The translations under genes and the position numbers were made by a program. From the NCBI GenBank assembly GCA_942493095.1, contig OW818675.1, positions 2,190,001 to 2,222,000 on the forward strand: a stretch of 32,000 nucleotides of DNA. Direction: 5' to 3'. The DNA comes from Candidatus Electronema halotolerans (GTDB lineage Bacteria; Desulfobacterota; Desulfobulbia; Desulfobulbales; Desulfobulbaceae). This document shows, one piece after another, positions 1 to 32,000 of this stretch; positions within the stretch are counted from its first letter, which is position 1, and each line of letters begins with the position of its first letter. Below the pieces are notes generated by a model. The model had not been told where the DNA came from. It made no database searches and saw only the letters and a program-made list of their open reading frames with translations.

Positions 1-378
1 AGCTTCCGGCACGGATGTGTCCGCATCATCCTCCATGCTGAAGAAGTCATCCAAGCCCTCATCTTCCGCTTCAGGCAGGGCCGCCGCTTCAGCATCCGGC
101 TCTGGAGCTTCCTCATCGCCGAAGAGACTTTCAGCTCCAAGCATGTCGTCAGCATCGTCCAAACTCAAACTGGCCGCGTCCTCAGCTTCAGCTTCCGGCA
201 CGGAAGTGTCCGCATCATCCTCCATGCTGAAGAAGTCATCCAAGCCCTCATCTTCCGCTTCAGGCAGGGCCGCCGCTTCAGCATCCGGTTCTGGAGCTTC
301 CTCCTCGCCGAAGAGACTTTCAGCCCCCAGCATGTCGTCAGCATCGTCCAGACTCAGACTGGCCGCTTCCTCTGCTTC
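1..378. repeat. Two tandem 189-nt (63-codon) units inside the acidic-protein gene
   Basis: Positions 1-189 and 190-378 align without gaps and differ at 9 positions by my count (about 95% identity). Diverged copies continue to about 1000. More copies may lie left of the window edge. Confidence 0.9.
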
Positions 379-3129
379 AGCTTGTTTTGTCTCTGGAGCT
401 TCCTCATCATCAAAAAGGCTGTCAGCAGTCAGTTCTTCAACATCGTCCAGACTCAAGCTGGCTATTTCGCCAGCATCCGACGGCTCTGCTGGCGTCTCTT
501 CTGCTCCGAAGAGACTTTCAGTTCCAAGCATGTCGGCATCGTCCAAATGCAGAGCGGTGGTTTCTTCAGCTTCTGGTGCGGACGTATCTGTGTCCTCATC
601 CATGCTGAAGAAACTGTCAGCACTCAGTTCTTCCGCATCGTCGAAACCAAGACTGGCTGATTCCTCTTCAGCGTCTGGCGCGGCTGCGTCTAACTCTTCA
701 TCCATGCTGAAAAAGTCATCCATGCCATCATCCTCTGCATCAGACAAAGTTGCCACTTCCGGCTCTGGAGTTTCTTCTGCTCCGAAGAGTTTGTCAGCTT
801 CCAGCATGTCAACATCATCCAAGCTCAGGCTGGCTGACTCCTCTTCAATTTCCGGCGGCTCTGTCTCTGCTGGGGCATCTTCTTCTCCAAAGACAAGACT
901 TTCAGCTTCCAGCATGTCAGCATCGTCCAAGCTCAAGCTGGCCGCTTCCTCAGCTTCAGGTTCAGTTGCGGATGTGTCGGCATTTTCATTCACCATTCCA
1001 GCCGCCGGTTCCGACTCTGAAGTTTTCTCATCGTCAAAAAGACGTTCAGCTCCAAACATGTCGTCATCAAGGTTGAAGAAAGAATCCAACTCGTCATCTT
1101 CTTCCTCAGACTGGGCAGCCGCCTTTTTTTCCAGCTGCGACCCTTCCTCAGCCTTGACCGCAGGCGCGTCATCATCAAAACTGAGAAGGGAGTCCATGCC
1201 GTCATCCTCTGCATCAGACAAAGCTGCGACAGGCTCCTCTGTCAGAGGGCTTTCCTCCGCCTCAGTTTTCAAGGCGGCAGCAGGCTCATTGTCGTCATCA
1301 AAATTGAAGAAAGAGTCTAATTCGTCATCGCTGTCGTCATCTTCATCATCCTCTCCAACCAAGGCGGCAACCGGCTGCGCTGGCACCGACTTCTCTGTCA
1401 AGGGACTGTCTTCCGTCTCTGTTTTCAAGGCGGCAGCAGGCTCATCGTCGTCATCAAAGTTGAAGAAGGAGTCTAATTCTAATTCATCATCCTCGTCGTC
1501 ATCTTCATCATCTTCTCCGGCCAAGGCGGCAACCGGCTGCGCTGGCACCGACTTCTCTGTCAAGGAACTGTTTTCCGTCTCAGCTTTCAAGGCGGCAGCA
1601 GGCTCATCGTCGTCATCAAAGTTGAAGAAGGAGTCTAATTCTAATTCAGAATCGTCATCATCTGAAGTCTCCGCAAGAGACATCGCAGGTTCGGCTGGCT
1701 CTGTTTCCAGATTTGCGCTCTTTTCTGTTTTATGCTGCGGACTCTCTACTGTCTGAGCTGCTCCGCCTGTATCTTCATCATCAAAATTAAAAAAGGAATC
1801 CAGTTTCTCATCAAATTCCGCCGCCCGCTCTTCCGTGATATCGCTTTCCAGTTTGGCAGCAAAGCCTCCTTCCTCATCCTCATCCGCCAAAGCCGGTGTC
1901 ACCCCTCCGTCACTGCTGAAAAGAGCTTCTCCCGGCCATTCATCATCGTCATCCTCATCCGCCGCAGGACGCAGCGAGGCGGCGGCTTGTGCAGGAGCCG
2001 CCTTTTCTGCAGGCGGAGCTTGTTTTGCAACAGCGTCCTCAGCAAAAAGATCATCTGCGGAACTGTCGTCCTCGTCATCAAACAGGTCCTCAATATCCAT
2101 CTCATCATCGGCAGCCGCGCTCGTCTCCTCCTGAGCAGCCGGTGCCTTTCCGGCGGCAGGAGCAGGCTCCTGTTCCGCTGAAGGCGCAACCTCCTCCTCT
2201 TCGGCCTCTGCGGCAGCGGCGGAACCTGCGGATTTGGCAATGACATCTTTCAAACTGTTGAGGCTGCCGATCTGCTCCACCAATATCTGCCGCCGCTGTT
2301 CCGCCGCCAAATTGGGACTGTCCAGCAGCATTTTCAGCGCATCATAAAAGGAATGGAGAATGGTGAAGGAATCTGGATGGGCATTGCTGGTCTGCTCGCG
2401 GATATAGGCTCCCAAGGCTTGCAGCCCCTGCACTAAGACCTGCGCCTCGGTGTTGCCGCTCAGATGCTGGCGCAGCGCAGATGCCTGCTGGTGGAATTGC
2501 TCCAAGCCCTCATCCGTGACATCCCACTCCAGACCAAGAATAGTGGCCTCCATGCTGCGGAGCGGCTCTGGAATATTGCTCTTCTCCTCTTCAGGAGCCG
2601 ACTTCTCAGGCGCAGGGGCAACGACAAGCTCCTCCTGCTCTTCCGCAACAGCCTCAGAAGGAGGCTCCTTGGCGGCCTTGGCCTTCCGCAGCGCGCTGAT
2701 TTGATACTGGAGGACCTTGAACTTGCGGATGTCGGCCTTGAGCATGGCCGTGATGTTCTCGCCGCTGATGTTGGGTGAGGAAATTATTTTTTCATAGTTG
2801 TAATAGAGCGTGAGCAGCAGCTTGATGGCATTGGGGTGAGCGTAGGCGCCTTCCGCCCGCAGATACTGCCCCACATTGTCCATGCCTTGGAGGTAAATCT
2901 GCGCGACCTTGTCCTCTTTCCAGAGGGCTTTCAGGTTGGCCAACTCTTCACTCAACTCAGTCAGGATATCATCGGTGATGTCCCAGTCCAGCGAGAGAAC
3001 GATTGATTTGAGTCTGAGCAGCGGCGAATCATCATCCTCTGCAAATTCAAACAAATCAACCTCTTCTGTATCAAACGACTCGTCTGCAAACTGGGTGAGA
3101 TCTTCAAACTCGTTGATTGAAGGGGCCAT
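1..3129 (-). CDS. Large hyper-acidic tandem-repeat protein; N-terminal 1043 codons, ORF still open at the window edge (partial)
   Basis: Absent from the supplied ORF track because it has no stop in the window. I read plus-strand frame 1 (positions 1,4,7...) from 1 to 3129 and found no TTA/CTA/TCA triplet, so there is no minus-strand stop. The ATG is the complement of cat at 3127-3129, 57 nt after the mglA-like stop. Translation starts MAPSINEFEDLTQFADESFD. It has two homologous helical modules (..LSLDWDITDD.., ..LGLEWDVTDE..) followed by D/E-rich repeats (LDSFFNFDDDDEPAAALK.., ASLSLDDADDMLGAESLFGEEE..). The 579-aa Ser-rich plus ORF at 17..1756 is its mirror image. Confidence 0.8.
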   Translation of the reverse strand, partial: MAPSINEFEDLTQFADESFDTEEVDLFEFAEDDDSPLLRLKSIVLSLDWDITDDILTELSEELANLKALWKEDKVAQIYLQGMDNVGQYLRAEGAYAHPNAIKLLLTLYYNYEKIISSPNISGENITAMLKADIRKFKVLQYQISALRKAKAAKEPPSEAVAEEQEELVVAPAPEKSAPEEEKSNIPEPLRSMEATILGLEWDVTDEGLEQFHQQASALRQHLSGNTEAQVLVQGLQALGAYIREQTSNAHPDSFTILHSFYDALKMLLDSPNLAAEQRRQILVEQIGSLNSLKDVIAKSAGSAAAAEAEEEEVAPSAEQEPAPAAGKAPAAQEETSAAADDEMDIEDLFDDEDDSSADDLFAEDAVAKQAPPAEKAAPAQAAASLRPAADEDDDDEWPGEALFSSDGGVTPALADEDEEGGFAAKLESDITEERAAEFDEKLDSFFNFDDEDTGGAAQTVESPQHKTEKSANLETEPAEPAMSLAETSDDDDSELELDSFFNFDDDDEPAAALKAETENSSLTEKSVPAQPVAALAGEDDEDDDEDDELELDSFFNFDDDDEPAAALKTETEDSPLTEKSVPAQPVAALVGEDDEDDDSDDELDSFFNFDDDNEPAAALKTEAEESPLTEEPVAALSDAEDDGMDSLLSFDDDAPAVKAEEGSQLEKKAAAQSEEEDDELDSFFNLDDDMFGAERLFDDEKTSESEPAAGMVNENADTSATEPEAEEAASLSLDDADMLEAESLVFGEEDAPAETEPPEIEEESASLSLDDVDMLEADKLFGAEETPEPEVATLSDAEDDGMDDFFSMDEELDAAAPDAEEESASLGFDDAEELSADSFFSMDEDTDTSAPEAEETTALHLDDADMLGTESLFGAEETPAEPSDAGEIASLSLDDVEELTADSLFDDEEAPETKQAEAEEAASLSLDDADDMLGAESLFGEEEAPEPDAEAAALPEAEDEGLDDFFSMEDDADTSVPEAEAEDAASLSLDDADDMLGAESLFGDEEAPEPDAEAAALPEAEDEGLDDFFSMEDDADTSVPEA
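1262..1650. repeat. Second in-gene tandem repeat family (periods 156 and 162 nt; two full copies plus one partial)
   Basis: The string caaggcggcagcagg recurs at 1270, 1426 and 1588. Long near-identical flanks encode ELELDSFFNFDDDDEPAAALK.ETE.S.LTEKSVPAQPVAAL.GEDDEDDD. Confidence 0.85.
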
Positions 3130-3185
3130 AATCTTGTCCGGTCTCGTCAGCGGCGCGGCATCAGTTCAAATGGGGCTGGTTCCTG

Positions 3186-3791
3186 TCAGAGCAGCTTCTT
3201 CTGCACCGACACCACGGTCAGAGAAATTATTTTTTTCAGAGTTTCAGGCACATTATGTCCGGTCAGCGCACTGGCCTCAAAATAGGGAACCTTGAGCTTG
3301 CTGTTCAGGTCCTGCTCCAGCACCGAAGTGGGCAGAATAGGGATGCCCTGATCGCGCAGGTCAACCTTGTTGTACTGCATGACCAAGGGGATTCTGAAGA
3401 TTGACTCCTTGTATTCCTTGAGGTTTTCGTGGAGCTGATTCAGGGAGCGGATGTTCTTCTCCCGCATGGCCTCCTGCGCGTCCGCGACAAAGACAAGGCC
3501 GTCAACCCCTTTCAGGACCAGCTTGCGGGTGGCGTTGTACTTCACTTGGCCAGGCACGGTGTAGAGCTGAATTTTCAGCTCATAGCCTTTGATCTTGCCC
3601 ATGTCAAAGGGCAGGAAGTCGAAGAACAGAGTCCGGTCGCCGTGCGTTTTCAGACTGACCATCTCAGACTGAATCTGCTTGCTGAATTTCCGGTTGATGT
3701 ACTCAAGGTTTGAGGTCTTGCCGCCCCGGCCAGGCCCGTAGTAAACAACTTTTACTTGAACAATTTTTTCGCGCAGATTTATGAAACTCAA
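3186..3791 (-). CDS. mglA: MglA-family Ras-like small GTPase
   Basis: The 201-aa ORF begins MSFINLREKIVQVKVVYYGPGRGGKT (P-loop). It has TLFFDFLP (switch I region), LYTVPGQ (the MglA-type G3 with Thr in place of the Ras Asp) and QYNKVDL (G4). It is collinear with my recollection of M. xanthus MglA, including the MSFIN N-terminus. TTG start with a GGAGAC RBS about 5 nt upstream. Confidence 0.85.
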   Translation of the reverse strand: MSFINLREKIVQVKVVYYGPGRGGKTSNLEYINRKFSKQIQSEMVSLKTHGDRTLFFDFLPFDMGKIKGYELKIQLYTVPGQVKYNATRKLVLKGVDGLVFVADAQEAMREKNIRSLNQLHENLKEYKESIFRIPLVMQYNKVDLRDQGIPILPTSVLEQDLNSKLKVPYFEASALTGHNVPETLKKIISLTVVSVQKKLL

Positions 3792-3848
3792 GGCAGTCTC
3801 CTGCTGAATGGATTGATGCTGTTGACAGCAGATGAAAAAAAGCCCCCG

Positions 3849-4247
3849 TCACTTGCTTCCCCAGAGCTTGCGGATCTGCTCCAAGGCCTTGACCACGTTC
3901 AGCCGCAGAAAACCAAGCGAGATATGCTTGCCGAACATAGTGATGAGCAGCAGCTCCTCATCCACTTTGGAAAAATGGATGTTGCAGTCCGTGCCCTTAT
4001 GAAAGAGCAGGGAGAACTCCTGCTCGCCCACGAGCTTGGCCATTGCGTCAACCGTGGCGAAGTTGCCGGCTGCCAGAGCGGCGAAGGAATAGACATCATA
4101 CTTGGTGGCACCGTTGTCCTTGGCAGTGATGATGTTGCCTGCCATGTCAATGATGATGACACAGTCAACCCCGATCTTTATGAGCTGCTCGGATAAAATT
4201 TCATCAATTTTTTCAAGCTGCTCCTGACTGACTACACCGTAGTTCAT
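3849..4247 (-). CDS. mglB: Roadblock/LC7-domain protein, MglB-like (GAP partner of MglA)
   Basis: 132 aa. The pattern ..VIIIDMAGNIITAKDNG...SFAALAAGNFATVDAMAKLVGEQEF..LFHKG matches the MglB/Roadblock fold pattern. It lies immediately upstream of the mglA-like gene on the same strand, as in mglBA operons. GAGGA RBS before the ATG at 4247. Confidence 0.75.
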   Translation of the reverse strand: MNYGVVSQEQLEKIDEILSEQLIKIGVDCVIIIDMAGNIITAKDNGATKYDVYSFAALAAGNFATVDAMAKLVGEQEFSLLFHKGTDCNIHFSKVDEELLLITMFGKHISLGFLRLNVVKALEQIRKLWGSK

Positions 4248-4494
4248 CTGGTATCCTCATTCACTTTGCTGTGGTTGTCCGGCAGCGGCCCGCCGGTAGG
4301 TCTCATTTTTTTGACTATACGCCAAATCATCTGGCATATGAAGCTATTTTTGTAATATGTTCACCTGTTTTTTTTACCTGCGCGGTCCTTGGCGAAAAAA
4401 AAACAAGCTGGCAGTGCTGCGGCAAAGCACCAGCAGAAAAGAGAGGTCCCTGCTGAATTTTCGCGGCTGCATTCGATTTTGTCAAGCATATCTC

Positions 4495-4525
4495 CTCCCC
4501 GGCGGTGCTGCCCGCCGCCGGGGAG
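4495..4525 (-). terminator. GC-rich hairpin just downstream of the lptE stop
   Basis: ctccccggcgg (4495-4505) pairs perfectly with ccgccggggag (4515-4525), giving an 11-bp stem and a 9-nt loop. The T-run (ttttg) is on the plus-strand side only, so its function for the minus-strand operon is uncertain. Confidence 0.4.
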
Positions 4526-4536
4526 TTTTGCTGCTC

Positions 4537-5070
4537 TCAGCCCTGTTTTCTCGACATTTTGCGGATTCTGGAAATGGTGCCGAGATAAATTTTTTCGGCA
4601 ACATCATCAAGAATCTGCTCAATGGCCTCATCCTCGTTGCCCGCATTCTGCACGACCGTGTTGTAATCTTCGGTCCAGACCTCGTTCGGGGCCTCCCAGA
4701 CGATTTCGCCGGTCTTCAGGTCTTTGAGCACGTAACGAAGGACCAATTCAACTTTGACATCCGTGGTCCGAGCCGAGCTGTCCCAGCCAATGCCGGGCAG
4801 ATGGATGGAGACGATTTCGCCGGCCAGAATCATGTCTGCGCTTTCCTTTTCCTTGGTCAGACTGAGCTTGTCTGATTTCAGGAACCATGAGGACAGGGCT
4901 TTGTACATGGAGCTGTCAATGCCGAGCCGGTCAGTGCGGTTTTTCCATGTCGGCATGTAGATGGACACTTCCGGTCCGTCATAGACATTGGGAAAATAAT
5001 AGCCGCCGCAGCTGGCCAGCAGCAGGGAGAGGCAGAGGACAAGCAGCAGTTTTGCAGATGGTCTGTTCAC
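4537..5070 (-). CDS. lptE: LPS-assembly lipoprotein LptE (RlpB-like)
   Basis: 177 aa with a lipoprotein signal peptide and lipobox (LLLASC). It sits directly downstream of leuS, a synteny conserved in Gram-negative bacteria. Confidence 0.65.
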   Translation of the reverse strand: MNRPSAKLLLVLCLSLLLASCGGYYFPNVYDGPEVSIYMPTWKNRTDRLGIDSSMYKALSSWFLKSDKLSLTKEKESADMILAGEIVSIHLPGIGWDSSARTTDVKVELVLRYVLKDLKTGEIVWEAPNEVWTEDYNTVVQNAGNEDEAIEQILDDVAEKIYLGTISRIRKMSRKQG

Positions 5071-5094
5071 AGTCAGCTCCTTAGATTAGTCATA

Positions 5095-7599
5095 TCACCT
5101 GATGACAATATTAACAAGTTTGCCCTTGACCACAATGATTTTCTGAACCGTCCTGCCTGCCGTGAAGCTGCTCACCCGCTCATCAGCCAAGGCCAAGGTC
5201 TTGATCTCCTCCTCGCCGGTCTCGACCGGAACCTGAAGCCGGGAGCGCAACTTGCCGTTGACTTGAACGATAATGGTCAGCTCATCTTCCTCTGCTGCCG
5301 ATGGATCGAATTCCGGCCAGCTCTGCGTCCGCAAAGGCTGACTGTGGCCGGTGCCTTGCCATAATTCCTCACAGAAATGCGGCATCATCGGGAAGAGCAG
5401 GAGCAGCACGGTTTCCAGAGCTTCCCGCAAAACCGCAGGAGCAGCAGGCTCGGCAGCATCTTCGCCTGCAACCGCGCTGACCTGATTGACCAGCTCCATC
5501 ACCCCGGAAATGGCGGTGTTGAAATGAAAGTTAGTTTCAATGCTGTCTGTAACCCGGCGGATGGTTTGGTGGGTTTTGCGGTGGAGCTGGCGGTCAGCCG
5601 GGGCAAGCTGATCAAGGTCGATTCTGTCTTCATGTTCCTCAAAGCAGGCCAAGTTGCCCTGAATCAGCCGGAAAACCCGGTTGAGGAAACGGAAACAGCC
5701 TTCCACGCCCTGCGGATTCCATTCCAAATCACGCTCCGGCGGGGCGGCAAAGAGGGCGAAGAGCCGCACCGTGTCTGCGCCGTACTGCTGAATCAAATCG
5801 TTCGGGTCAACCACATTGCCTTTGGATTTTGACATCTTGGCCCCGTCCTTGATCACCATGCCCTGAGTGAGCAGGTTGCTGAACGGCTCGTCAATGCTCA
5901 GATAACCAAGATCACGCAGCAGTTTGGTGAAAAAACGAGAATAGAGCAGATGGAGAATCGCGTGTTCCACCCCGCCGATGTACTGATCAACCGACAGCCA
6001 GTATGTGCCTGCCTCGTGGTCGATCAGACCGGTCTCGGAGCGCGGGCTGATATAGCGGGCAAAATACCACGATGACTCCATAAAGGTGTCCATCGTGTCG
6101 GTCTCGCGCTTGGCAGGCTGGCCGCATTTGGGGCAGGTGGTTGTATAAAAATCCTCCTGCTGATGGAGCGGGGCCGAGCTGCCGTAAGGCGGCTCAGTGC
6201 CGGGCAGCACCACCGGGAGCTGTTCTGCTGGAACCGGAACTGCGCCGCAGCTCTCGCAGTGAATGACCGGAATCGGCGCGCCCCAATAACGCTGGCGGGA
6301 GATGCCCCAGTCACGCAGCCGCCACGTAGTATGCGCCTTACCAAAGCCCTGCTGTTCCGCCTCGGCAATGATGGCCTGTTTCGCCTCTGCCGCAGGCAGG
6401 CCGGAGAACGTGCCTGAATCCGCAAGCACCCCGTCGCCTTCCCAAGCCGCCTCCATGCTGCCGCCGTCGAGCCGCTCTTCCGGCTGCACCACTGGGCGCA
6501 CTGGCAGGCCGTATTTGCGGGCAAACTCAAAGTCGCGCTGATCATGAGCAGGCACAGCCATGACCGCGCCAGTGCCGTATTCCATCAGGACAAAGTTGGC
6601 CACATAAATCGGCACCCGCTCGCCAGTGAAGGGATTAAGGCAGTATGCGCCCGTGAAAATGCCGTGCTTTTCCGGCTCCTGATCCAAGGCCATGCGCTGC
6701 TTTTCCAGCAAGGTCTGCTCAATGAAGCCGCGCACTGCCGCCTCCTGCTCCGTGCCTGCGATCAACGAGTCAATCAGCGGATGCTCTGGGGCCAAGGACA
6801 TGAAGGTCACGCCGAAAATCGTGTCAGGCCGGGTGGTGAAGATGGTGATCTTCCCGTCCCGGCCTTCGAGCGGAAAATCGCAGGCCAGACCTTGGCTTTT
6901 GCCGATCCAGTTGCGCTGCATGGTCACGACTTTTTCCGGCCAGCCGCCCAGCTTGTCCAAATCAGCCAGCAATTCCTCCGCATAGTCGGTGATCTTGAGG
7001 AACCAGCCGTGCATGTTTTTCGGCACCACTTGGCTGTCGCAGCGCCAGCAGCAGCCATTGATCACCTGCTCGCGGGCCAGAACCGTGGCGCAGCTCTCGC
7101 ACCAGTTGACCGTAGTTTTCTTGCGATAAACCAGCCCTTTTTCCAGAAGCTGGAGAAAGACGCGCTGCTCCCAGCGGTAGTATTCCGGGCGGCAGGTGGC
7201 GATTTCCCGATCCCAATCATAGCTCAGGCCCATTGCCTTGAGCTGGCCGCGCATGTAGGCAATATTGCTGTAGGTCCACTCAGCCGGATGGACACCGTGC
7301 TTGAGGGCGGCGTTTTCCGCAGGCAGGCCAAAGGCATCCCAGCCCATCGGATGAAGGACGTTGAAGCCGCGCATCCGTTTGTAGCGGGCGATCACGTCAC
7401 CGATGGAGTAATTGCGGACATGCCCTATATGAATGCGGCCCGATGGATAGGGGAACATCTCCAAAACATAATATTTGGGCCGCTGCGGGTCCGCGCTGAC
7501 CTTGTCCGGCTTTTCCTCCTGCCAGAGCCGCTGCCATTTGGCTTCAATCTGTCTGAAATCGTATTTAAGATCCTGCCTGCTGGTGTCCATAATCGTCAT
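5095..7599 (-). CDS. leuS: Leucine--tRNA ligase
   Basis: 834 aa. Class I aaRS motifs are present: HIGH-type (PYPSGRIHIGHVRNY) and KMSKS (GAKMSKSKGNVV). The CP1 editing region and overall length are typical of bacterial LeuRS. The alternative ATG at 7590 (MDTS..) is also possible. Confidence 0.95.
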   Translation of the reverse strand: MTIMDTSRQDLKYDFRQIEAKWQRLWQEEKPDKVSADPQRPKYYVLEMFPYPSGRIHIGHVRNYSIGDVIARYKRMRGFNVLHPMGWDAFGLPAENAALKHGVHPAEWTYSNIAYMRGQLKAMGLSYDWDREIATCRPEYYRWEQRVFLQLLEKGLVYRKKTTVNWCESCATVLAREQVINGCCWRCDSQVVPKNMHGWFLKITDYAEELLADLDKLGGWPEKVVTMQRNWIGKSQGLACDFPLEGRDGKITIFTTRPDTIFGVTFMSLAPEHPLIDSLIAGTEQEAAVRGFIEQTLLEKQRMALDQEPEKHGIFTGAYCLNPFTGERVPIYVANFVLMEYGTGAVMAVPAHDQRDFEFARKYGLPVRPVVQPEERLDGGSMEAAWEGDGVLADSGTFSGLPAAEAKQAIIAEAEQQGFGKAHTTWRLRDWGISRQRYWGAPIPVIHCESCGAVPVPAEQLPVVLPGTEPPYGSSAPLHQQEDFYTTTCPKCGQPAKRETDTMDTFMESSWYFARYISPRSETGLIDHEAGTYWLSVDQYIGGVEHAILHLLYSRFFTKLLRDLGYLSIDEPFSNLLTQGMVIKDGAKMSKSKGNVVDPNDLIQQYGADTVRLFALFAAPPERDLEWNPQGVEGCFRFLNRVFRLIQGNLACFEEHEDRIDLDQLAPADRQLHRKTHQTIRRVTDSIETNFHFNTAISGVMELVNQVSAVAGEDAAEPAAPAVLREALETVLLLLFPMMPHFCEELWQGTGHSQPLRTQSWPEFDPSAAEEDELTIIVQVNGKLRSRLQVPVETGEEEIKTLALADERVSSFTAGRTVQKIIVVKGKLVNIVIR

Positions 7600-7702
7600 T
7601 CTGCCTGAAAGGAATTTTTTTGTTGACCGGAGTCAGCATGCAATTGCCGCGTTTTTTCCGCCATCCATCCAGCTCGCGGCAAGTGCAACTAAATGTTACT
7701 GC

Positions 7703-7793
7703 AACGAAAACGGTGAGTTGTGGCAGTATGGCGGCTCAATTATCACGACCTGACAAGAAAAGCGGAGATGGAAAACTGCCAAACAACTCACCG
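7703..7793 (-). terminator. Long hairpin followed by a U-run between tsaE and leuS
   Basis: cggtgagttgtggcagt (7711-7727) pairs with actgccaaacaactcaccg (7775-7793), giving 17 bp with a 2-nt bulge and a 47-nt loop. On the minus strand the hairpin is followed by TTTTCG (complement of 7705-7710). It lies 62 nt after the tsaE stop. Confidence 0.4.
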
Positions 7794-7854
7794 CAGCAGA
7801 ACGTAACCAGATTTGCGCTTTGAAGCAAGCAGGATTTGCGCCATCGGTCATAGT

Positions 7855-8367
7855 TCAAACCACAGACGTGCTGTCAACGTAACCTTGCTGGAGCAACAGC
7901 TGCCTAATCCGTGTTGTCCATTCTCTCCCCTGCGGCTCCAGCACACACCGCCGCCCTGTTTCTCCGGCTGCCGCCAAGGTGATGTCCAGCCGCTGGGCCG
8001 GGCAGATGCTGCCGAGCCGGTCCGGCCATTCAATCACGGTCAGGCCGCTGCTGCCGATATAATCAAGCAGCCCGGCCCCTTCCACATCCTCCTCGCCAGC
8101 CAAGCGGTAGCAGTCAAGATGAAACAGGGGCAGGCGGCCCTTGTATTCATGAAGCAGGGCAAAGGAGGGGCTGCTGACATATTGCTCCGGCGGCACTTCC
8201 AGCCCGGCGGCAATGGCTTGGGTCAGGGTGGTCTTGCCGACCCCAAGCCCGCCGTGCAGCAGGATCACGTCCTTGGGCCGAGCCAGCCTGCCGAGCTGAC
8301 GGCCCAGAGTGGCTGTGGCTGCCAAATCAGGCAGCAGCAGCTCTGTTGCCATTATTTGGCCCACCAT
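7855..8367 (-). CDS. tsaE: tRNA threonylcarbamoyladenosine (t6A) biosynthesis ATPase TsaE
   Basis: About 165-170 aa with Walker A LHGGLGVGKTTLTQAIA and the YjeE-type ..SPSFALLHEY.....LFHLDCYRL motif. The alternative start at 8352 (MATELL) overlaps the upstream stop as TAATG. Confidence 0.85.
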   Translation of the reverse strand: MVGQIMATELLLPDLAATATLGRQLGRLARPKDVILLHGGLGVGKTTLTQAIAAGLEVPPEQYVSSPSFALLHEYKGRLPLFHLDCYRLAGEEDVEGAGLLDYIGSSGLTVIEWPDRLGSICPAQRLDITLAAAGETGRRCVLEPQGREWTTRIRQLLLQQGYVDSTSVV

Positions 8368-10175
8368 GTCCAGAGGAGCTGATAGGGATTGTAGTAAAGC
8401 GGCAGGGTCTCCGGCATCTTGAACTTATCGGCAAAAGCCACCCGGTGATAGGCCAAATACCAGTTCGGCACCACATAGTAGCCATACCAGAGCACCCGGT
8501 CCAACGCCTTGCAGGCCGCAGTCAGCTCGTCCTGCGTCTTGGCGTAGATCAGCGAATCCACCAGACTGTCAACAACCGGCGACTTGATCCCTGCCAGATT
8601 GCCGCCGCCGTCCCGATCCGCAGCAGCGGAAGTCCAGTAATTGCGCTGCTCATTGCCCGGCGACTGCGACTGGCCAAAGGTGTTGACAACCATGTCAAAA
8701 GCAAAGCTCCTGATCCGGTCCTGATATAAAGCCGGGTCGATCATCCGATAGGTAGCCTTGATGCCCAGCTTGGCCAGATTCTTGACATAGGGCGCCATGA
8801 CCCGGTCAAAAAAGGCTTGATCAAGAAGAATTTCAAACTCCATCTTGCTGCCGTCCTTGGCGGTCAACACGCCGTCCTTGACCTGCCAGCCCTCCTCGTT
8901 GAGCAGCTTTTTAGCTTGGCGCAGGTTGCCGCGCAGACTGTTGGGCGGAGTCGTGCTTGGCGGAGTGAGCGGAGTCGTGAAGACTTCCGGCGGCATCGCA
9001 TCAGGATATTTCTCAGCCAAGGGTTTGAGCAGCTTCAGCTCGGCCTCGCCGGGCAGGCCGGTGGCAGCCAAGTCCGAGTTGCTGAAATAGGAATTCGCCC
9101 TTGTGTATTGCTTGAAGAACAGGGATTCATTGGTCCATTCAAAATCAAAAGCCAGACCAAGGGCCTGCCGGACTTTGCGGCTCTTGAAGAAAGGCCTCCG
9201 GGTGTTGAAGACAAAGGCCTGCATTCCCGCATTGTTGTGATGAGGAAATTCCTTTTTGATCAGCTTGCCGCTGTCAAAGAGGCGGCCTGTGAGGTCACGC
9301 TGCCACTGCTTGGCCACATTGACCCACATCAGATCAAAATCACCAGCCTTGAAGGCCTCCACGCCAACGACCTGATCCTTGAAATATTTGATCGTGATGG
9401 TGTCAAAGTTGAACATGCCTTTGCGGGCCGGGTGATCCGCAGCCCAGTACTTGGGATTGCGTCTGTAGGTGAGGGTCTTGCCCGGATTGACATCCTTTTT
9501 CTCAAGAATGTACGGCCCGCTCCCGACTGGCGGCAGCATCTGATCACCCTTGCTCCCTTCGCCAAAGCCGTGCTCCTCGTAGAACTTCTTGTTCAGCACC
9601 GGTAGCTGGGCGGCGATCAGATGCAGCTCGCGGTTGACCTTGGCAAAGTTGAAGCGGATTTGCAGCGGCCCCAATATCTCGGCATTGCTGATGTCCTGAA
9701 AATACATCTGATAGAACGGATGGGCCTTGCCGCTCTTGAGCGTGTCCAAGGAGTATTTGACATCCTCGGCTGTGACCGGGTTGCCGTCCGAGAACTTGGC
9801 CTGCTCGTTCAAGGTGAAGGTGACGGACTTTCTGTCCGCTGCCAGCTCAATGTCCTTGGCGATCAGGCCGTAGGCGGCGAACGGCTCGTTCAGGCTGCTG
9901 ACCGCCAGCGGCTCAAAGACCAAGTCATCCAAGCCAAAGGGAGCAATGCCCTTGAGCGTAAAAGGATTCATCTTGTCAAAGCTGCCCAGATCGTGCAGGG
10001 TCAGACTACCGCCCTTTTTTGCCTCTGGCGAAGTGTAGTCAAACTGGGTGAATCCGGGAGGATATTTCAGCTCGCCGTCAATCGAAATTCCGTGCGCGGC
10101 AAGGCTGGCTGACGGGACAAAAAAAGCAAGGGCGGCTGCGAGCAGGCTGGAAAAAACTGTTTTGAGCATGGGCAT
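8352..10175 (-). CDS. Periplasmic ABC-transporter substrate-binding protein, family 5 (peptide/oligopeptide, YejA-like)
   Basis: The long ORF has signal peptide MPMLKTVFSSLLAAALAFFVPSASLA when started at 10175. Length and sequence pattern fit family-5 SBPs. No permease or ATPase genes are adjacent. Confidence 0.75.
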   Translation of the reverse strand: MPMLKTVFSSLLAAALAFFVPSASLAAHGISIDGELKYPPGFTQFDYTSPEAKKGGSLTLHDLGSFDKMNPFTLKGIAPFGLDDLVFEPLAVSSLNEPFAAYGLIAKDIELAADRKSVTFTLNEQAKFSDGNPVTAEDVKYSLDTLKSGKAHPFYQMYFQDISNAEILGPLQIRFNFAKVNRELHLIAAQLPVLNKKFYEEHGFGEGSKGDQMLPPVGSGPYILEKKDVNPGKTLTYRRNPKYWAADHPARKGMFNFDTITIKYFKDQVVGVEAFKAGDFDLMWVNVAKQWQRDLTGRLFDSGKLIKKEFPHHNNAGMQAFVFNTRRPFFKSRKVRQALGLAFDFEWTNESLFFKQYTRANSYFSNSDLAATGLPGEAELKLLKPLAEKYPDAMPPEVFTTPLTPPSTTPPNSLRGNLRQAKKLLNEEGWQVKDGVLTAKDGSKMEFEILLDQAFFDRVMAPYVKNLAKLGIKATYRMIDPALYQDRIRSFAFDMVVNTFGQSQSPGNEQRNYWTSAAADRDGGGNLAGIKSPVVDSLVDSLIYAKTQDELTAACKALDRVLWYGYYVVPNWYLAYHRVAFADKFKMPETLPLYYNPYQLLWTWWAK

Positions 10176-10258
10176 GATCCGTTGTTGAAGTTGGCAGATT
10201 GCAGTTGCAGTGTCTTGGCAGAATAACACGCCGGAAGGAATGCGGAAAGGAGAGATGC

Positions 10259-10286
10259 AGGGGGCCAGGCACGCCCCCTGTTTTTG
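10259..10286. terminator. Hairpin with T5 run next to the end of the duplicated rcnA 3' segment
   Basis: caggggg (10259-10265) pairs with ccccctg (10275-10281) over a 9-nt loop, followed by ttttt on the plus strand. No plus-strand gene ends here. On the minus strand it follows the TAA at 10292-10294 but lacks a clean U-run. Confidence 0.3.
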
Positions 10287-10291
10287 CAGGC

Positions 10292-10500
10292 TTAGAAGTA
10301 AATGCTTCTGATGGAGTGAAACATGGTGTAGGAGCCGAGGGCAATGATCAGCACTGCGCTGGCAATGCCCATCATTCGGGCAAAGTCAAAATTCTCACTG
10401 ATCCTGTCGGTCAGACGGCGGCTTTGAGAAAGAAGTGCTATCAAGCCGAGACTGAAGAAGAGCATGACTGTCAGAGCTTGGGCTGTACCAGATGTTTTTG
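10292..10500 (-). pseudogene. Degenerate, out-of-frame tandem copy of the 3' end of the rcnA-like gene
   Basis: The 80-aa ORF (..ALTVMLFFSLGLIALLSQSRRLTDRISENFDFARMMGIASAVLIIALGSYTMFHSIRSIYF) parallels the C-terminus of the upstream gene (..ALTATLFFSLGLGGVMITIGVVLSQSRHLTSRISEHFDFARKMGIVSAVLIIALGSYTMYYSVKNIW). 10321-10484 aligns with 10511-10692 apart from a 21-nt gap. Confidence 0.75.
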
Positions 10501-11420
10501 ACTGAATAATACATGGTGTAAGAGCCGAGCGCAATGATCAGCACCGCGCTGACAATGCCCATTTTCCGGGCAAAGTCAAAATGTTCACTGATTCTGCTGG
10601 TCAGGTGGCGGCTTTGGGAGAGGACCACGCCGATGGTGATCATCACTCCGCCCAAACCGAGACTGAAAAAGAGCGTGGCTGTCAGAGCCTGGGCCATCCT
10701 GCCTGTGCCAATGGCAGCCACCAGCGCGGACAGAGCTGCCGGGCAGGGAATGATGCCGCCGGACATGCCGAGCAGCAGCAGCTCCATCTTGTTGGAGCCT
10801 GACTTGGCCACAGCCTTGCCGTGGTTATGGTCATGCTGCGCAGCAGGCTGAGGATGTTTGGCAGCATGTTCATGCGGCTCATGCAGATGATCATGATAGC
10901 CGCCGTCATGTTCATGCGGATGGACATGCGGATGATGATGCTCATGGTCGTGCTCAGGCGGATGCGGATACTCATGCTGATGACCGTGCTCATCCTTGTC
11001 CTCATGGGTGTGGCTGTGGGTGTGGGGATGATGATGCTCATGGCTGTGCGGATGCGGCTGCTCATCATGATGGTGATGGCCGCCAAACAGATGGAAATGG
11101 CCGTGGCCGGAGCCGGAGAGCCGCTGCCGCAGCATCCAGATGCCGACAATCAGAATCAGGCCGGCGGAAACCAGACCCAGCCAGTTGTGGAGTGCTTCGC
11201 TGGAATAGGTTTTCGACAGGAACCAGGCAGCAAGACCCAATAAAATGACGCTGAACGTATGGGTGATAGTGACGATGGTGCCAAGCAGCACGCCGTCCAT
11301 GGCCCGCCCTTTACTGCCGACCATATAGGCCGCAATCAGGGTTTTGCCGTGACCGGGTTCAAAGGCATGCACAGCTCCAACAATGATGGCGTACAGGTAA
11401 ATCGTCAGGGTGGTGGTCAT
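10395..11420 (-). CDS. rcnA: Nickel/cobalt efflux transporter, RcnA family, with a very long His-rich loop
   Basis: HAFEPGHGKT and GGIIPCPAA motifs resemble E. coli RcnA. The central loop is packed with H/E/D (..HGHFHLFGGHHHHDEQPHPHSHEHHHPHTHSHTHEDKDEHGHQHEYPH..). The likely start is the ATG at 11420 (MTTTLTIYLY), preceded by a GGAGAC RBS. The C-terminal tail of about 30 aa comes from reading through the duplicated segment in the wrong frame. Confidence 0.8.
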   Translation of the reverse strand: MTTTLTIYLYAIIVGAVHAFEPGHGKTLIAAYMVGSKGRAMDGVLLGTIVTITHTFSVILLGLAAWFLSKTYSSEALHNWLGLVSAGLILIVGIWMLRQRLSGSGHGHFHLFGGHHHHDEQPHPHSHEHHHPHTHSHTHEDKDEHGHQHEYPHPPEHDHEHHHPHVHPHEHDGGYHDHLHEPHEHAAKHPQPAAQHDHNHGKAVAKSGSNKMELLLLGMSGGIIPCPAALSALVAAIGTGRMAQALTATLFFSLGLGGVMITIGVVLSQSRHLTSRISEHFDFARKMGIVSAVLIIALGSYTMYYSVKNIWYSPSSDSHALLQSRLDSTSFSKPPSDRQDQ

Positions 11421-11771
11421 AAAGTCTCCGTCCTTTTTTTGGATTGAAATGTTGCTGCGGTGTTCTTTGTAAAACCATATCACCCTCTGCCCGCGCAATG
11501 GGGTCTGCGCCTCATTTGTCTGGGCAAAACTCCTATGCGTCCGGGCAGGCTGCCTGCTTGCCAAGCGTGATCACAGGAAGGCAGTTTTATAATCTCAAGC
11601 AGTTATTTCATCTCGGCACCGCATGGCGGCAACAGGATAATACAAAAAAATATCTTGTGTGAGTTACATGAGTTAGAAAGACTGACCGCTGTTCTCCCCA
11701 GCCTGCCGTCCGGCAAACTTGACGTGGCAGTGGCAGCAGCAGCACTCACAGCTTGCTGCTCCAATCTGCTC

Positions 11772-12437
11772 TTACCCAACCTTCCGATATTTCAGAATCA
11801 TGCAGGTTGGGTAAATCAGTCCCAGAATGACCTGCTCGCTGGCCGGGAAATCGGTCATTTCCTCCAGCAGCTCAAGCCGGGCCGCTTGCAGCACTGCTGG
11901 ATCAAGGTAATCCATCATGGTGTGGCCCTGCTCGGTCAGCTTGATGGAGCGGTTGAAGATGTAGGACGTGACCAGCCGCTTGGCATAATAATCGGAATTG
12001 CCGTCATTGATGCGGCTTTCCAGCAGATTGCGGAAGGGATGCTTGGCAAGAACCATGATGACCCCGCCGGGTTTGGCGACGCGGATCATCTCCAGCAGCG
12101 TTTTCGGCACATCCTCAGTGTGCTGAATCGCGTAAAAGCTGGTTACAAGGTCAAACCTTTCATCGTCAAAAGGAAGCTGTTCCATCGGGGCTTGGACAAA
12201 GACACCAGACACCTTTTCCTGTGCCATTGCAATCTCTTGTTCAGAGATGTCCACGCCAGAGACCGCAGCTCCTTGAGCAACATAACAGGCTGCATCATGA
12301 CCTGAACCGCAGCCGACATCAAGAATGGCTTTTCCTTGTAAATCCGGCAGGAGTGAATAGAAATACCTCCTCGTCGCCTCCTCCATATCCTCGGTTCCCT
12401 GCGCATATTCCTCTGCAAACTGATCGTAGTTTCCCAT
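11772..12437 (-). CDS. Class I SAM-dependent methyltransferase
   Basis: 221 aa with SAM-binding motif I ILDVGCGSGHDAACY and the acidic loop VSGVDISEQ. The substrate cannot be determined from sequence. Confidence 0.8.
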   Translation of the reverse strand: MGNYDQFAEEYAQGTEDMEEATRRYFYSLLPDLQGKAILDVGCGSGHDAACYVAQGAAVSGVDISEQEIAMAQEKVSGVFVQAPMEQLPFDDERFDLVTSFYAIQHTEDVPKTLLEMIRVAKPGGVIMVLAKHPFRNLLESRINDGNSDYYAKRLVTSYIFNRSIKLTEQGHTMMDYLDPAVLQAARLELLEEMTDFPASEQVILGLIYPTCMILKYRKVG

Positions 12438-12469
12438 AGTTCTTCAAGAGGCTGAATGTTGCCGGGTGT

Positions 12470-12919
12470 TTAGCTGTTGGTGTTGTTTGTCCCCTTTTTC
12501 GGGCCAGGGCGGAATGCTTTGAGAAAATCAAAAAGATATTGGGCCTGCTCCTTGATTTCCGGGTAGGCGTTTTCAAATTCGCGGATGCGTCGGGAAGCAC
12601 TGTACAGCCCTTCCATGCAGCGGGAGGTGGCTTGCAGCCGCTGGTGATAGACCGACTGGTGCAGCCGTTCCAGCAGTTGTTCAATGGGTTCAAGGCGTTT
12701 GACCTCAGCAATGCCCTGCTCAAGATCAGCCATGACCGCAGGCGCAAGGCGGAGAGTTTCGGCGTGCTCCTGCACCAAGCGGCTGGTGTCGTCCACCATT
12801 GCCTGATAGCCGGGCAGGGCTTTGTGCAGGGCCTGCACGTCCGCGCCATCCAAGGGAGGCGCAAGCTCCACGCCCAGCAGTTCTGCAACTTGTTCGATAG
12901 TGACGTTTTCGTTCGGCAT
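12470..12919 (-). CDS. Hypothetical protein (149 aa, helical), probably co-transcribed with the methyltransferase
   Basis: Clean ORF with a GGGAGA RBS before the ATG at 12919 and a 32-nt gap to the next gene. I recognise no motif. Confidence 0.55.
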   Translation of the reverse strand: MPNENVTIEQVAELLGVELAPPLDGADVQALHKALPGYQAMVDDTSRLVQEHAETLRLAPAVMADLEQGIAEVKRLEPIEQLLERLHQSVYHQRLQATSRCMEGLYSASRRIREFENAYPEIKEQAQYLFDFLKAFRPGPKKGTNNTNS

Positions 12920-12955
12920 TGCAAGTTCTCCCTGTAAGTTGTTTTCGAGATGGAG

Positions 12956-12971
12956 ACAGGTTTAAACCTGT
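12956..12971. promoter_or_regulatory. Perfect 16-bp palindrome acaggtttaaacctgt, candidate operator
   Basis: Read directly from the sequence. It lies 37 bp upstream of the start codon at 12919. Confidence 0.35.
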
Positions 12972-13104
12972 GGCTGGCCGCTGTCAAGGGAAAAGAGCGG
13001 GGAAATTTTTAGGCAGGAGGAAGGGCGAGGCTGGGTGGAGGCAGAAGCGGACTTGGAAAAGGCAGGCGGTTTCTGGGTTGGAGGCAGAAAAATGCTGGCT
13101 TGAA

Positions 13105-13363
13105 TCAAGAATTTCCTTTTTTGGAAGAGAATTTATTCGTCTCTGATAAGTTCTCCCCGCCATGCAGACAGCCGACCACGCCGTTCTTGCAGAAAATCTC
13201 CAGCGCATCCGGGCCGACAGCAATTCCCCTTTGCTCATTTTGAAATTTAAGCGGTTCTATGATTTCAAATTGAACCATTACTTCCTCTCCAGAATGCAGG
13301 CCCGGCAAGCTTCACATTGGGGATGAACAACCCACCGTCTTTGACGATTGCATTTACGATCAT
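13105..13363 (-). pseudogene. Small ORF apparently split by a +1 frameshift (N-terminus resembles AF2212/DUF104-type small antitoxin-like proteins)
   Basis: The ATG at 13363, preceded by a GAGGGA RBS, gives MIVNAIVKDGGLFIPNVKLAGPAFWRGSNGSI*. The listed 67-aa ORF (..LHSGEEVMVQFEIIEPLKF..) continues in the next frame from the same spot. The family assignment is weak. Confidence 0.3.
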
Positions 13364-13537
13364 TTTTTCCCTCTTCAGCAAAGGTTGGCTTAGATTTTAA
13401 TTTTTCGTCTCTTCTTCAATATTCCGCTGAACCTTTCCTTGGCGTTCCAGCATGGCTTCTGTGCGTTTTTGCCAAAATTCAAGCTGCTCCTGCACTGACA
13501 TGCCAGCCCTGTACTCCACCCGCTTTTCTCAAATTCC

Positions 13538-13888
13538 TCAATCAGCTTCTTCACTTCCTCCAGAACCCAAGTCATGGTCACTTAAAGCCCATTTAATCAG
13601 AAATATTATTATTTGAAATATGCTTAACGGTATCAGGACAAAAGCAGAAGCGCAGCATGCAAGCAGCATATACGGAATAATATTTTTTAAAGGTATATTG
13701 ACTTCAAAAATATCATATAAGCTCAATCCCCACCAGATTACAGGAAAGAGAGACAAAGCAACTCCTGCCCCAAATCGGATAAGTGCTTCCCTAAGATTCT
13801 GCACAAAAATCTTATTTCCGGTAATCTGCTGAATTATCACTCCAAAAAAAGTAATAATTATTGCCGTACATCCTATTATGAACAGCAT
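13538..13888 (-). CDS. Small integral membrane protein (116 aa, about 3 TM segments) in an AT-rich patch
   Basis: Strong AGGAGG RBS before the ATG at 13888, 18 nt after the ABC-F stop. Hydrophobic segments include IIGCTAIIITFFGVII, GVALSLFPVIWWGLSL and LLACCASAFVLIPLSIFQIIIFLI. Confidence 0.6.
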   Translation of the reverse strand: MLFIIGCTAIIITFFGVIIQQITGNKIFVQNLREALIRFGAGVALSLFPVIWWGLSLYDIFEVNIPLKNIIPYMLLACCASAFVLIPLSIFQIIIFLIKWALSDHDLGSGGSEEAD

Positions 13889-13905
13889 AATCAGCCTCCT
13901 ATCTT

Positions 13906-15852
13906 CTATTGCTCCATCTCCTCAATCTTCCCCTGCGCTTCCTCCCAGACCGCATACTGCCGCTCCAGCCGCCGCCGCACCTCATTGTAGTCCTTGCTGA
14001 CCTTGGCCCACTGCGCCTGATCCGCATACAAATCAGGGTCAGCCATCTGCGATTCCAGCTCGATCTTGCGCTCCTCCAACTGCTCAATCTCTTTCTCCGC
14101 CGCCTCAGCTTTTTTCTTCCACGGCCTCAAGACAGCATTGAGCTGCTCCTGCTGCTGGGCGCGCTGCCGCCGTTCCTCCTTGCGATTGACTGATTGCTCT
14201 GCTGCTTTGACGACTGGCTGCGCCTCGACCTTTGCTGCCGCCTCCAGCCGCTGACGAATTGCCAAGTAATCGTCAATATTGCCCTCGTGCAGCACGGCCT
14301 GCTGCTCGCGAATTTCCAGCACCTTGTTGACAAAAGAATTAACAAAGCTGCGGTTGTGCGAGACCACAATGATCGTGCCCTCGTACTGGGCCATGGCCTC
14401 CTGCAAAACCTCCTGCGAGCTGATGTCAAGATGGTTGGTCGGCTCATCAAGCAGCATCAGGTTGGCGGGCTTGACCAGCATTTTTGCCAGCGCGACCCGG
14501 CTTTTCTCGCCGCCGGACAGCACCTGCACCTTTTTATCGACCTCGTCGCCGCTGAAGAGAAACGTGCCCAGCAGCGAGCGCACCTTGGTCACGGTCAGGT
14601 CTTGGGAGCCATGATACACTGTGTCCAAGATGCTGTACTGGCCGTCCAGCTCCTGAGCCTGATGCTGGCCAAAATAGGTCATAATCACGTTATGCCCCTG
14701 CCGAACCGTGCCGCTGTCGGCTGCTTCCAGCCCGGCCATGATTTTCATCAGGGTGGTCTTGCCTGCGCCATTCACACCGACTATGGCCAGCTTGTCGCCC
14801 CGCCGCAGAGTGAAGGAGACATCGCGCAAAATCGTCCTGCCATCAAACTGTTTGCTCACGCCTTCTAATTGCAACACGTCGCGGCCCGAATCAGCAGCAG
14901 GCGGAAAAGAAAAGCGAATCTCCCGTTCGCTCTCAGCCAGCTCAATCCGTTCAATCTTTTCCAACTGCTTGACCCGACTCTGCACCTGCTTGGCCTTGGT
15001 CGATTTGGCCCGGAAGCGGGTGATGAACTGCTCGGCCTGCTTGATCATGGCCTGCTGATTGTCGTAGGCAGCCCGCTCCAGCTCCATGCGCTGGGCCTTT
15101 TCAATCAGATATTGCGAATAGTTGCCTTTATAGGCGGTCAGTCTGCCCAGACTCAGCTCCCAGGTTTTTGTTGTCACCCGATCAAGGAACGAGCGGTCAT
15201 GGGAGATGATCATCATCGCCCCCTGATACTGCTGGAGAAAGTCCTCCATCCACGTCAGCGAGTCCAGATCAAGGTGGTTGGTCGGCTCGTCGAGGAGGAG
15301 CAAGGCGGGCTGGCGCAGGAGCAGCTTGGCTAACAGCAGGCGCATGATCCAGCCGCCGGAGAACTCGGACACTGCTCTGTCCAAATCCGCTTTGGCAAAG
15401 CCAAGGCCGAAGAGAATTCGCTCAATCTGCGGGCGGATGCGGAAGACATCATGCCCGTCGAGCAGATGCTGCAACTCGCCTTGACGTTCGATCAGGGCAG
15501 GCAACTCCGGGCTGTCTTGGCCCAGCTTGGCCAGCTTCTGGCTGATTTCCTCGAACTCTTGCTGCTGCTGCAATGCTTCCGCAAACGCGCTCTCCGCCTC
15601 GTCGTACAAGGTGCGGCTGCCCAGCTCAATGGTGATTTCCTGCGGCAGATAGGCGACAGTGAACCACGAGGCCCGGCTGACCACGCCAGGGTCGCTTTCC
15701 TGCTCGCCGCAGATGATTTTCATCAAGGTCGATTTGCCCGTGCCATTGACCCCGATAAGGCCGATGCGGTCGTTGACGTGAATCTGGGCGGAAACATCAC
15801 GGAACAGATGCTTGTATCCGTGCTGGAGACTGAGATTGCTGATGGTGAGCAT
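13906..15852 (-). CDS. ABC-F family ATPase (two ABC domains plus a C-terminal coiled coil; Uup/YbiT-like)
   Basis: 648 aa. It has two Walker A motifs (GVNGTGKST, GVNGAGKTT), two signature motifs (FSGGW.., LSGGEKSR) and two Walker B motifs (LLLLDEPTNHLD, LMLLDEPTNHLD). There are no TM domains. The C-terminus is rich in K/E/Q. Confidence 0.9.
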   Translation of the reverse strand: MLTISNLSLQHGYKHLFRDVSAQIHVNDRIGLIGVNGTGKSTLMKIICGEQESDPGVVSRASWFTVAYLPQEITIELGSRTLYDEAESAFAEALQQQQEFEEISQKLAKLGQDSPELPALIERQGELQHLLDGHDVFRIRPQIERILFGLGFAKADLDRAVSEFSGGWIMRLLLAKLLLRQPALLLLDEPTNHLDLDSLTWMEDFLQQYQGAMMIISHDRSFLDRVTTKTWELSLGRLTAYKGNYSQYLIEKAQRMELERAAYDNQQAMIKQAEQFITRFRAKSTKAKQVQSRVKQLEKIERIELAESEREIRFSFPPAADSGRDVLQLEGVSKQFDGRTILRDVSFTLRRGDKLAIVGVNGAGKTTLMKIMAGLEAADSGTVRQGHNVIMTYFGQHQAQELDGQYSILDTVYHGSQDLTVTKVRSLLGTFLFSGDEVDKKVQVLSGGEKSRVALAKMLVKPANLMLLDEPTNHLDISSQEVLQEAMAQYEGTIIVVSHNRSFVNSFVNKVLEIREQQAVLHEGNIDDYLAIRQRLEAAAKVEAQPVVKAAEQSVNRKEERRQRAQQQEQLNAVLRPWKKKAEAAEKEIEQLEERKIELESQMADPDLYADQAQWAKVSKDYNEVRRRLERQYAVWEEAQGKIEEMEQ

Positions 15853-16007
15853 GAGGTTGCAGGCGGTCAGGCCGGGTGATTGTTTAACGGTGTTCGCTGC
15901 CGGAGAGAATACTCTGCCTGCCGGAAAATTTCAAAGGGAACTGCGGCAGGCAGCGTGCTGGCTCGTCTGTGTTGTCACCTGCCAATCCTGACAATGGAGG
16001 ACTATTT

Positions 16008-16036
16008 ATTGCTTGCCAGCAAAATATAGCCTATAT
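16008..16036 (+). promoter_or_regulatory. Sigma70-type promoter candidate TTGCTT-17-TATATT
   Basis: -35 at 16008-16013 and -10 at 16031-16036, with exactly 17 nt between them. It lies about 75 nt upstream of the 16113 start. Confidence 0.45.
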
Positions 16037-16112
16037 TTTACTGGTCGCTGCAATTGCTGCGGTCGCTGCAAAGTGATCAGCAAACTGAAAAAATTCCAGA
16101 AGGAGGAATGTG

Positions 16113-16646
16113 ATGAGGTTCAAGGTGTTGTTGCTGACTGTTTTTTTGGTGGCTCTGGCGGCTGTTCAAACGCAAGCTGCTGGAAACATCGGAGTTATCA
16201 GGCATATAGGAGATCACGTTGTTCACAGTCCGCCGTTGCAGACCAAAAAGGACCTCTGGCAGATGATGCGGAATCCAAAGGTTTGGCAGGACATGAAGAA
16301 TGCGCTGAAAAGGGCGCAATGCCTGGGAACCAAAACAGGCAGGTGCATTGATCTTGCCGGAGAGATTCATGCCTTGTTTCCAGCCAGCTACGATGCCTTC
16401 AAGGAGCAGAAGGCCGAAGAAATCCGTGATTCTCTCTATGAAAGCGGCTCTGTCATTTTTAATTGGATGATGTACAGGAGCAAAGGCAAGGGGAGAATAA
16501 AAGTGTCCGGGAAAATAAAATGGGGAGGCAATTATGCACTCCCGGCTTATGAGTTTTCCATTCCCTACAAGAATCGCATTTATGTTTTCACCGTGCCCAA
16601 GGAATGCGGCAACTTGGCCTTGGTAAAGAAACTTTGCTTGCCATAA
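16113..16646 (+). CDS. Secreted hypothetical protein (signal peptide)
   Basis: The ATG at 16113 follows an AGGAGGA RBS (the track starts 3 nt earlier at GTG). The N-terminus MRFKVLLLTVFLVALAAVQTQAAG is a typical Sec signal. I recognise no domain. Confidence 0.65.
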   Translation: MRFKVLLLTVFLVALAAVQTQAAGNIGVIRHIGDHVVHSPPLQTKKDLWQMMRNPKVWQDMKNALKRAQCLGTKTGRCIDLAGEIHALFPASYDAFKEQKAEEIRDSLYESGSVIFNWMMYRSKGKGRIKVSGKIKWGGNYALPAYEFSIPYKNRIYVFTVPKECGNLALVKKLCLP

Positions 16647-16652
16647 GTCAGG

Positions 16653-16692
16653 CAATTCATCAACTGCGCATTGCAACGCAGTTGATGAATTG
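16653..16692 (+). terminator. Perfect 16-bp stem hairpin after the secreted-protein gene
   Basis: caattcatcaactgcg (16653-16668) pairs with cgcagttgatgaattg (16677-16692) over an 8-nt loop. No T-run follows, so it may instead be a processing or regulatory stem ahead of the next gene. Confidence 0.45.
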
Positions 16693-16755
16693 GACAGCAC
16701 AGCCGAATACGGACGCTTCTTCGTGGCAAAAAACTTTCATCCAACGAGGCCCGCC

Positions 16756-19700
16756 ATGACCACCCCTGCCCAGCAGACCGCTGAATTCAGATCCAAAGCA
16801 CTTGAAGCCAATTTTCAGCAAACCGCCAGCAAGGTTGAGATTTCCCCCCGCTATGCCCCGCTGCGGGAGGCTGTGGCCCGCTATCAGGGGCTGTCCGCCC
16901 GGCTGGAGCACCTGCTTTACGAAATAAGCCACCCTTTCCGCAACTGGCAGCTGATCATCAGCGAGCTGCGGCCTTTTGTCCTCAAAAATTTCAACCATTA
17001 CCTTGGCCACCCGCAGGGGCCGGAATGCTTTGCCCTGTTCAGCGGCATTTTTTTGGATGCGCTCAGGGAGTCACGGAAAAACAGCAAAGTGACCGCCCTG
17101 ACCGTGGAGGCTCTGCTCGCCTTTGCTGACAAGGTGATCAGCTCGCTCAAGCCGGAAACCCTGCCGCTCTACGGCCCGCAGCTCAACAATTTTTTTGATC
17201 AGCTGGCCCGGCTTGATGAAATTGATAGCAGCCTGATGATGCAGATGGTGCAGGGCCATCATCCGATCAAAAAAATGGCGGTCCAGCTCCTCAGCTTGGG
17301 TCGCGCAACAGCTTTTTCCTGCATCCCTGCGGCCCGGCTGCTGCAAAAAATTCTCATCACCAACTACGAATACTGGTTGAGCGAGGATGACCCGCAGCCT
17401 TGGTTTGAGCAGCATTGCGGCGGCTTCTGCGACAAGTGGGAGGCCAGGCCGGAGATGGCGGCCATTGCTCATGCCCGGATGCGCGAGCATCTCCAGACCT
17501 TGGAGCAGATCGATCTGGAGGAAGACCCGCATCAGGCCTTGAGCAAACTGCTGGAACTGCCCGCCCATGTTGACATAGTCCGCCTTTACCGCGAGATTCC
17601 CGGCAAGCTGGGCGAGGGCATTGAAGGCGGCGATGCCTTTTACATGGAAAACCGGAAGCTGCTCTTTCTCTTCCGCATCATGGACACTTCCGGCCTCTCG
17701 CTCATTCATGAGGAGAGCCTGCGGGAGATCAACCGCTCCTTGGTCCAGCTCATCCGCAAGCAAAACTTTGACGAGATAGAGCAGTTCTTCACCACCGCTT
17801 TCCAGCTCCTCAAGGCCAATGTGCGCAAATATCCGCACACTTCGCTCCAGTGCATTCAGGTCATCGGCGGCGAGGTGTTCAAGCGGGGCAATTCCCGCTT
17901 AGTTGAGGCCTTCCTCTTTGAGGCGGTGCGCTTCGGCTTTCAATACGCCAATGTCATGGGCGTGGATGAGGACTGGCAGCCGATCAGCAACCCGGCTCAT
18001 CTGGCCAACATCCGGGTCTGGCTCAACCTGATCATGCAGGAGCCGAAGTGGTGCTCAACCCTGTTCTCGGCCCTGATCATCAACATTCGCCTCTCCGGCA
18101 CCTGCGTCAAGGACACGGACCTCTTTCAGCGCGACATCAGCCAGCTCCTCAACCACCCAATCGGCCCGATCTACAACTTGGCCAAGCAGTTCACCAAGCT
18201 GATGCCGGTCTTTTTCAACGAGATCGGCGCGGAAGGCGAGCTGCGCGATGTCTCGACCGAGCTGGATGAGCTGCACAAGCGGCGCGATGTCCTGATTCAC
18301 TTTCTCCGCAAGCAGTCGCATGTCGAGTCCTCCAACCTGATTGTCGGCTTTATCCGGGCCATTTTTCTTTTCTGGCTCAATTTGGACAAGAAGCCGCTCA
18401 AGGCCTACCTGCCTGAAGAAATCCTCAGTCAAGTGACGGTCTCCGGCCCCTTTGTCGATGAGCTGCATGTCCTTGCCCGGCGGCTGCGTGAAGAACTGGA
18501 ATGGAACAGCATTGACGAGCTCCTGACCTGGGACAGAACTGAGCGTCATGCCTGGCTGGAGCGGCAGGAGGACATCTCTGCGGATGAGCGCAGGCGTTTT
18601 GACCTGCTGGTGCGCATGTTCCGGCTCCTGAACCACAAGTACAGCCTTGGCATGGAGGAGCTGCGCGAACAGCTTCAGCAGGCGGCCCGGTCCGGCTTCC
18701 CGGAAATGGAGCAGCTTTTGGAATCCTTGCAGGAGGATGAGCCGTACAGCTGCTTGGATGCCCTGCTCACCCATCTGGAGCAGCTCAAGGAAATCATCCT
18801 CAGTGAGCAGAAATTCGAGCCAAAGGAGGAAATTTACTACAAACGGCACATTGCCGTGGATATTCCTTCCGTCTATGGCCGCTATTCAGAGCGCAAGTTC
18901 GATGCCCTTGGTCTGGCCTTCCGGCTGGAGAATTTGGCCAACATCTACTTGGAACGGCTGACCCGGTCCATCAATCTCGGCTTTATCACCCAAGCCACTT
19001 TCATCCGCATTTCCGAGGCCCTGCATCTCTATCTGCGCGCCCTGAAAGTGGATGGCATCAGCAGCCGCCGCTTGGACACCTACGCCAGCCTGCTCGCCTC
19101 GTCAATCAGCATGAAGCGCTTCACCTACACCCAGCATTTGGACATCATGCGCGGGCTGTCCGAAGGGGTCAAGGATGTGATTTATGCCTATTACACCAAT
19201 ATTCATCAGAACAACCTCTCGATCATCATTCCTCAGATTGGCCGGGAAAATCTGCTGCTCAAGTTCCGCCCGCTCTGGGATGAGGAGGACATGCCCTCCA
19301 CAGTCCATCGCCTCTCAGAAGCCTTTTTCCGCGACCTGATCGCCACCACCTTCGGCCTCCAGCACTTGGACAACTTCATCACCAAGATCATGCAGACCTT
19401 GGAGGCCCAGAAAGACATCCTTGACGAGCAGACCTTGGACCTGCTCATGACCTACAACCCGGAGCAGACCATCTCCCTGCTCTACCAGGAAAATCTCCGC
19501 ACCCACAATCTCATTCATCTCGGCAACAAGGGCTTCAACCTAATGCTCTTGGCCAATGACGGCAAGCCTGTGCCGCCCGCCTTCATCATCACCACTGAGA
19601 TTTTCCGCTGCTGGCCGGCTGTGCAGCGGTTCACCAAGGCCAAGGAGGAATTCATGCAGCGGGTGCGGGCCTCGATCACGGCCTTGGAGGAGCGGACAGG

Positions 19701-21003
19701 CCGCGAATTCGGCTCGCCGGAAAATCCGCTCCTGCTTTCAGTGCGCTCCGGGGCGGCCATTTCCATGCCCGGCATGATGACCACGGTCCACAACGTCGGC
19801 CTGAATGAGGATTTGCTCGACGAGCTGTGCGCCAGACACCCGGAGCAGGAGTATTTTCTCTGGGACACCTACCGCCGCTTTCTCCAGTCCTGGGCTATGG
19901 GCGAAGGCATGGCCCGCGATGAGTTTGGCGCACTGATGAATGCGCACAAGAAACGCTACAATGTCAAGCTCAAGCGGCAGTTCACTCCTGCCCAGATGCG
20001 CGAGCTGGCCTTGGAATACCGCAACGCCATGCGACGGCATGGCTATAATGCGCCGGAAGACCCGTGGCTTCAGCTTGTCGGCGCAGTGGAGATGGTGCTG
20101 GAGTCGTGGAGCACCATCAAGGCCCGCCAGTACCGCCATCTCATGGATGTGTCTGATGACTGGGGCACAGCAGTGATAGTCCAGACAATGGTCTATGGCA
20201 ATCGCAACTTTAAAGCAGGCAGCGGCGTGCTCTTCACGGCCCATCCCTACCGCAAGGTGCGACGGGTGGCTCTCTGGGGTGATTACGCCTCCGGCGACCA
20301 AGGCGAGGACATTGTTTCCGGCTTAGTCACCAGCTACCCGATTTCAATGGAGCAGGCGGAGCTGGACGGCAGGCCAGAGGAAGACACCTTGGAGCGCAAA
20401 TTTCCAGCCATTTATGAGCGGCTTCTCAGTATTTCCCGTGATTTGGTCTATACCAAGGGCTGGAATCCGCAGGAAATCGAGTTCACCTTTGAAGGCCCTG
20501 CACCGGAGCAGCTCCACATCCTCCAGACCCGCGACATGATCACGATCAAGAAGAAGGAGCATTTCCGGGTCTTTGTCGAATCAGCAGAGCAGCAGGCCGC
20601 AGTGCTGGGCAAGGGCATTGGCGTGAGCGGCTCGGCCCTGTCCGGCTTGGCCGTGTTCACCGACGAGAACATCCGCCAGCTCAGGCAGGAGCAGCCGGAC
20701 ATGCCGCTGATTCTCATCCGGCAGGACACGGTGCCAGAGGACATTAAGGAAATTTCCCTTGCCGACGGCCTGCTCACGGCTCGCGGCGGCCAGACTTCCC
20801 ATGCCTCAGTGGTGGCCACCCGCTTGGAAAAGACCTGCGTGGTCGGCTGCCGGGATCTGCAAGTCTTTGAAGGCGCGGAACATGCTCTGATCAACGGCTT
20901 CACCATCCGCTTCCGCGATCCGGTCTCCATTGACGGACGCAACGGCCTCTTCCTGCGCGGCATTCATGAGACACGGGAGGAGGTGCATATTCTGCCGCTG
21001 TAG
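16756..21003 (+). CDS. 1415-aa fusion protein: about 900-aa unrecognised helical N-terminal region plus PPDK-type ATP-grasp (nucleotide-binding) and phospho-His swivel domains; no PEP/pyruvate TIM-barrel domain
   Basis: From about nt 19500 the translation is collinear with the N-terminal half of pyruvate phosphate dikinase (..HLGNKGFNL.., NPLLLSVRSGAAISMPGMMTTVHNVGLN, DDWGTAVIVQTMVYGN, GDQGEDIVSG, EIEFTFE..LHILQTRD). It then reaches the swivel-domain motif GLLTARGGQTSHASVVAT (His codon 20800-20802). The ORF ends about 65 aa later. The ATG at 16756 with a GAGG RBS is preferred over the TTG at 16690, which lies inside the hairpin. Confidence 0.8.
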   Translation: MTTPAQQTAEFRSKALEANFQQTASKVEISPRYAPLREAVARYQGLSARLEHLLYEISHPFRNWQLIISELRPFVLKNFNHYLGHPQGPECFALFSGIFLDALRESRKNSKVTALTVEALLAFADKVISSLKPETLPLYGPQLNNFFDQLARLDEIDSSLMMQMVQGHHPIKKMAVQLLSLGRATAFSCIPAARLLQKILITNYEYWLSEDDPQPWFEQHCGGFCDKWEARPEMAAIAHARMREHLQTLEQIDLEEDPHQALSKLLELPAHVDIVRLYREIPGKLGEGIEGGDAFYMENRKLLFLFRIMDTSGLSLIHEESLREINRSLVQLIRKQNFDEIEQFFTTAFQLLKANVRKYPHTSLQCIQVIGGEVFKRGNSRLVEAFLFEAVRFGFQYANVMGVDEDWQPISNPAHLANIRVWLNLIMQEPKWCSTLFSALIINIRLSGTCVKDTDLFQRDISQLLNHPIGPIYNLAKQFTKLMPVFFNEIGAEGELRDVSTELDELHKRRDVLIHFLRKQSHVESSNLIVGFIRAIFLFWLNLDKKPLKAYLPEEILSQVTVSGPFVDELHVLARRLREELEWNSIDELLTWDRTERHAWLERQEDISADERRRFDLLVRMFRLLNHKYSLGMEELREQLQQAARSGFPEMEQLLESLQEDEPYSCLDALLTHLEQLKEIILSEQKFEPKEEIYYKRHIAVDIPSVYGRYSERKFDALGLAFRLENLANIYLERLTRSINLGFITQATFIRISEALHLYLRALKVDGISSRRLDTYASLLASSISMKRFTYTQHLDIMRGLSEGVKDVIYAYYTNIHQNNLSIIIPQIGRENLLLKFRPLWDEEDMPSTVHRLSEAFFRDLIATTFGLQHLDNFITKIMQTLEAQKDILDEQTLDLLMTYNPEQTISLLYQENLRTHNLIHLGNKGFNLMLLANDGKPVPPAFIITTEIFRCWPAVQRFTKAKEEFMQRVRASITALEERTGREFGSPENPLLLSVRSGAAISMPGMMTTVHNVGLNEDLLDELCARHPEQEYFLWDTYRRFLQSWAMGEGMARDEFGALMNAHKKRYNVKLKRQFTPAQMRELALEYRNAMRRHGYNAPEDPWLQLVGAVEMVLESWSTIKARQYRHLMDVSDDWGTAVIVQTMVYGNRNFKAGSGVLFTAHPYRKVRRVALWGDYASGDQGEDIVSGLVTSYPISMEQAELDGRPEEDTLERKFPAIYERLLSISRDLVYTKGWNPQEIEFTFEGPAPEQLHILQTRDMITIKKKEHFRVFVESAEQQAAVLGKGIGVSGSALSGLAVFTDENIRQLRQEQPDMPLILIRQDTVPEDIKEISLADGLLTARGGQTSHASVVATRLEKTCVVGCRDLQVFEGAEHALINGFTIRFRDPVSIDGRNGLFLRGIHETREEVHILPL

Positions 21004-21087
21004 CGAGGCTGTGGGCATTACTGCGCATTTTTGTATCAGTTGCCCAGAGCATTGCCCTGACTTGTCTGTTATCGCATTTTTTTGGGA

Positions 21088-22086
21088 ATGGCCTTTCTTC
21101 TTGTTCTCCTTGCCGCCTGCCTGCTTGACCTGCTCATCGGCGATCCTCGCTGGTTTCCGCATCCAGTGCGGCTGATCGGCTGGCTGGCAGCGCGCATGGA
21201 AATCATCACCCGCCGTCTGCCAATGCCAGCACGGCGCAGCGGCGGCCTGACCGTCCTGCTGGTGCTCCTTGCCACGGGCGGAGCCAGTGCCGCGCTGCTC
21301 CTGCTGCTGGCCATGCAGCCGCAGCCGCTCTTTCTCGCCGTAACCGCCTTTGCCTTGTACACCACTTTTGCCGCCCGCGACCTGCTCAAGCACGCCTTGG
21401 CAGTTCATGCCGCCCTTGGCGAAAGCATCGGGGTGGCTCGCCAGCAGGTCAGCATGATTGTCGGCCGTGACACCAGCCAGATGGATGAGGCTGCTGTCAT
21501 CCGCGCCTGCGTGGAAAGCGTGGCTGAGAACATGGCCGACGGCATCATTGCCCCGCTCTTCTGGGCAACAGCGGGCGCAGCTCTTGCTTTGCCAGCAGGC
21601 GGCCATTGGCCAGCGGCCTGCGCCGTGCTGGCAGCCATGCTCTACAAGGCCATCAGCACTATGGATTCCATGTTCGGCTATAAAAACGAACGCTACCTGT
21701 ATTTCGGCTTCTGCCCAGCCAAATTGGACGATGCCGCCAACTTTTTCCCGGCCCGGCTGGCCGCACTCGCCCTTGTCGCGACCGCACCCATCATCGGCGG
21801 CAGCTTGCGGCAGAGCTGGCGCATCCTTTGGCGCGACCATCAAAATCATGCCAGCCCCAATTCCGGCTGGCCGGAAGCAGCAGCTGCAGGCGCGCTCGGC
21901 CTGCAGCTCGGCGGGGATGCGGTCTATTTCGGCAAAATCGTCAGCAAGCCGCTCATCGGCGAAGCACTTGCCCCGCCGCAGCAACGCCATATCCTCCTCG
22001 TCTGCCGCTTAGTTCTGACTGCCTCGCTCCTCTGCCTGCTTCTCTTAGCCGGATTGTTTTCCCTCCTGCCGCTCCTCTGCTCCTGA
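21088..22086 (+). CDS. cbiB: Adenosylcobinamide-phosphate synthase CbiB/CobD
   Basis: The membrane protein begins MAFLLVLLAACLLDLLIGDPRWFPHPVRLIGW, the characteristic CbiB N-terminus. Also present are ..IVGRDTSQMDE..ESVAEN..DG..APLFW.. and ..ASPNSGWPEAA.AGALG..LGG. Confidence 0.9.
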   Translation: MAFLLVLLAACLLDLLIGDPRWFPHPVRLIGWLAARMEIITRRLPMPARRSGGLTVLLVLLATGGASAALLLLLAMQPQPLFLAVTAFALYTTFAARDLLKHALAVHAALGESIGVARQQVSMIVGRDTSQMDEAAVIRACVESVAENMADGIIAPLFWATAGAALALPAGGHWPAACAVLAAMLYKAISTMDSMFGYKNERYLYFGFCPAKLDDAANFFPARLAALALVATAPIIGGSLRQSWRILWRDHQNHASPNSGWPEAAAAGALGLQLGGDAVYFGKIVSKPLIGEALAPPQQRHILLVCRLVLTASLLCLLLLAGLFSLLPLLCS

Positions 22087-22298
22087 AATCGCGGACAAGA
22101 GAGGCGAAAAAATCCATTTCCACGAAAAAACAGGTTGTTTTATAGCGGAGCACCGAGTATCTTATAGTTTTCTCATTCGCCGTCCATCCCATCCCCCTTT
22201 GCCGCAGAATTCGGGCAGCACAGCAAAATCATTGCTGCTTGACTGCTTTTTTTCATATCAAATTGCATTCGCATTCAGCAGACACAGGAATATCCTTT

Positions 22299-24047
22299 AT
22301 GAGCACTTTTGCAGAACTCGGCATCAACAGTGAAATCATCAGCGCGCTCTCCGATCTCGGCTTTCAGGAGCCAACTCCTATTCAGGCGCAGGCCATCCCC
22401 CTTATTTTAAAAGAACATGCTGACATAGTCAGCCTTGCCCAAACCGGAACCGGCAAGACCGCCGCCTTTGGCCTGCCGCTGATCCAGCTCACCGATCCGA
22501 CGAGCAGAGCAACGCAGGGGCTGGTCCTGTGTCCGACCAGAGAACTGTGCATGCAGGTGGCCAAGGACTTGGAGTCCTTTGCTAAATATGTTGGAGACAT
22601 CCGCGTGTTAGCTGTTTATGGCGGGGCCAGCATTGTCCAGCAGATGCGCGACCTGCGCCGGGGAGCGCAGATCATTGTCGCCACCCCTGGCCGCCTGCGC
22701 GACATGATCCAGCGCGGCATGGCTGATGTTTCAACAGTCCGCTACGCCGTCTTTGACGAGGCGGATGAAATGCTCAACATGGGCTTTCAGGAGGAACTGA
22801 ACGCCATTCTTGCGCAAACGCCCAAGGAAAAAAACACCCTGCTTTTCTCGGCCACCATGTCCAAGGAAGTGGCGAATATTGCCAGCCGCTACATGAAGAA
22901 TCCCGTGGAAATTACGGTCGGCGACCGCAATGCCGGGGCCGAGAATGTCAGCCATGAGTATTACGTGGTCCGGCACCGGGACCGCTACGCCGCCCTGAAG
23001 CGAATTTTGGACAATGCCCCGGATATTTATTCGATCATCTTCTGCCGCACCCGCATGGACACCCAGGAGGTTGCTGACAAGCTGCTGCAGGAAGGCTACA
23101 AGGCCGATGCCCTGCACGGCGACCTGACCCAGGTTCAGCGCGATCTGGTGATGCGGAAATTCCACAGCCGCCATCTGCAAATTCTGGTGGCCACCGATGT
23201 GGCAGCCCGTGGCTTGGATGTCAACGATCTGACCCACGTCATCAACTACAGCCTGCCTGATGACATTTCCAGCTATACCCATCGCAGCGGTCGCACTGGC
23301 AGAGCAGGTCGGAATGGCATCTCCGTAGCTTTGGCAGACACACGGGAAGTCTATAAAATCCGCCAGATCGAGCACCGCCTGAAAAAGCAGTTCACCCACC
23401 GTTCCATCCCCAATGGCGAGGAAATTTGCAGCAAGCAGCTTGCCAGCCTGATCAAGCGGATCAGCAGCACTGAAATTCGGCATGAGCAGATTGACCCGCT
23501 TTATGCGGAAGTCGCCAAGCAGCTGGAGCATCTCGACAAAGCGGAGCTGATCAAGAAAATCATTTCCTTGGAGTTCAACCGCTTCTTGGAGTATTACAAG
23601 AATGCGCCTGATCTCAATCCGGCTATGGAGAGCAGAAAACGGGTGGAACGGGAAAGGCCAAGCCGGAAGCCGTCCAACAAGGATTTTGGCGGTGAGAGGA
23701 AGGACTTTGGCGGCGGCGGGAAAAATTTCGCCCGCTTTCATCTCAATGTGGGCCGCCGGGACGGCCTCCTGCCTGAGTATTTGGTCGGCAGGATCAACGA
23801 GGTGCCGGGCGGCGGGCGGATCAAGGTCGGCAAGATTGAAATCATGCGCAACACCGCCACGCTGGAGGGCGACAGCCGCTTCATTTCGCAAATCTTGGAT
23901 ACCTTTCAGCAGGCCGAGGTCAATGGCAAGCCAGTCGGCATCCGCCTCATGCAGGAGGGCGGCGAGCGGCCAGTGCGCAGAAGCGGGGGACGGCCTGATA
24001 ATGAAACCCGGAAGAAATTCCGTCGCCTGCGGGAGCAGCACCGCTGA
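22299..24047 (+). CDS. deaD: DEAD-box ATP-dependent RNA helicase with a DbpA-type C-terminal RNA-binding extension (DeaD/CsdA-like)
   Basis: Start MSTFAELGI. Motifs: Q motif (FQEPTPIQ), I (AQTGTGKT), II (DEAD in VFDEADEML), III (SAT), VI (HRSGRTGRAG). The basic C-terminal tail ends in a DbpA-like segment (FHLNVGRRDGL..). Confidence 0.85.
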   Translation: MSTFAELGINSEIISALSDLGFQEPTPIQAQAIPLILKEHADIVSLAQTGTGKTAAFGLPLIQLTDPTSRATQGLVLCPTRELCMQVAKDLESFAKYVGDIRVLAVYGGASIVQQMRDLRRGAQIIVATPGRLRDMIQRGMADVSTVRYAVFDEADEMLNMGFQEELNAILAQTPKEKNTLLFSATMSKEVANIASRYMKNPVEITVGDRNAGAENVSHEYYVVRHRDRYAALKRILDNAPDIYSIIFCRTRMDTQEVADKLLQEGYKADALHGDLTQVQRDLVMRKFHSRHLQILVATDVAARGLDVNDLTHVINYSLPDDISSYTHRSGRTGRAGRNGISVALADTREVYKIRQIEHRLKKQFTHRSIPNGEEICSKQLASLIKRISSTEIRHEQIDPLYAEVAKQLEHLDKAELIKKIISLEFNRFLEYYKNAPDLNPAMESRKRVERERPSRKPSNKDFGGERKDFGGGGKNFARFHLNVGRRDGLLPEYLVGRINEVPGGGRIKVGKIEIMRNTATLEGDSRFISQILDTFQQAEVNGKPVGIRLMQEGGERPVRRSGGRPDNETRKKFRRLREQHR

Positions 24048-24215
24048 TCATTCCCCCTGCGGATGAAGAAATACTTTTTTCTCTTCGCGCCCGTGCTTTT
24101 CTCAGTCGCTGCCCAGTAGGCGGCCTCAAAGGAATGGAAAAGCACGGCCTGGCTTCTCACCATGAGCGGCAGCGTTGCAGGCTATACGCTGGCTGGCACT
24201 GTGTTCGGGGTGCTC

Positions 24216-24605
24216 TCAATGGTGCTGATGTTGTCTGGGCAGTAAAAATATCGGGTGGTGGAGCAGGAAACTGGTTCTCATAGCTCCTGCGCTTTCACCC
24301 CTGTAGCACAGAGGACTGATGAAAATTGGGTTGACACCCTGTTGCGTGTTCAGCCCAGACTTTTCTTCAGTTTTCAGAGACTTGACAAGGTTGGCAATAC
24401 ATGTCCAACGGAAGAGCTGCCCCGCTTTCCTCAGTTTCCAGATGTCCTTTTGTCCCCGCCTTTGTTCTTCATATACAAACCACAGTCCATCAATCCGCCC
24501 CCGGCTGACATGGAATTCGGAAAGAAGAATATCTTCAGCATGTTCAGCAGCATCCAGCAGCCATTTGGAGATCGTGTCCTCTTTGCGCCCTTTCACCCGG
24601 CTCAC
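24216..24605 (-). mobile_element. Probable decayed N-terminal fragment of an IS transposase
   Basis: The 129-aa ORF has ..GRKEDTISKWLLDAAEHAEDILLSEFHVSRGRIDGLWFVY... This resembles the HTH-to-catalytic-domain junction (..tv.rWl..ag.ha......l.v..vQlDElW.fv) of IS1-like/ISNCY-type transposases as I remember them. There is no DDE domain, and I identified no terminal inverted repeats. Confidence 0.3.
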
Positions 24606-24684
24606 GCTGCTTTCCGCAAGCCATCTTTTCCTCCTTCTAAATCAGTTTGCAAAAAACTAACCGGACATTAGTGACTTGAACCGG

Positions 24685-25065
24685 ATGAACGATCAGGAAC
24701 ACTTTCCCTTCCAATTCAACAGCCAAGCCTGCCGCTTCTGCGGAGGCCGCTGCTGCCGGGGTTCATGCGGCTATGTCTGGATCAGTCTGACCGAACTGGA
24801 GGACATGGCCGCAGCCAAAGGCATGGATACCGCCCGTTTTGCCGCGCAGCACCTGCGGCAGGTGCAGGGCAGGCTTGCCTTGCGCGAGCGGGTCATCAAT
24901 GGCGAACATTTCTGCTGCTTTTTTGACCCGATTGCCTGTAGCTGCACGGTCTATGAACAGAGACCGGAACAGTGCCGCAGCTTTCCGTTCTGGGAGAAAT
25001 TCAAACATGACTGTCAGGAACTGCTGCGGGAATGTCCCGGCGTGACGCTGACAAAATCAAGCTGA
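24685..25065 (+). CDS. YkgJ-family (UPF0153) cysteine-cluster protein
   Basis: N-terminal CRFCGGRCCRGSCG cluster plus the downstream pattern C..FD...C.C..YE.RP..CR.FP, characteristic of the Fe-S/zinc-binding YkgJ family. The ATG at 24685 is preferred over the TTG at 24676. Confidence 0.7.
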   Translation: MNDQEHFPFQFNSQACRFCGGRCCRGSCGYVWISLTELEDMAAAKGMDTARFAAQHLRQVQGRLALRERVINGEHFCCFFDPIACSCTVYEQRPEQCRSFPFWEKFKHDCQELLRECPGVTLTKSS

Positions 25066-25080
25066 CTGTGAGGATATTTC

Positions 25081-26166
25081 ATGCAGATCAATGGCAAACC
25101 GTGGCGCAGCATCTGGCTGGAAAACGATGGTCAGAGCGTGGGCATTATTGATCAGACCAAACTGCCGCATCGCTTTGAGACAATCCGGCTGACCAGCGCA
25201 GAGGATGCGGTCGCAGCCATCCGTGACATGCTGGTGCGCGGCGCGCCGCTGATCGGGGCAACCGCAGCATGGGGCATTTTTCTCGGCCTGCGGGAGGACA
25301 GCTCCGATGCCGGTTTGGAGACGGTTTGCGCGAAACTGCTCCAAGCCAGACCAACAGCGGTCAATCTGCGCTGGGCTGTGGAGCGGATGCGGAACCTGCT
25401 GGCAGTGCTGCCGTCGGACCAGCGGCCCGATGCCGCCCGCAGTGAGGCCGCAGCCATCTGCGAGGAGGACGTGCGCCTCAACGAGGCCATCGGCGGGCAT
25501 GGCCTGCGTCTGATTGCCGCGCAATATCAGCAGAAAAAAAGAATAATCAACATCCTCACCCACTGCAACGCGGGCTGGTTAGCCACAGTTGACTGGGGCA
25601 CAGCCTTGGCTCCGATCTACAAGGCGCAGGCCGCTGGCATTCCTGTTCATGTCTGGGTGGATGAGACCCGGCCCCGCAATCAGGGCGCGCATCTCACGGC
25701 CTGGGAGCTGGCCGCCGCAGGCATCGACCATCATCTGATTGCCGACAACAGCGGCGGTCATCTCATGCGGCAGGGCCGGGTTGATCTCTGCCTTGTCGGC
25801 AGCGACCGCACCACTGCCAGCGGCGATGTCTGCAATAAGATCGGCACCTATCTGAAAGCGTTAGCTGCGGCAGACAACAACGTTCCCTTTTATGTGGCCC
25901 TGCCCGGCTCAACCATTGACTGGACGCTGACCGACGGCATGGCAATTCCGATTGAAGAGCGGGCGGAAGAGGAGGTGCTCTTTGTTTCCGGGCAGGCCGA
26001 GGACGGCAGCATCCGGCAGGTGCGCATTGCCCCGGAGCAGACGCGGGCAGGCAATCCCGCCTTTGACGTGACCCCGGCCCGCCTTGTCACCGGCCTGATC
26101 ACGGAACGCGGCCTCTGCGCGGCGAGTCGGGAGGGACTGCGGGAGCTGTTCCCGGAGCAGGGGTGA
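25081..26166 (+). CDS. mtnA: S-methyl-5-thioribose-1-phosphate isomerase (eIF-2B alpha/beta/delta-like family)
   Basis: 361 aa with ..[11 protein letters not shown]......ED...[20 protein letters not shown], ..RPTAVNL.WA.. and ..[23 protein letters not shown].. ..[19 protein letters not shown]...A....VPFYVA.P.STID. GAGGA RBS. Confidence 0.9.
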
Positions 26167-26576
26167 CAACTTCTCTTCCGTGGTAAAAATGAGCATCCAG
26201 AGCGGCAAGTTTTTTTGACAGACAGGCAACATACGGAAACCATACGCCGTTTGCCTCCTGAACTCATTTGCTGACAGATTGCAACATGGAACAGAGCTTT
26301 GCGTAACAGGAAGTAGGCCGTTTGAACAAAGCGGCTGTCCTCGGCAGAAGAGGACAAGAACGCGGTGAAAAAGGAGGCTGTGATGATTGGCGGAAGCATT
26401 CCCAAGCTGCTGCAGCAAGAGGCCAACGAGGTGCGGCAGGCGTTGGAGAAGATTGGAGCCGGGCTGCCTGCTGAGATTTCAGCGGCCGGCACCATGCTGA
26501 TTGTCGCTGACAGCTCTGTGCTGGTTGCTCTGGCGTTGTGCGTTTGATTGAGGGGACGCTTGCGCTGGCAGGGGAA

Positions 26577-26731
26577 AAACCATCTTGCATGTCTTGCGGA
26601 AACCATCTATATAGTATGGTCGGAACCATCTGGATGGTTTTCCAAAACCATTTAGATGGTTTCCTCTAAACCATTCAGTATGTTTCCCCGGAACTATCCT
26701 AATGGTTTTCCTGAAACCATCCAGATTGTTT
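26577..26731. repeat. Array of seven 18-bp imperfect palindromes RAACCAT-N4-ATGGTTT phased every 22-23 bp
   Basis: Left half-sites start at 26577, 26600, 26623, 26645, 26668, 26691 and 26714 (spacings 23,23,22,23,23,23). Unit 4 is perfect (aaaccat ttag atggttt) and units 3, 6 and 7 each have one mismatch. Units 1, 2 and 5 are degenerate (unit 2 has a 9-nt centre). Confidence 0.85.
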
Positions 26732-26767
26732 TTCAGGCGGGCTGAGGGAAGGGGCGGCAGGCCAGTG
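26719..26767 (+). repeat. Left copy of the 45-bp perfect (49 bp with 1 mismatch) direct repeat bracketing the TA cassette
   Basis: atccagattgtttttcaggcgggctgagggaaggggcggcaggcc at 26719-26763 is identical to 27519-27563. The track confirms this through the shared peptide TGLPPLPSARLKNNLD in two minus-strand ORFs. Confidence 0.95.
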
Positions 26768-26860
26768 CGCGAGGCTGAACAGGTTGCTTTTGTTGTGCGC
26801 CACAGGATAAGATAGATGCGGTCTGCCTGACTTGACTGCAACTATTCACAAGAGGAAGAT

Positions 26861-27106
26861 ATGGATGCTAAACTGACCTTGCAAATAGATGGTTCCGTCA
26901 TTGCATCTGCGAAACAGTTCGCTGCTGCGCGTCACACTTCGCTGTCAAAGCTGGTGGAGAACTACCTGAAAAGCATCACTCGTGAAACTGGCCAGGAGAA
27001 ACGGCTGCCGGGCGTTGTCGGCGAACTTGCCGGTCTGCTGAAGGGCGTGGATGCGGACGAAAGCAGGAAAGCGCAGGCTGATCATCTGGAAGAGAAGTAC
27101 AGATGA
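26861..27106 (+). CDS. Type II antitoxin (DUF6364-like, partner of the PIN toxin)
   Basis: The 81-aa ORF MDAKLTLQIDGSVIASAKQFAAARHTSLSKLVENYLKSI.. matches the small antitoxin family usually paired with PIN toxins. GAGGA RBS. Its stop overlaps the toxin start as ATGA. Confidence 0.7.
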   Translation: MDAKLTLQIDGSVIASAKQFAAARHTSLSKLVENYLKSITRETGQEKRLPGVVGELAGLLKGVDADESRKAQADHLEEKYR

Positions 27107-27513
27107 ATACGATCTTTCTGGATGCGGATGTCATTCTTGATCTGCTGACAGAGCGGGAGCCGCATTTTGAACCGGCAGCACAGCTCTTTCTCAGGATTCA
27201 GGGTAAGGAGCTGAACGCCTGCACTTCGCCGGTTGTCATCGCCAACATCTTTTACATCCTCAACAAGCATATTGGCCGGGAAAGAGCGGTTCAGGCAATC
27301 AGAAAACTCAGGACTCTGGTCAAGGTGCTCACTTGCGGAGAACGCATCATTGATGCGGCGCTTGCTTCAGATTTTACTGATTTTGAAGATGCGATCCAAT
27401 ACAGCACTGCGCTGGCGCACAAGATAGACACGCTCATCACAAGAAATGTGACAGATTACAAAACAGCAACGATCAAGATAGTGACACCGCTTGAGTATAT
27501 CGAAAGCATGTAA
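27103..27513 (+). CDS. vapC: PIN-domain toxin (VapC family)
   Basis: 136 aa with N-terminal FLDADVILD (first acidic residue), a central E, DFEDAIQ and C-terminal LITRNVTDY, the canonical PIN acidic constellation and layout. Confidence 0.8.
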   Translation: MNTIFLDADVILDLLTEREPHFEPAAQLFLRIQGKELNACTSPVVIANIFYILNKHIGRERAVQAIRKLRTLVKVLTCGERIIDAALASDFTDFEDAIQYSTALAHKIDTLITRNVTDYKTATIKIVTPLEYIESM

Positions 27514-27518
27514 ATTGT

Positions 27519-27567
27519 ATCCAGATTGTTTTTCAGGCGGGCTGAGGGAAGGGGCGGCAGGCCGGTG
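27519..27567 (+). repeat. Right copy of the direct repeat bracketing the TA cassette
   Basis: It lies exactly 800 bp from the left copy and starts 6 nt after the vapC stop. Confidence 0.95.
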
Positions 27568-27719
27568 AAGGCGGGGTGATTGCATTCAGCCTGAGCTGTG
27601 GGCTGTCTGCAAATTGAGTAGGGCGGGCAAACAGTTGTATCGTTTGTCTGTGCGGAAGCGGATATGAATTGGCGGGCAAGCAGAAAGATGCTTGCCCACG
27701 CTACGGTACTACCAACAAA

Positions 27720-28401
27720 GTGCTCAACGCCTTTCGGCATCAAAGATAGAATCACCTTTCTGACACTGCCAGTCACGTTCCCATCGCCCTGTGCTCAACG
27801 CCTTTCGGCATCAAAGATAGAATCACAAACCGAGATATAAAATGTACAATTCTGTGACACTGTGCTCAACGCCTTTCGGCATCAAAGATAGAATCACCAC
27901 TCACAGCGAACTTCCGGCTCACCGTTGACGATGTGCTCAACGCCTTTCGGCATCAAAGATAGAATCACGCCTGCGCTGATGCTTTGTCGGCATGGTCTCG
28001 ATACAAGGTGCTCAACGCCTTTCGGCATCAAAGATAGAATCACCAGGTTGAGGAGGTCATCGTACTGGGCTTTGCGTTGTGCTCAACGCCTTTCGGCATC
28101 AAAGATAGAATCACTCCATACCTGCGGCGGCAGAAAAGTTTCTGACACGGCCGTGCTCAACGCCTTTCGGCATCAAAGATAGAATCACTTCCTTGGTCAA
28201 TCCTTGGTTAATCCTTCTTTAGCGTGCTCAACGCCTTTCGGCATCAAAGATAGAATCACACAGCAGCCACCAAGACCACAACAGAGCAGACCACGTGCTC
28301 AACGCCTTTCGGCATCAAAGATAGAATCACCTGGAAGAGGATGACAGATTTAAGGTAAGGGCCTGGTGCTCAACGCCTTTCGGCATCAAAGATAGAATCA
28401 C
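27720..28401. CRISPR. CRISPR array: 10 identical 36-bp repeats and 9 spacers (35-39 bp); no cas genes in the window
   Basis: The repeat GTGCTCAACGCCTTTCGGCATCAAAGATAGAATCAC starts at 27720, 27791, 27862, 27933, 28008, 28079, 28153, 28224, 28295 and 28366. Spacer lengths are 35,35,35,39,35,38,35,35,35 and all spacers are unique. Orientation is unresolved: all repeats are identical, and the reverse complement ends GTTGAGCAC, only loosely like the ATTGAAAC class-1 handle. Confidence 0.95.
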
Positions 28402-28694
28402 AGCCCTTCCCGCAGCTCCCTGCTGACGGGCTGTGCAGCACGATAAATCAAGCTGGCCTGCTGTTCCGCTGCTGCTGCCTGCAATACGAGCAATTTCTTT
28501 TAGCCCTCCCTTGCTCAGGTTAATGGTTTTGCATGAAAAAATCCCAAATCAAGCACCTGCTGCCCCTGTCGGCGGCTACATTCAGCCGCTGTAGCAGTAC
28601 GTTACCGCCGATATCTGCAAACCTGCTGATAGTATCATGGATGCCCATGAGTTGGCAAGAAAATTTTTCTCGTTCTTCTGCTCCAGCGCGGGAA

Positions 28695-28922
28695 TCAGCT
28701 TGTTGCTCTGATCGGACTGACATCCCCTGCTGTCACCCGGTGTTCTCTGCCGGACGCATCCGCAACAATATATCGCCCATCCTCGGCCAAACCCGCGCCA
28801 ACCGTTGGGAGCATTTCCTTGCCGCTGTCATACTCCAAGGGCTTGCCAAGCAGATAATCTAACCTGCGCCATTCTTCCAGCAGAGCAGTCTTGCCGCCGT
28901 TCTCAAGCCGCTGCCCTGCCGT
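28695..28922 (-). pseudogene. birA: Remnant encoding only the C-terminal domain of a biotin--protein ligase (BirA-like)
   Basis: ..RLENGGKTALLEEWRRLDYLLGKPLEYDSGKEMLPTVGAGLAEDGRYIVADASGREHRVTAGDVSPIR follows the BirA C-terminal pattern (F..G...l..W..l....G..V.......G.a.giD..G.L.v.......v.aGeVs.R). No catalytic domain lies upstream, and the similarity starts right at the 28930-28980 inverted repeat. Confidence 0.4.
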
Positions 28923-28929
28923 GTGCAGA

Positions 28930-28980
28930 TGTTCCATGCCGGGCAGCAGAGCCGGAACATCTGCTGCCCGGCATGGAACA
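28930..28980. repeat. 20-bp perfect inverted repeat with an 11-nt loop
   Basis: tgttccatgccgggcagcag (28930-28949) pairs with ctgctgcccggcatggaaca (28961-28980). An alternative 10-bp pairing exists between cagatgttcc (28926-28935) and ggaacatctg (28954-28963). Confidence 0.85.
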
Positions 28981-29023
28981 CTGGGAGGAAATGACCATGC
29001 CAAAGAGTGCGAATAGCGCGTAA

Positions 29024-29043
29024 GGGCGATTCATGAATCGCCC
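29024..29043. repeat. REP-like perfect 20-bp palindrome gggcgattcatgaatcgccc
   Basis: Read directly from the sequence. The flanks gtaa/ctac extend the stem with one mismatch. In my experience this type of palindrome yields the spurious ..GAIHESPLR.. peptides seen in the 28859..29281 minus ORF. Confidence 0.6.
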
Positions 29044-29068
29044 CTACAGGATGTGATGCAATGACAAG

Positions 29069-29105
29069 GCCCTGAGTCCGCATCGGATTCAGGGCTTTCT
29101 TGTTT
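29069..29105 (+). terminator. Rho-independent terminator-like hairpin plus T-rich tail (plus strand)
   Basis: gccctgagtcc (29069-29079) pairs with ggattcagggc (29085-29095), giving 11 bp with one G-U pair and a 5-nt loop, followed by tttcttgttt. Confidence 0.55.
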
Positions 29106-29116
29106 CCATCTTGCCG

Positions 29117-29145
29117 TTGCAAAAAACATCCGCAGCCTTTATTAT
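29117..29145 (+). promoter_or_regulatory. Sigma70-type promoter candidate TTGCAA-17-TATTAT for rfbA-rfbD
   Basis: -35 at 29117-29122 and -10 at 29140-29145 with 17-nt spacing, about 100 nt upstream of the rfbA ATG. Confidence 0.5.
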
Positions 29146-29246
29146 GCAGTTTGAACAGAACCTTAATTCTGGATAACATGCTGGCGGAACTTGTTTTGCG
29201 GGATAACGCCCGGCATAAAACTGCATGCAACAACCCTACCTGACAA

Positions 29247-30134
29247 ATGAAAGGCATCATTCTCGCGGGCGGCTCCGGCACCCGCCTTTATCCGCTGACC
29301 CAAGTCATCAGCAAGCAGCTCATCCCGGTCTATGACAAGCCGATGATCTATTACCCGTTGGCCGTGCTGATGCTGGCGGGCATCCGCGACATCCTCCTCA
29401 TTTCCACGCCAGAAGACCTGCCCCGCTTCAGCCAGCTTTTCGGCGACGGCTCGCAGCTCGGCCTGAACATCTCCTACGCCGAGCAGCCCCGACCGGAAGG
29501 ACTGGCGCAAGCCTTTCTGCTCGGCAAGAAATTCATCGGCAGATCAGCGGTCTCCTTGGTGCTTGGGGACAACATCTTTTTCGGTCCCGGCTTTCAGCAG
29601 ATCGTCAAGCGATGCCGGAATCTGAAGAACAACGAAGGCGGCATCATCTTCGGTTATTTGGTCAAAGACCCGGAACGCTACGGCGTGGTCGAGTTTGACG
29701 CGGAAAAGAATGTGGTCAGCATTGAGGAAAAACCAGCCAAGCCCAAGTCGCGCTACGCAGTGCCGGGCCTCTATTTTTACGACAACAGCGTGGTCGAGAT
29801 TGCCGAGTCGATCAAGCCGTCAGCGCGGGGCGAGCTGGAAATCACGGATGTCAACCGCACCTATTTGCAGCAGGGCCGACTGCGGGTGGAGCTGCTCGGA
29901 CGCGGCTTCTGCTGGTTGGACACAGGCACGCATGAATCGCTCCAGCAGGCATCCGCTTATGTGCAGGCAGTGCAGGATCGGCAAGGCCTGAAGATCGCCT
30001 GCATTGAGGAAATCGCTTGGCGGATGGGCTACATTGACGCAGAGCAGGTGGAGCAGATTGCCCAGCAGATGCTCAAGAATCAGTACGGCCAGTACCTGAT
30101 GGCCATACTCAGGGAGGAGGGTGCGAAGCAATGA
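29247..30134 (+). CDS. rfbA: Glucose-1-phosphate thymidylyltransferase
   Basis: [18 protein letters not shown]...[28 protein letters not shown] is the canonical RmlA N-terminus. Length is 295 aa. Confidence 0.95.
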
Positions 30135-31012
30135 AGCTGCTGATCACTGGCGCGGGCGGGCAATTGGGGCAGGACTGCGTCCAGCTCATGCTTGACCGGC
30201 ACGAAATTTGCGCCCTGACCTCGCGCCAGCTTGACATCACCCAAGCTGAGGCGGTGCGGGAAGCGGTGGCCTGCATCCGCCCGCAGGTGCTGATCAACTG
30301 CGCCGCCTACACAGCTGTGGATGCCTGCGAGACAGAAACCGAACGCTGCATGGTGGTCAATGCCCACGGCCCGGCCCATCTTGCCGCAGCCTGCGCTGAG
30401 TTCGGCAGCCGCTTGATTCATATTTCCACCGACTATGTTTTTGACGGCAGCAAGCCAGTGCCGCAGGCCTACACAGAAGAGGATGCGGTCGGGCCGGTCT
30501 CCGCCTATGGCCGGAGCAAGCTGGCAGGCGAGCAGGCCATTGCCGAGCGGCTGGATGATTATCTTATTCTGCGCACGGCTTGGCTCTACGGCATGGGCAG
30601 CGGCAATTTCCTCAAGACCATGCTGCGCTTGGCAGTCGCAAAGCGTCCGCTCCGGGTGGTGGATGATCAGCACGGCTCGCTGACTTGGACCGCCTCCTTG
30701 GCCCGGCAGATCGAGCAGGTTTTAGACGGCGGCTTGTGCGGCATTGCCCATGCCACGGCAGAGGGACACTGCACCTGGTTTGAGGGGGCAAAGCATTTTC
30801 TTGAGGCCATGCAAGTGGAGTTTTCCTTGGAACCTTGCGTCACTGCCGACTATCCCACGCCAGCCCGGCGGCCTGCCAATTCCATTCTGGCCAACCACCG
30901 CCTGCAAGCGCATGGCCTGAACGTGATGCGCGACTGGCGGGCGGATGTGGATGATTTTGTCCGTCTGCACCGGGAGGAGCTGCTGCGGAGGGAACATGCT
31001 GGATTCAAGTGA
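30131..31012 (+). CDS. rfbD: dTDP-4-dehydrorhamnose reductase
   Basis: [13 protein letters not shown] (Rossmann), ..[12 protein letters not shown].., STDYVFDG and YG.SKL.GE (the YxxxK catalytic motif). ATGA overlap with the rfbA stop. Confidence 0.9.
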
Positions 31013-31263
31013 GCAGGGCATAGCCCATGATTTTCCATCAACCCCCTGTCAGTTTTTTCAAAGACCTCGGCCTGCTGTTGAGATTATCCACAGCACTCAG
31101 AACCTGCTGCACAGCAATGTCAAGCAGCTCCTGCCCTTCCTGTGAAAACGCGCTGCTTAACAATTGCCTTTCCCGGCAGCATCCTGTATTTTATTTTCAT
31201 CTGCCGGACATCATCTAAACTGCGCAGGGCAGTCTGTCCTTTTTTCAAACCTGCTGAAAAATC

Positions 31264-32000
31264 ATGCTGAACGTTGGCATTATCGGGGCTTCCGGCTACA
31301 CCGGAGTTGAACTGGCCCGCATTCTTTCCGATCATCCTGAAGTCCGGCTGACCGTGGCCACCTCGCGGCAGTTTGCCGGAAAACCGCTTTCCGAGGTCTT
31401 TCCCAACCTGCGCAAGCGGGTTGACCTGATCTGCGAAGACTTGACCCCAGAGCAGCTTGTTGACCGGGCTGATTTCTTTTTTGCCGCAGTGCCGCATAAG
31501 ACTGCGATGGCCTTGGTGCCGACCTTTTTGGCCGCAGGAAAAAAGGTGGTTGATCTGAGCGCGGATTTTCGCATCCGCGATGCAGCAGTGTATGAGCAAT
31601 GGTATCAGCCGCACAGCTGCCCGGAGCTGCTGGCCGAGGCAGTCTATGGTCTGCCGGAGCTGTATCGCGAGCAGGTGAAAAGCGCACGTCTGACAGCCAA
31701 TCCTGGCTGCTATCCGACCTCGATCATTCTCGGCTTGGCCCCCTTGCTGCGGGAAAAGCTGATCGACCCGGCCACTCTGATTGTTGACTCCAAGTCCGGC
31801 ACCTCTGGCGCGGGCCGTTCGCTCAATGTCGGCACCCTGTTCTGCGAGGTCACAGACGGCTTCCGGCCCTACAAAGTTGGCGGCGCGCACCGTCACATCC
31901 CGGAGATTGAGCAGGAGCTGTCCGCGCTGGCTGGCAGCGAGGTGATCATCTCCTTCACCCCGCACCTGCTGCCGATTTCACGCGGCATCCTCAGCACCAT
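31264..32000 (+). CDS. argC: N-acetyl-gamma-glutamyl-phosphate reductase, N-terminal about 245 codons (runs off the window)
   Basis: Not in the ORF track because it has no stop. My translation from the ATG at 31264 reads [27 protein letters not shown]....[13 protein letters not shown]......[13 protein letters not shown]......FCEV......[16 protein letters not shown]. It includes the catalytic PGCYPT Cys motif of ArgC. Confidence 0.85.

Follow-up and report, generated by a model that had tools for sequence, protein, structure and literature searches.

A widespread protein family joining a PPDK-lineage ATP-grasp and phospho-histidine module to a novel helical domain, with genomic links to glycolysis

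The protein considered here, encoded within a 32,000-nucleotide stretch of the Candidatus Electronema halotolerans genome (the window), joins a PPDK-type catalytic module to a helical N-terminal domain of about 900 residues and belongs to a large, ancient, stable, and uncharacterised family; a decayed PPDK is ruled out. Family genes often open a gap-pgk-tpiA-secG operon, and the coupling to GAPDH spans three phyla. Because the gene stands first in a core glycolysis operon in many anaerobes, its product probably has a role in central carbon metabolism that has yet to be described. The proposal that it is an active ATP-dependent His-relay dikinase, with the novel N-domain as acceptor site at the GAPDH/3-phosphoglycerate node, is given about an even chance of being correct. 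An earlier note on this DNA had already suggested an uncharacterised His-relay enzyme; the fusion of an intact module to a plausible substrate- or partner-binding domain stands, but the protein represents a large family rather than a one-off.

The 1415-aa product is 100% identical to P0001 of Candidatus Electronema halotolerans. The ORF runs on the + strand from an ATG at 16756 to a stop codon at 21001-21003; a GAGG 9 nt upstream and the near invariance of Met1 among homologues both support this start. A frameshift is excluded, since more than 200 full-length homologues share the same end position. The features of the gene are as follows.

16756..21003, + strand: complete CDS, 1415 aa, with a novel helical domain followed by a PPDK-type ATP-grasp domain and a phospho-His swivel domain.
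16756..19470, + strand: N-terminal all-alpha region, aa 1-905, without known family or fold (Pfam, NCBIfam, PDB, AF2, Foldseek).
17653..18390, + strand: hyper-conserved core of the N-domain, aa 300-545, a candidate acceptor or ligand site (column identity, invariant residues).
18829..18891, + strand: invariant beta-hairpin motif EIYYKRHIAVDIPSVYGRYSE, aa 692-712 (family-wide conservation; hairpin predicted in model 2).
19504..20550, + strand: PPDK-type ATP-grasp nucleotide-binding domain, aa ~917-1265 (Pfam PF01326; aligns with PPDK residues 15-340).
20596..20985, + strand: phospho-histidine swivel domain, aa ~1281-1410 (Pfam PF00391; aligns with the PPDK His-domain structure 2FM4).
20800..20802, + strand: codon of the catalytic His1349 (PPDK His455), inside GGQTSHASVVAT.

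As judged from sequence, the C-terminal ~500 aa are shown to be a PPDK-lineage ATP-grasp and swivel-His module with catalytic residues intact. Pfam searches placed the two domains in the order usual for the superfamily, PF01326 (PPDK_N, aa 963-1203, E 6e-26) at 92 bits against a gathering score of 27 and then PF00391 (PEP-utilizers mobile domain, aa 1318-1397, E 6e-16) at 58.3 bits against a gathering score of 23.1. The last 535 aa align to residues 15-513 of the Clostridium symbiosum PPDK (E 2e-74), the alignment stopping at the start of the PPDK linker to the TIM barrel, so that the ORF ends at approximately PPDK residue 514. K925, R997, G1006, M1008, E1240, E1242, Q1257, R1259, and T1347 (PPDK T453) are invariant in 51 diverse members, and His1349 is kept in 51/51; PPDK residues K22, R92, G101, M103, E323, Q335, R337, T453, and H455 are identical and invariant in this set, while the position of PPDK D321 is occupied by an invariant Glu. 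The intact nucleotide-binding domain and catalytic-His motif described in the earlier note are thus borne out by ten invariant catalytic positions, and a search for the loss of catalytic residues among the 51 members found none. Its placement of the ORF end about 65 aa beyond the His, without a TIM barrel, also holds: the motif GGQTSHASVVAT lies at aa 1344-1355, 66 residues follow His1349, and neither the PEP/pyruvate TIM barrel (PF02896) nor any other PEP-site architecture was found in the protein by Pfam or by alignment to PPDK. In Foldseek comparisons the module superposes on 1KBL with an rmsd of 3.5 A and also matches RPH (E 3e-5) and HpeI (about 1e-3), and in the AF2 model the His domain is docked on the ATP-grasp domain in a 1DIK-like conformer.

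The family comprises 598 clusters at 50% identity, with at least 565 matching stretches in GTDB species-representative genomes, and is found in Thermodesulfobacteriota, Magnetococcales, and Nitrospirota with identical fusion and truncation throughout. Even at approximately 29% identity, members keep the fusion and are truncated at the same point. Among full-length distant members, 41/46 place the strict motif GGxTSHA 39-77 aa, and mostly 55-75 aa, before the C-terminus, and three of the other five retain the His within variant motifs. In one subfamily the catalytic His has been replaced by Tyr and a hemerythrin sensor has been fused, while the N-domain is retained, which suggests that this domain may serve a function independent of phospho-relay. 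No split forms were found in the family, apparent cases being truncations at contig ends.

The most conserved parts of the protein, aa 300-545 and 692-712, are both in the N-domain, and the constraint on this domain exceeds that on the catalytic module. Column identity in the core (aa 300-545) is 0.92-0.96 among Desulfobulbaceae. The core includes the motifs GVDEDWQP (402-409), DTDLFQRD (453-460), NEIGAEGELR (488-497), and HFLRKQSHVES (515-525), and no variation occurs at D453, T454, D455, E493, R497, D504, D511, R518, K519, or H522 across 51 sequences that are 37-82% identical. K696, R697, H698, P704, S705, and G708 are invariant family-wide, and the aa 692-712 motif yields the family-specific search pattern KRH[IV]Ax[GD]IPS. 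The invariant N-domain residues are mostly charged (D/E/R/K/H) and located in loops, with the core motifs mapping to the lower-confidence loops of a predicted model that is otherwise confident. Residues 1-900 have no Pfam match even at E<=1, and residues 1-905 have neither an NCBIfam profile match nor a PDB sequence match. The AF2 models are helical throughout, and Foldseek searches of the PDB retrieved only generic solenoids (TM<0.2) without matching any PDB fold. The earlier description of a helical N-terminus of ~900 aa without recognisable motif was therefore accurate, no characterised family being matched by sequence or fold. A helical domain of this kind could also act as a platform for protein docking instead of catalysis; the HPr-binding subdomain of Enzyme I is an example.

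A survey of genomic context across homologues, which the earlier note had recommended, was informative. A GAPDH gene adjoins the family gene in 58/84 loci, and in 44/63 (70%) of those flanked by 2 kb or more on each side; the median gap is 163 bp and there are two different arrangements. Reciprocally, the family gene is directly upstream in 50/68 (74%) informative loci of a divergent "long" GAPDH, with a median gap of 96 bp and the PGK, TPI, and SecG genes (pgk-tpiA-secG) next. The GAPDH link is absent in the Candidatus Electronema halotolerans genome and in other Desulfobulbaceae, and the window contains no PF02896 domain, GAPDH gene, or PGK gene. In the cable bacterium the family gene has moved off gap and is solitary, and is under equally strong purifying selection. 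The gene downstream is cbiB (Pfam CobD_Cbib, E 2e-98; ATG at 21088), as the earlier note said, with a gap of 84 nt rather than 85, a trivial difference. This adjacency is incidental and unconserved and gives no functional information; the context that informs is GAPDH, pgk, and tpiA in other lineages.

If the protein is a His-relay dikinase, then by analogy with PPDK and the Mycobacterium tuberculosis VadK the ATP beta-phosphate would be transferred to His1349, with release of AMP and Pi or PPi. The tethered His domain would then swing to a second site, putatively the charged loops of the N-domain (aa 300-545 and 692-712), which would serve as the acceptor half-site in place of the PEP/pyruvate TIM barrel of PPDK. 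Since GAPDH coupling is seen across three phyla, the acceptor may belong to the triose-phosphate/3-phosphoglycerate section of glycolysis or gluconeogenesis. Points against the dikinase reading are the AF2 placement of the His domain on the ATP-grasp domain, the possible docking role of the helical domain, the retention of the N-domain in the Tyr subfamily, and the missing GAPDH link in the Candidatus Electronema halotolerans genome and other Desulfobulbaceae. The preferred guess, unlikely though it is when taken on its own, is reversible phosphorylation of the 3-PG carboxylate, 3-PG + ATP + Pi <-> 1,3-bisphosphoglycerate + AMP + PPi. In the forward direction such an enzyme would drive the gluconeogenic feed to GAPDH harder than PGK does, and in reverse it would convert AMP and PPi to ATP; it would, however, duplicate an existing step, because the operon itself encodes PGK at many loci. 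The more specific proposal of a 3-PG (or other C3-acid), phosphate dikinase with a novel-fold catalytic domain, working directly with the co-encoded GAPDH, is quite unlikely. If true, its forward reaction would relieve energy-starved anaerobes of the thermodynamic bottleneck that PGK/GAPDH imposes on gluconeogenesis, and its reverse reaction would recycle AMP and PPi, the by-products of sulfate activation, to ATP. Most lineages that carry the family are known as sulfate reducers, sulfur disproportionators, or sulfur oxidisers, and the reverse reaction would fit this distribution if they have the APS pathway. As a weaker variant, the protein may take part in the route by which Candidatus Electronema, which has no enolase, nevertheless completes glycolysis (PMC10030654).

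The main alternative to a metabolic dikinase, possible but with a clearly lower probability, is a regulatory His kinase of the VadK type, in which the PPDK-derived module autophosphorylates and the helical domain is a docking scaffold for a glycolytic enzyme, the co-encoded GAPDH being the obvious candidate; the protein would control or phosphorylate this enzyme and so tune flux without itself catalysing a metabolic step. VadK, a truncated PPDK, both autophosphorylates and binds methylcitrate-cycle enzymes (PMC13400623). The N-domain fold weakly resembles alpha-solenoid protein-interaction scaffolds and nothing else. The first gene of the Bacillus gap operon encodes the regulator CggR, and the family gene has this same place at the head of a gap operon; in Syntrophobacterales it is downstream of rpoN-hpf-ptsN-rapZ-EIIA, and the hemerythrin-fused His-to-Tyr variant is likewise consistent with regulation. 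However, the clustering of charged loop residues (DTD, EGELR, RKQxH, KRH) is commoner in phosphate or metal sites than on docking surfaces, and scaffolds rarely show 65-95% identity over 900 aa, as the fusion protein does within one bacterial family. The GAPDH partner also changes by lineage (canonical or long), while the N-domain motifs stay constant.

An isofunctional PPDK or PEP synthase, with a non-homologous helical domain as the pyruvate/PEP site and a gluconeogenic role alongside gap-pgk-tpi, is improbable. Database labels for family members are PPDK or PEP synthase, the module is of PPDK lineage (as in the partial TIGR01828 match and the 1KBL superposition), and membership of a lower-glycolysis operon is consistent with a gluconeogenic entry enzyme. 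Replacement of the TIM barrel with the reaction kept would nevertheless be unprecedented, every known domain swap in the His-relay superfamily having brought a new acceptor; the scores to TIGR01828 and TIGR01418 fall well short of their cut-offs, and the PEP-site architecture is wholly missing by Pfam. Very unlikely is a glucan (glycogen) dikinase resembling plant GWD, in which the phospho-His would pass its phosphate to storage polyglucose held by the N-domain. GWD is of similar size and also has PPDK_N and phospho-His domains, and a GT5 glycogen/starch synthase gene is found upstream (glgA-gap-family gene) in 20 loci, but these are almost entirely Desulfobulbales-type loci in which the linkage could be inherited synteny; the domain order of GWD is reversed, and Pfam and Foldseek detected neither a carbohydrate-binding module nor an (alpha/alpha)6 fold. 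An ordinary PPDK whose PEP/pyruvate domain is encoded separately or has been lost by mutation is hardly credible, the database annotations being the sole point in its favour, while the stop position is common to hundreds of members and the additional 900 aa are strongly selected. For the case of an adjacent gene, no PF02896 gene, frameshifted or intact, was found within the window or as a recurrent neighbour in 84 loci, and a split PPDK of this form is effectively refuted.

Glycolysis and gluconeogenesis are usually held to be fully catalogued, yet this glycolysis-linked 1400-aa protein, conserved at 65-95% identity within a bacterial family and mislabelled PPDK or PEP synthase in databases, has a best-conserved and largest domain that corresponds to no known fold or function. 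If the protein is a metabolic dikinase, it would bring a new reaction or mode of energy coupling to the central carbon metabolism of sulfate reducers, syntrophs, and cable bacteria, and metabolic reconstructions that count the family as PPDK would need correction. If it is regulatory, the newly discovered VadK paradigm of PPDK-derived His kinases steering metabolic flux would reach beyond actinobacteria.

Among known systems, PEP synthase (PpsA; pyruvate, water dikinase) has ATP-grasp and His domains in common with the fusion protein, to which its name is often given; however, it has a TIM barrel and is much more distant than PPDK (60.5 bits, TIGR01418 cut-off 739.75). Plant glucan, water dikinase (GWD/R1) is also a His-relay dikinase of about 1400 aa with a large N-terminal substrate-binding region. 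Its order is CBM45 domains, His domain, and nucleotide domain, and its N-terminus consists of beta-sandwich CBMs, while the N-terminus of the fusion protein is helical and matches GWD in neither sequence nor fold. RPH, HpeHI, MarK, and PigC/HapC combine an ATP-grasp domain and a terminal swivel His domain with a family-specific acceptor domain; RPH converts ATP to AMP and Pi via its swivel His and has a swapped third domain with a new acceptor (PMC4844700). The sequence relation to RPH is distant (25.7 bits, NF041857 cut-off 999), and the Foldseek alignment covers the shared modules only. The acceptor domain of RPH is inserted between the ATP-grasp and His domains, while the candidate domain here is N-terminal and unrelated in fold. 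PPDK (EC 2.7.9.1; C. symbiosum 1KBL/1DIK) has the same ATP-grasp and swivel phospho-His domains, with ~30-32% identity over ~540 aligned columns, but also has a TIM barrel (PF02896) and second linker that the fusion protein lacks, and the 905-aa helical domain is in the fusion protein only. The latter scores 339 bits to TIGR01828 (cut-off 843), matching only profile positions 17-335 and the His domain. VadK (Rv1127c of M. tuberculosis; NF004531/PRK05878) is likewise derived from PPDK and stops after the His domain. It is a two-domain actinobacterial protein of ~490 aa (490-534 aa for the type) in a methylcitrate-cycle context, while the fusion protein has 1415 aa, scores 287 bits to NF004531 (cut-off 456), and belongs to a family with a glycolytic context. 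With ATP/Mg2+, VadK phosphorylates itself on the corresponding His (PMC13400623), and the fusion protein has the sequence prerequisites for this reaction on its catalytic His.

The studied gene bears out what the earlier note had described at window positions 16756-21003, and that observation is confirmed: an ATP-grasp and catalytic-His module of the PPDK type is present, no PEP/pyruvate domain (the TIM barrel, PF02896) comes after it, and cbiB follows closely. The positions are:

ATG 16756 to stop 21001-21003, + strand: studied coding sequence, 1415 codons, from the ORF reading of the window
aa 963-1203, + strand: PPDK_N domain (Pfam, E 6e-26)
aa 1318-1397, + strand: PEP-utilizers mobile domain (Pfam, E 6e-16)
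aa 1344-1355, + strand: motif GGQTSHASVVAT, containing His1349, with 66 residues C-terminal of the His
downstream, starting 84 nt after the stop of the studied gene: cbiB (CobD_Cbib, E 2e-98)

The sequence GAGG lies 9 nt 5' of ATG 16756, which corresponds to the nearly invariant Met1 of the homologues. The C-terminal 535 aa align with residues 15-513 of Clostridium symbiosum PPDK (E 2e-74), and the ORF stops exactly where the PPDK linker to the TIM barrel starts in this alignment. The NCBIfam PPDK equivalog TIGR01828 is matched only at profile positions 17-335 and in the His domain, with 339 bits against a cut-off of 843.

The earlier note had named loss of catalytic residues as a possible refutation of its reading, but alignment of 51 members with 37-82% identity to the window protein shows that ten PPDK catalytic positions do not vary.

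PPDK positions and their equivalents in the studied protein, each invariant in the 51 members
K22: K925
R92: R997
G101: G1006
M103: M1008
D321: E1240
E323: E1242
Q335: Q1257
R337: R1259
T453: T1347
H455: H1349

The AlphaFold2 model that covers residues 290-1415 (pLDDT 86.6, pTM 0.73) superposes on PPDK structures 1KBL/1DIK over 540 columns with 3.5 A rmsd; in this conformer the ATP-grasp domain has the His domain docked on it. PpsA, rifampin phosphotransferase (RPH), and HpeI are more distant fold matches. Mycobacterium tuberculosis VadK (Rv1127c), a comparable truncated PPDK, phosphorylates itself at the equivalent His when given ATP/Mg2+ (PMC13400623), and by this analogy it is well supported, though not shown, that the studied protein would form His1349~P from ATP.

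The studied protein is 100% identical to a protein from Candidatus Electronema halotolerans, a cable bacterium, and over its full length it shares 67-95% identity with over 120 clusters in the database (formed at 90% identity; 1412-1444 aa), in which every named entry belongs to Desulfobulbaceae or to closely related Desulfobulbales. Taken by themselves, the N-terminal 900 aa have 65-95% identity and are conserved as much as the catalytic part. When these 900 aa alone were used to search 1.84 billion cluster representatives exhaustively, 598 clusters matched at E<=1e-3, 204 of them at E<=1e-30, with identity down to ~29%; the full-length matches have 1335-1540 aa and the query region is always N-terminal. 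Distant members that carry a name include proteins of Desulfobacterium, Syntrophobacteraceae, Syntrophorhabdus, Desulfocicer, Thermodesulfatator, Thermosulfurimonas, Thermosulfuriphilus, and Magnetococcus marinus MC-1, and none has an annotation beyond "PEP/pyruvate-binding domain-containing protein", "PPDK", or "PEP synthase". Among cultured species, orthologues are available in Desulfobulbus propionicus, Thermodesulfatator, and M. marinus MC-1 (WP_011714018). When a single genome per GTDB species was scanned, at least 565 matching stretches emerged, and the best 80 loci include Thermodesulfovibrionales/Nitrospirae. The strict motif GGxTSHA is found in 41 of 46 distant full-length members, at a distance of 39-77 residues, mostly 55-75, from the C-terminal end. 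Of the remaining five, three have the His within a different motif (GGATCHAA or GGAASHAA), one has Tyr at that position, and the last has a C-terminus that appears frameshifted. Two candidates for natural proteins consisting of the N-domain only, P0185 and P0136, were rejected as truncations at contig ends. Since the same fusion and the same stop recur across distant members and the N-only forms are artefactual, both the fusion and the missing TIM barrel are obligate, ancient, and stable features of the family, which is neither a decayed nor a split PPDK.

One homologue, P0170 (1540 aa; L167:1166-5788), has an extra N-terminal hemerythrin domain and Tyr in place of the catalytic His (GGATSYAA). 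This variant does not adjoin GAPDH, and was set aside as a functional clue because its context is uninformative; the subfamily may have arisen from the studied family as a pseudo-enzyme coupled to a sensor.

The N-terminal ~900 aa, in which the earlier note had recognized no motif, belong to no characterized family by Pfam, NCBIfam, PDB phmmer, or Foldseek. The Pfam search of residues 1-900 gave no match even at E<=1, the NCBIfam search of the N-domain at E<=1 gave none, and phmmer against PDB returned only noise (E>1) and no sequence relative. The domain is all-alpha in two AlphaFold2 models, with a single beta-hairpin at aa ~690-711, and Foldseek comparison of both models with PDB found only generic alpha-solenoids (importins, HEAT/ARM proteins; TM<0.2, E>4e-3). 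No other part of the protein is conserved as well as residues 300-545, where column identity within Desulfobulbaceae is 0.92-0.96. Positions of the N-domain that are invariant family-wide are mostly charged or polar (D453, T454, D455, E493, R497, D504, D511, R518, and K519), and further ones include H522, K628, Y629, K696, R697, H698, and S705, among others. The invariant residues sit in DTDLFQRD, NEIGAEGELR, HFLRKQxHVES, and KRHIAxDIPSxYG, motifs which form lower-confidence loops of an otherwise confident AlphaFold2 model. Such a pattern would fit a site that binds phosphate, metal, or substrate, or loops that become ordered when a ligand or partner binds.

The genomic context across homologues does not keep cbiB: the adjacency is missing in all other genera examined, and a functional link to cbiB or cobalamin was rejected for that reason. 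The recurrent neighbor is instead GAPDH. Unbiased clustering of flanking ORFs from 84 loci gave it as the single outstanding neighbor (58 loci, always within 3 kb, median gap 163 bp). Among the 63 loci whose flanks extend 2 kb or more in each direction, it is present at 44. A canonical GAPDH of 334 aa (TIGR01534 437 bits, above cut-off) directly precedes the studied gene in the same orientation, chiefly in Desulfobulbales. A divergent long GAPDH of 411-454 aa is found directly downstream, with gaps typically of 15-40 bp, in Desulfobacterales, Syntrophobacterales, Thermodesulfobacteriales, Nitrospirota, and Magnetococcales, and some loci have both. Examples of the long type I GAPDH paralogue, by locus, are:

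L051:14203-15450
L078:4980-6227
L085:14181-15425
L007:14380-15663
also ~30 further loci and metagenome loci L087-L166

The long form scores 322-346 bits against TIGR01534, below the equivalog cut-off of 367. Its catalytic Cys and His are retained, as are the two phosphate-site motifs; it has four insertions, and the NAD-specifying Asp is replaced (AINDL to VVNxGR). In these lineages the gap-pgk-tpiA-secG operon encodes this form as its GAPDH, which appears to be uncharacterized in its own right. In a reciprocal test, loci were found with the long GAPDH in an independent metagenome collection, and in 50 of the 68 informative loci the studied gene is directly upstream on the same strand (median gap 96 bp). 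PGK (19 loci), triose-phosphate isomerase (17 loci), and SecG (11 loci) are found downstream, as in the classical gap-pgk-tpiA-secG operon. Both the integrity of the PPDK-type module and the linkage to gap-pgk-tpi are established.

RapZ and PTS-Ntr genes are lineage-restricted neighbors at 8 loci, mostly Syntrophobacterales-type. At L004:2070-6947 the studied gene comes right after rpoN-hpf-ptsN(EIIA-Ntr)-rapZ-EIIA(Man)-GNAT, and RapZ is upstream in seven further loci, again mostly Syntrophobacterales-type (L023, L048, L054, L061, L062, L066, and L080). This context may point to a connection with the nitrogen-PTS regulatory cluster; an ATP-driven Enzyme-I-like PTS kinase was rejected since the rpoN-ptsN-rapZ-EIIA context is found in only 8 loci. 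Two Desulfobulbaceae genomes without a GAPDH neighbor (L001:12511-15480 and L002:12342-15227) have a heavy-metal P-type ATPase with an HMA domain following the studied gene, and an ArsR-family regulator is downstream in 10 other, Desulfobulbales-type, loci.

Within the window, the studied gene has an ABC-F ATPase and a small ORF for a secreted protein on its upstream side, and cbiB and a DbpA-type helicase downstream. The window has no GAPDH, PGK, GlgA, or PF02896 gene, and Rfam, tRNA, and promoter/terminator scans of it found nothing relevant. A 178-aa ORF at 16110-16646 (+), in a 900-bp lower-GC gap 5' of the studied gene, has a signal-peptide-like N-terminus (MRFKVLLLTVFLVALAAVQTQAAG), no Pfam match, and no homologue in any locus fetched. 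GC is 0.446 at 13001-14000 and ~0.55 for the whole window. ORFs without a Pfam match are at 17-1756 (+, 579 aa), 31120-31965 (-, 281 aa), 11655-12305 (+, 216 aa), and 12319-12987 (-, 222 aa). A Ras-family small GTPase of 201 aa is encoded at 3186-3791 (-) (Pfam Ras, E 5e-11); such GTPases are uncommon in bacteria. An SBP_bac_5 solute-binding protein (625 aa) lies beside a NicO/DsbD_2-type nickel-transport membrane protein (389 aa) at 8352-11564 (-), a pair of possible interest because the conductive fibers of cable bacteria contain a nickel cofactor (PMC12093952).

The reading with the most support makes the protein an ATP-dependent, catalytically active His-relay dikinase from a family of its own. 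The N-terminal domain, in place of the TIM barrel, would be the acceptor half-site, much as the earlier note had supposed a substrate- or partner-binding part, and the physiological partner would be the GAPDH/3-PG node of glycolysis or gluconeogenesis. We infer both the phosphate relay to the N-domain and the identity of the particular acceptor. The preferred specific reaction, 3-PG + ATP + Pi <-> 1,3-BPG + AMP + PPi, is itself rather unlikely; by established thermodynamics it is plausible in chemistry and energetics and near equilibrium like PPDK, and if true it would give GAPDH a dedicated partner. The presence of PGK in that operon speaks against any simple need for such a reaction. The main rival is a VadK-like regulatory kinase docking on glycolytic enzymes, a minority prospect of appreciable weight. 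An isofunctional PEP-forming enzyme is improbable. The closed Ca. Electronema halotolerans genome is without enolase, and a still unknown route completing glycolysis has been proposed (PMC10030654, PMC10926707); however, an enolase bypass is unlikely as the general role, because the family is universal in Desulfobulbaceae, including enolase-bearing Electrothrix (Ca. E. scaldis, P0019; strain YB6, P0007/L018), and is found in many other lineages. A glycogen dikinase is very improbable; GT5 glycogen synthase is a neighbor at 20 loci and is lineage-restricted. A frameshifted or split PPDK, anticipated by the earlier note, or a decayed one, has next to no likelihood, since the stop position is conserved and no PF02896 (PEP-utilizers_C) gene is present in the window or among the recurrent neighbors of the 84 loci.

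The favored dikinase shares its working layout of ATP-grasp, swivel His domain, and (here putative) acceptor module with the PPDK/RPH class, while architecture and curated scores place it outside the PPDK, PpsA, VadK-type, and RPH families. Literature searches on cable bacteria, Syntrophobacter, and Desulfobulbus found no prior characterization. The family is noteworthy for its extreme conservation, broad distribution, and systematic mislabeling as PPDK or PEP synthase, and for heading a core glycolytic operon. The relay mechanism is familiar; what is new is the putative acceptor domain, in its fold as well as its function, together with the proposed metabolic role.

What the first reader, a model, noticed from the sequence alone, without database searches (positions are those of the whole stretch)
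26577..26731. Seven palindromic RAACCAT-N4-ATGGTTT sites phased at 23 bp: iteron/centromere/operator-like array of unknown function
The phasing is strikingly regular (23,23,22,23,23,23 bp) for 18-bp dyads, with one perfect unit, three near-perfect units and three degenerate units. The array is non-coding; the 120-aa minus ORF across it is an artefact. Arrays of dyad-symmetric or direct sites at about two-helical-turn spacing are known from replication origins (iterons, for example lambda-type ori with palindromic iterons). They are also known from partition centromeres and cooperative repressor operators bound by RHH/HTH dimers. This array lies 130 bp upstream of the TA cassette. With the 800-bp cassette removed, it would lie about 200 bp from the first CRISPR repeat. 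It could therefore be a relic ori or par site of an integrated element, the operator of a regulator encoded elsewhere, or a leader-associated element of the CRISPR array. On RNA each unit would also form a 7-bp hairpin.
Basis: partly seen in the sequence, partly recalled or inferred. Interest (0 to 1): 0.7.

Follow-up and report, generated by a model that had tools for sequence, protein, structure and literature searches.

The report
Variable tandem array of palindromic sites
A real, non-coding run of seven 23-bp repeats, each built around an AACCAT-N4-ATGGTT palindrome, sits in a junk-rich, strain-specific spot of a cable-bacterium chromosome. It looks like a multi-site docking platform for a DNA-binding protein, it changes between strains, it is not a CRISPR leader element, and the protein that binds it is unknown.

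Summary
Seven AACCAT starts lie 23, 23, 22, 23, 23 and 23 bp apart (26578-26737). There are four dyad matches with at most 1 mismatch, against 0.04 expected by chance. The same array occurs in three independent short-read assemblies. The organism is Candidatus Electronema halotolerans, a cable bacterium.

The array is non-coding: a second allele (L106) lacks exactly one 23-bp unit, which would shift any reading frame. Between the two alleles the array differs about seven times more per base than its flanks. Within the array the half-sites, above all the left AACCAT, are better kept than the centres and linkers.

The region downstream of mtnA differs in every related lineage I could fetch. Relatives of the CRISPR repeat show that the leader lies on the far side of the CRISPR array, so the dyad array is on the trailer side. 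No rep or par gene, AT-rich stretch or DnaA box lies near it, and no homologous array turned up in the genome, metagenome, plasmid or phage searches.

My best reading (confidence about 0.4) is a cooperative protein-binding array of operator type that evolves like a minisatellite. Candidate binders are the adjacent DUF6364 (RHH-like)/PIN toxin-antitoxin complex, whose phage relatives use paired palindromes exactly 23 bp apart, or an HTH regulator encoded elsewhere. A functionless relic is a serious rival. Interest is modest.

The parts
26576..26737 (.). The whole array: seven units with a 22-23-bp period. Unit consensus is about GGAAACCATCYAGATGGTTTYCC, a 22-bp near-palindrome.
26578..26593 (+). 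Unit 1. The left half AACCAT is intact; the right half is degenerate (CATGTC).
26601..26621 (+). Unit 2. The left half is intact. The right half ATGGT is displaced by about 5 nt (AACCATCTATATAGTATGGT).
26624..26639 (.). Unit 3, a perfect dyad AACCATCTGGATGGTT. In allele L106 it reads GGCCATCCTAATGGTT, with centre and right half like unit 6.
26646..26661 (.). Unit 4, a perfect dyad AACCATTTAGATGGTT. In L106 the centre is TCAG.
26666..26688 (.). Unit 5 (AACCATTCAGTATGTT at 26669-26684). This 23-bp block is absent from allele L106.
26692..26707 (.). Unit 6, AACTATCCTAATGGTT (1 mismatch).
26715..26730 (.). Unit 7, AACCATCCAGATTGTT (1 mismatch). It is a perfect dyad in L106. Its right part lies inside the 49-bp direct repeat.
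26719..26767 (+). Copy 1 of the 49-bp direct repeat. It starts inside unit 7 and contains GCTGAGGGAAGGGG.
27519..27567 (+). Copy 2 of the 49-bp direct repeat (98% identical), directly after the PIN gene. It carries half of a dyad unit.
26383..26547 (+). A 54-aa ORF with a strong ribosome-binding site (AAGGAGG), ending 30 bp before unit 1. It belongs to a tiny family (5 clusters) and equals CAK8720242.1 of Ca. Electronema halotolerans.
26861..27513 (+). DUF6364 antitoxin (26861-27106) and PIN_3 toxin (27103-27513). This complex is the candidate binder.
27720..28401 (-). Orphan CRISPR array of ten 36-nt repeats, with no cas genes in the window. It is inferred to be transcribed on the minus strand, so the dyad array lies at its trailer end.

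Best explanation
The array is a non-coding stack of operator-type sites. It acts as a platform on which a sequence-specific DNA-binding protein docks, one dimer per AACCAT-N4-ATGGTT dyad. Neighbouring dimers touch, or are bridged, across the 23-bp (about two-turn) repeat, so occupancy is cooperative.

The array itself evolves like a minisatellite. Whole 23-bp units are gained, lost and overwritten by other units.

The binder is not identified. There are two candidates. The first is the DUF6364 (RHH-like) antitoxin/PIN toxin complex encoded 124 bp downstream, because complexes of this family measure out exactly 23 bp between their two operator sites. The second is a (winged) HTH regulator encoded elsewhere, because ACCAT-N4-ATGGT dyads at 22-23-bp phasing serve as operators for wHTH proteins in other bacteria.

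Shown: the array is real, it is non-coding, its half-sites are conserved, it varies by whole units, it lies on the CRISPR trailer side, and origin and partition hallmarks are absent. Inferred: that a protein binds it, that binding is cooperative, and which protein binds.
For: (1) The phasing and dyad structure are far beyond chance.

(2) Conservation within the array is position-specific. Mismatches to the unit consensus are 1/42 in the left half, 10/42 in the right half, 10/28 in the centre and 17/49 in the linker. Halves against the rest gives p=0.0014. For units 3-7 alone it is 5/60 against 18/55, p=0.002. Neutral decay of a duplication would not produce this pattern.

(3) Both alleles keep at least two perfect dyads, although different units are perfect in each: units 3 and 4 in the window, units 4 and 7 in L106.

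(4) In three viral contigs, DUF6364+PIN_3 modules carry two ACGT-centred palindromes exactly 23 bp apart over the -10 region. The DUF6364 N-terminus scores weakly as RHH_1 and is predicted as strand-helix-helix. From my own knowledge, FitAB (RHH+PIN) binds 8-bp inverted repeats with centres 22 bp apart.

(5) The same core dyad acts as a promoter-overlapping operator pair, 22 bp apart, at six wHTH-nucleotidyltransferase TA operons. It also occurs as three 23-bp repeats immediately upstream of AAA_14+DUF4143 ATPase genes in three phyla. Non-coding hits prefer periods of 22-23 bp (28 of 41), while coding hits prefer 21 or 24.

(6) A second Electronema species (KV, L027) has one array of seven 23-bp units with the same ACCAT-N4-ATGGT core at an unrelated locus. 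It was the only hit in that genome.
Against: No binder is demonstrated. No HTH or RHH regulator gene other than the antitoxin lies in the window.

The array does not overlap the TA promoter, which I read by eye as -35 at 26784-26789 and -10 at 26808-26813. That promoter region holds no AACCAT-N4-ATGGTT dyad, only a TAGATG hexamer.

The 49-bp repeat shows that the TA cassette and the array were joined or separated by a rearrangement. Their adjacency may therefore be secondary.

None of the 60-odd ACCAT-dyad loci elsewhere encodes a DUF6364 or related PIN protein. The three phage DUF6364 loci are related to one another, so they are not independent.

The right halves are decayed in 3 of 7 units, and taken alone they are not significantly better kept than the linkers (p=0.22).

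The array differs between alleles about 7 times more per base than its flanks (9/142 against 4/420, p=0.0009; seven of the nine changes sit in one unit). It also sits among gene remnants. Both facts fit weak or no constraint.

Nothing homologous was found outside this species.
Confidence: 0.4

Rival explanations
1. It is a functionless minisatellite or decaying relic. A single palindromic site (an old operator or hairpin) was amplified by replication slippage. It now drifts, expands and contracts with no present role.
For: There is a one-unit (23-bp) indel and a unit-to-unit overwrite between two alleles that are 99% identical in their flanks. Per-base divergence is about 7-fold higher in the array. 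The edge units (1, 2) are degenerate. The setting is junk-rich: a BirA C-terminal remnant, an orphan CRISPR array, and a region downstream of mtnA that differs in five lineages. The Electronema KV array has units 97% identical, which indicates recent expansion.
Against: The left half-site is kept at 41 of 42 positions while linkers and centres have diverged by about 35%. Uniform neutral decay would not do that, although concerted evolution could blur the argument. Both alleles retain perfect dyads.
Confidence: 0.25
2. It is the relic, or still active, iteron origin or partition centromere of a plasmid-like element that integrated here. The TA module would be its addiction system and the CRISPR array its cargo.
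For: There are seven direct AACCAT repeats at a 22-23-bp period, the geometry of classic iterons (from my own knowledge, the R6K gamma origin has seven 22-bp iterons). The left (direct-repeat) half is conserved more than the right half, p=0.007. A TA cassette lies next door. The island is strain-specific. A Collinsella plasmid-like 4.1-kb contig carries a similar array together with a Mob_Pre gene.
Against: No rep, par, integrase or mobilisation gene was found among the window ORFs scanned. The flanks have 48-60% GC with no AT-rich unwinding element. There is no DnaA box within 1 kb. blastn against 72,556 plasmids and 50,697 phages gives nothing. The island is only about 3 kb.
Confidence: 0.12
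3. It is a REP/BIME-like or RNA-level element: a string of hairpins in the 3' untranslated region of the 54-aa ORF that stabilises or terminates the transcript, or a member of a dispersed palindromic repeat family.
For: The array starts 30 bp after the stop codon of a small ORF that has a strong ribosome-binding site and is kept in frame between alleles. The region folds much better than shuffles do, z=-5.0 as RNA. In Bacteroidales and some other genomes, arrays of 22-23-bp palindromic units occur at several intergenic loci per genome, including between convergent genes.
Against: No other copy exists in the 32-kb window or in about 70 kb of other Electronema loci. There is only one array locus in the Electronema KV genome. 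The stems are identical in sequence across units, with no compensatory changes. No T-run terminator was called on the plus strand. Rfam finds nothing meaningful. A fraying right arm breaks the hairpins in 3 of 7 units.
Confidence: 0.08
4. It is a CRISPR leader-associated element that regulates transcription of, or spacer acquisition by, the adjacent array.
For: Proximity only: about 182 bp from the first repeat once the TA cassette is removed.
Against: In L100 and L101 (repeat differing by 1 nt) the truncated, degenerate repeat lies on the side that corresponds to the dyad array. A flank conserved over at least 100 bp, AT-rich and carrying TATAAT, lies on the other side. The repeat ends in ...GCCGAAAGGCGTTGAGCAC on the minus strand, which is the usual hairpin plus 8-nt handle. 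The best Rfam CRISPR-DR match is also on the minus strand. No dyads occur next to the related arrays.
Confidence: 0.03
5. It is the end of a decayed Tn7-like, CRISPR-associated transposon, with the repeats acting as stacked transposase (TnsB) binding sites.
For: This is a recalled lead only. Tn7-family ends carry 3-4 abutting sites of about 22 bp, and in type I-F3 elements the CRISPR trailer faces an end. As I remember them, the Tn6677 sites contain AACCAT.
Against: No tnsA, tnsB, tnsC or tniQ gene and no cas gene is in the window. The units are palindromic and there are seven of them. Relatives of this CRISPR repeat form long canonical arrays of 34 to 95 repeats. No second end was found.
Confidence: 0.03

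Closest known systems
Operators of RHH/PIN toxin-antitoxin complexes (FitAB and VapBC type), and the DUF6364+PIN_3 loci found here in viral contigs (L110-L112)
   Same: Short palindromic sites are spaced about two helical turns apart: 23 bp exactly in L110-L112, and 22 bp in FitAB from my own knowledge. A module of the same family sits next to the array.
   Different: Those operators have two sites that overlap the -10 region. Here there are seven sites that end 50 bp upstream of the putative -35, with a different and wider recognition sequence (5-N4-5). The junction with the cassette is a rearrangement scar.
Plasmid iterons (for example the seven 22-bp iterons of the R6K gamma origin, or pPS10 and pSC101) and the dyad-symmetric iterons of the lambda origin
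   Same: The copy number (about 7), the 22-23-bp period and a conserved directly repeated core. Lambda-type iterons are also palindromic.
   Different: There is no rep (or O) gene, no AT-rich unwinding element and no DnaA or IHF sites. The array is chromosomal and sits between housekeeping genes.
Partition centromeres made of tandem repeats (F sopC, pSK41 and R1 parC, tubC)
   Same: A tandem run of dimer-binding sites that could wrap into a higher-order nucleoprotein complex.
   Different: There is no adjacent parA/parB, parM/parR or tubZ/tubR operon. The repeat length and sequence are unrelated.
ACCAT-N4-ATGGT operator pairs and triplets found here: at wHTH-nucleotidyltransferase TA operons (L005, L015, L019, L033, L060, L063) and upstream of AAA_14+DUF4143 ATPases (L003, L025, L047)
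   Same: The same core dyad, the same 22-23-bp phasing, and a non-coding location.
   Different: Those have 2-3 sites that abut or overlap the promoter of an identifiable gene encoding a wHTH domain. The flanking bases differ (TACCAT against AACCAT). No such gene lies next to the window array.
REP/BIME and other dispersed palindromic repeat clusters; bacterial minisatellites (VNTRs)
   Same: Imperfect palindromes of 20-35 nt in intergenic DNA, sometimes in tandem, with unit-number polymorphism between strains.
   Different: REP families are present in tens to hundreds of loci per genome. Only one locus is seen here, and one in Electronema KV.

Membership tests
Iteron-type replication origin | Tandem direct repeats of 17-22 bp at about two-turn phasing | tested here: met
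   Seven AACCAT repeats at 22-23 bp.
Iteron-type replication origin | Adjacent rep (initiator) gene | tested here: not met
   A Pfam scan of the window ORFs finds only housekeeping genes, a TA module and unknowns.
Iteron-type replication origin | Adjacent AT-rich unwinding region and DnaA boxes | tested here: not met
   GC is 0.475-0.60 around the array. The nearest DnaA-box-like site is about 1 kb away, and the count equals chance.
Partition centromere | Repeat array next to a parA/parB, parM/parR or tubZ/tubR operon | tested here: not met
   No such gene is in the window.
TA operator (RHH/PIN type) | Palindromic sites about 22-23 bp apart | tested here: met
   The period is 23 bp, the same spacing as in DUF6364+PIN_3 loci L110-L112.
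TA operator (RHH/PIN type) | Sites overlap the TA promoter and are of the sequence the antitoxin recognises | tested here: not met
   The array ends at 26737 and the putative -35 is at 26784. No dyad lies in 26768-26860. Binding itself is not testable here.
CRISPR leader element | Lies on the leader (transcription-start, new-spacer) side of the array | tested here: not met
   In L100 and L101 the degenerate repeat lies on the side facing the dyad array and the conserved AT-rich flank on the opposite side. Rfam's best match is on the minus strand.
REP/BIME dispersed repeat | Imperfect palindromic unit of 20-40 nt in intergenic DNA | tested here: met
   The unit is a 22-bp near-palindrome.
REP/BIME dispersed repeat | Many dispersed copies per genome | tested here: inconclusive
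   There are none elsewhere in the window or in about 70 kb of other Electronema loci, and one locus in the KV genome. The rest of this genome could not be scanned.
Minisatellite / VNTR | Unit-number polymorphism between close strains | tested here: met
   Seven against six units, with an exact 23-bp indel, plus a unit overwrite.
Tn7-like transposon end | tnsA/B/C genes and a second inverted end with the same sites | tested here: not met
   Neither is present in the window.

The most novel reading that the evidence does not exclude
Two Candidatus Electronema species each carry one array of about seven 23-bp units built on the same ACCAT-N4-ATGGT core. The arrays lie at unrelated chromosomal positions. 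They could be the cis sites of a cable-bacterium-specific DNA-binding protein: a single-copy, centromere-like or architectural locus that moves and turns over quickly. In the window locus the junction 'half unit + GCTGAGGGAAGGGG' recurs three times and brackets the array and the TA cassette. That recurrence might mark a previously undescribed cassette-capture or recombination site.
Probability: 0.07. Interest if true: 0.65.

Novelty: new member of a known kind. Interest (0 to 1): 0.3.

Why it matters
If a protein does bind cooperatively to this array, it would be a compact natural example of a copy-number-variable 'super-operator' or protein sink next to a toxin-antitoxin module. Cable bacteria cannot yet be grown in pure culture or manipulated genetically, so the array would also give a concrete DNA bait for fishing out regulators from them.

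The by-products may be more generally useful. One is a fixed 23-bp operator spacing for DUF6364/PIN modules. Another is a recurring ACCAT-N4-ATGGT operator architecture upstream of the uncharacterised AAA_14+DUF4143 ATPases and of wHTH-nucleotidyltransferase antitoxins.

If the array is only a decaying minisatellite, it is ordinary, though it would still serve as a strain marker.

Tried and rejected
(1) Homology searches for the array found nothing. I ran blastn against plasmids and phages. I searched 5.8 billion proteins with the spurious ORF that spans the array. I ran an exact two-unit pattern against metagenome contigs (26 hits, none homologous, and the source contig is absent). I also ran Rfam at gathering and E-value thresholds (only spurious miRNA-like hairpin matches).

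(2) I tested the idea that the 54-aa ORF upstream is a remnant of a DUF6364/PIN pair. BLASTP shows no similarity. The ORF is instead homologous over its whole length to a tiny family of 52-144-aa proteins. The idea is rejected.

(3) I compared AAA_14/DUF4143 ATPases with the gene fragments right of the CRISPR array by tblastn and found nothing. That fragment is a weak BirA C-terminal remnant.

(4) Synteny gave no help. The DNA downstream of mtnA is unrelated in L096, L097, L098 and L107.

(5) I looked for an isolated extra half-site. GGAAACCATA at 26235 is not conserved in L106. Half-site-like 10-mers are not significantly enriched around the array.

(6) Flank homology between the window array and the Electronema KV array is limited to one shared 11-mer, which is marginal.

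(7) An AlphaFold single-sequence model of the antitoxin (pLDDT 73) shows a strand-helix-helix start. Foldseek against the PDB was uninformative. phmmer against the PDB gives only E=0.28 to a CopG RHH protein.

(8) I looked by eye for a sigma-54 upstream activating sequence with its promoter. There is no GG-N10-GC promoter at the right spacing.

(9) A CsrA/RsmZ-like GGA-loop small RNA does not fit, because GGA is present in only some units.

(10) The literature gave nothing. The Ca. Electronema halotolerans genome paper (PMC10030654) does not mention CRISPR, toxins or this repeat.

Full report
WHAT IS THERE. Window 26576-26737 holds seven units of 22-23 bp. The AACCAT hexamers start at 26578, 26601, 26624, 26646, 26669, 26692 and 26715. 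The unit consensus is about GGAAACCATCYAGATGGTTTYCC, a 22-bp near-palindrome. Units 3 and 4 are perfect AACCAT-N4-ATGGTT dyads. Units 6 and 7 have one mismatch each. Unit 5 has a one-base slip in its right half. Units 1 and 2 keep only the left half. With at most 1 mismatch the dyad occurs 4 times in 32 kb, all of them here, against 0.04 expected. Tandem Repeats Finder also reports the array. GC drops to about 0.48 over the array, against 0.55-0.66 in the neighbouring genes.

ORGANISM AND SETTING. The flanking MtnA protein is closest to Candidatus Electronema proteins. The 54-aa ORF just upstream of the array is identical to CAK8720242.1 of Ca. Electronema halotolerans, on a 3.2-Mb contig. Gene order in this part of the window is as follows:
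- mtnA, 25081-26166, plus strand.
- The 54-aa ORF, 26383-26547.
- The dyad array.
- Copy 1 of the 49-bp direct repeat, 26719-26767.
- The DUF6364 antitoxin (26861-27106) and the PIN_3 toxin (27103-27513).
- Copy 2 of the 49-bp repeat, 27519-27567.
- 152 bp of spacer DNA.
- Ten 36-nt CRISPR repeats, 27720-28401.
- A BirA C-terminal remnant and other open fragments.
- rmlA (29247) and rmlD.

No cas, rep, par, integrase or transposase gene was found among the window ORFs scanned. Downstream of mtnA the DNA is unrelated in four other Electronema lineages (L096, L097, L098, L107). The 3-kb stretch between mtnA and rmlA is therefore strain-specific.

A SECOND ALLELE. A Logan contig, L106, whose MtnA is 99% identical, carries the same locus. 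Two further contigs, L108 and L109, are identical to the window. Compared with the window, L106 differs as follows:
- It lacks exactly one unit, the 23-bp block 26666-26688.
- Its unit 3 is rewritten at 7 positions, so that the centre and right half equal unit 6.
- Its unit 4 has one change in the centre.
- Its unit 7 is a perfect dyad.
- It has 51 extra bp just left of unit 1. This segment contains GCTGAGGGAAAGGG, an imperfect direct copy of the motif that follows the array.

Substitutions number 9 in 142 aligned bp of array against 4 in 420 bp of flank (p=0.0009). Seven of the nine lie in one unit, so they probably reflect a single conversion event. The 23-bp indel rules out any coding function for the array. 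The 54-aa ORF, by contrast, differs only by an in-frame 3-bp indel and a synonymous change. All three short-read contigs stop inside the 49-bp repeat, as expected if that repeat is duplicated in those strains too.

CONSTRAINT WITHIN THE ARRAY. Mismatches to the unit consensus are 1/42 in the left half-site, 10/42 in the right half-site, 10/28 in the 4-nt centre and 17/49 in the linker. Half-sites against the rest gives p=0.0014. Left against right gives p=0.007. The right half alone against the rest is not significant. The best-kept feature is therefore a directly repeated AACCAT at a 23-bp period, which is extended to a dyad in four or five units.

THE CRISPR QUESTION. I searched the protein database with the spurious ORFs that gene callers predict across CRISPR repeats, and this recovered 182 arrays of the same repeat family. 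L100 and L101 have a repeat that differs by one base. In both, a truncated degenerate repeat sits one spacer length beyond the end that corresponds to the dyad side. The opposite flank is identical between the two contigs over at least 100 bp, is AT-rich and contains TATAAT. On the minus strand the repeat ends in a GCC-GAAA-GGC hairpin followed by an 8-nt UUGAGCAC handle. The best Rfam CRISPR-repeat match is also on the minus strand, though below threshold. The leader therefore lies on the rmlA side and the dyad array on the trailer side. The window's own leader-side flank does not resemble that of L100, and there are no cas genes, so this array is probably an orphan.

RELATED SEQUENCES ELSEWHERE. 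blastn of the array against plasmids and phages finds nothing. The ORF that spans it has no relative. An exact two-unit pattern found no homologue in metagenome contigs. A looser pattern, ACCAT-N4-ATGGT twice with a 6-11-nt gap, hit 64 loci in 185,579 representative genomes. These hits are heterogeneous:
- 23 lie in long open frames. Many of these encode His-rich repeats, and their periods are mostly 21 or 24 bp.
- 41 are non-coding, with a clear preference for periods of 22-23 bp (28 of 41).

Among the non-coding hits several groups stand out:
- Six loci have two TACCAT-N4-ATGGTA sites over the promoter of a wHTH-nucleotidyltransferase gene and its partner gene.
- Three loci from three phyla have three 23-bp ACCATGCAWATGGT units directly upstream of an AAA_14+DUF4143 ATPase gene.
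- A Collinsella plasmid-like contig carries an array together with a Mob_Pre gene.
- Several genomes (Bacteroidales, Polyangiaceae, Verrucomicrobiae, Clostridium) carry arrays at several intergenic loci each.
- One hit is in Ca. Electronema sp. KV (L027): seven 23-bp units, 97% identical to one another. They lie between a divergent AsmA-like gene and a GlcD-like gene whose ATG is 27 bp from the array.

The KV hit is the only one in that genome. It shares with the window array only the core dyad, the period and the copy number. The flanks share just one 11-mer.

THE TA LEAD. PIN relatives in viral contigs (L110-L112) are each preceded by a DUF6364 gene. The N-terminus of that protein scores weakly as RHH_1. 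In all three loci, two ACGT-centred palindromes lie exactly 23 bp apart, with the first overlapping the -10 region. The three loci are related to one another, so this amounts to one or two independent observations. It does agree with what I know of FitAB: an RHH/PIN complex that binds 8-bp inverted repeats with centres 22 bp apart. The period of the window array therefore matches the reach of the very type of complex encoded beside it.

Three facts count against the TA complex being the binder. The array stops 50 bp short of the putative -35 of the TA promoter. That promoter has no AACCAT dyad. The 49-bp repeat shows the junction to be a rearrangement scar. In addition, a 5-N4-5 dyad with half-site centres 9-10 bp apart is more typical of HTH dimers than of a single RHH dimer (my own knowledge).

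VERDICT. The array is real, non-coding, phased and partly under position-specific constraint, yet it turns over rapidly by whole units. I rank a cooperative operator-type protein-binding array first (about 0.4). The binder is unidentified; candidates are the DUF6364/PIN complex or an HTH regulator encoded elsewhere. The rivals are:
- A functionless minisatellite or relic (about 0.25).
- A relic iteron origin or centromere of an integrated plasmid-like element (about 0.12).
- A REP-like or RNA hairpin role (about 0.08).
- A CRISPR-leader role (about 0.03).
- A Tn7-like end (about 0.03).

The array is a new member of a known kind, namely tandem operator- or iteron-like repeats, and I found no description of it in the literature I could search. 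Interest is modest. The decisive experiments are a whole-genome motif scan and binding assays.

Noticed in passing
window 26719-26767 and 27519-27567: A 49-bp direct repeat (98% identical) brackets the 751-bp DUF6364+PIN_3 cassette. Its left edge lies inside dyad unit 7. Three independent short-read contigs (L106, L108, L109) end inside it. How the cassette got there is unresolved: a 49-bp target duplication, recombination of a small circle, or deletion of a second array.
   Followed up: partly
window 26741-26754, 27541-27554, 28403-28416 (-); L106 1856-1869: The motif GCTGAGGGAARGGG follows the array and follows the TA cassette. In allele L106 it also precedes the array, inside a 51-bp segment that the window has lost between GGCAG(G/C)GGAA microhomologies. 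A 2-mismatch inverted copy abuts the last CRISPR repeat.
   Followed up: partly
window 27720-28401: An orphan CRISPR array of ten identical 36-nt repeats, with no cas genes within 32 kb. The repeat family is widespread (182 spurious ORF hits). Relatives carry 34 to 95 repeats and show that the leader lies on the rmlA side. The window's leader-side flank is unrelated to theirs.
   Followed up: partly
window 26383-26547: A 54-aa ORF with a strong ribosome-binding site. It belongs to a family of only five clusters in 1.84 billion representative proteins. The N-terminal ~44 residues are conserved (SIPKLLQEANEV.QAL..IGAGLP.EISA.G) and the C-terminal lengths vary from 52 to 144 aa. Function unknown.
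   Followed up: partly
window 28695-29003 (-) and 28930-28980: A weak match to the C-terminal ~90 residues of biotin ligase BirA, suggesting a truncated pseudogene. Inside it is a perfect 21-bp inverted repeat with a 9-nt loop, which is unexplained.
   Followed up: no
L110 1205/1228, L111 1212/1235, L112 1197/1220: In three viral contigs the DUF6364+PIN_3 modules have two ACGT-centred palindromes exactly 23 bp apart across the -10 box. This is a probable family-wide operator geometry.
   Followed up: partly
L003 6946-7015, L025 1252-1312, L047 6519-6580: Three tandem 23-bp units containing ACCATGCA(A/T)ATGGT lie immediately upstream of AAA_14+DUF4143 ATPase genes in Actinomycetes, Coriobacteriia and Oscillospiraceae. 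They are a likely autoregulatory operator of this uncharacterised ATPase family.
   Followed up: partly
L005, L015, L019, L033, L060, L063: Two TACCAT-N4-ATGGTA dyads 22 bp apart overlap the promoter of an operon. The operon encodes a winged-HTH-nucleotidyltransferase fusion (MNT-like) and a partner protein of about 133 aa.
   Followed up: partly
L027 6772-6931 (Ca. Electronema sp. KV): Seven 23-bp units (CCTTACCATACTAATGGTACCGA), 97% identical to one another. They end 27 bp before the ATG of a GlcD-like gene and are divergent from an AsmA-like gene. This is the only such locus hit in that genome.
   Followed up: partly
L007/L028/L052; L004/L064; L036/L051/L055/L062; L002/L032; L041/L056: Several genomes carry arrays of 21-24-bp palindromic units at multiple intergenic loci. 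In the Bacteroidaceae loci L004 and L064 the half-sites are conserved while the spacers vary freely. These behave like dispersed repeat families or regulons.
   Followed up: no
L031 4372-4481: A dyad pair begins inside the 3' end of a tRNA-Pro gene. It looks like a duplicated attachment-site region of an integrated element.
   Followed up: no
window 1-383 and 1237-1648: Long coding tandem repeats (periods 189 and 162 bp, 90-95% identical) lie inside a 579-aa ORF (17-1756) that has no Pfam match.
   Followed up: no
L067 3482-3540 (viral contig): About 2.5 copies of a 24-bp unit containing ACCATCTGGATGGT, the same core as window unit 3. They lie in non-coding DNA about 1 kb downstream of a phage helicase gene.
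   Followed up: partly

Follow-up and report, generated by a model that had tools for sequence, protein, structure and literature searches.

The segment from 27720 to 28401 of the window (the whole 32,000-nucleotide stretch analysed here, which corresponds to positions 2190001-2222000 of the host genome, itself a single 3.2-Mb contig) is a genuine CRISPR array, and it can be assigned to subtype I-B (Myxan). Two further arrays of the same repeat exist in the genome, and the cognate cas genes are absent from the assembly, whose completeness is estimated at 94%. We favour, with a probability of about 0.7, the view that the three arrays are recently stranded remnants of an I-B (Myxan) system, still transcribed and unable to be processed or used.

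A ten-repeat array and its surroundings

A search on the plus strand recovered ten exact copies of one 36-nt repeat, starting at positions 27720, 27791, 27862, 27933, 28008, 28079, 28153, 28224, 28295 and 28366, with the last copy ending at 28401. The spacers between them measure, from left to right, 35, 35, 35, 39, 35, 38, 35, 35 and 35 nt, and all nine are unique. Ten identical 36-mers at such a regular spacing make a chance origin impossible, and the window array has what is generally expected of a CRISPR array, namely three or more nearly identical direct repeats, each of 23-50 nt, with unique spacers of comparable length between them. A preliminary description of this DNA had reported ten identical 36-bp repeats with unique spacers of 35-39 bp, and this is borne out by the positions of the exact copies and by the comparison of the spacers. 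As read on the minus strand, the repeat is GTGATTCTATCTTTGATGCCGAAAGGCGTTGAGCAC. On the same strand a GTGTCA(G/C)A-type core is common to three spacers (27756-27790, 27827-27861 and 28115-28152), by chance or maybe through related targets. The features of the region are listed below.

27720..28401, minus strand: CRISPR array of 10 repeats and 9 spacers; strand assigned from the repeat family and from the position of the cas genes in other genomes
28402..28680 (end approximate), minus strand: leader of about 275 nt, the flank common to all three arrays
28629..28658, minus strand: promoter-like site, TTGCCA, 18 nt, TACTAT, with an upstream TG, kept in all three leaders
26861..27513, plus strand: DUF6364 and PIN toxin-antitoxin pair, from annotation, on the trailer side of the array and outside the CRISPR unit
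28695..29003, minus strand: C-terminal fragment of a birA paralogue, matching the C-terminal third of biotin ligase

No cas gene was found among the large ORFs annotated across the window, whose products include a leucyl-tRNA synthetase, a solute-binding protein, an ABC-F protein, a DEAD-box helicase and an eIF-2B-family (IF-2B domain) protein. The annotation thus agrees with the earlier claim of an array devoid of cas neighbours, and it also places the neighbours that had been named, the toxin-antitoxin cassette (the DUF6364 and PIN pair), the birA remnant (the C-terminal fragment) and rfbA; rfbA and rmlD start at 29247, to the right of the array. An upstream ORF of 1437 aa, considered as a possible large effector, was ruled out as it corresponds to a PPDK-like protein.

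The birA fragment shares 77% DNA identity with the intact birA found at genome positions 2486174-2486917. It abuts the far end of the leader, which is the place of cas2 in complete loci, and it marks a rearrangement junction. On the trailer side, the toxin-antitoxin cassette is missing from some strains, as indicated by contigs of DNA run X3 in which 26822 is joined to 27519. A different junction, at 27567, was seen in contigs of three runs, and this cassette of strain-variable presence lies between a 23-bp palindrome array and the CRISPR array. At the left end of the window, an open frame of 1043 aa (1-3129, minus strand) without any Pfam match contains tandem repeats of 189 nt and 162 nt, at window positions 1-383 and 1237-1648, which code for an acidic and repetitive sequence.

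Repeat family, subtype and cognate cas genes

We scanned 596 Gb of genomes for the 3'-terminal 12 nt of the reverse complement of the repeat, present twice at CRISPR spacing. Matches came from at least 120 contigs of cyanobacteria, myxobacteria, planctomycetes, acidobacteria and Thermodesulfobacteriota, and they gave at least 88 distinct consensus repeats that form one family. Its members are 36 nt long, start with GTG, vary in their 5' third and continue with GAUGCC, a loop of 4 nt, which is GNRA in most cases and UUCG in some, and GGCGUUGAGCAC; the period is 70-73 nt, and in the minus-strand reading, the 3' end of the family is GAUGCCGnAAGGCGUUGAGCAC. The search pattern imposed the last 12 nt only; the other conserved features, namely GTG at the start, GAUGCC in the stem arm, the length of 36 nt and the period of 70-73 nt, were left free by it. 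Read on the minus strand, the window repeat agrees with every conserved position of the family and folds into the expected hairpin, and the nearest foreign repeat among the matches listed differs from it by 2 mismatches. The window array therefore presents the repeat expected of type I-B (Myxan), namely 36 nt with a hairpin bearing a 4-nt loop, followed by GUUGAGCAC, and spacers of about 35 nt.

The genes adjoining the arrays of this family encode I-MYXAN Cas3, Cmx8, a DevR-type Cas7, Cas5, a Cas4-Cas1 fusion and Cas2, with Cmx6 (Cas6) at the head of the operon. The gene order is cmx6, cas3, cmx8, cas7, cas5, cas4/1 and cas2, and the arrays lie directly downstream. Among the foreign arrays listed whose leader side extends over 2.5 kb or more, 38 of 43 (88%) have a Myxan-type cas4/1 upstream on the same strand, and for the foreign arrays listed the median distance from cas4/1 to the first repeat is 564 nt; on the trailer side, cas4/1 was found in 0 of 34. 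Since cas4/1 lies upstream on the same strand in these relatives, the window array is read on the minus strand, and its right flank is therefore the leader. The repeat family and the adjoining cas genes also settle the subtype: the preliminary description had seen class 1 dimensions (I-B/I-D/I-G/III-like), a statement that holds and is now narrowed to I-B (Myxan).

The corresponding genes are absent from the host genome. A six-frame HMM search of the genome found none of Cas1, Cas2, Cmx8, Cmx6 and DevR-type Cas7, the models including PF01867 (Cas1), PF09827 (Cas2) and TIGR04413 (Cmx8). The Cas1, Cas2 and DevR searches were positive in control genomes, and the TIGR04413 search finds complete operons in 5-6 relatives, such as genomes G016 and G114, with arrays of the family 4-5 kb away. 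The Cmx6 model matched no control genome, and the absence of Cmx6 rests on tblastn with the Cmx6 of a relative, a protein which that model recognises. A tblastn search with I-Myxan proteins from three foreign sets, one of them being the closest and belonging to the same family, gave nothing, and no pseudogene fragment either. The signature large subunit Cmx8 (Cas8b) is thus absent from the genome by both TIGR04413 and tblastn, and the set of Cas6b/Cmx6, DevR-type Cas7 and Cas5 by which a I-B (Myxan) system is recognised was not found there. Beside the leader, the Cas4-Cas1 fusion and Cas2 are absent as judged by HMM and tblastn, and the birA fragment stands at the place of cas2. Among nine other genomes of the genus none contained the repeat, the leader or Cmx8, and the full repeat with at most 3 mismatches was not found in 40 relatives. 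It had been pointed out beforehand that a cas operon with the same repeat elsewhere would turn the window array into an ordinary satellite; HMM and tblastn searches of this one-contig genome revealed no such operon.

Sister arrays, leader and promoter

A search for the window repeat elsewhere in the genome, as the preliminary description had proposed, uncovered two more arrays, neither of them beside cas genes. The three arrays (4, 10 and 25 repeats) are in one orientation. The window array is called A2 below and the two others are the following.

Genome 1013484-1013733: array A1, 4 repeats, between ispG and the aconitase gene
Genome 2934851-2937744: array A3, 25 repeats, preceded by a tRNA gene and a DsrOP-like respiratory cluster

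The annotation of the neighbourhoods shows no cas gene within 10 kb of any of the three arrays. In this 94%-complete assembly they are therefore orphan arrays in the accepted sense of having no cas gene within 10 kb (PMC5294841), and the genome in addition holds no cognate cas set. The place of cas2 is taken by the birA fragment in the window, by the aconitase gene at A1 and by an unrelated ORF at A3. Across the three arrays, 31 of the 39 repeats are identical, and about 36-37 of them are identical or one base off. A3 is broken by an IS1 family transposase gene, at a repeat edge, and by two small inverted-repeat elements (MITE) of about 130 nt, which face opposite ways and are each inserted at the same TA of a separate repeat. 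The three leader-proximal repeats of A3 have one variant base in common, the final base of the repeat when read as in the crRNA, a pattern expected if a mutation of the first repeat had then been copied in two more acquisitions. The repeats concerned lie at 2937567-2937744, and the same variant base is also present in two internal repeats, at 2935475 and 2935547. A type II reading, suggested by an RNase III gene near A3 and by the 36-nt repeat, was rejected, as this rnc is a housekeeping gene in its context, the spacers measure 35 nt and repeats of this family go with I-B.

The window leader shares 98% identity with the flank of A1 and 83% with that of A3, and within the genome it was found at the three arrays only. 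It aligns with the leaders that separate cas2 from the first repeat in I-Myxan loci of the same family, the best alignment being with G016. A search of 118 other family genomes gave only two short and weak matches, and JGI metagenomes contained no match to a leader motif of 27 nt. With a homologous flank shared by the arrays and a promoter-like site, which lies at its far end, this region has the general traits of a leader carrying a promoter.

As for expression, a contig of 221 nt from salt-marsh metatranscriptome X6 is identical to window positions 28385-28605, including both bases that separate the window leader from the A1 leader. It covers leader sequence together with the margin of the first repeat and stops 17 nt short of the start site predicted from the promoter-like site. 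The depth of this contig, 444 compared with 32 for the toxin-antitoxin contig and 13 for the rfbA contig of the same run, hints that the leader promoter is active, as contig-level evidence that leaves the array interior uncovered and cannot prove transcription, strand or processing.

In RNA run X16, a related leader is followed by just one repeat, after which other genes come. Metagenome contig L172 (Ga0316592_1011043) carries at 1557-1828 a leader about 88% identical, followed by a single repeat; short GTGCT-type reiterations are found ahead of this repeat, and the genes that come after it lie near 1.536 Mb and 3.023 Mb in the present genome. The arrangement is the same in both, which means that leader-plus-repeat units occur at different places in related strains. 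We had also considered X16 as coming from a related strain with different leader-proximal spacers, and this was dropped because L172 has a leader and a single repeat in another genomic context.

Origin and possible use of the arrays

The type I-B system of Synechocystis sp. PCC 6714, called the Myxan variant by its authors (PMC11096372; PDB 8H67), produces 71-nt crRNAs, has Cas6b in its complex and uses a 5'-AYG PAM (PMC11096372). Its array, borne by plasmid pSYLB, resembles that of the window in its 36-nt repeat with the same invariant 3' core, GAUGCCGnAAGGCGUUGAGCAC, its spacers of about 35 nt and its 71-nt units, and it runs in the direction of cas2, downstream of cas2 and of the leader, which is the same layout; the two repeats differ in the 5' third and in one loop base. 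Unlike the window array, it has a full operon (cmx6, cas3, cmx8, cas7, cas5, cas4/1 and cas2) at its side. Genomes G016 and G114, of the same bacterial family, share the repeat family with 4-5 mismatches, and the leader of G016 is recognisably homologous to the window leader. In both, a complete operon ending in cas2 is followed by a leader of about 225-260 nt and then by the array. They belong to other genera, whereas the present genome keeps leader-plus-array units only, at three unrelated chromosomal sites.

Orphan arrays, such as CRISPR2 of Enterococcus faecalis, are well documented, and those that have been surveyed are read as remnants that could work again if cas genes were supplied (PMC5294841, PMC4580645, PMC4894674). 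Like them, the arrays described here are true arrays that lack cas genes within 10 kb as well as a cognate cas set anywhere in the genome. They differ in that three arrays of the type I-B family are present, each with a full leader, and in being accompanied by two further CRISPR loci which also lack adaptation genes.

One of these loci is of type I-F (genome 1077910-1085624) and consists of csy1, csy2, csy3, csy4 and cas3f followed by an array of about 13 repeats of 28 nt; its Cas3f is devoid of the N-terminal Cas2 domain, and cas1 is missing from the genome. The other is a type III-C effector locus (genome 428900-440900) encoding a PF10040-type Cas6, a Cmr1-like protein, a Csx11-type Cas10 and a Cmr4-like protein, with an IS1 or IS1-like ORF inside the operon. 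On both sides of the III-C locus lie several mini-arrays, in part inverted, built on a second 36-nt repeat. Both resident loci lack cas1 and cas2, their repeats are unlike the window repeat in sequence, fold and 3' tag, and no similarity was detectable between the III-C Cas6 and Cmx6. Elsewhere in the genome, a weak cas3-HD-like match, under the cut-off of the model, was noticed at 20616-20969.

The spacers were compared with viral and plasmid databases and with the host genome, a check recommended in the preliminary description, and no protospacer was found. This holds for the window array and most of A3 against GenBank phages, for six seed-end fragments of the newest spacers against IMG/VR, and for the window array against plasmids and against 119 family genomes, where all matches reflected repeat-to-repeat similarity. 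An 80% match over 41 nt in genome G116 is probably due to chance. All 33 parsed spacers are different, and none matches elsewhere in this genome.

The array is read on the minus strand from the leader of about 275 nt, which carries its own promoter-like site and which, in complete systems, follows cas2. In such systems Cas6b (Cmx6) cuts the pre-crRNA at the small GNRA-loop hairpin to give 71-nt crRNAs, and these are loaded into a Cas8b/Cas7/Cas5 Cascade that recruits Cas3. In the present strain the leader promoter probably still fires, and a transcript deprived of Cas6b and Cascade would confer no immunity. Loss of the cas operon in the recent past is the most likely origin of this situation: the repeats stayed constant long past the separation of the arrays, while the leaders differ by 2% (A1 and A2) and by 17% (A3 and A2), which points to a recent loss, as does the variant base of the leader-proximal A3 repeats, expected if spacer addition went on once the first repeat had mutated. 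The IS1 and the two small transposons inserted in A3 indicate that no strong selection now bears on the arrays. We infer from the missing genes that processing is lacking and that the arrays are inert.

Several observations count against stranded remnants. An assembly 94% complete could lack a plasmid, and the Synechocystis 6714 system is plasmid-borne; the repeats are almost undecayed; and the apparent transcription of the leader is well above that of its neighbours, which need not be the case for a dead relic. The same facts, together with the intact leaders and the circulation of the operon in other genera of the family, would suit a cognate I-B (Myxan) operon located on an unassembled plasmid or on a strain-variable island, with the arrays as its working satellites. 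We regard this as unlikely, given that the chromosome is a single 3.2-Mb contig, that nine other genomes of the genus have neither operon nor repeat nor leader, that cas4/1 adjoins 88% of the listed family arrays with enough flank and 0 of 3 here, and that A3 tolerates one IS1 and two MITE insertions. A use of the array transcripts as guides by the resident I-F or III-C modules, which are themselves devoid of adaptation genes, seems to us rather improbable. Type III complexes are able to borrow crRNAs from co-resident type I arrays, both loci lack cas1 and cas2, and the leader promoter appears active; however, Cas6f is highly repeat-specific, the resident repeats are unrelated to that of the window in sequence, fold and 3' tag, the III-C Cas6 bears no similarity to Cmx6, and the III-C operon is interrupted by IS1. 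The suggestion, made in the preliminary description, that a cas locus elsewhere might serve the array in trans is accordingly unlikely, as the two effector loci of the genome have unrelated repeats and an unrelated Cas6.

That the arrays are kept for a non-immune role, as a regulatory RNA, a decoy or a structural element of the chromosome, would be in line with the good apparent transcription of the leader and with the expression, without processing, of some orphan arrays of other bacteria (PMC5294841). Nevertheless, no spacer matches the organism's own genome, the content of the arrays is heterogeneous, mobile-element insertions are tolerated in A3 and nothing about the arrays is kept across the genus, so that this role appears very improbable. 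Taken more broadly, the idea that the arrays are alive, be it as transcribed guides of the I-F or III-C effectors or as a stored memory to be revived on re-acquisition of the I-B (Myxan) operon, which circulates in sister genera, is one that we hold to be improbable. The preferred reading thus remains that of recently stranded I-B (Myxan) arrays, the leftover of a known immune system of a kind already well documented, and not a new device or mechanism.

The main value of these results is one of annotation, since the subtype, the strand and the leader of the array are now fixed. The arrays also offer a clean natural case in which to ask whether stranded arrays stay expressed and can be reactivated. 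Altogether, spacer acquisition has been lost in all three CRISPR systems of this cable bacterium, which has orphan I-B arrays, a Cas1-less I-F locus and an IS-disrupted III-C locus. This threefold loss is a modest pointer to an adaptive immunity that may be eroding in a filamentous bacterium of sediments, about whose phages hardly anything is known.
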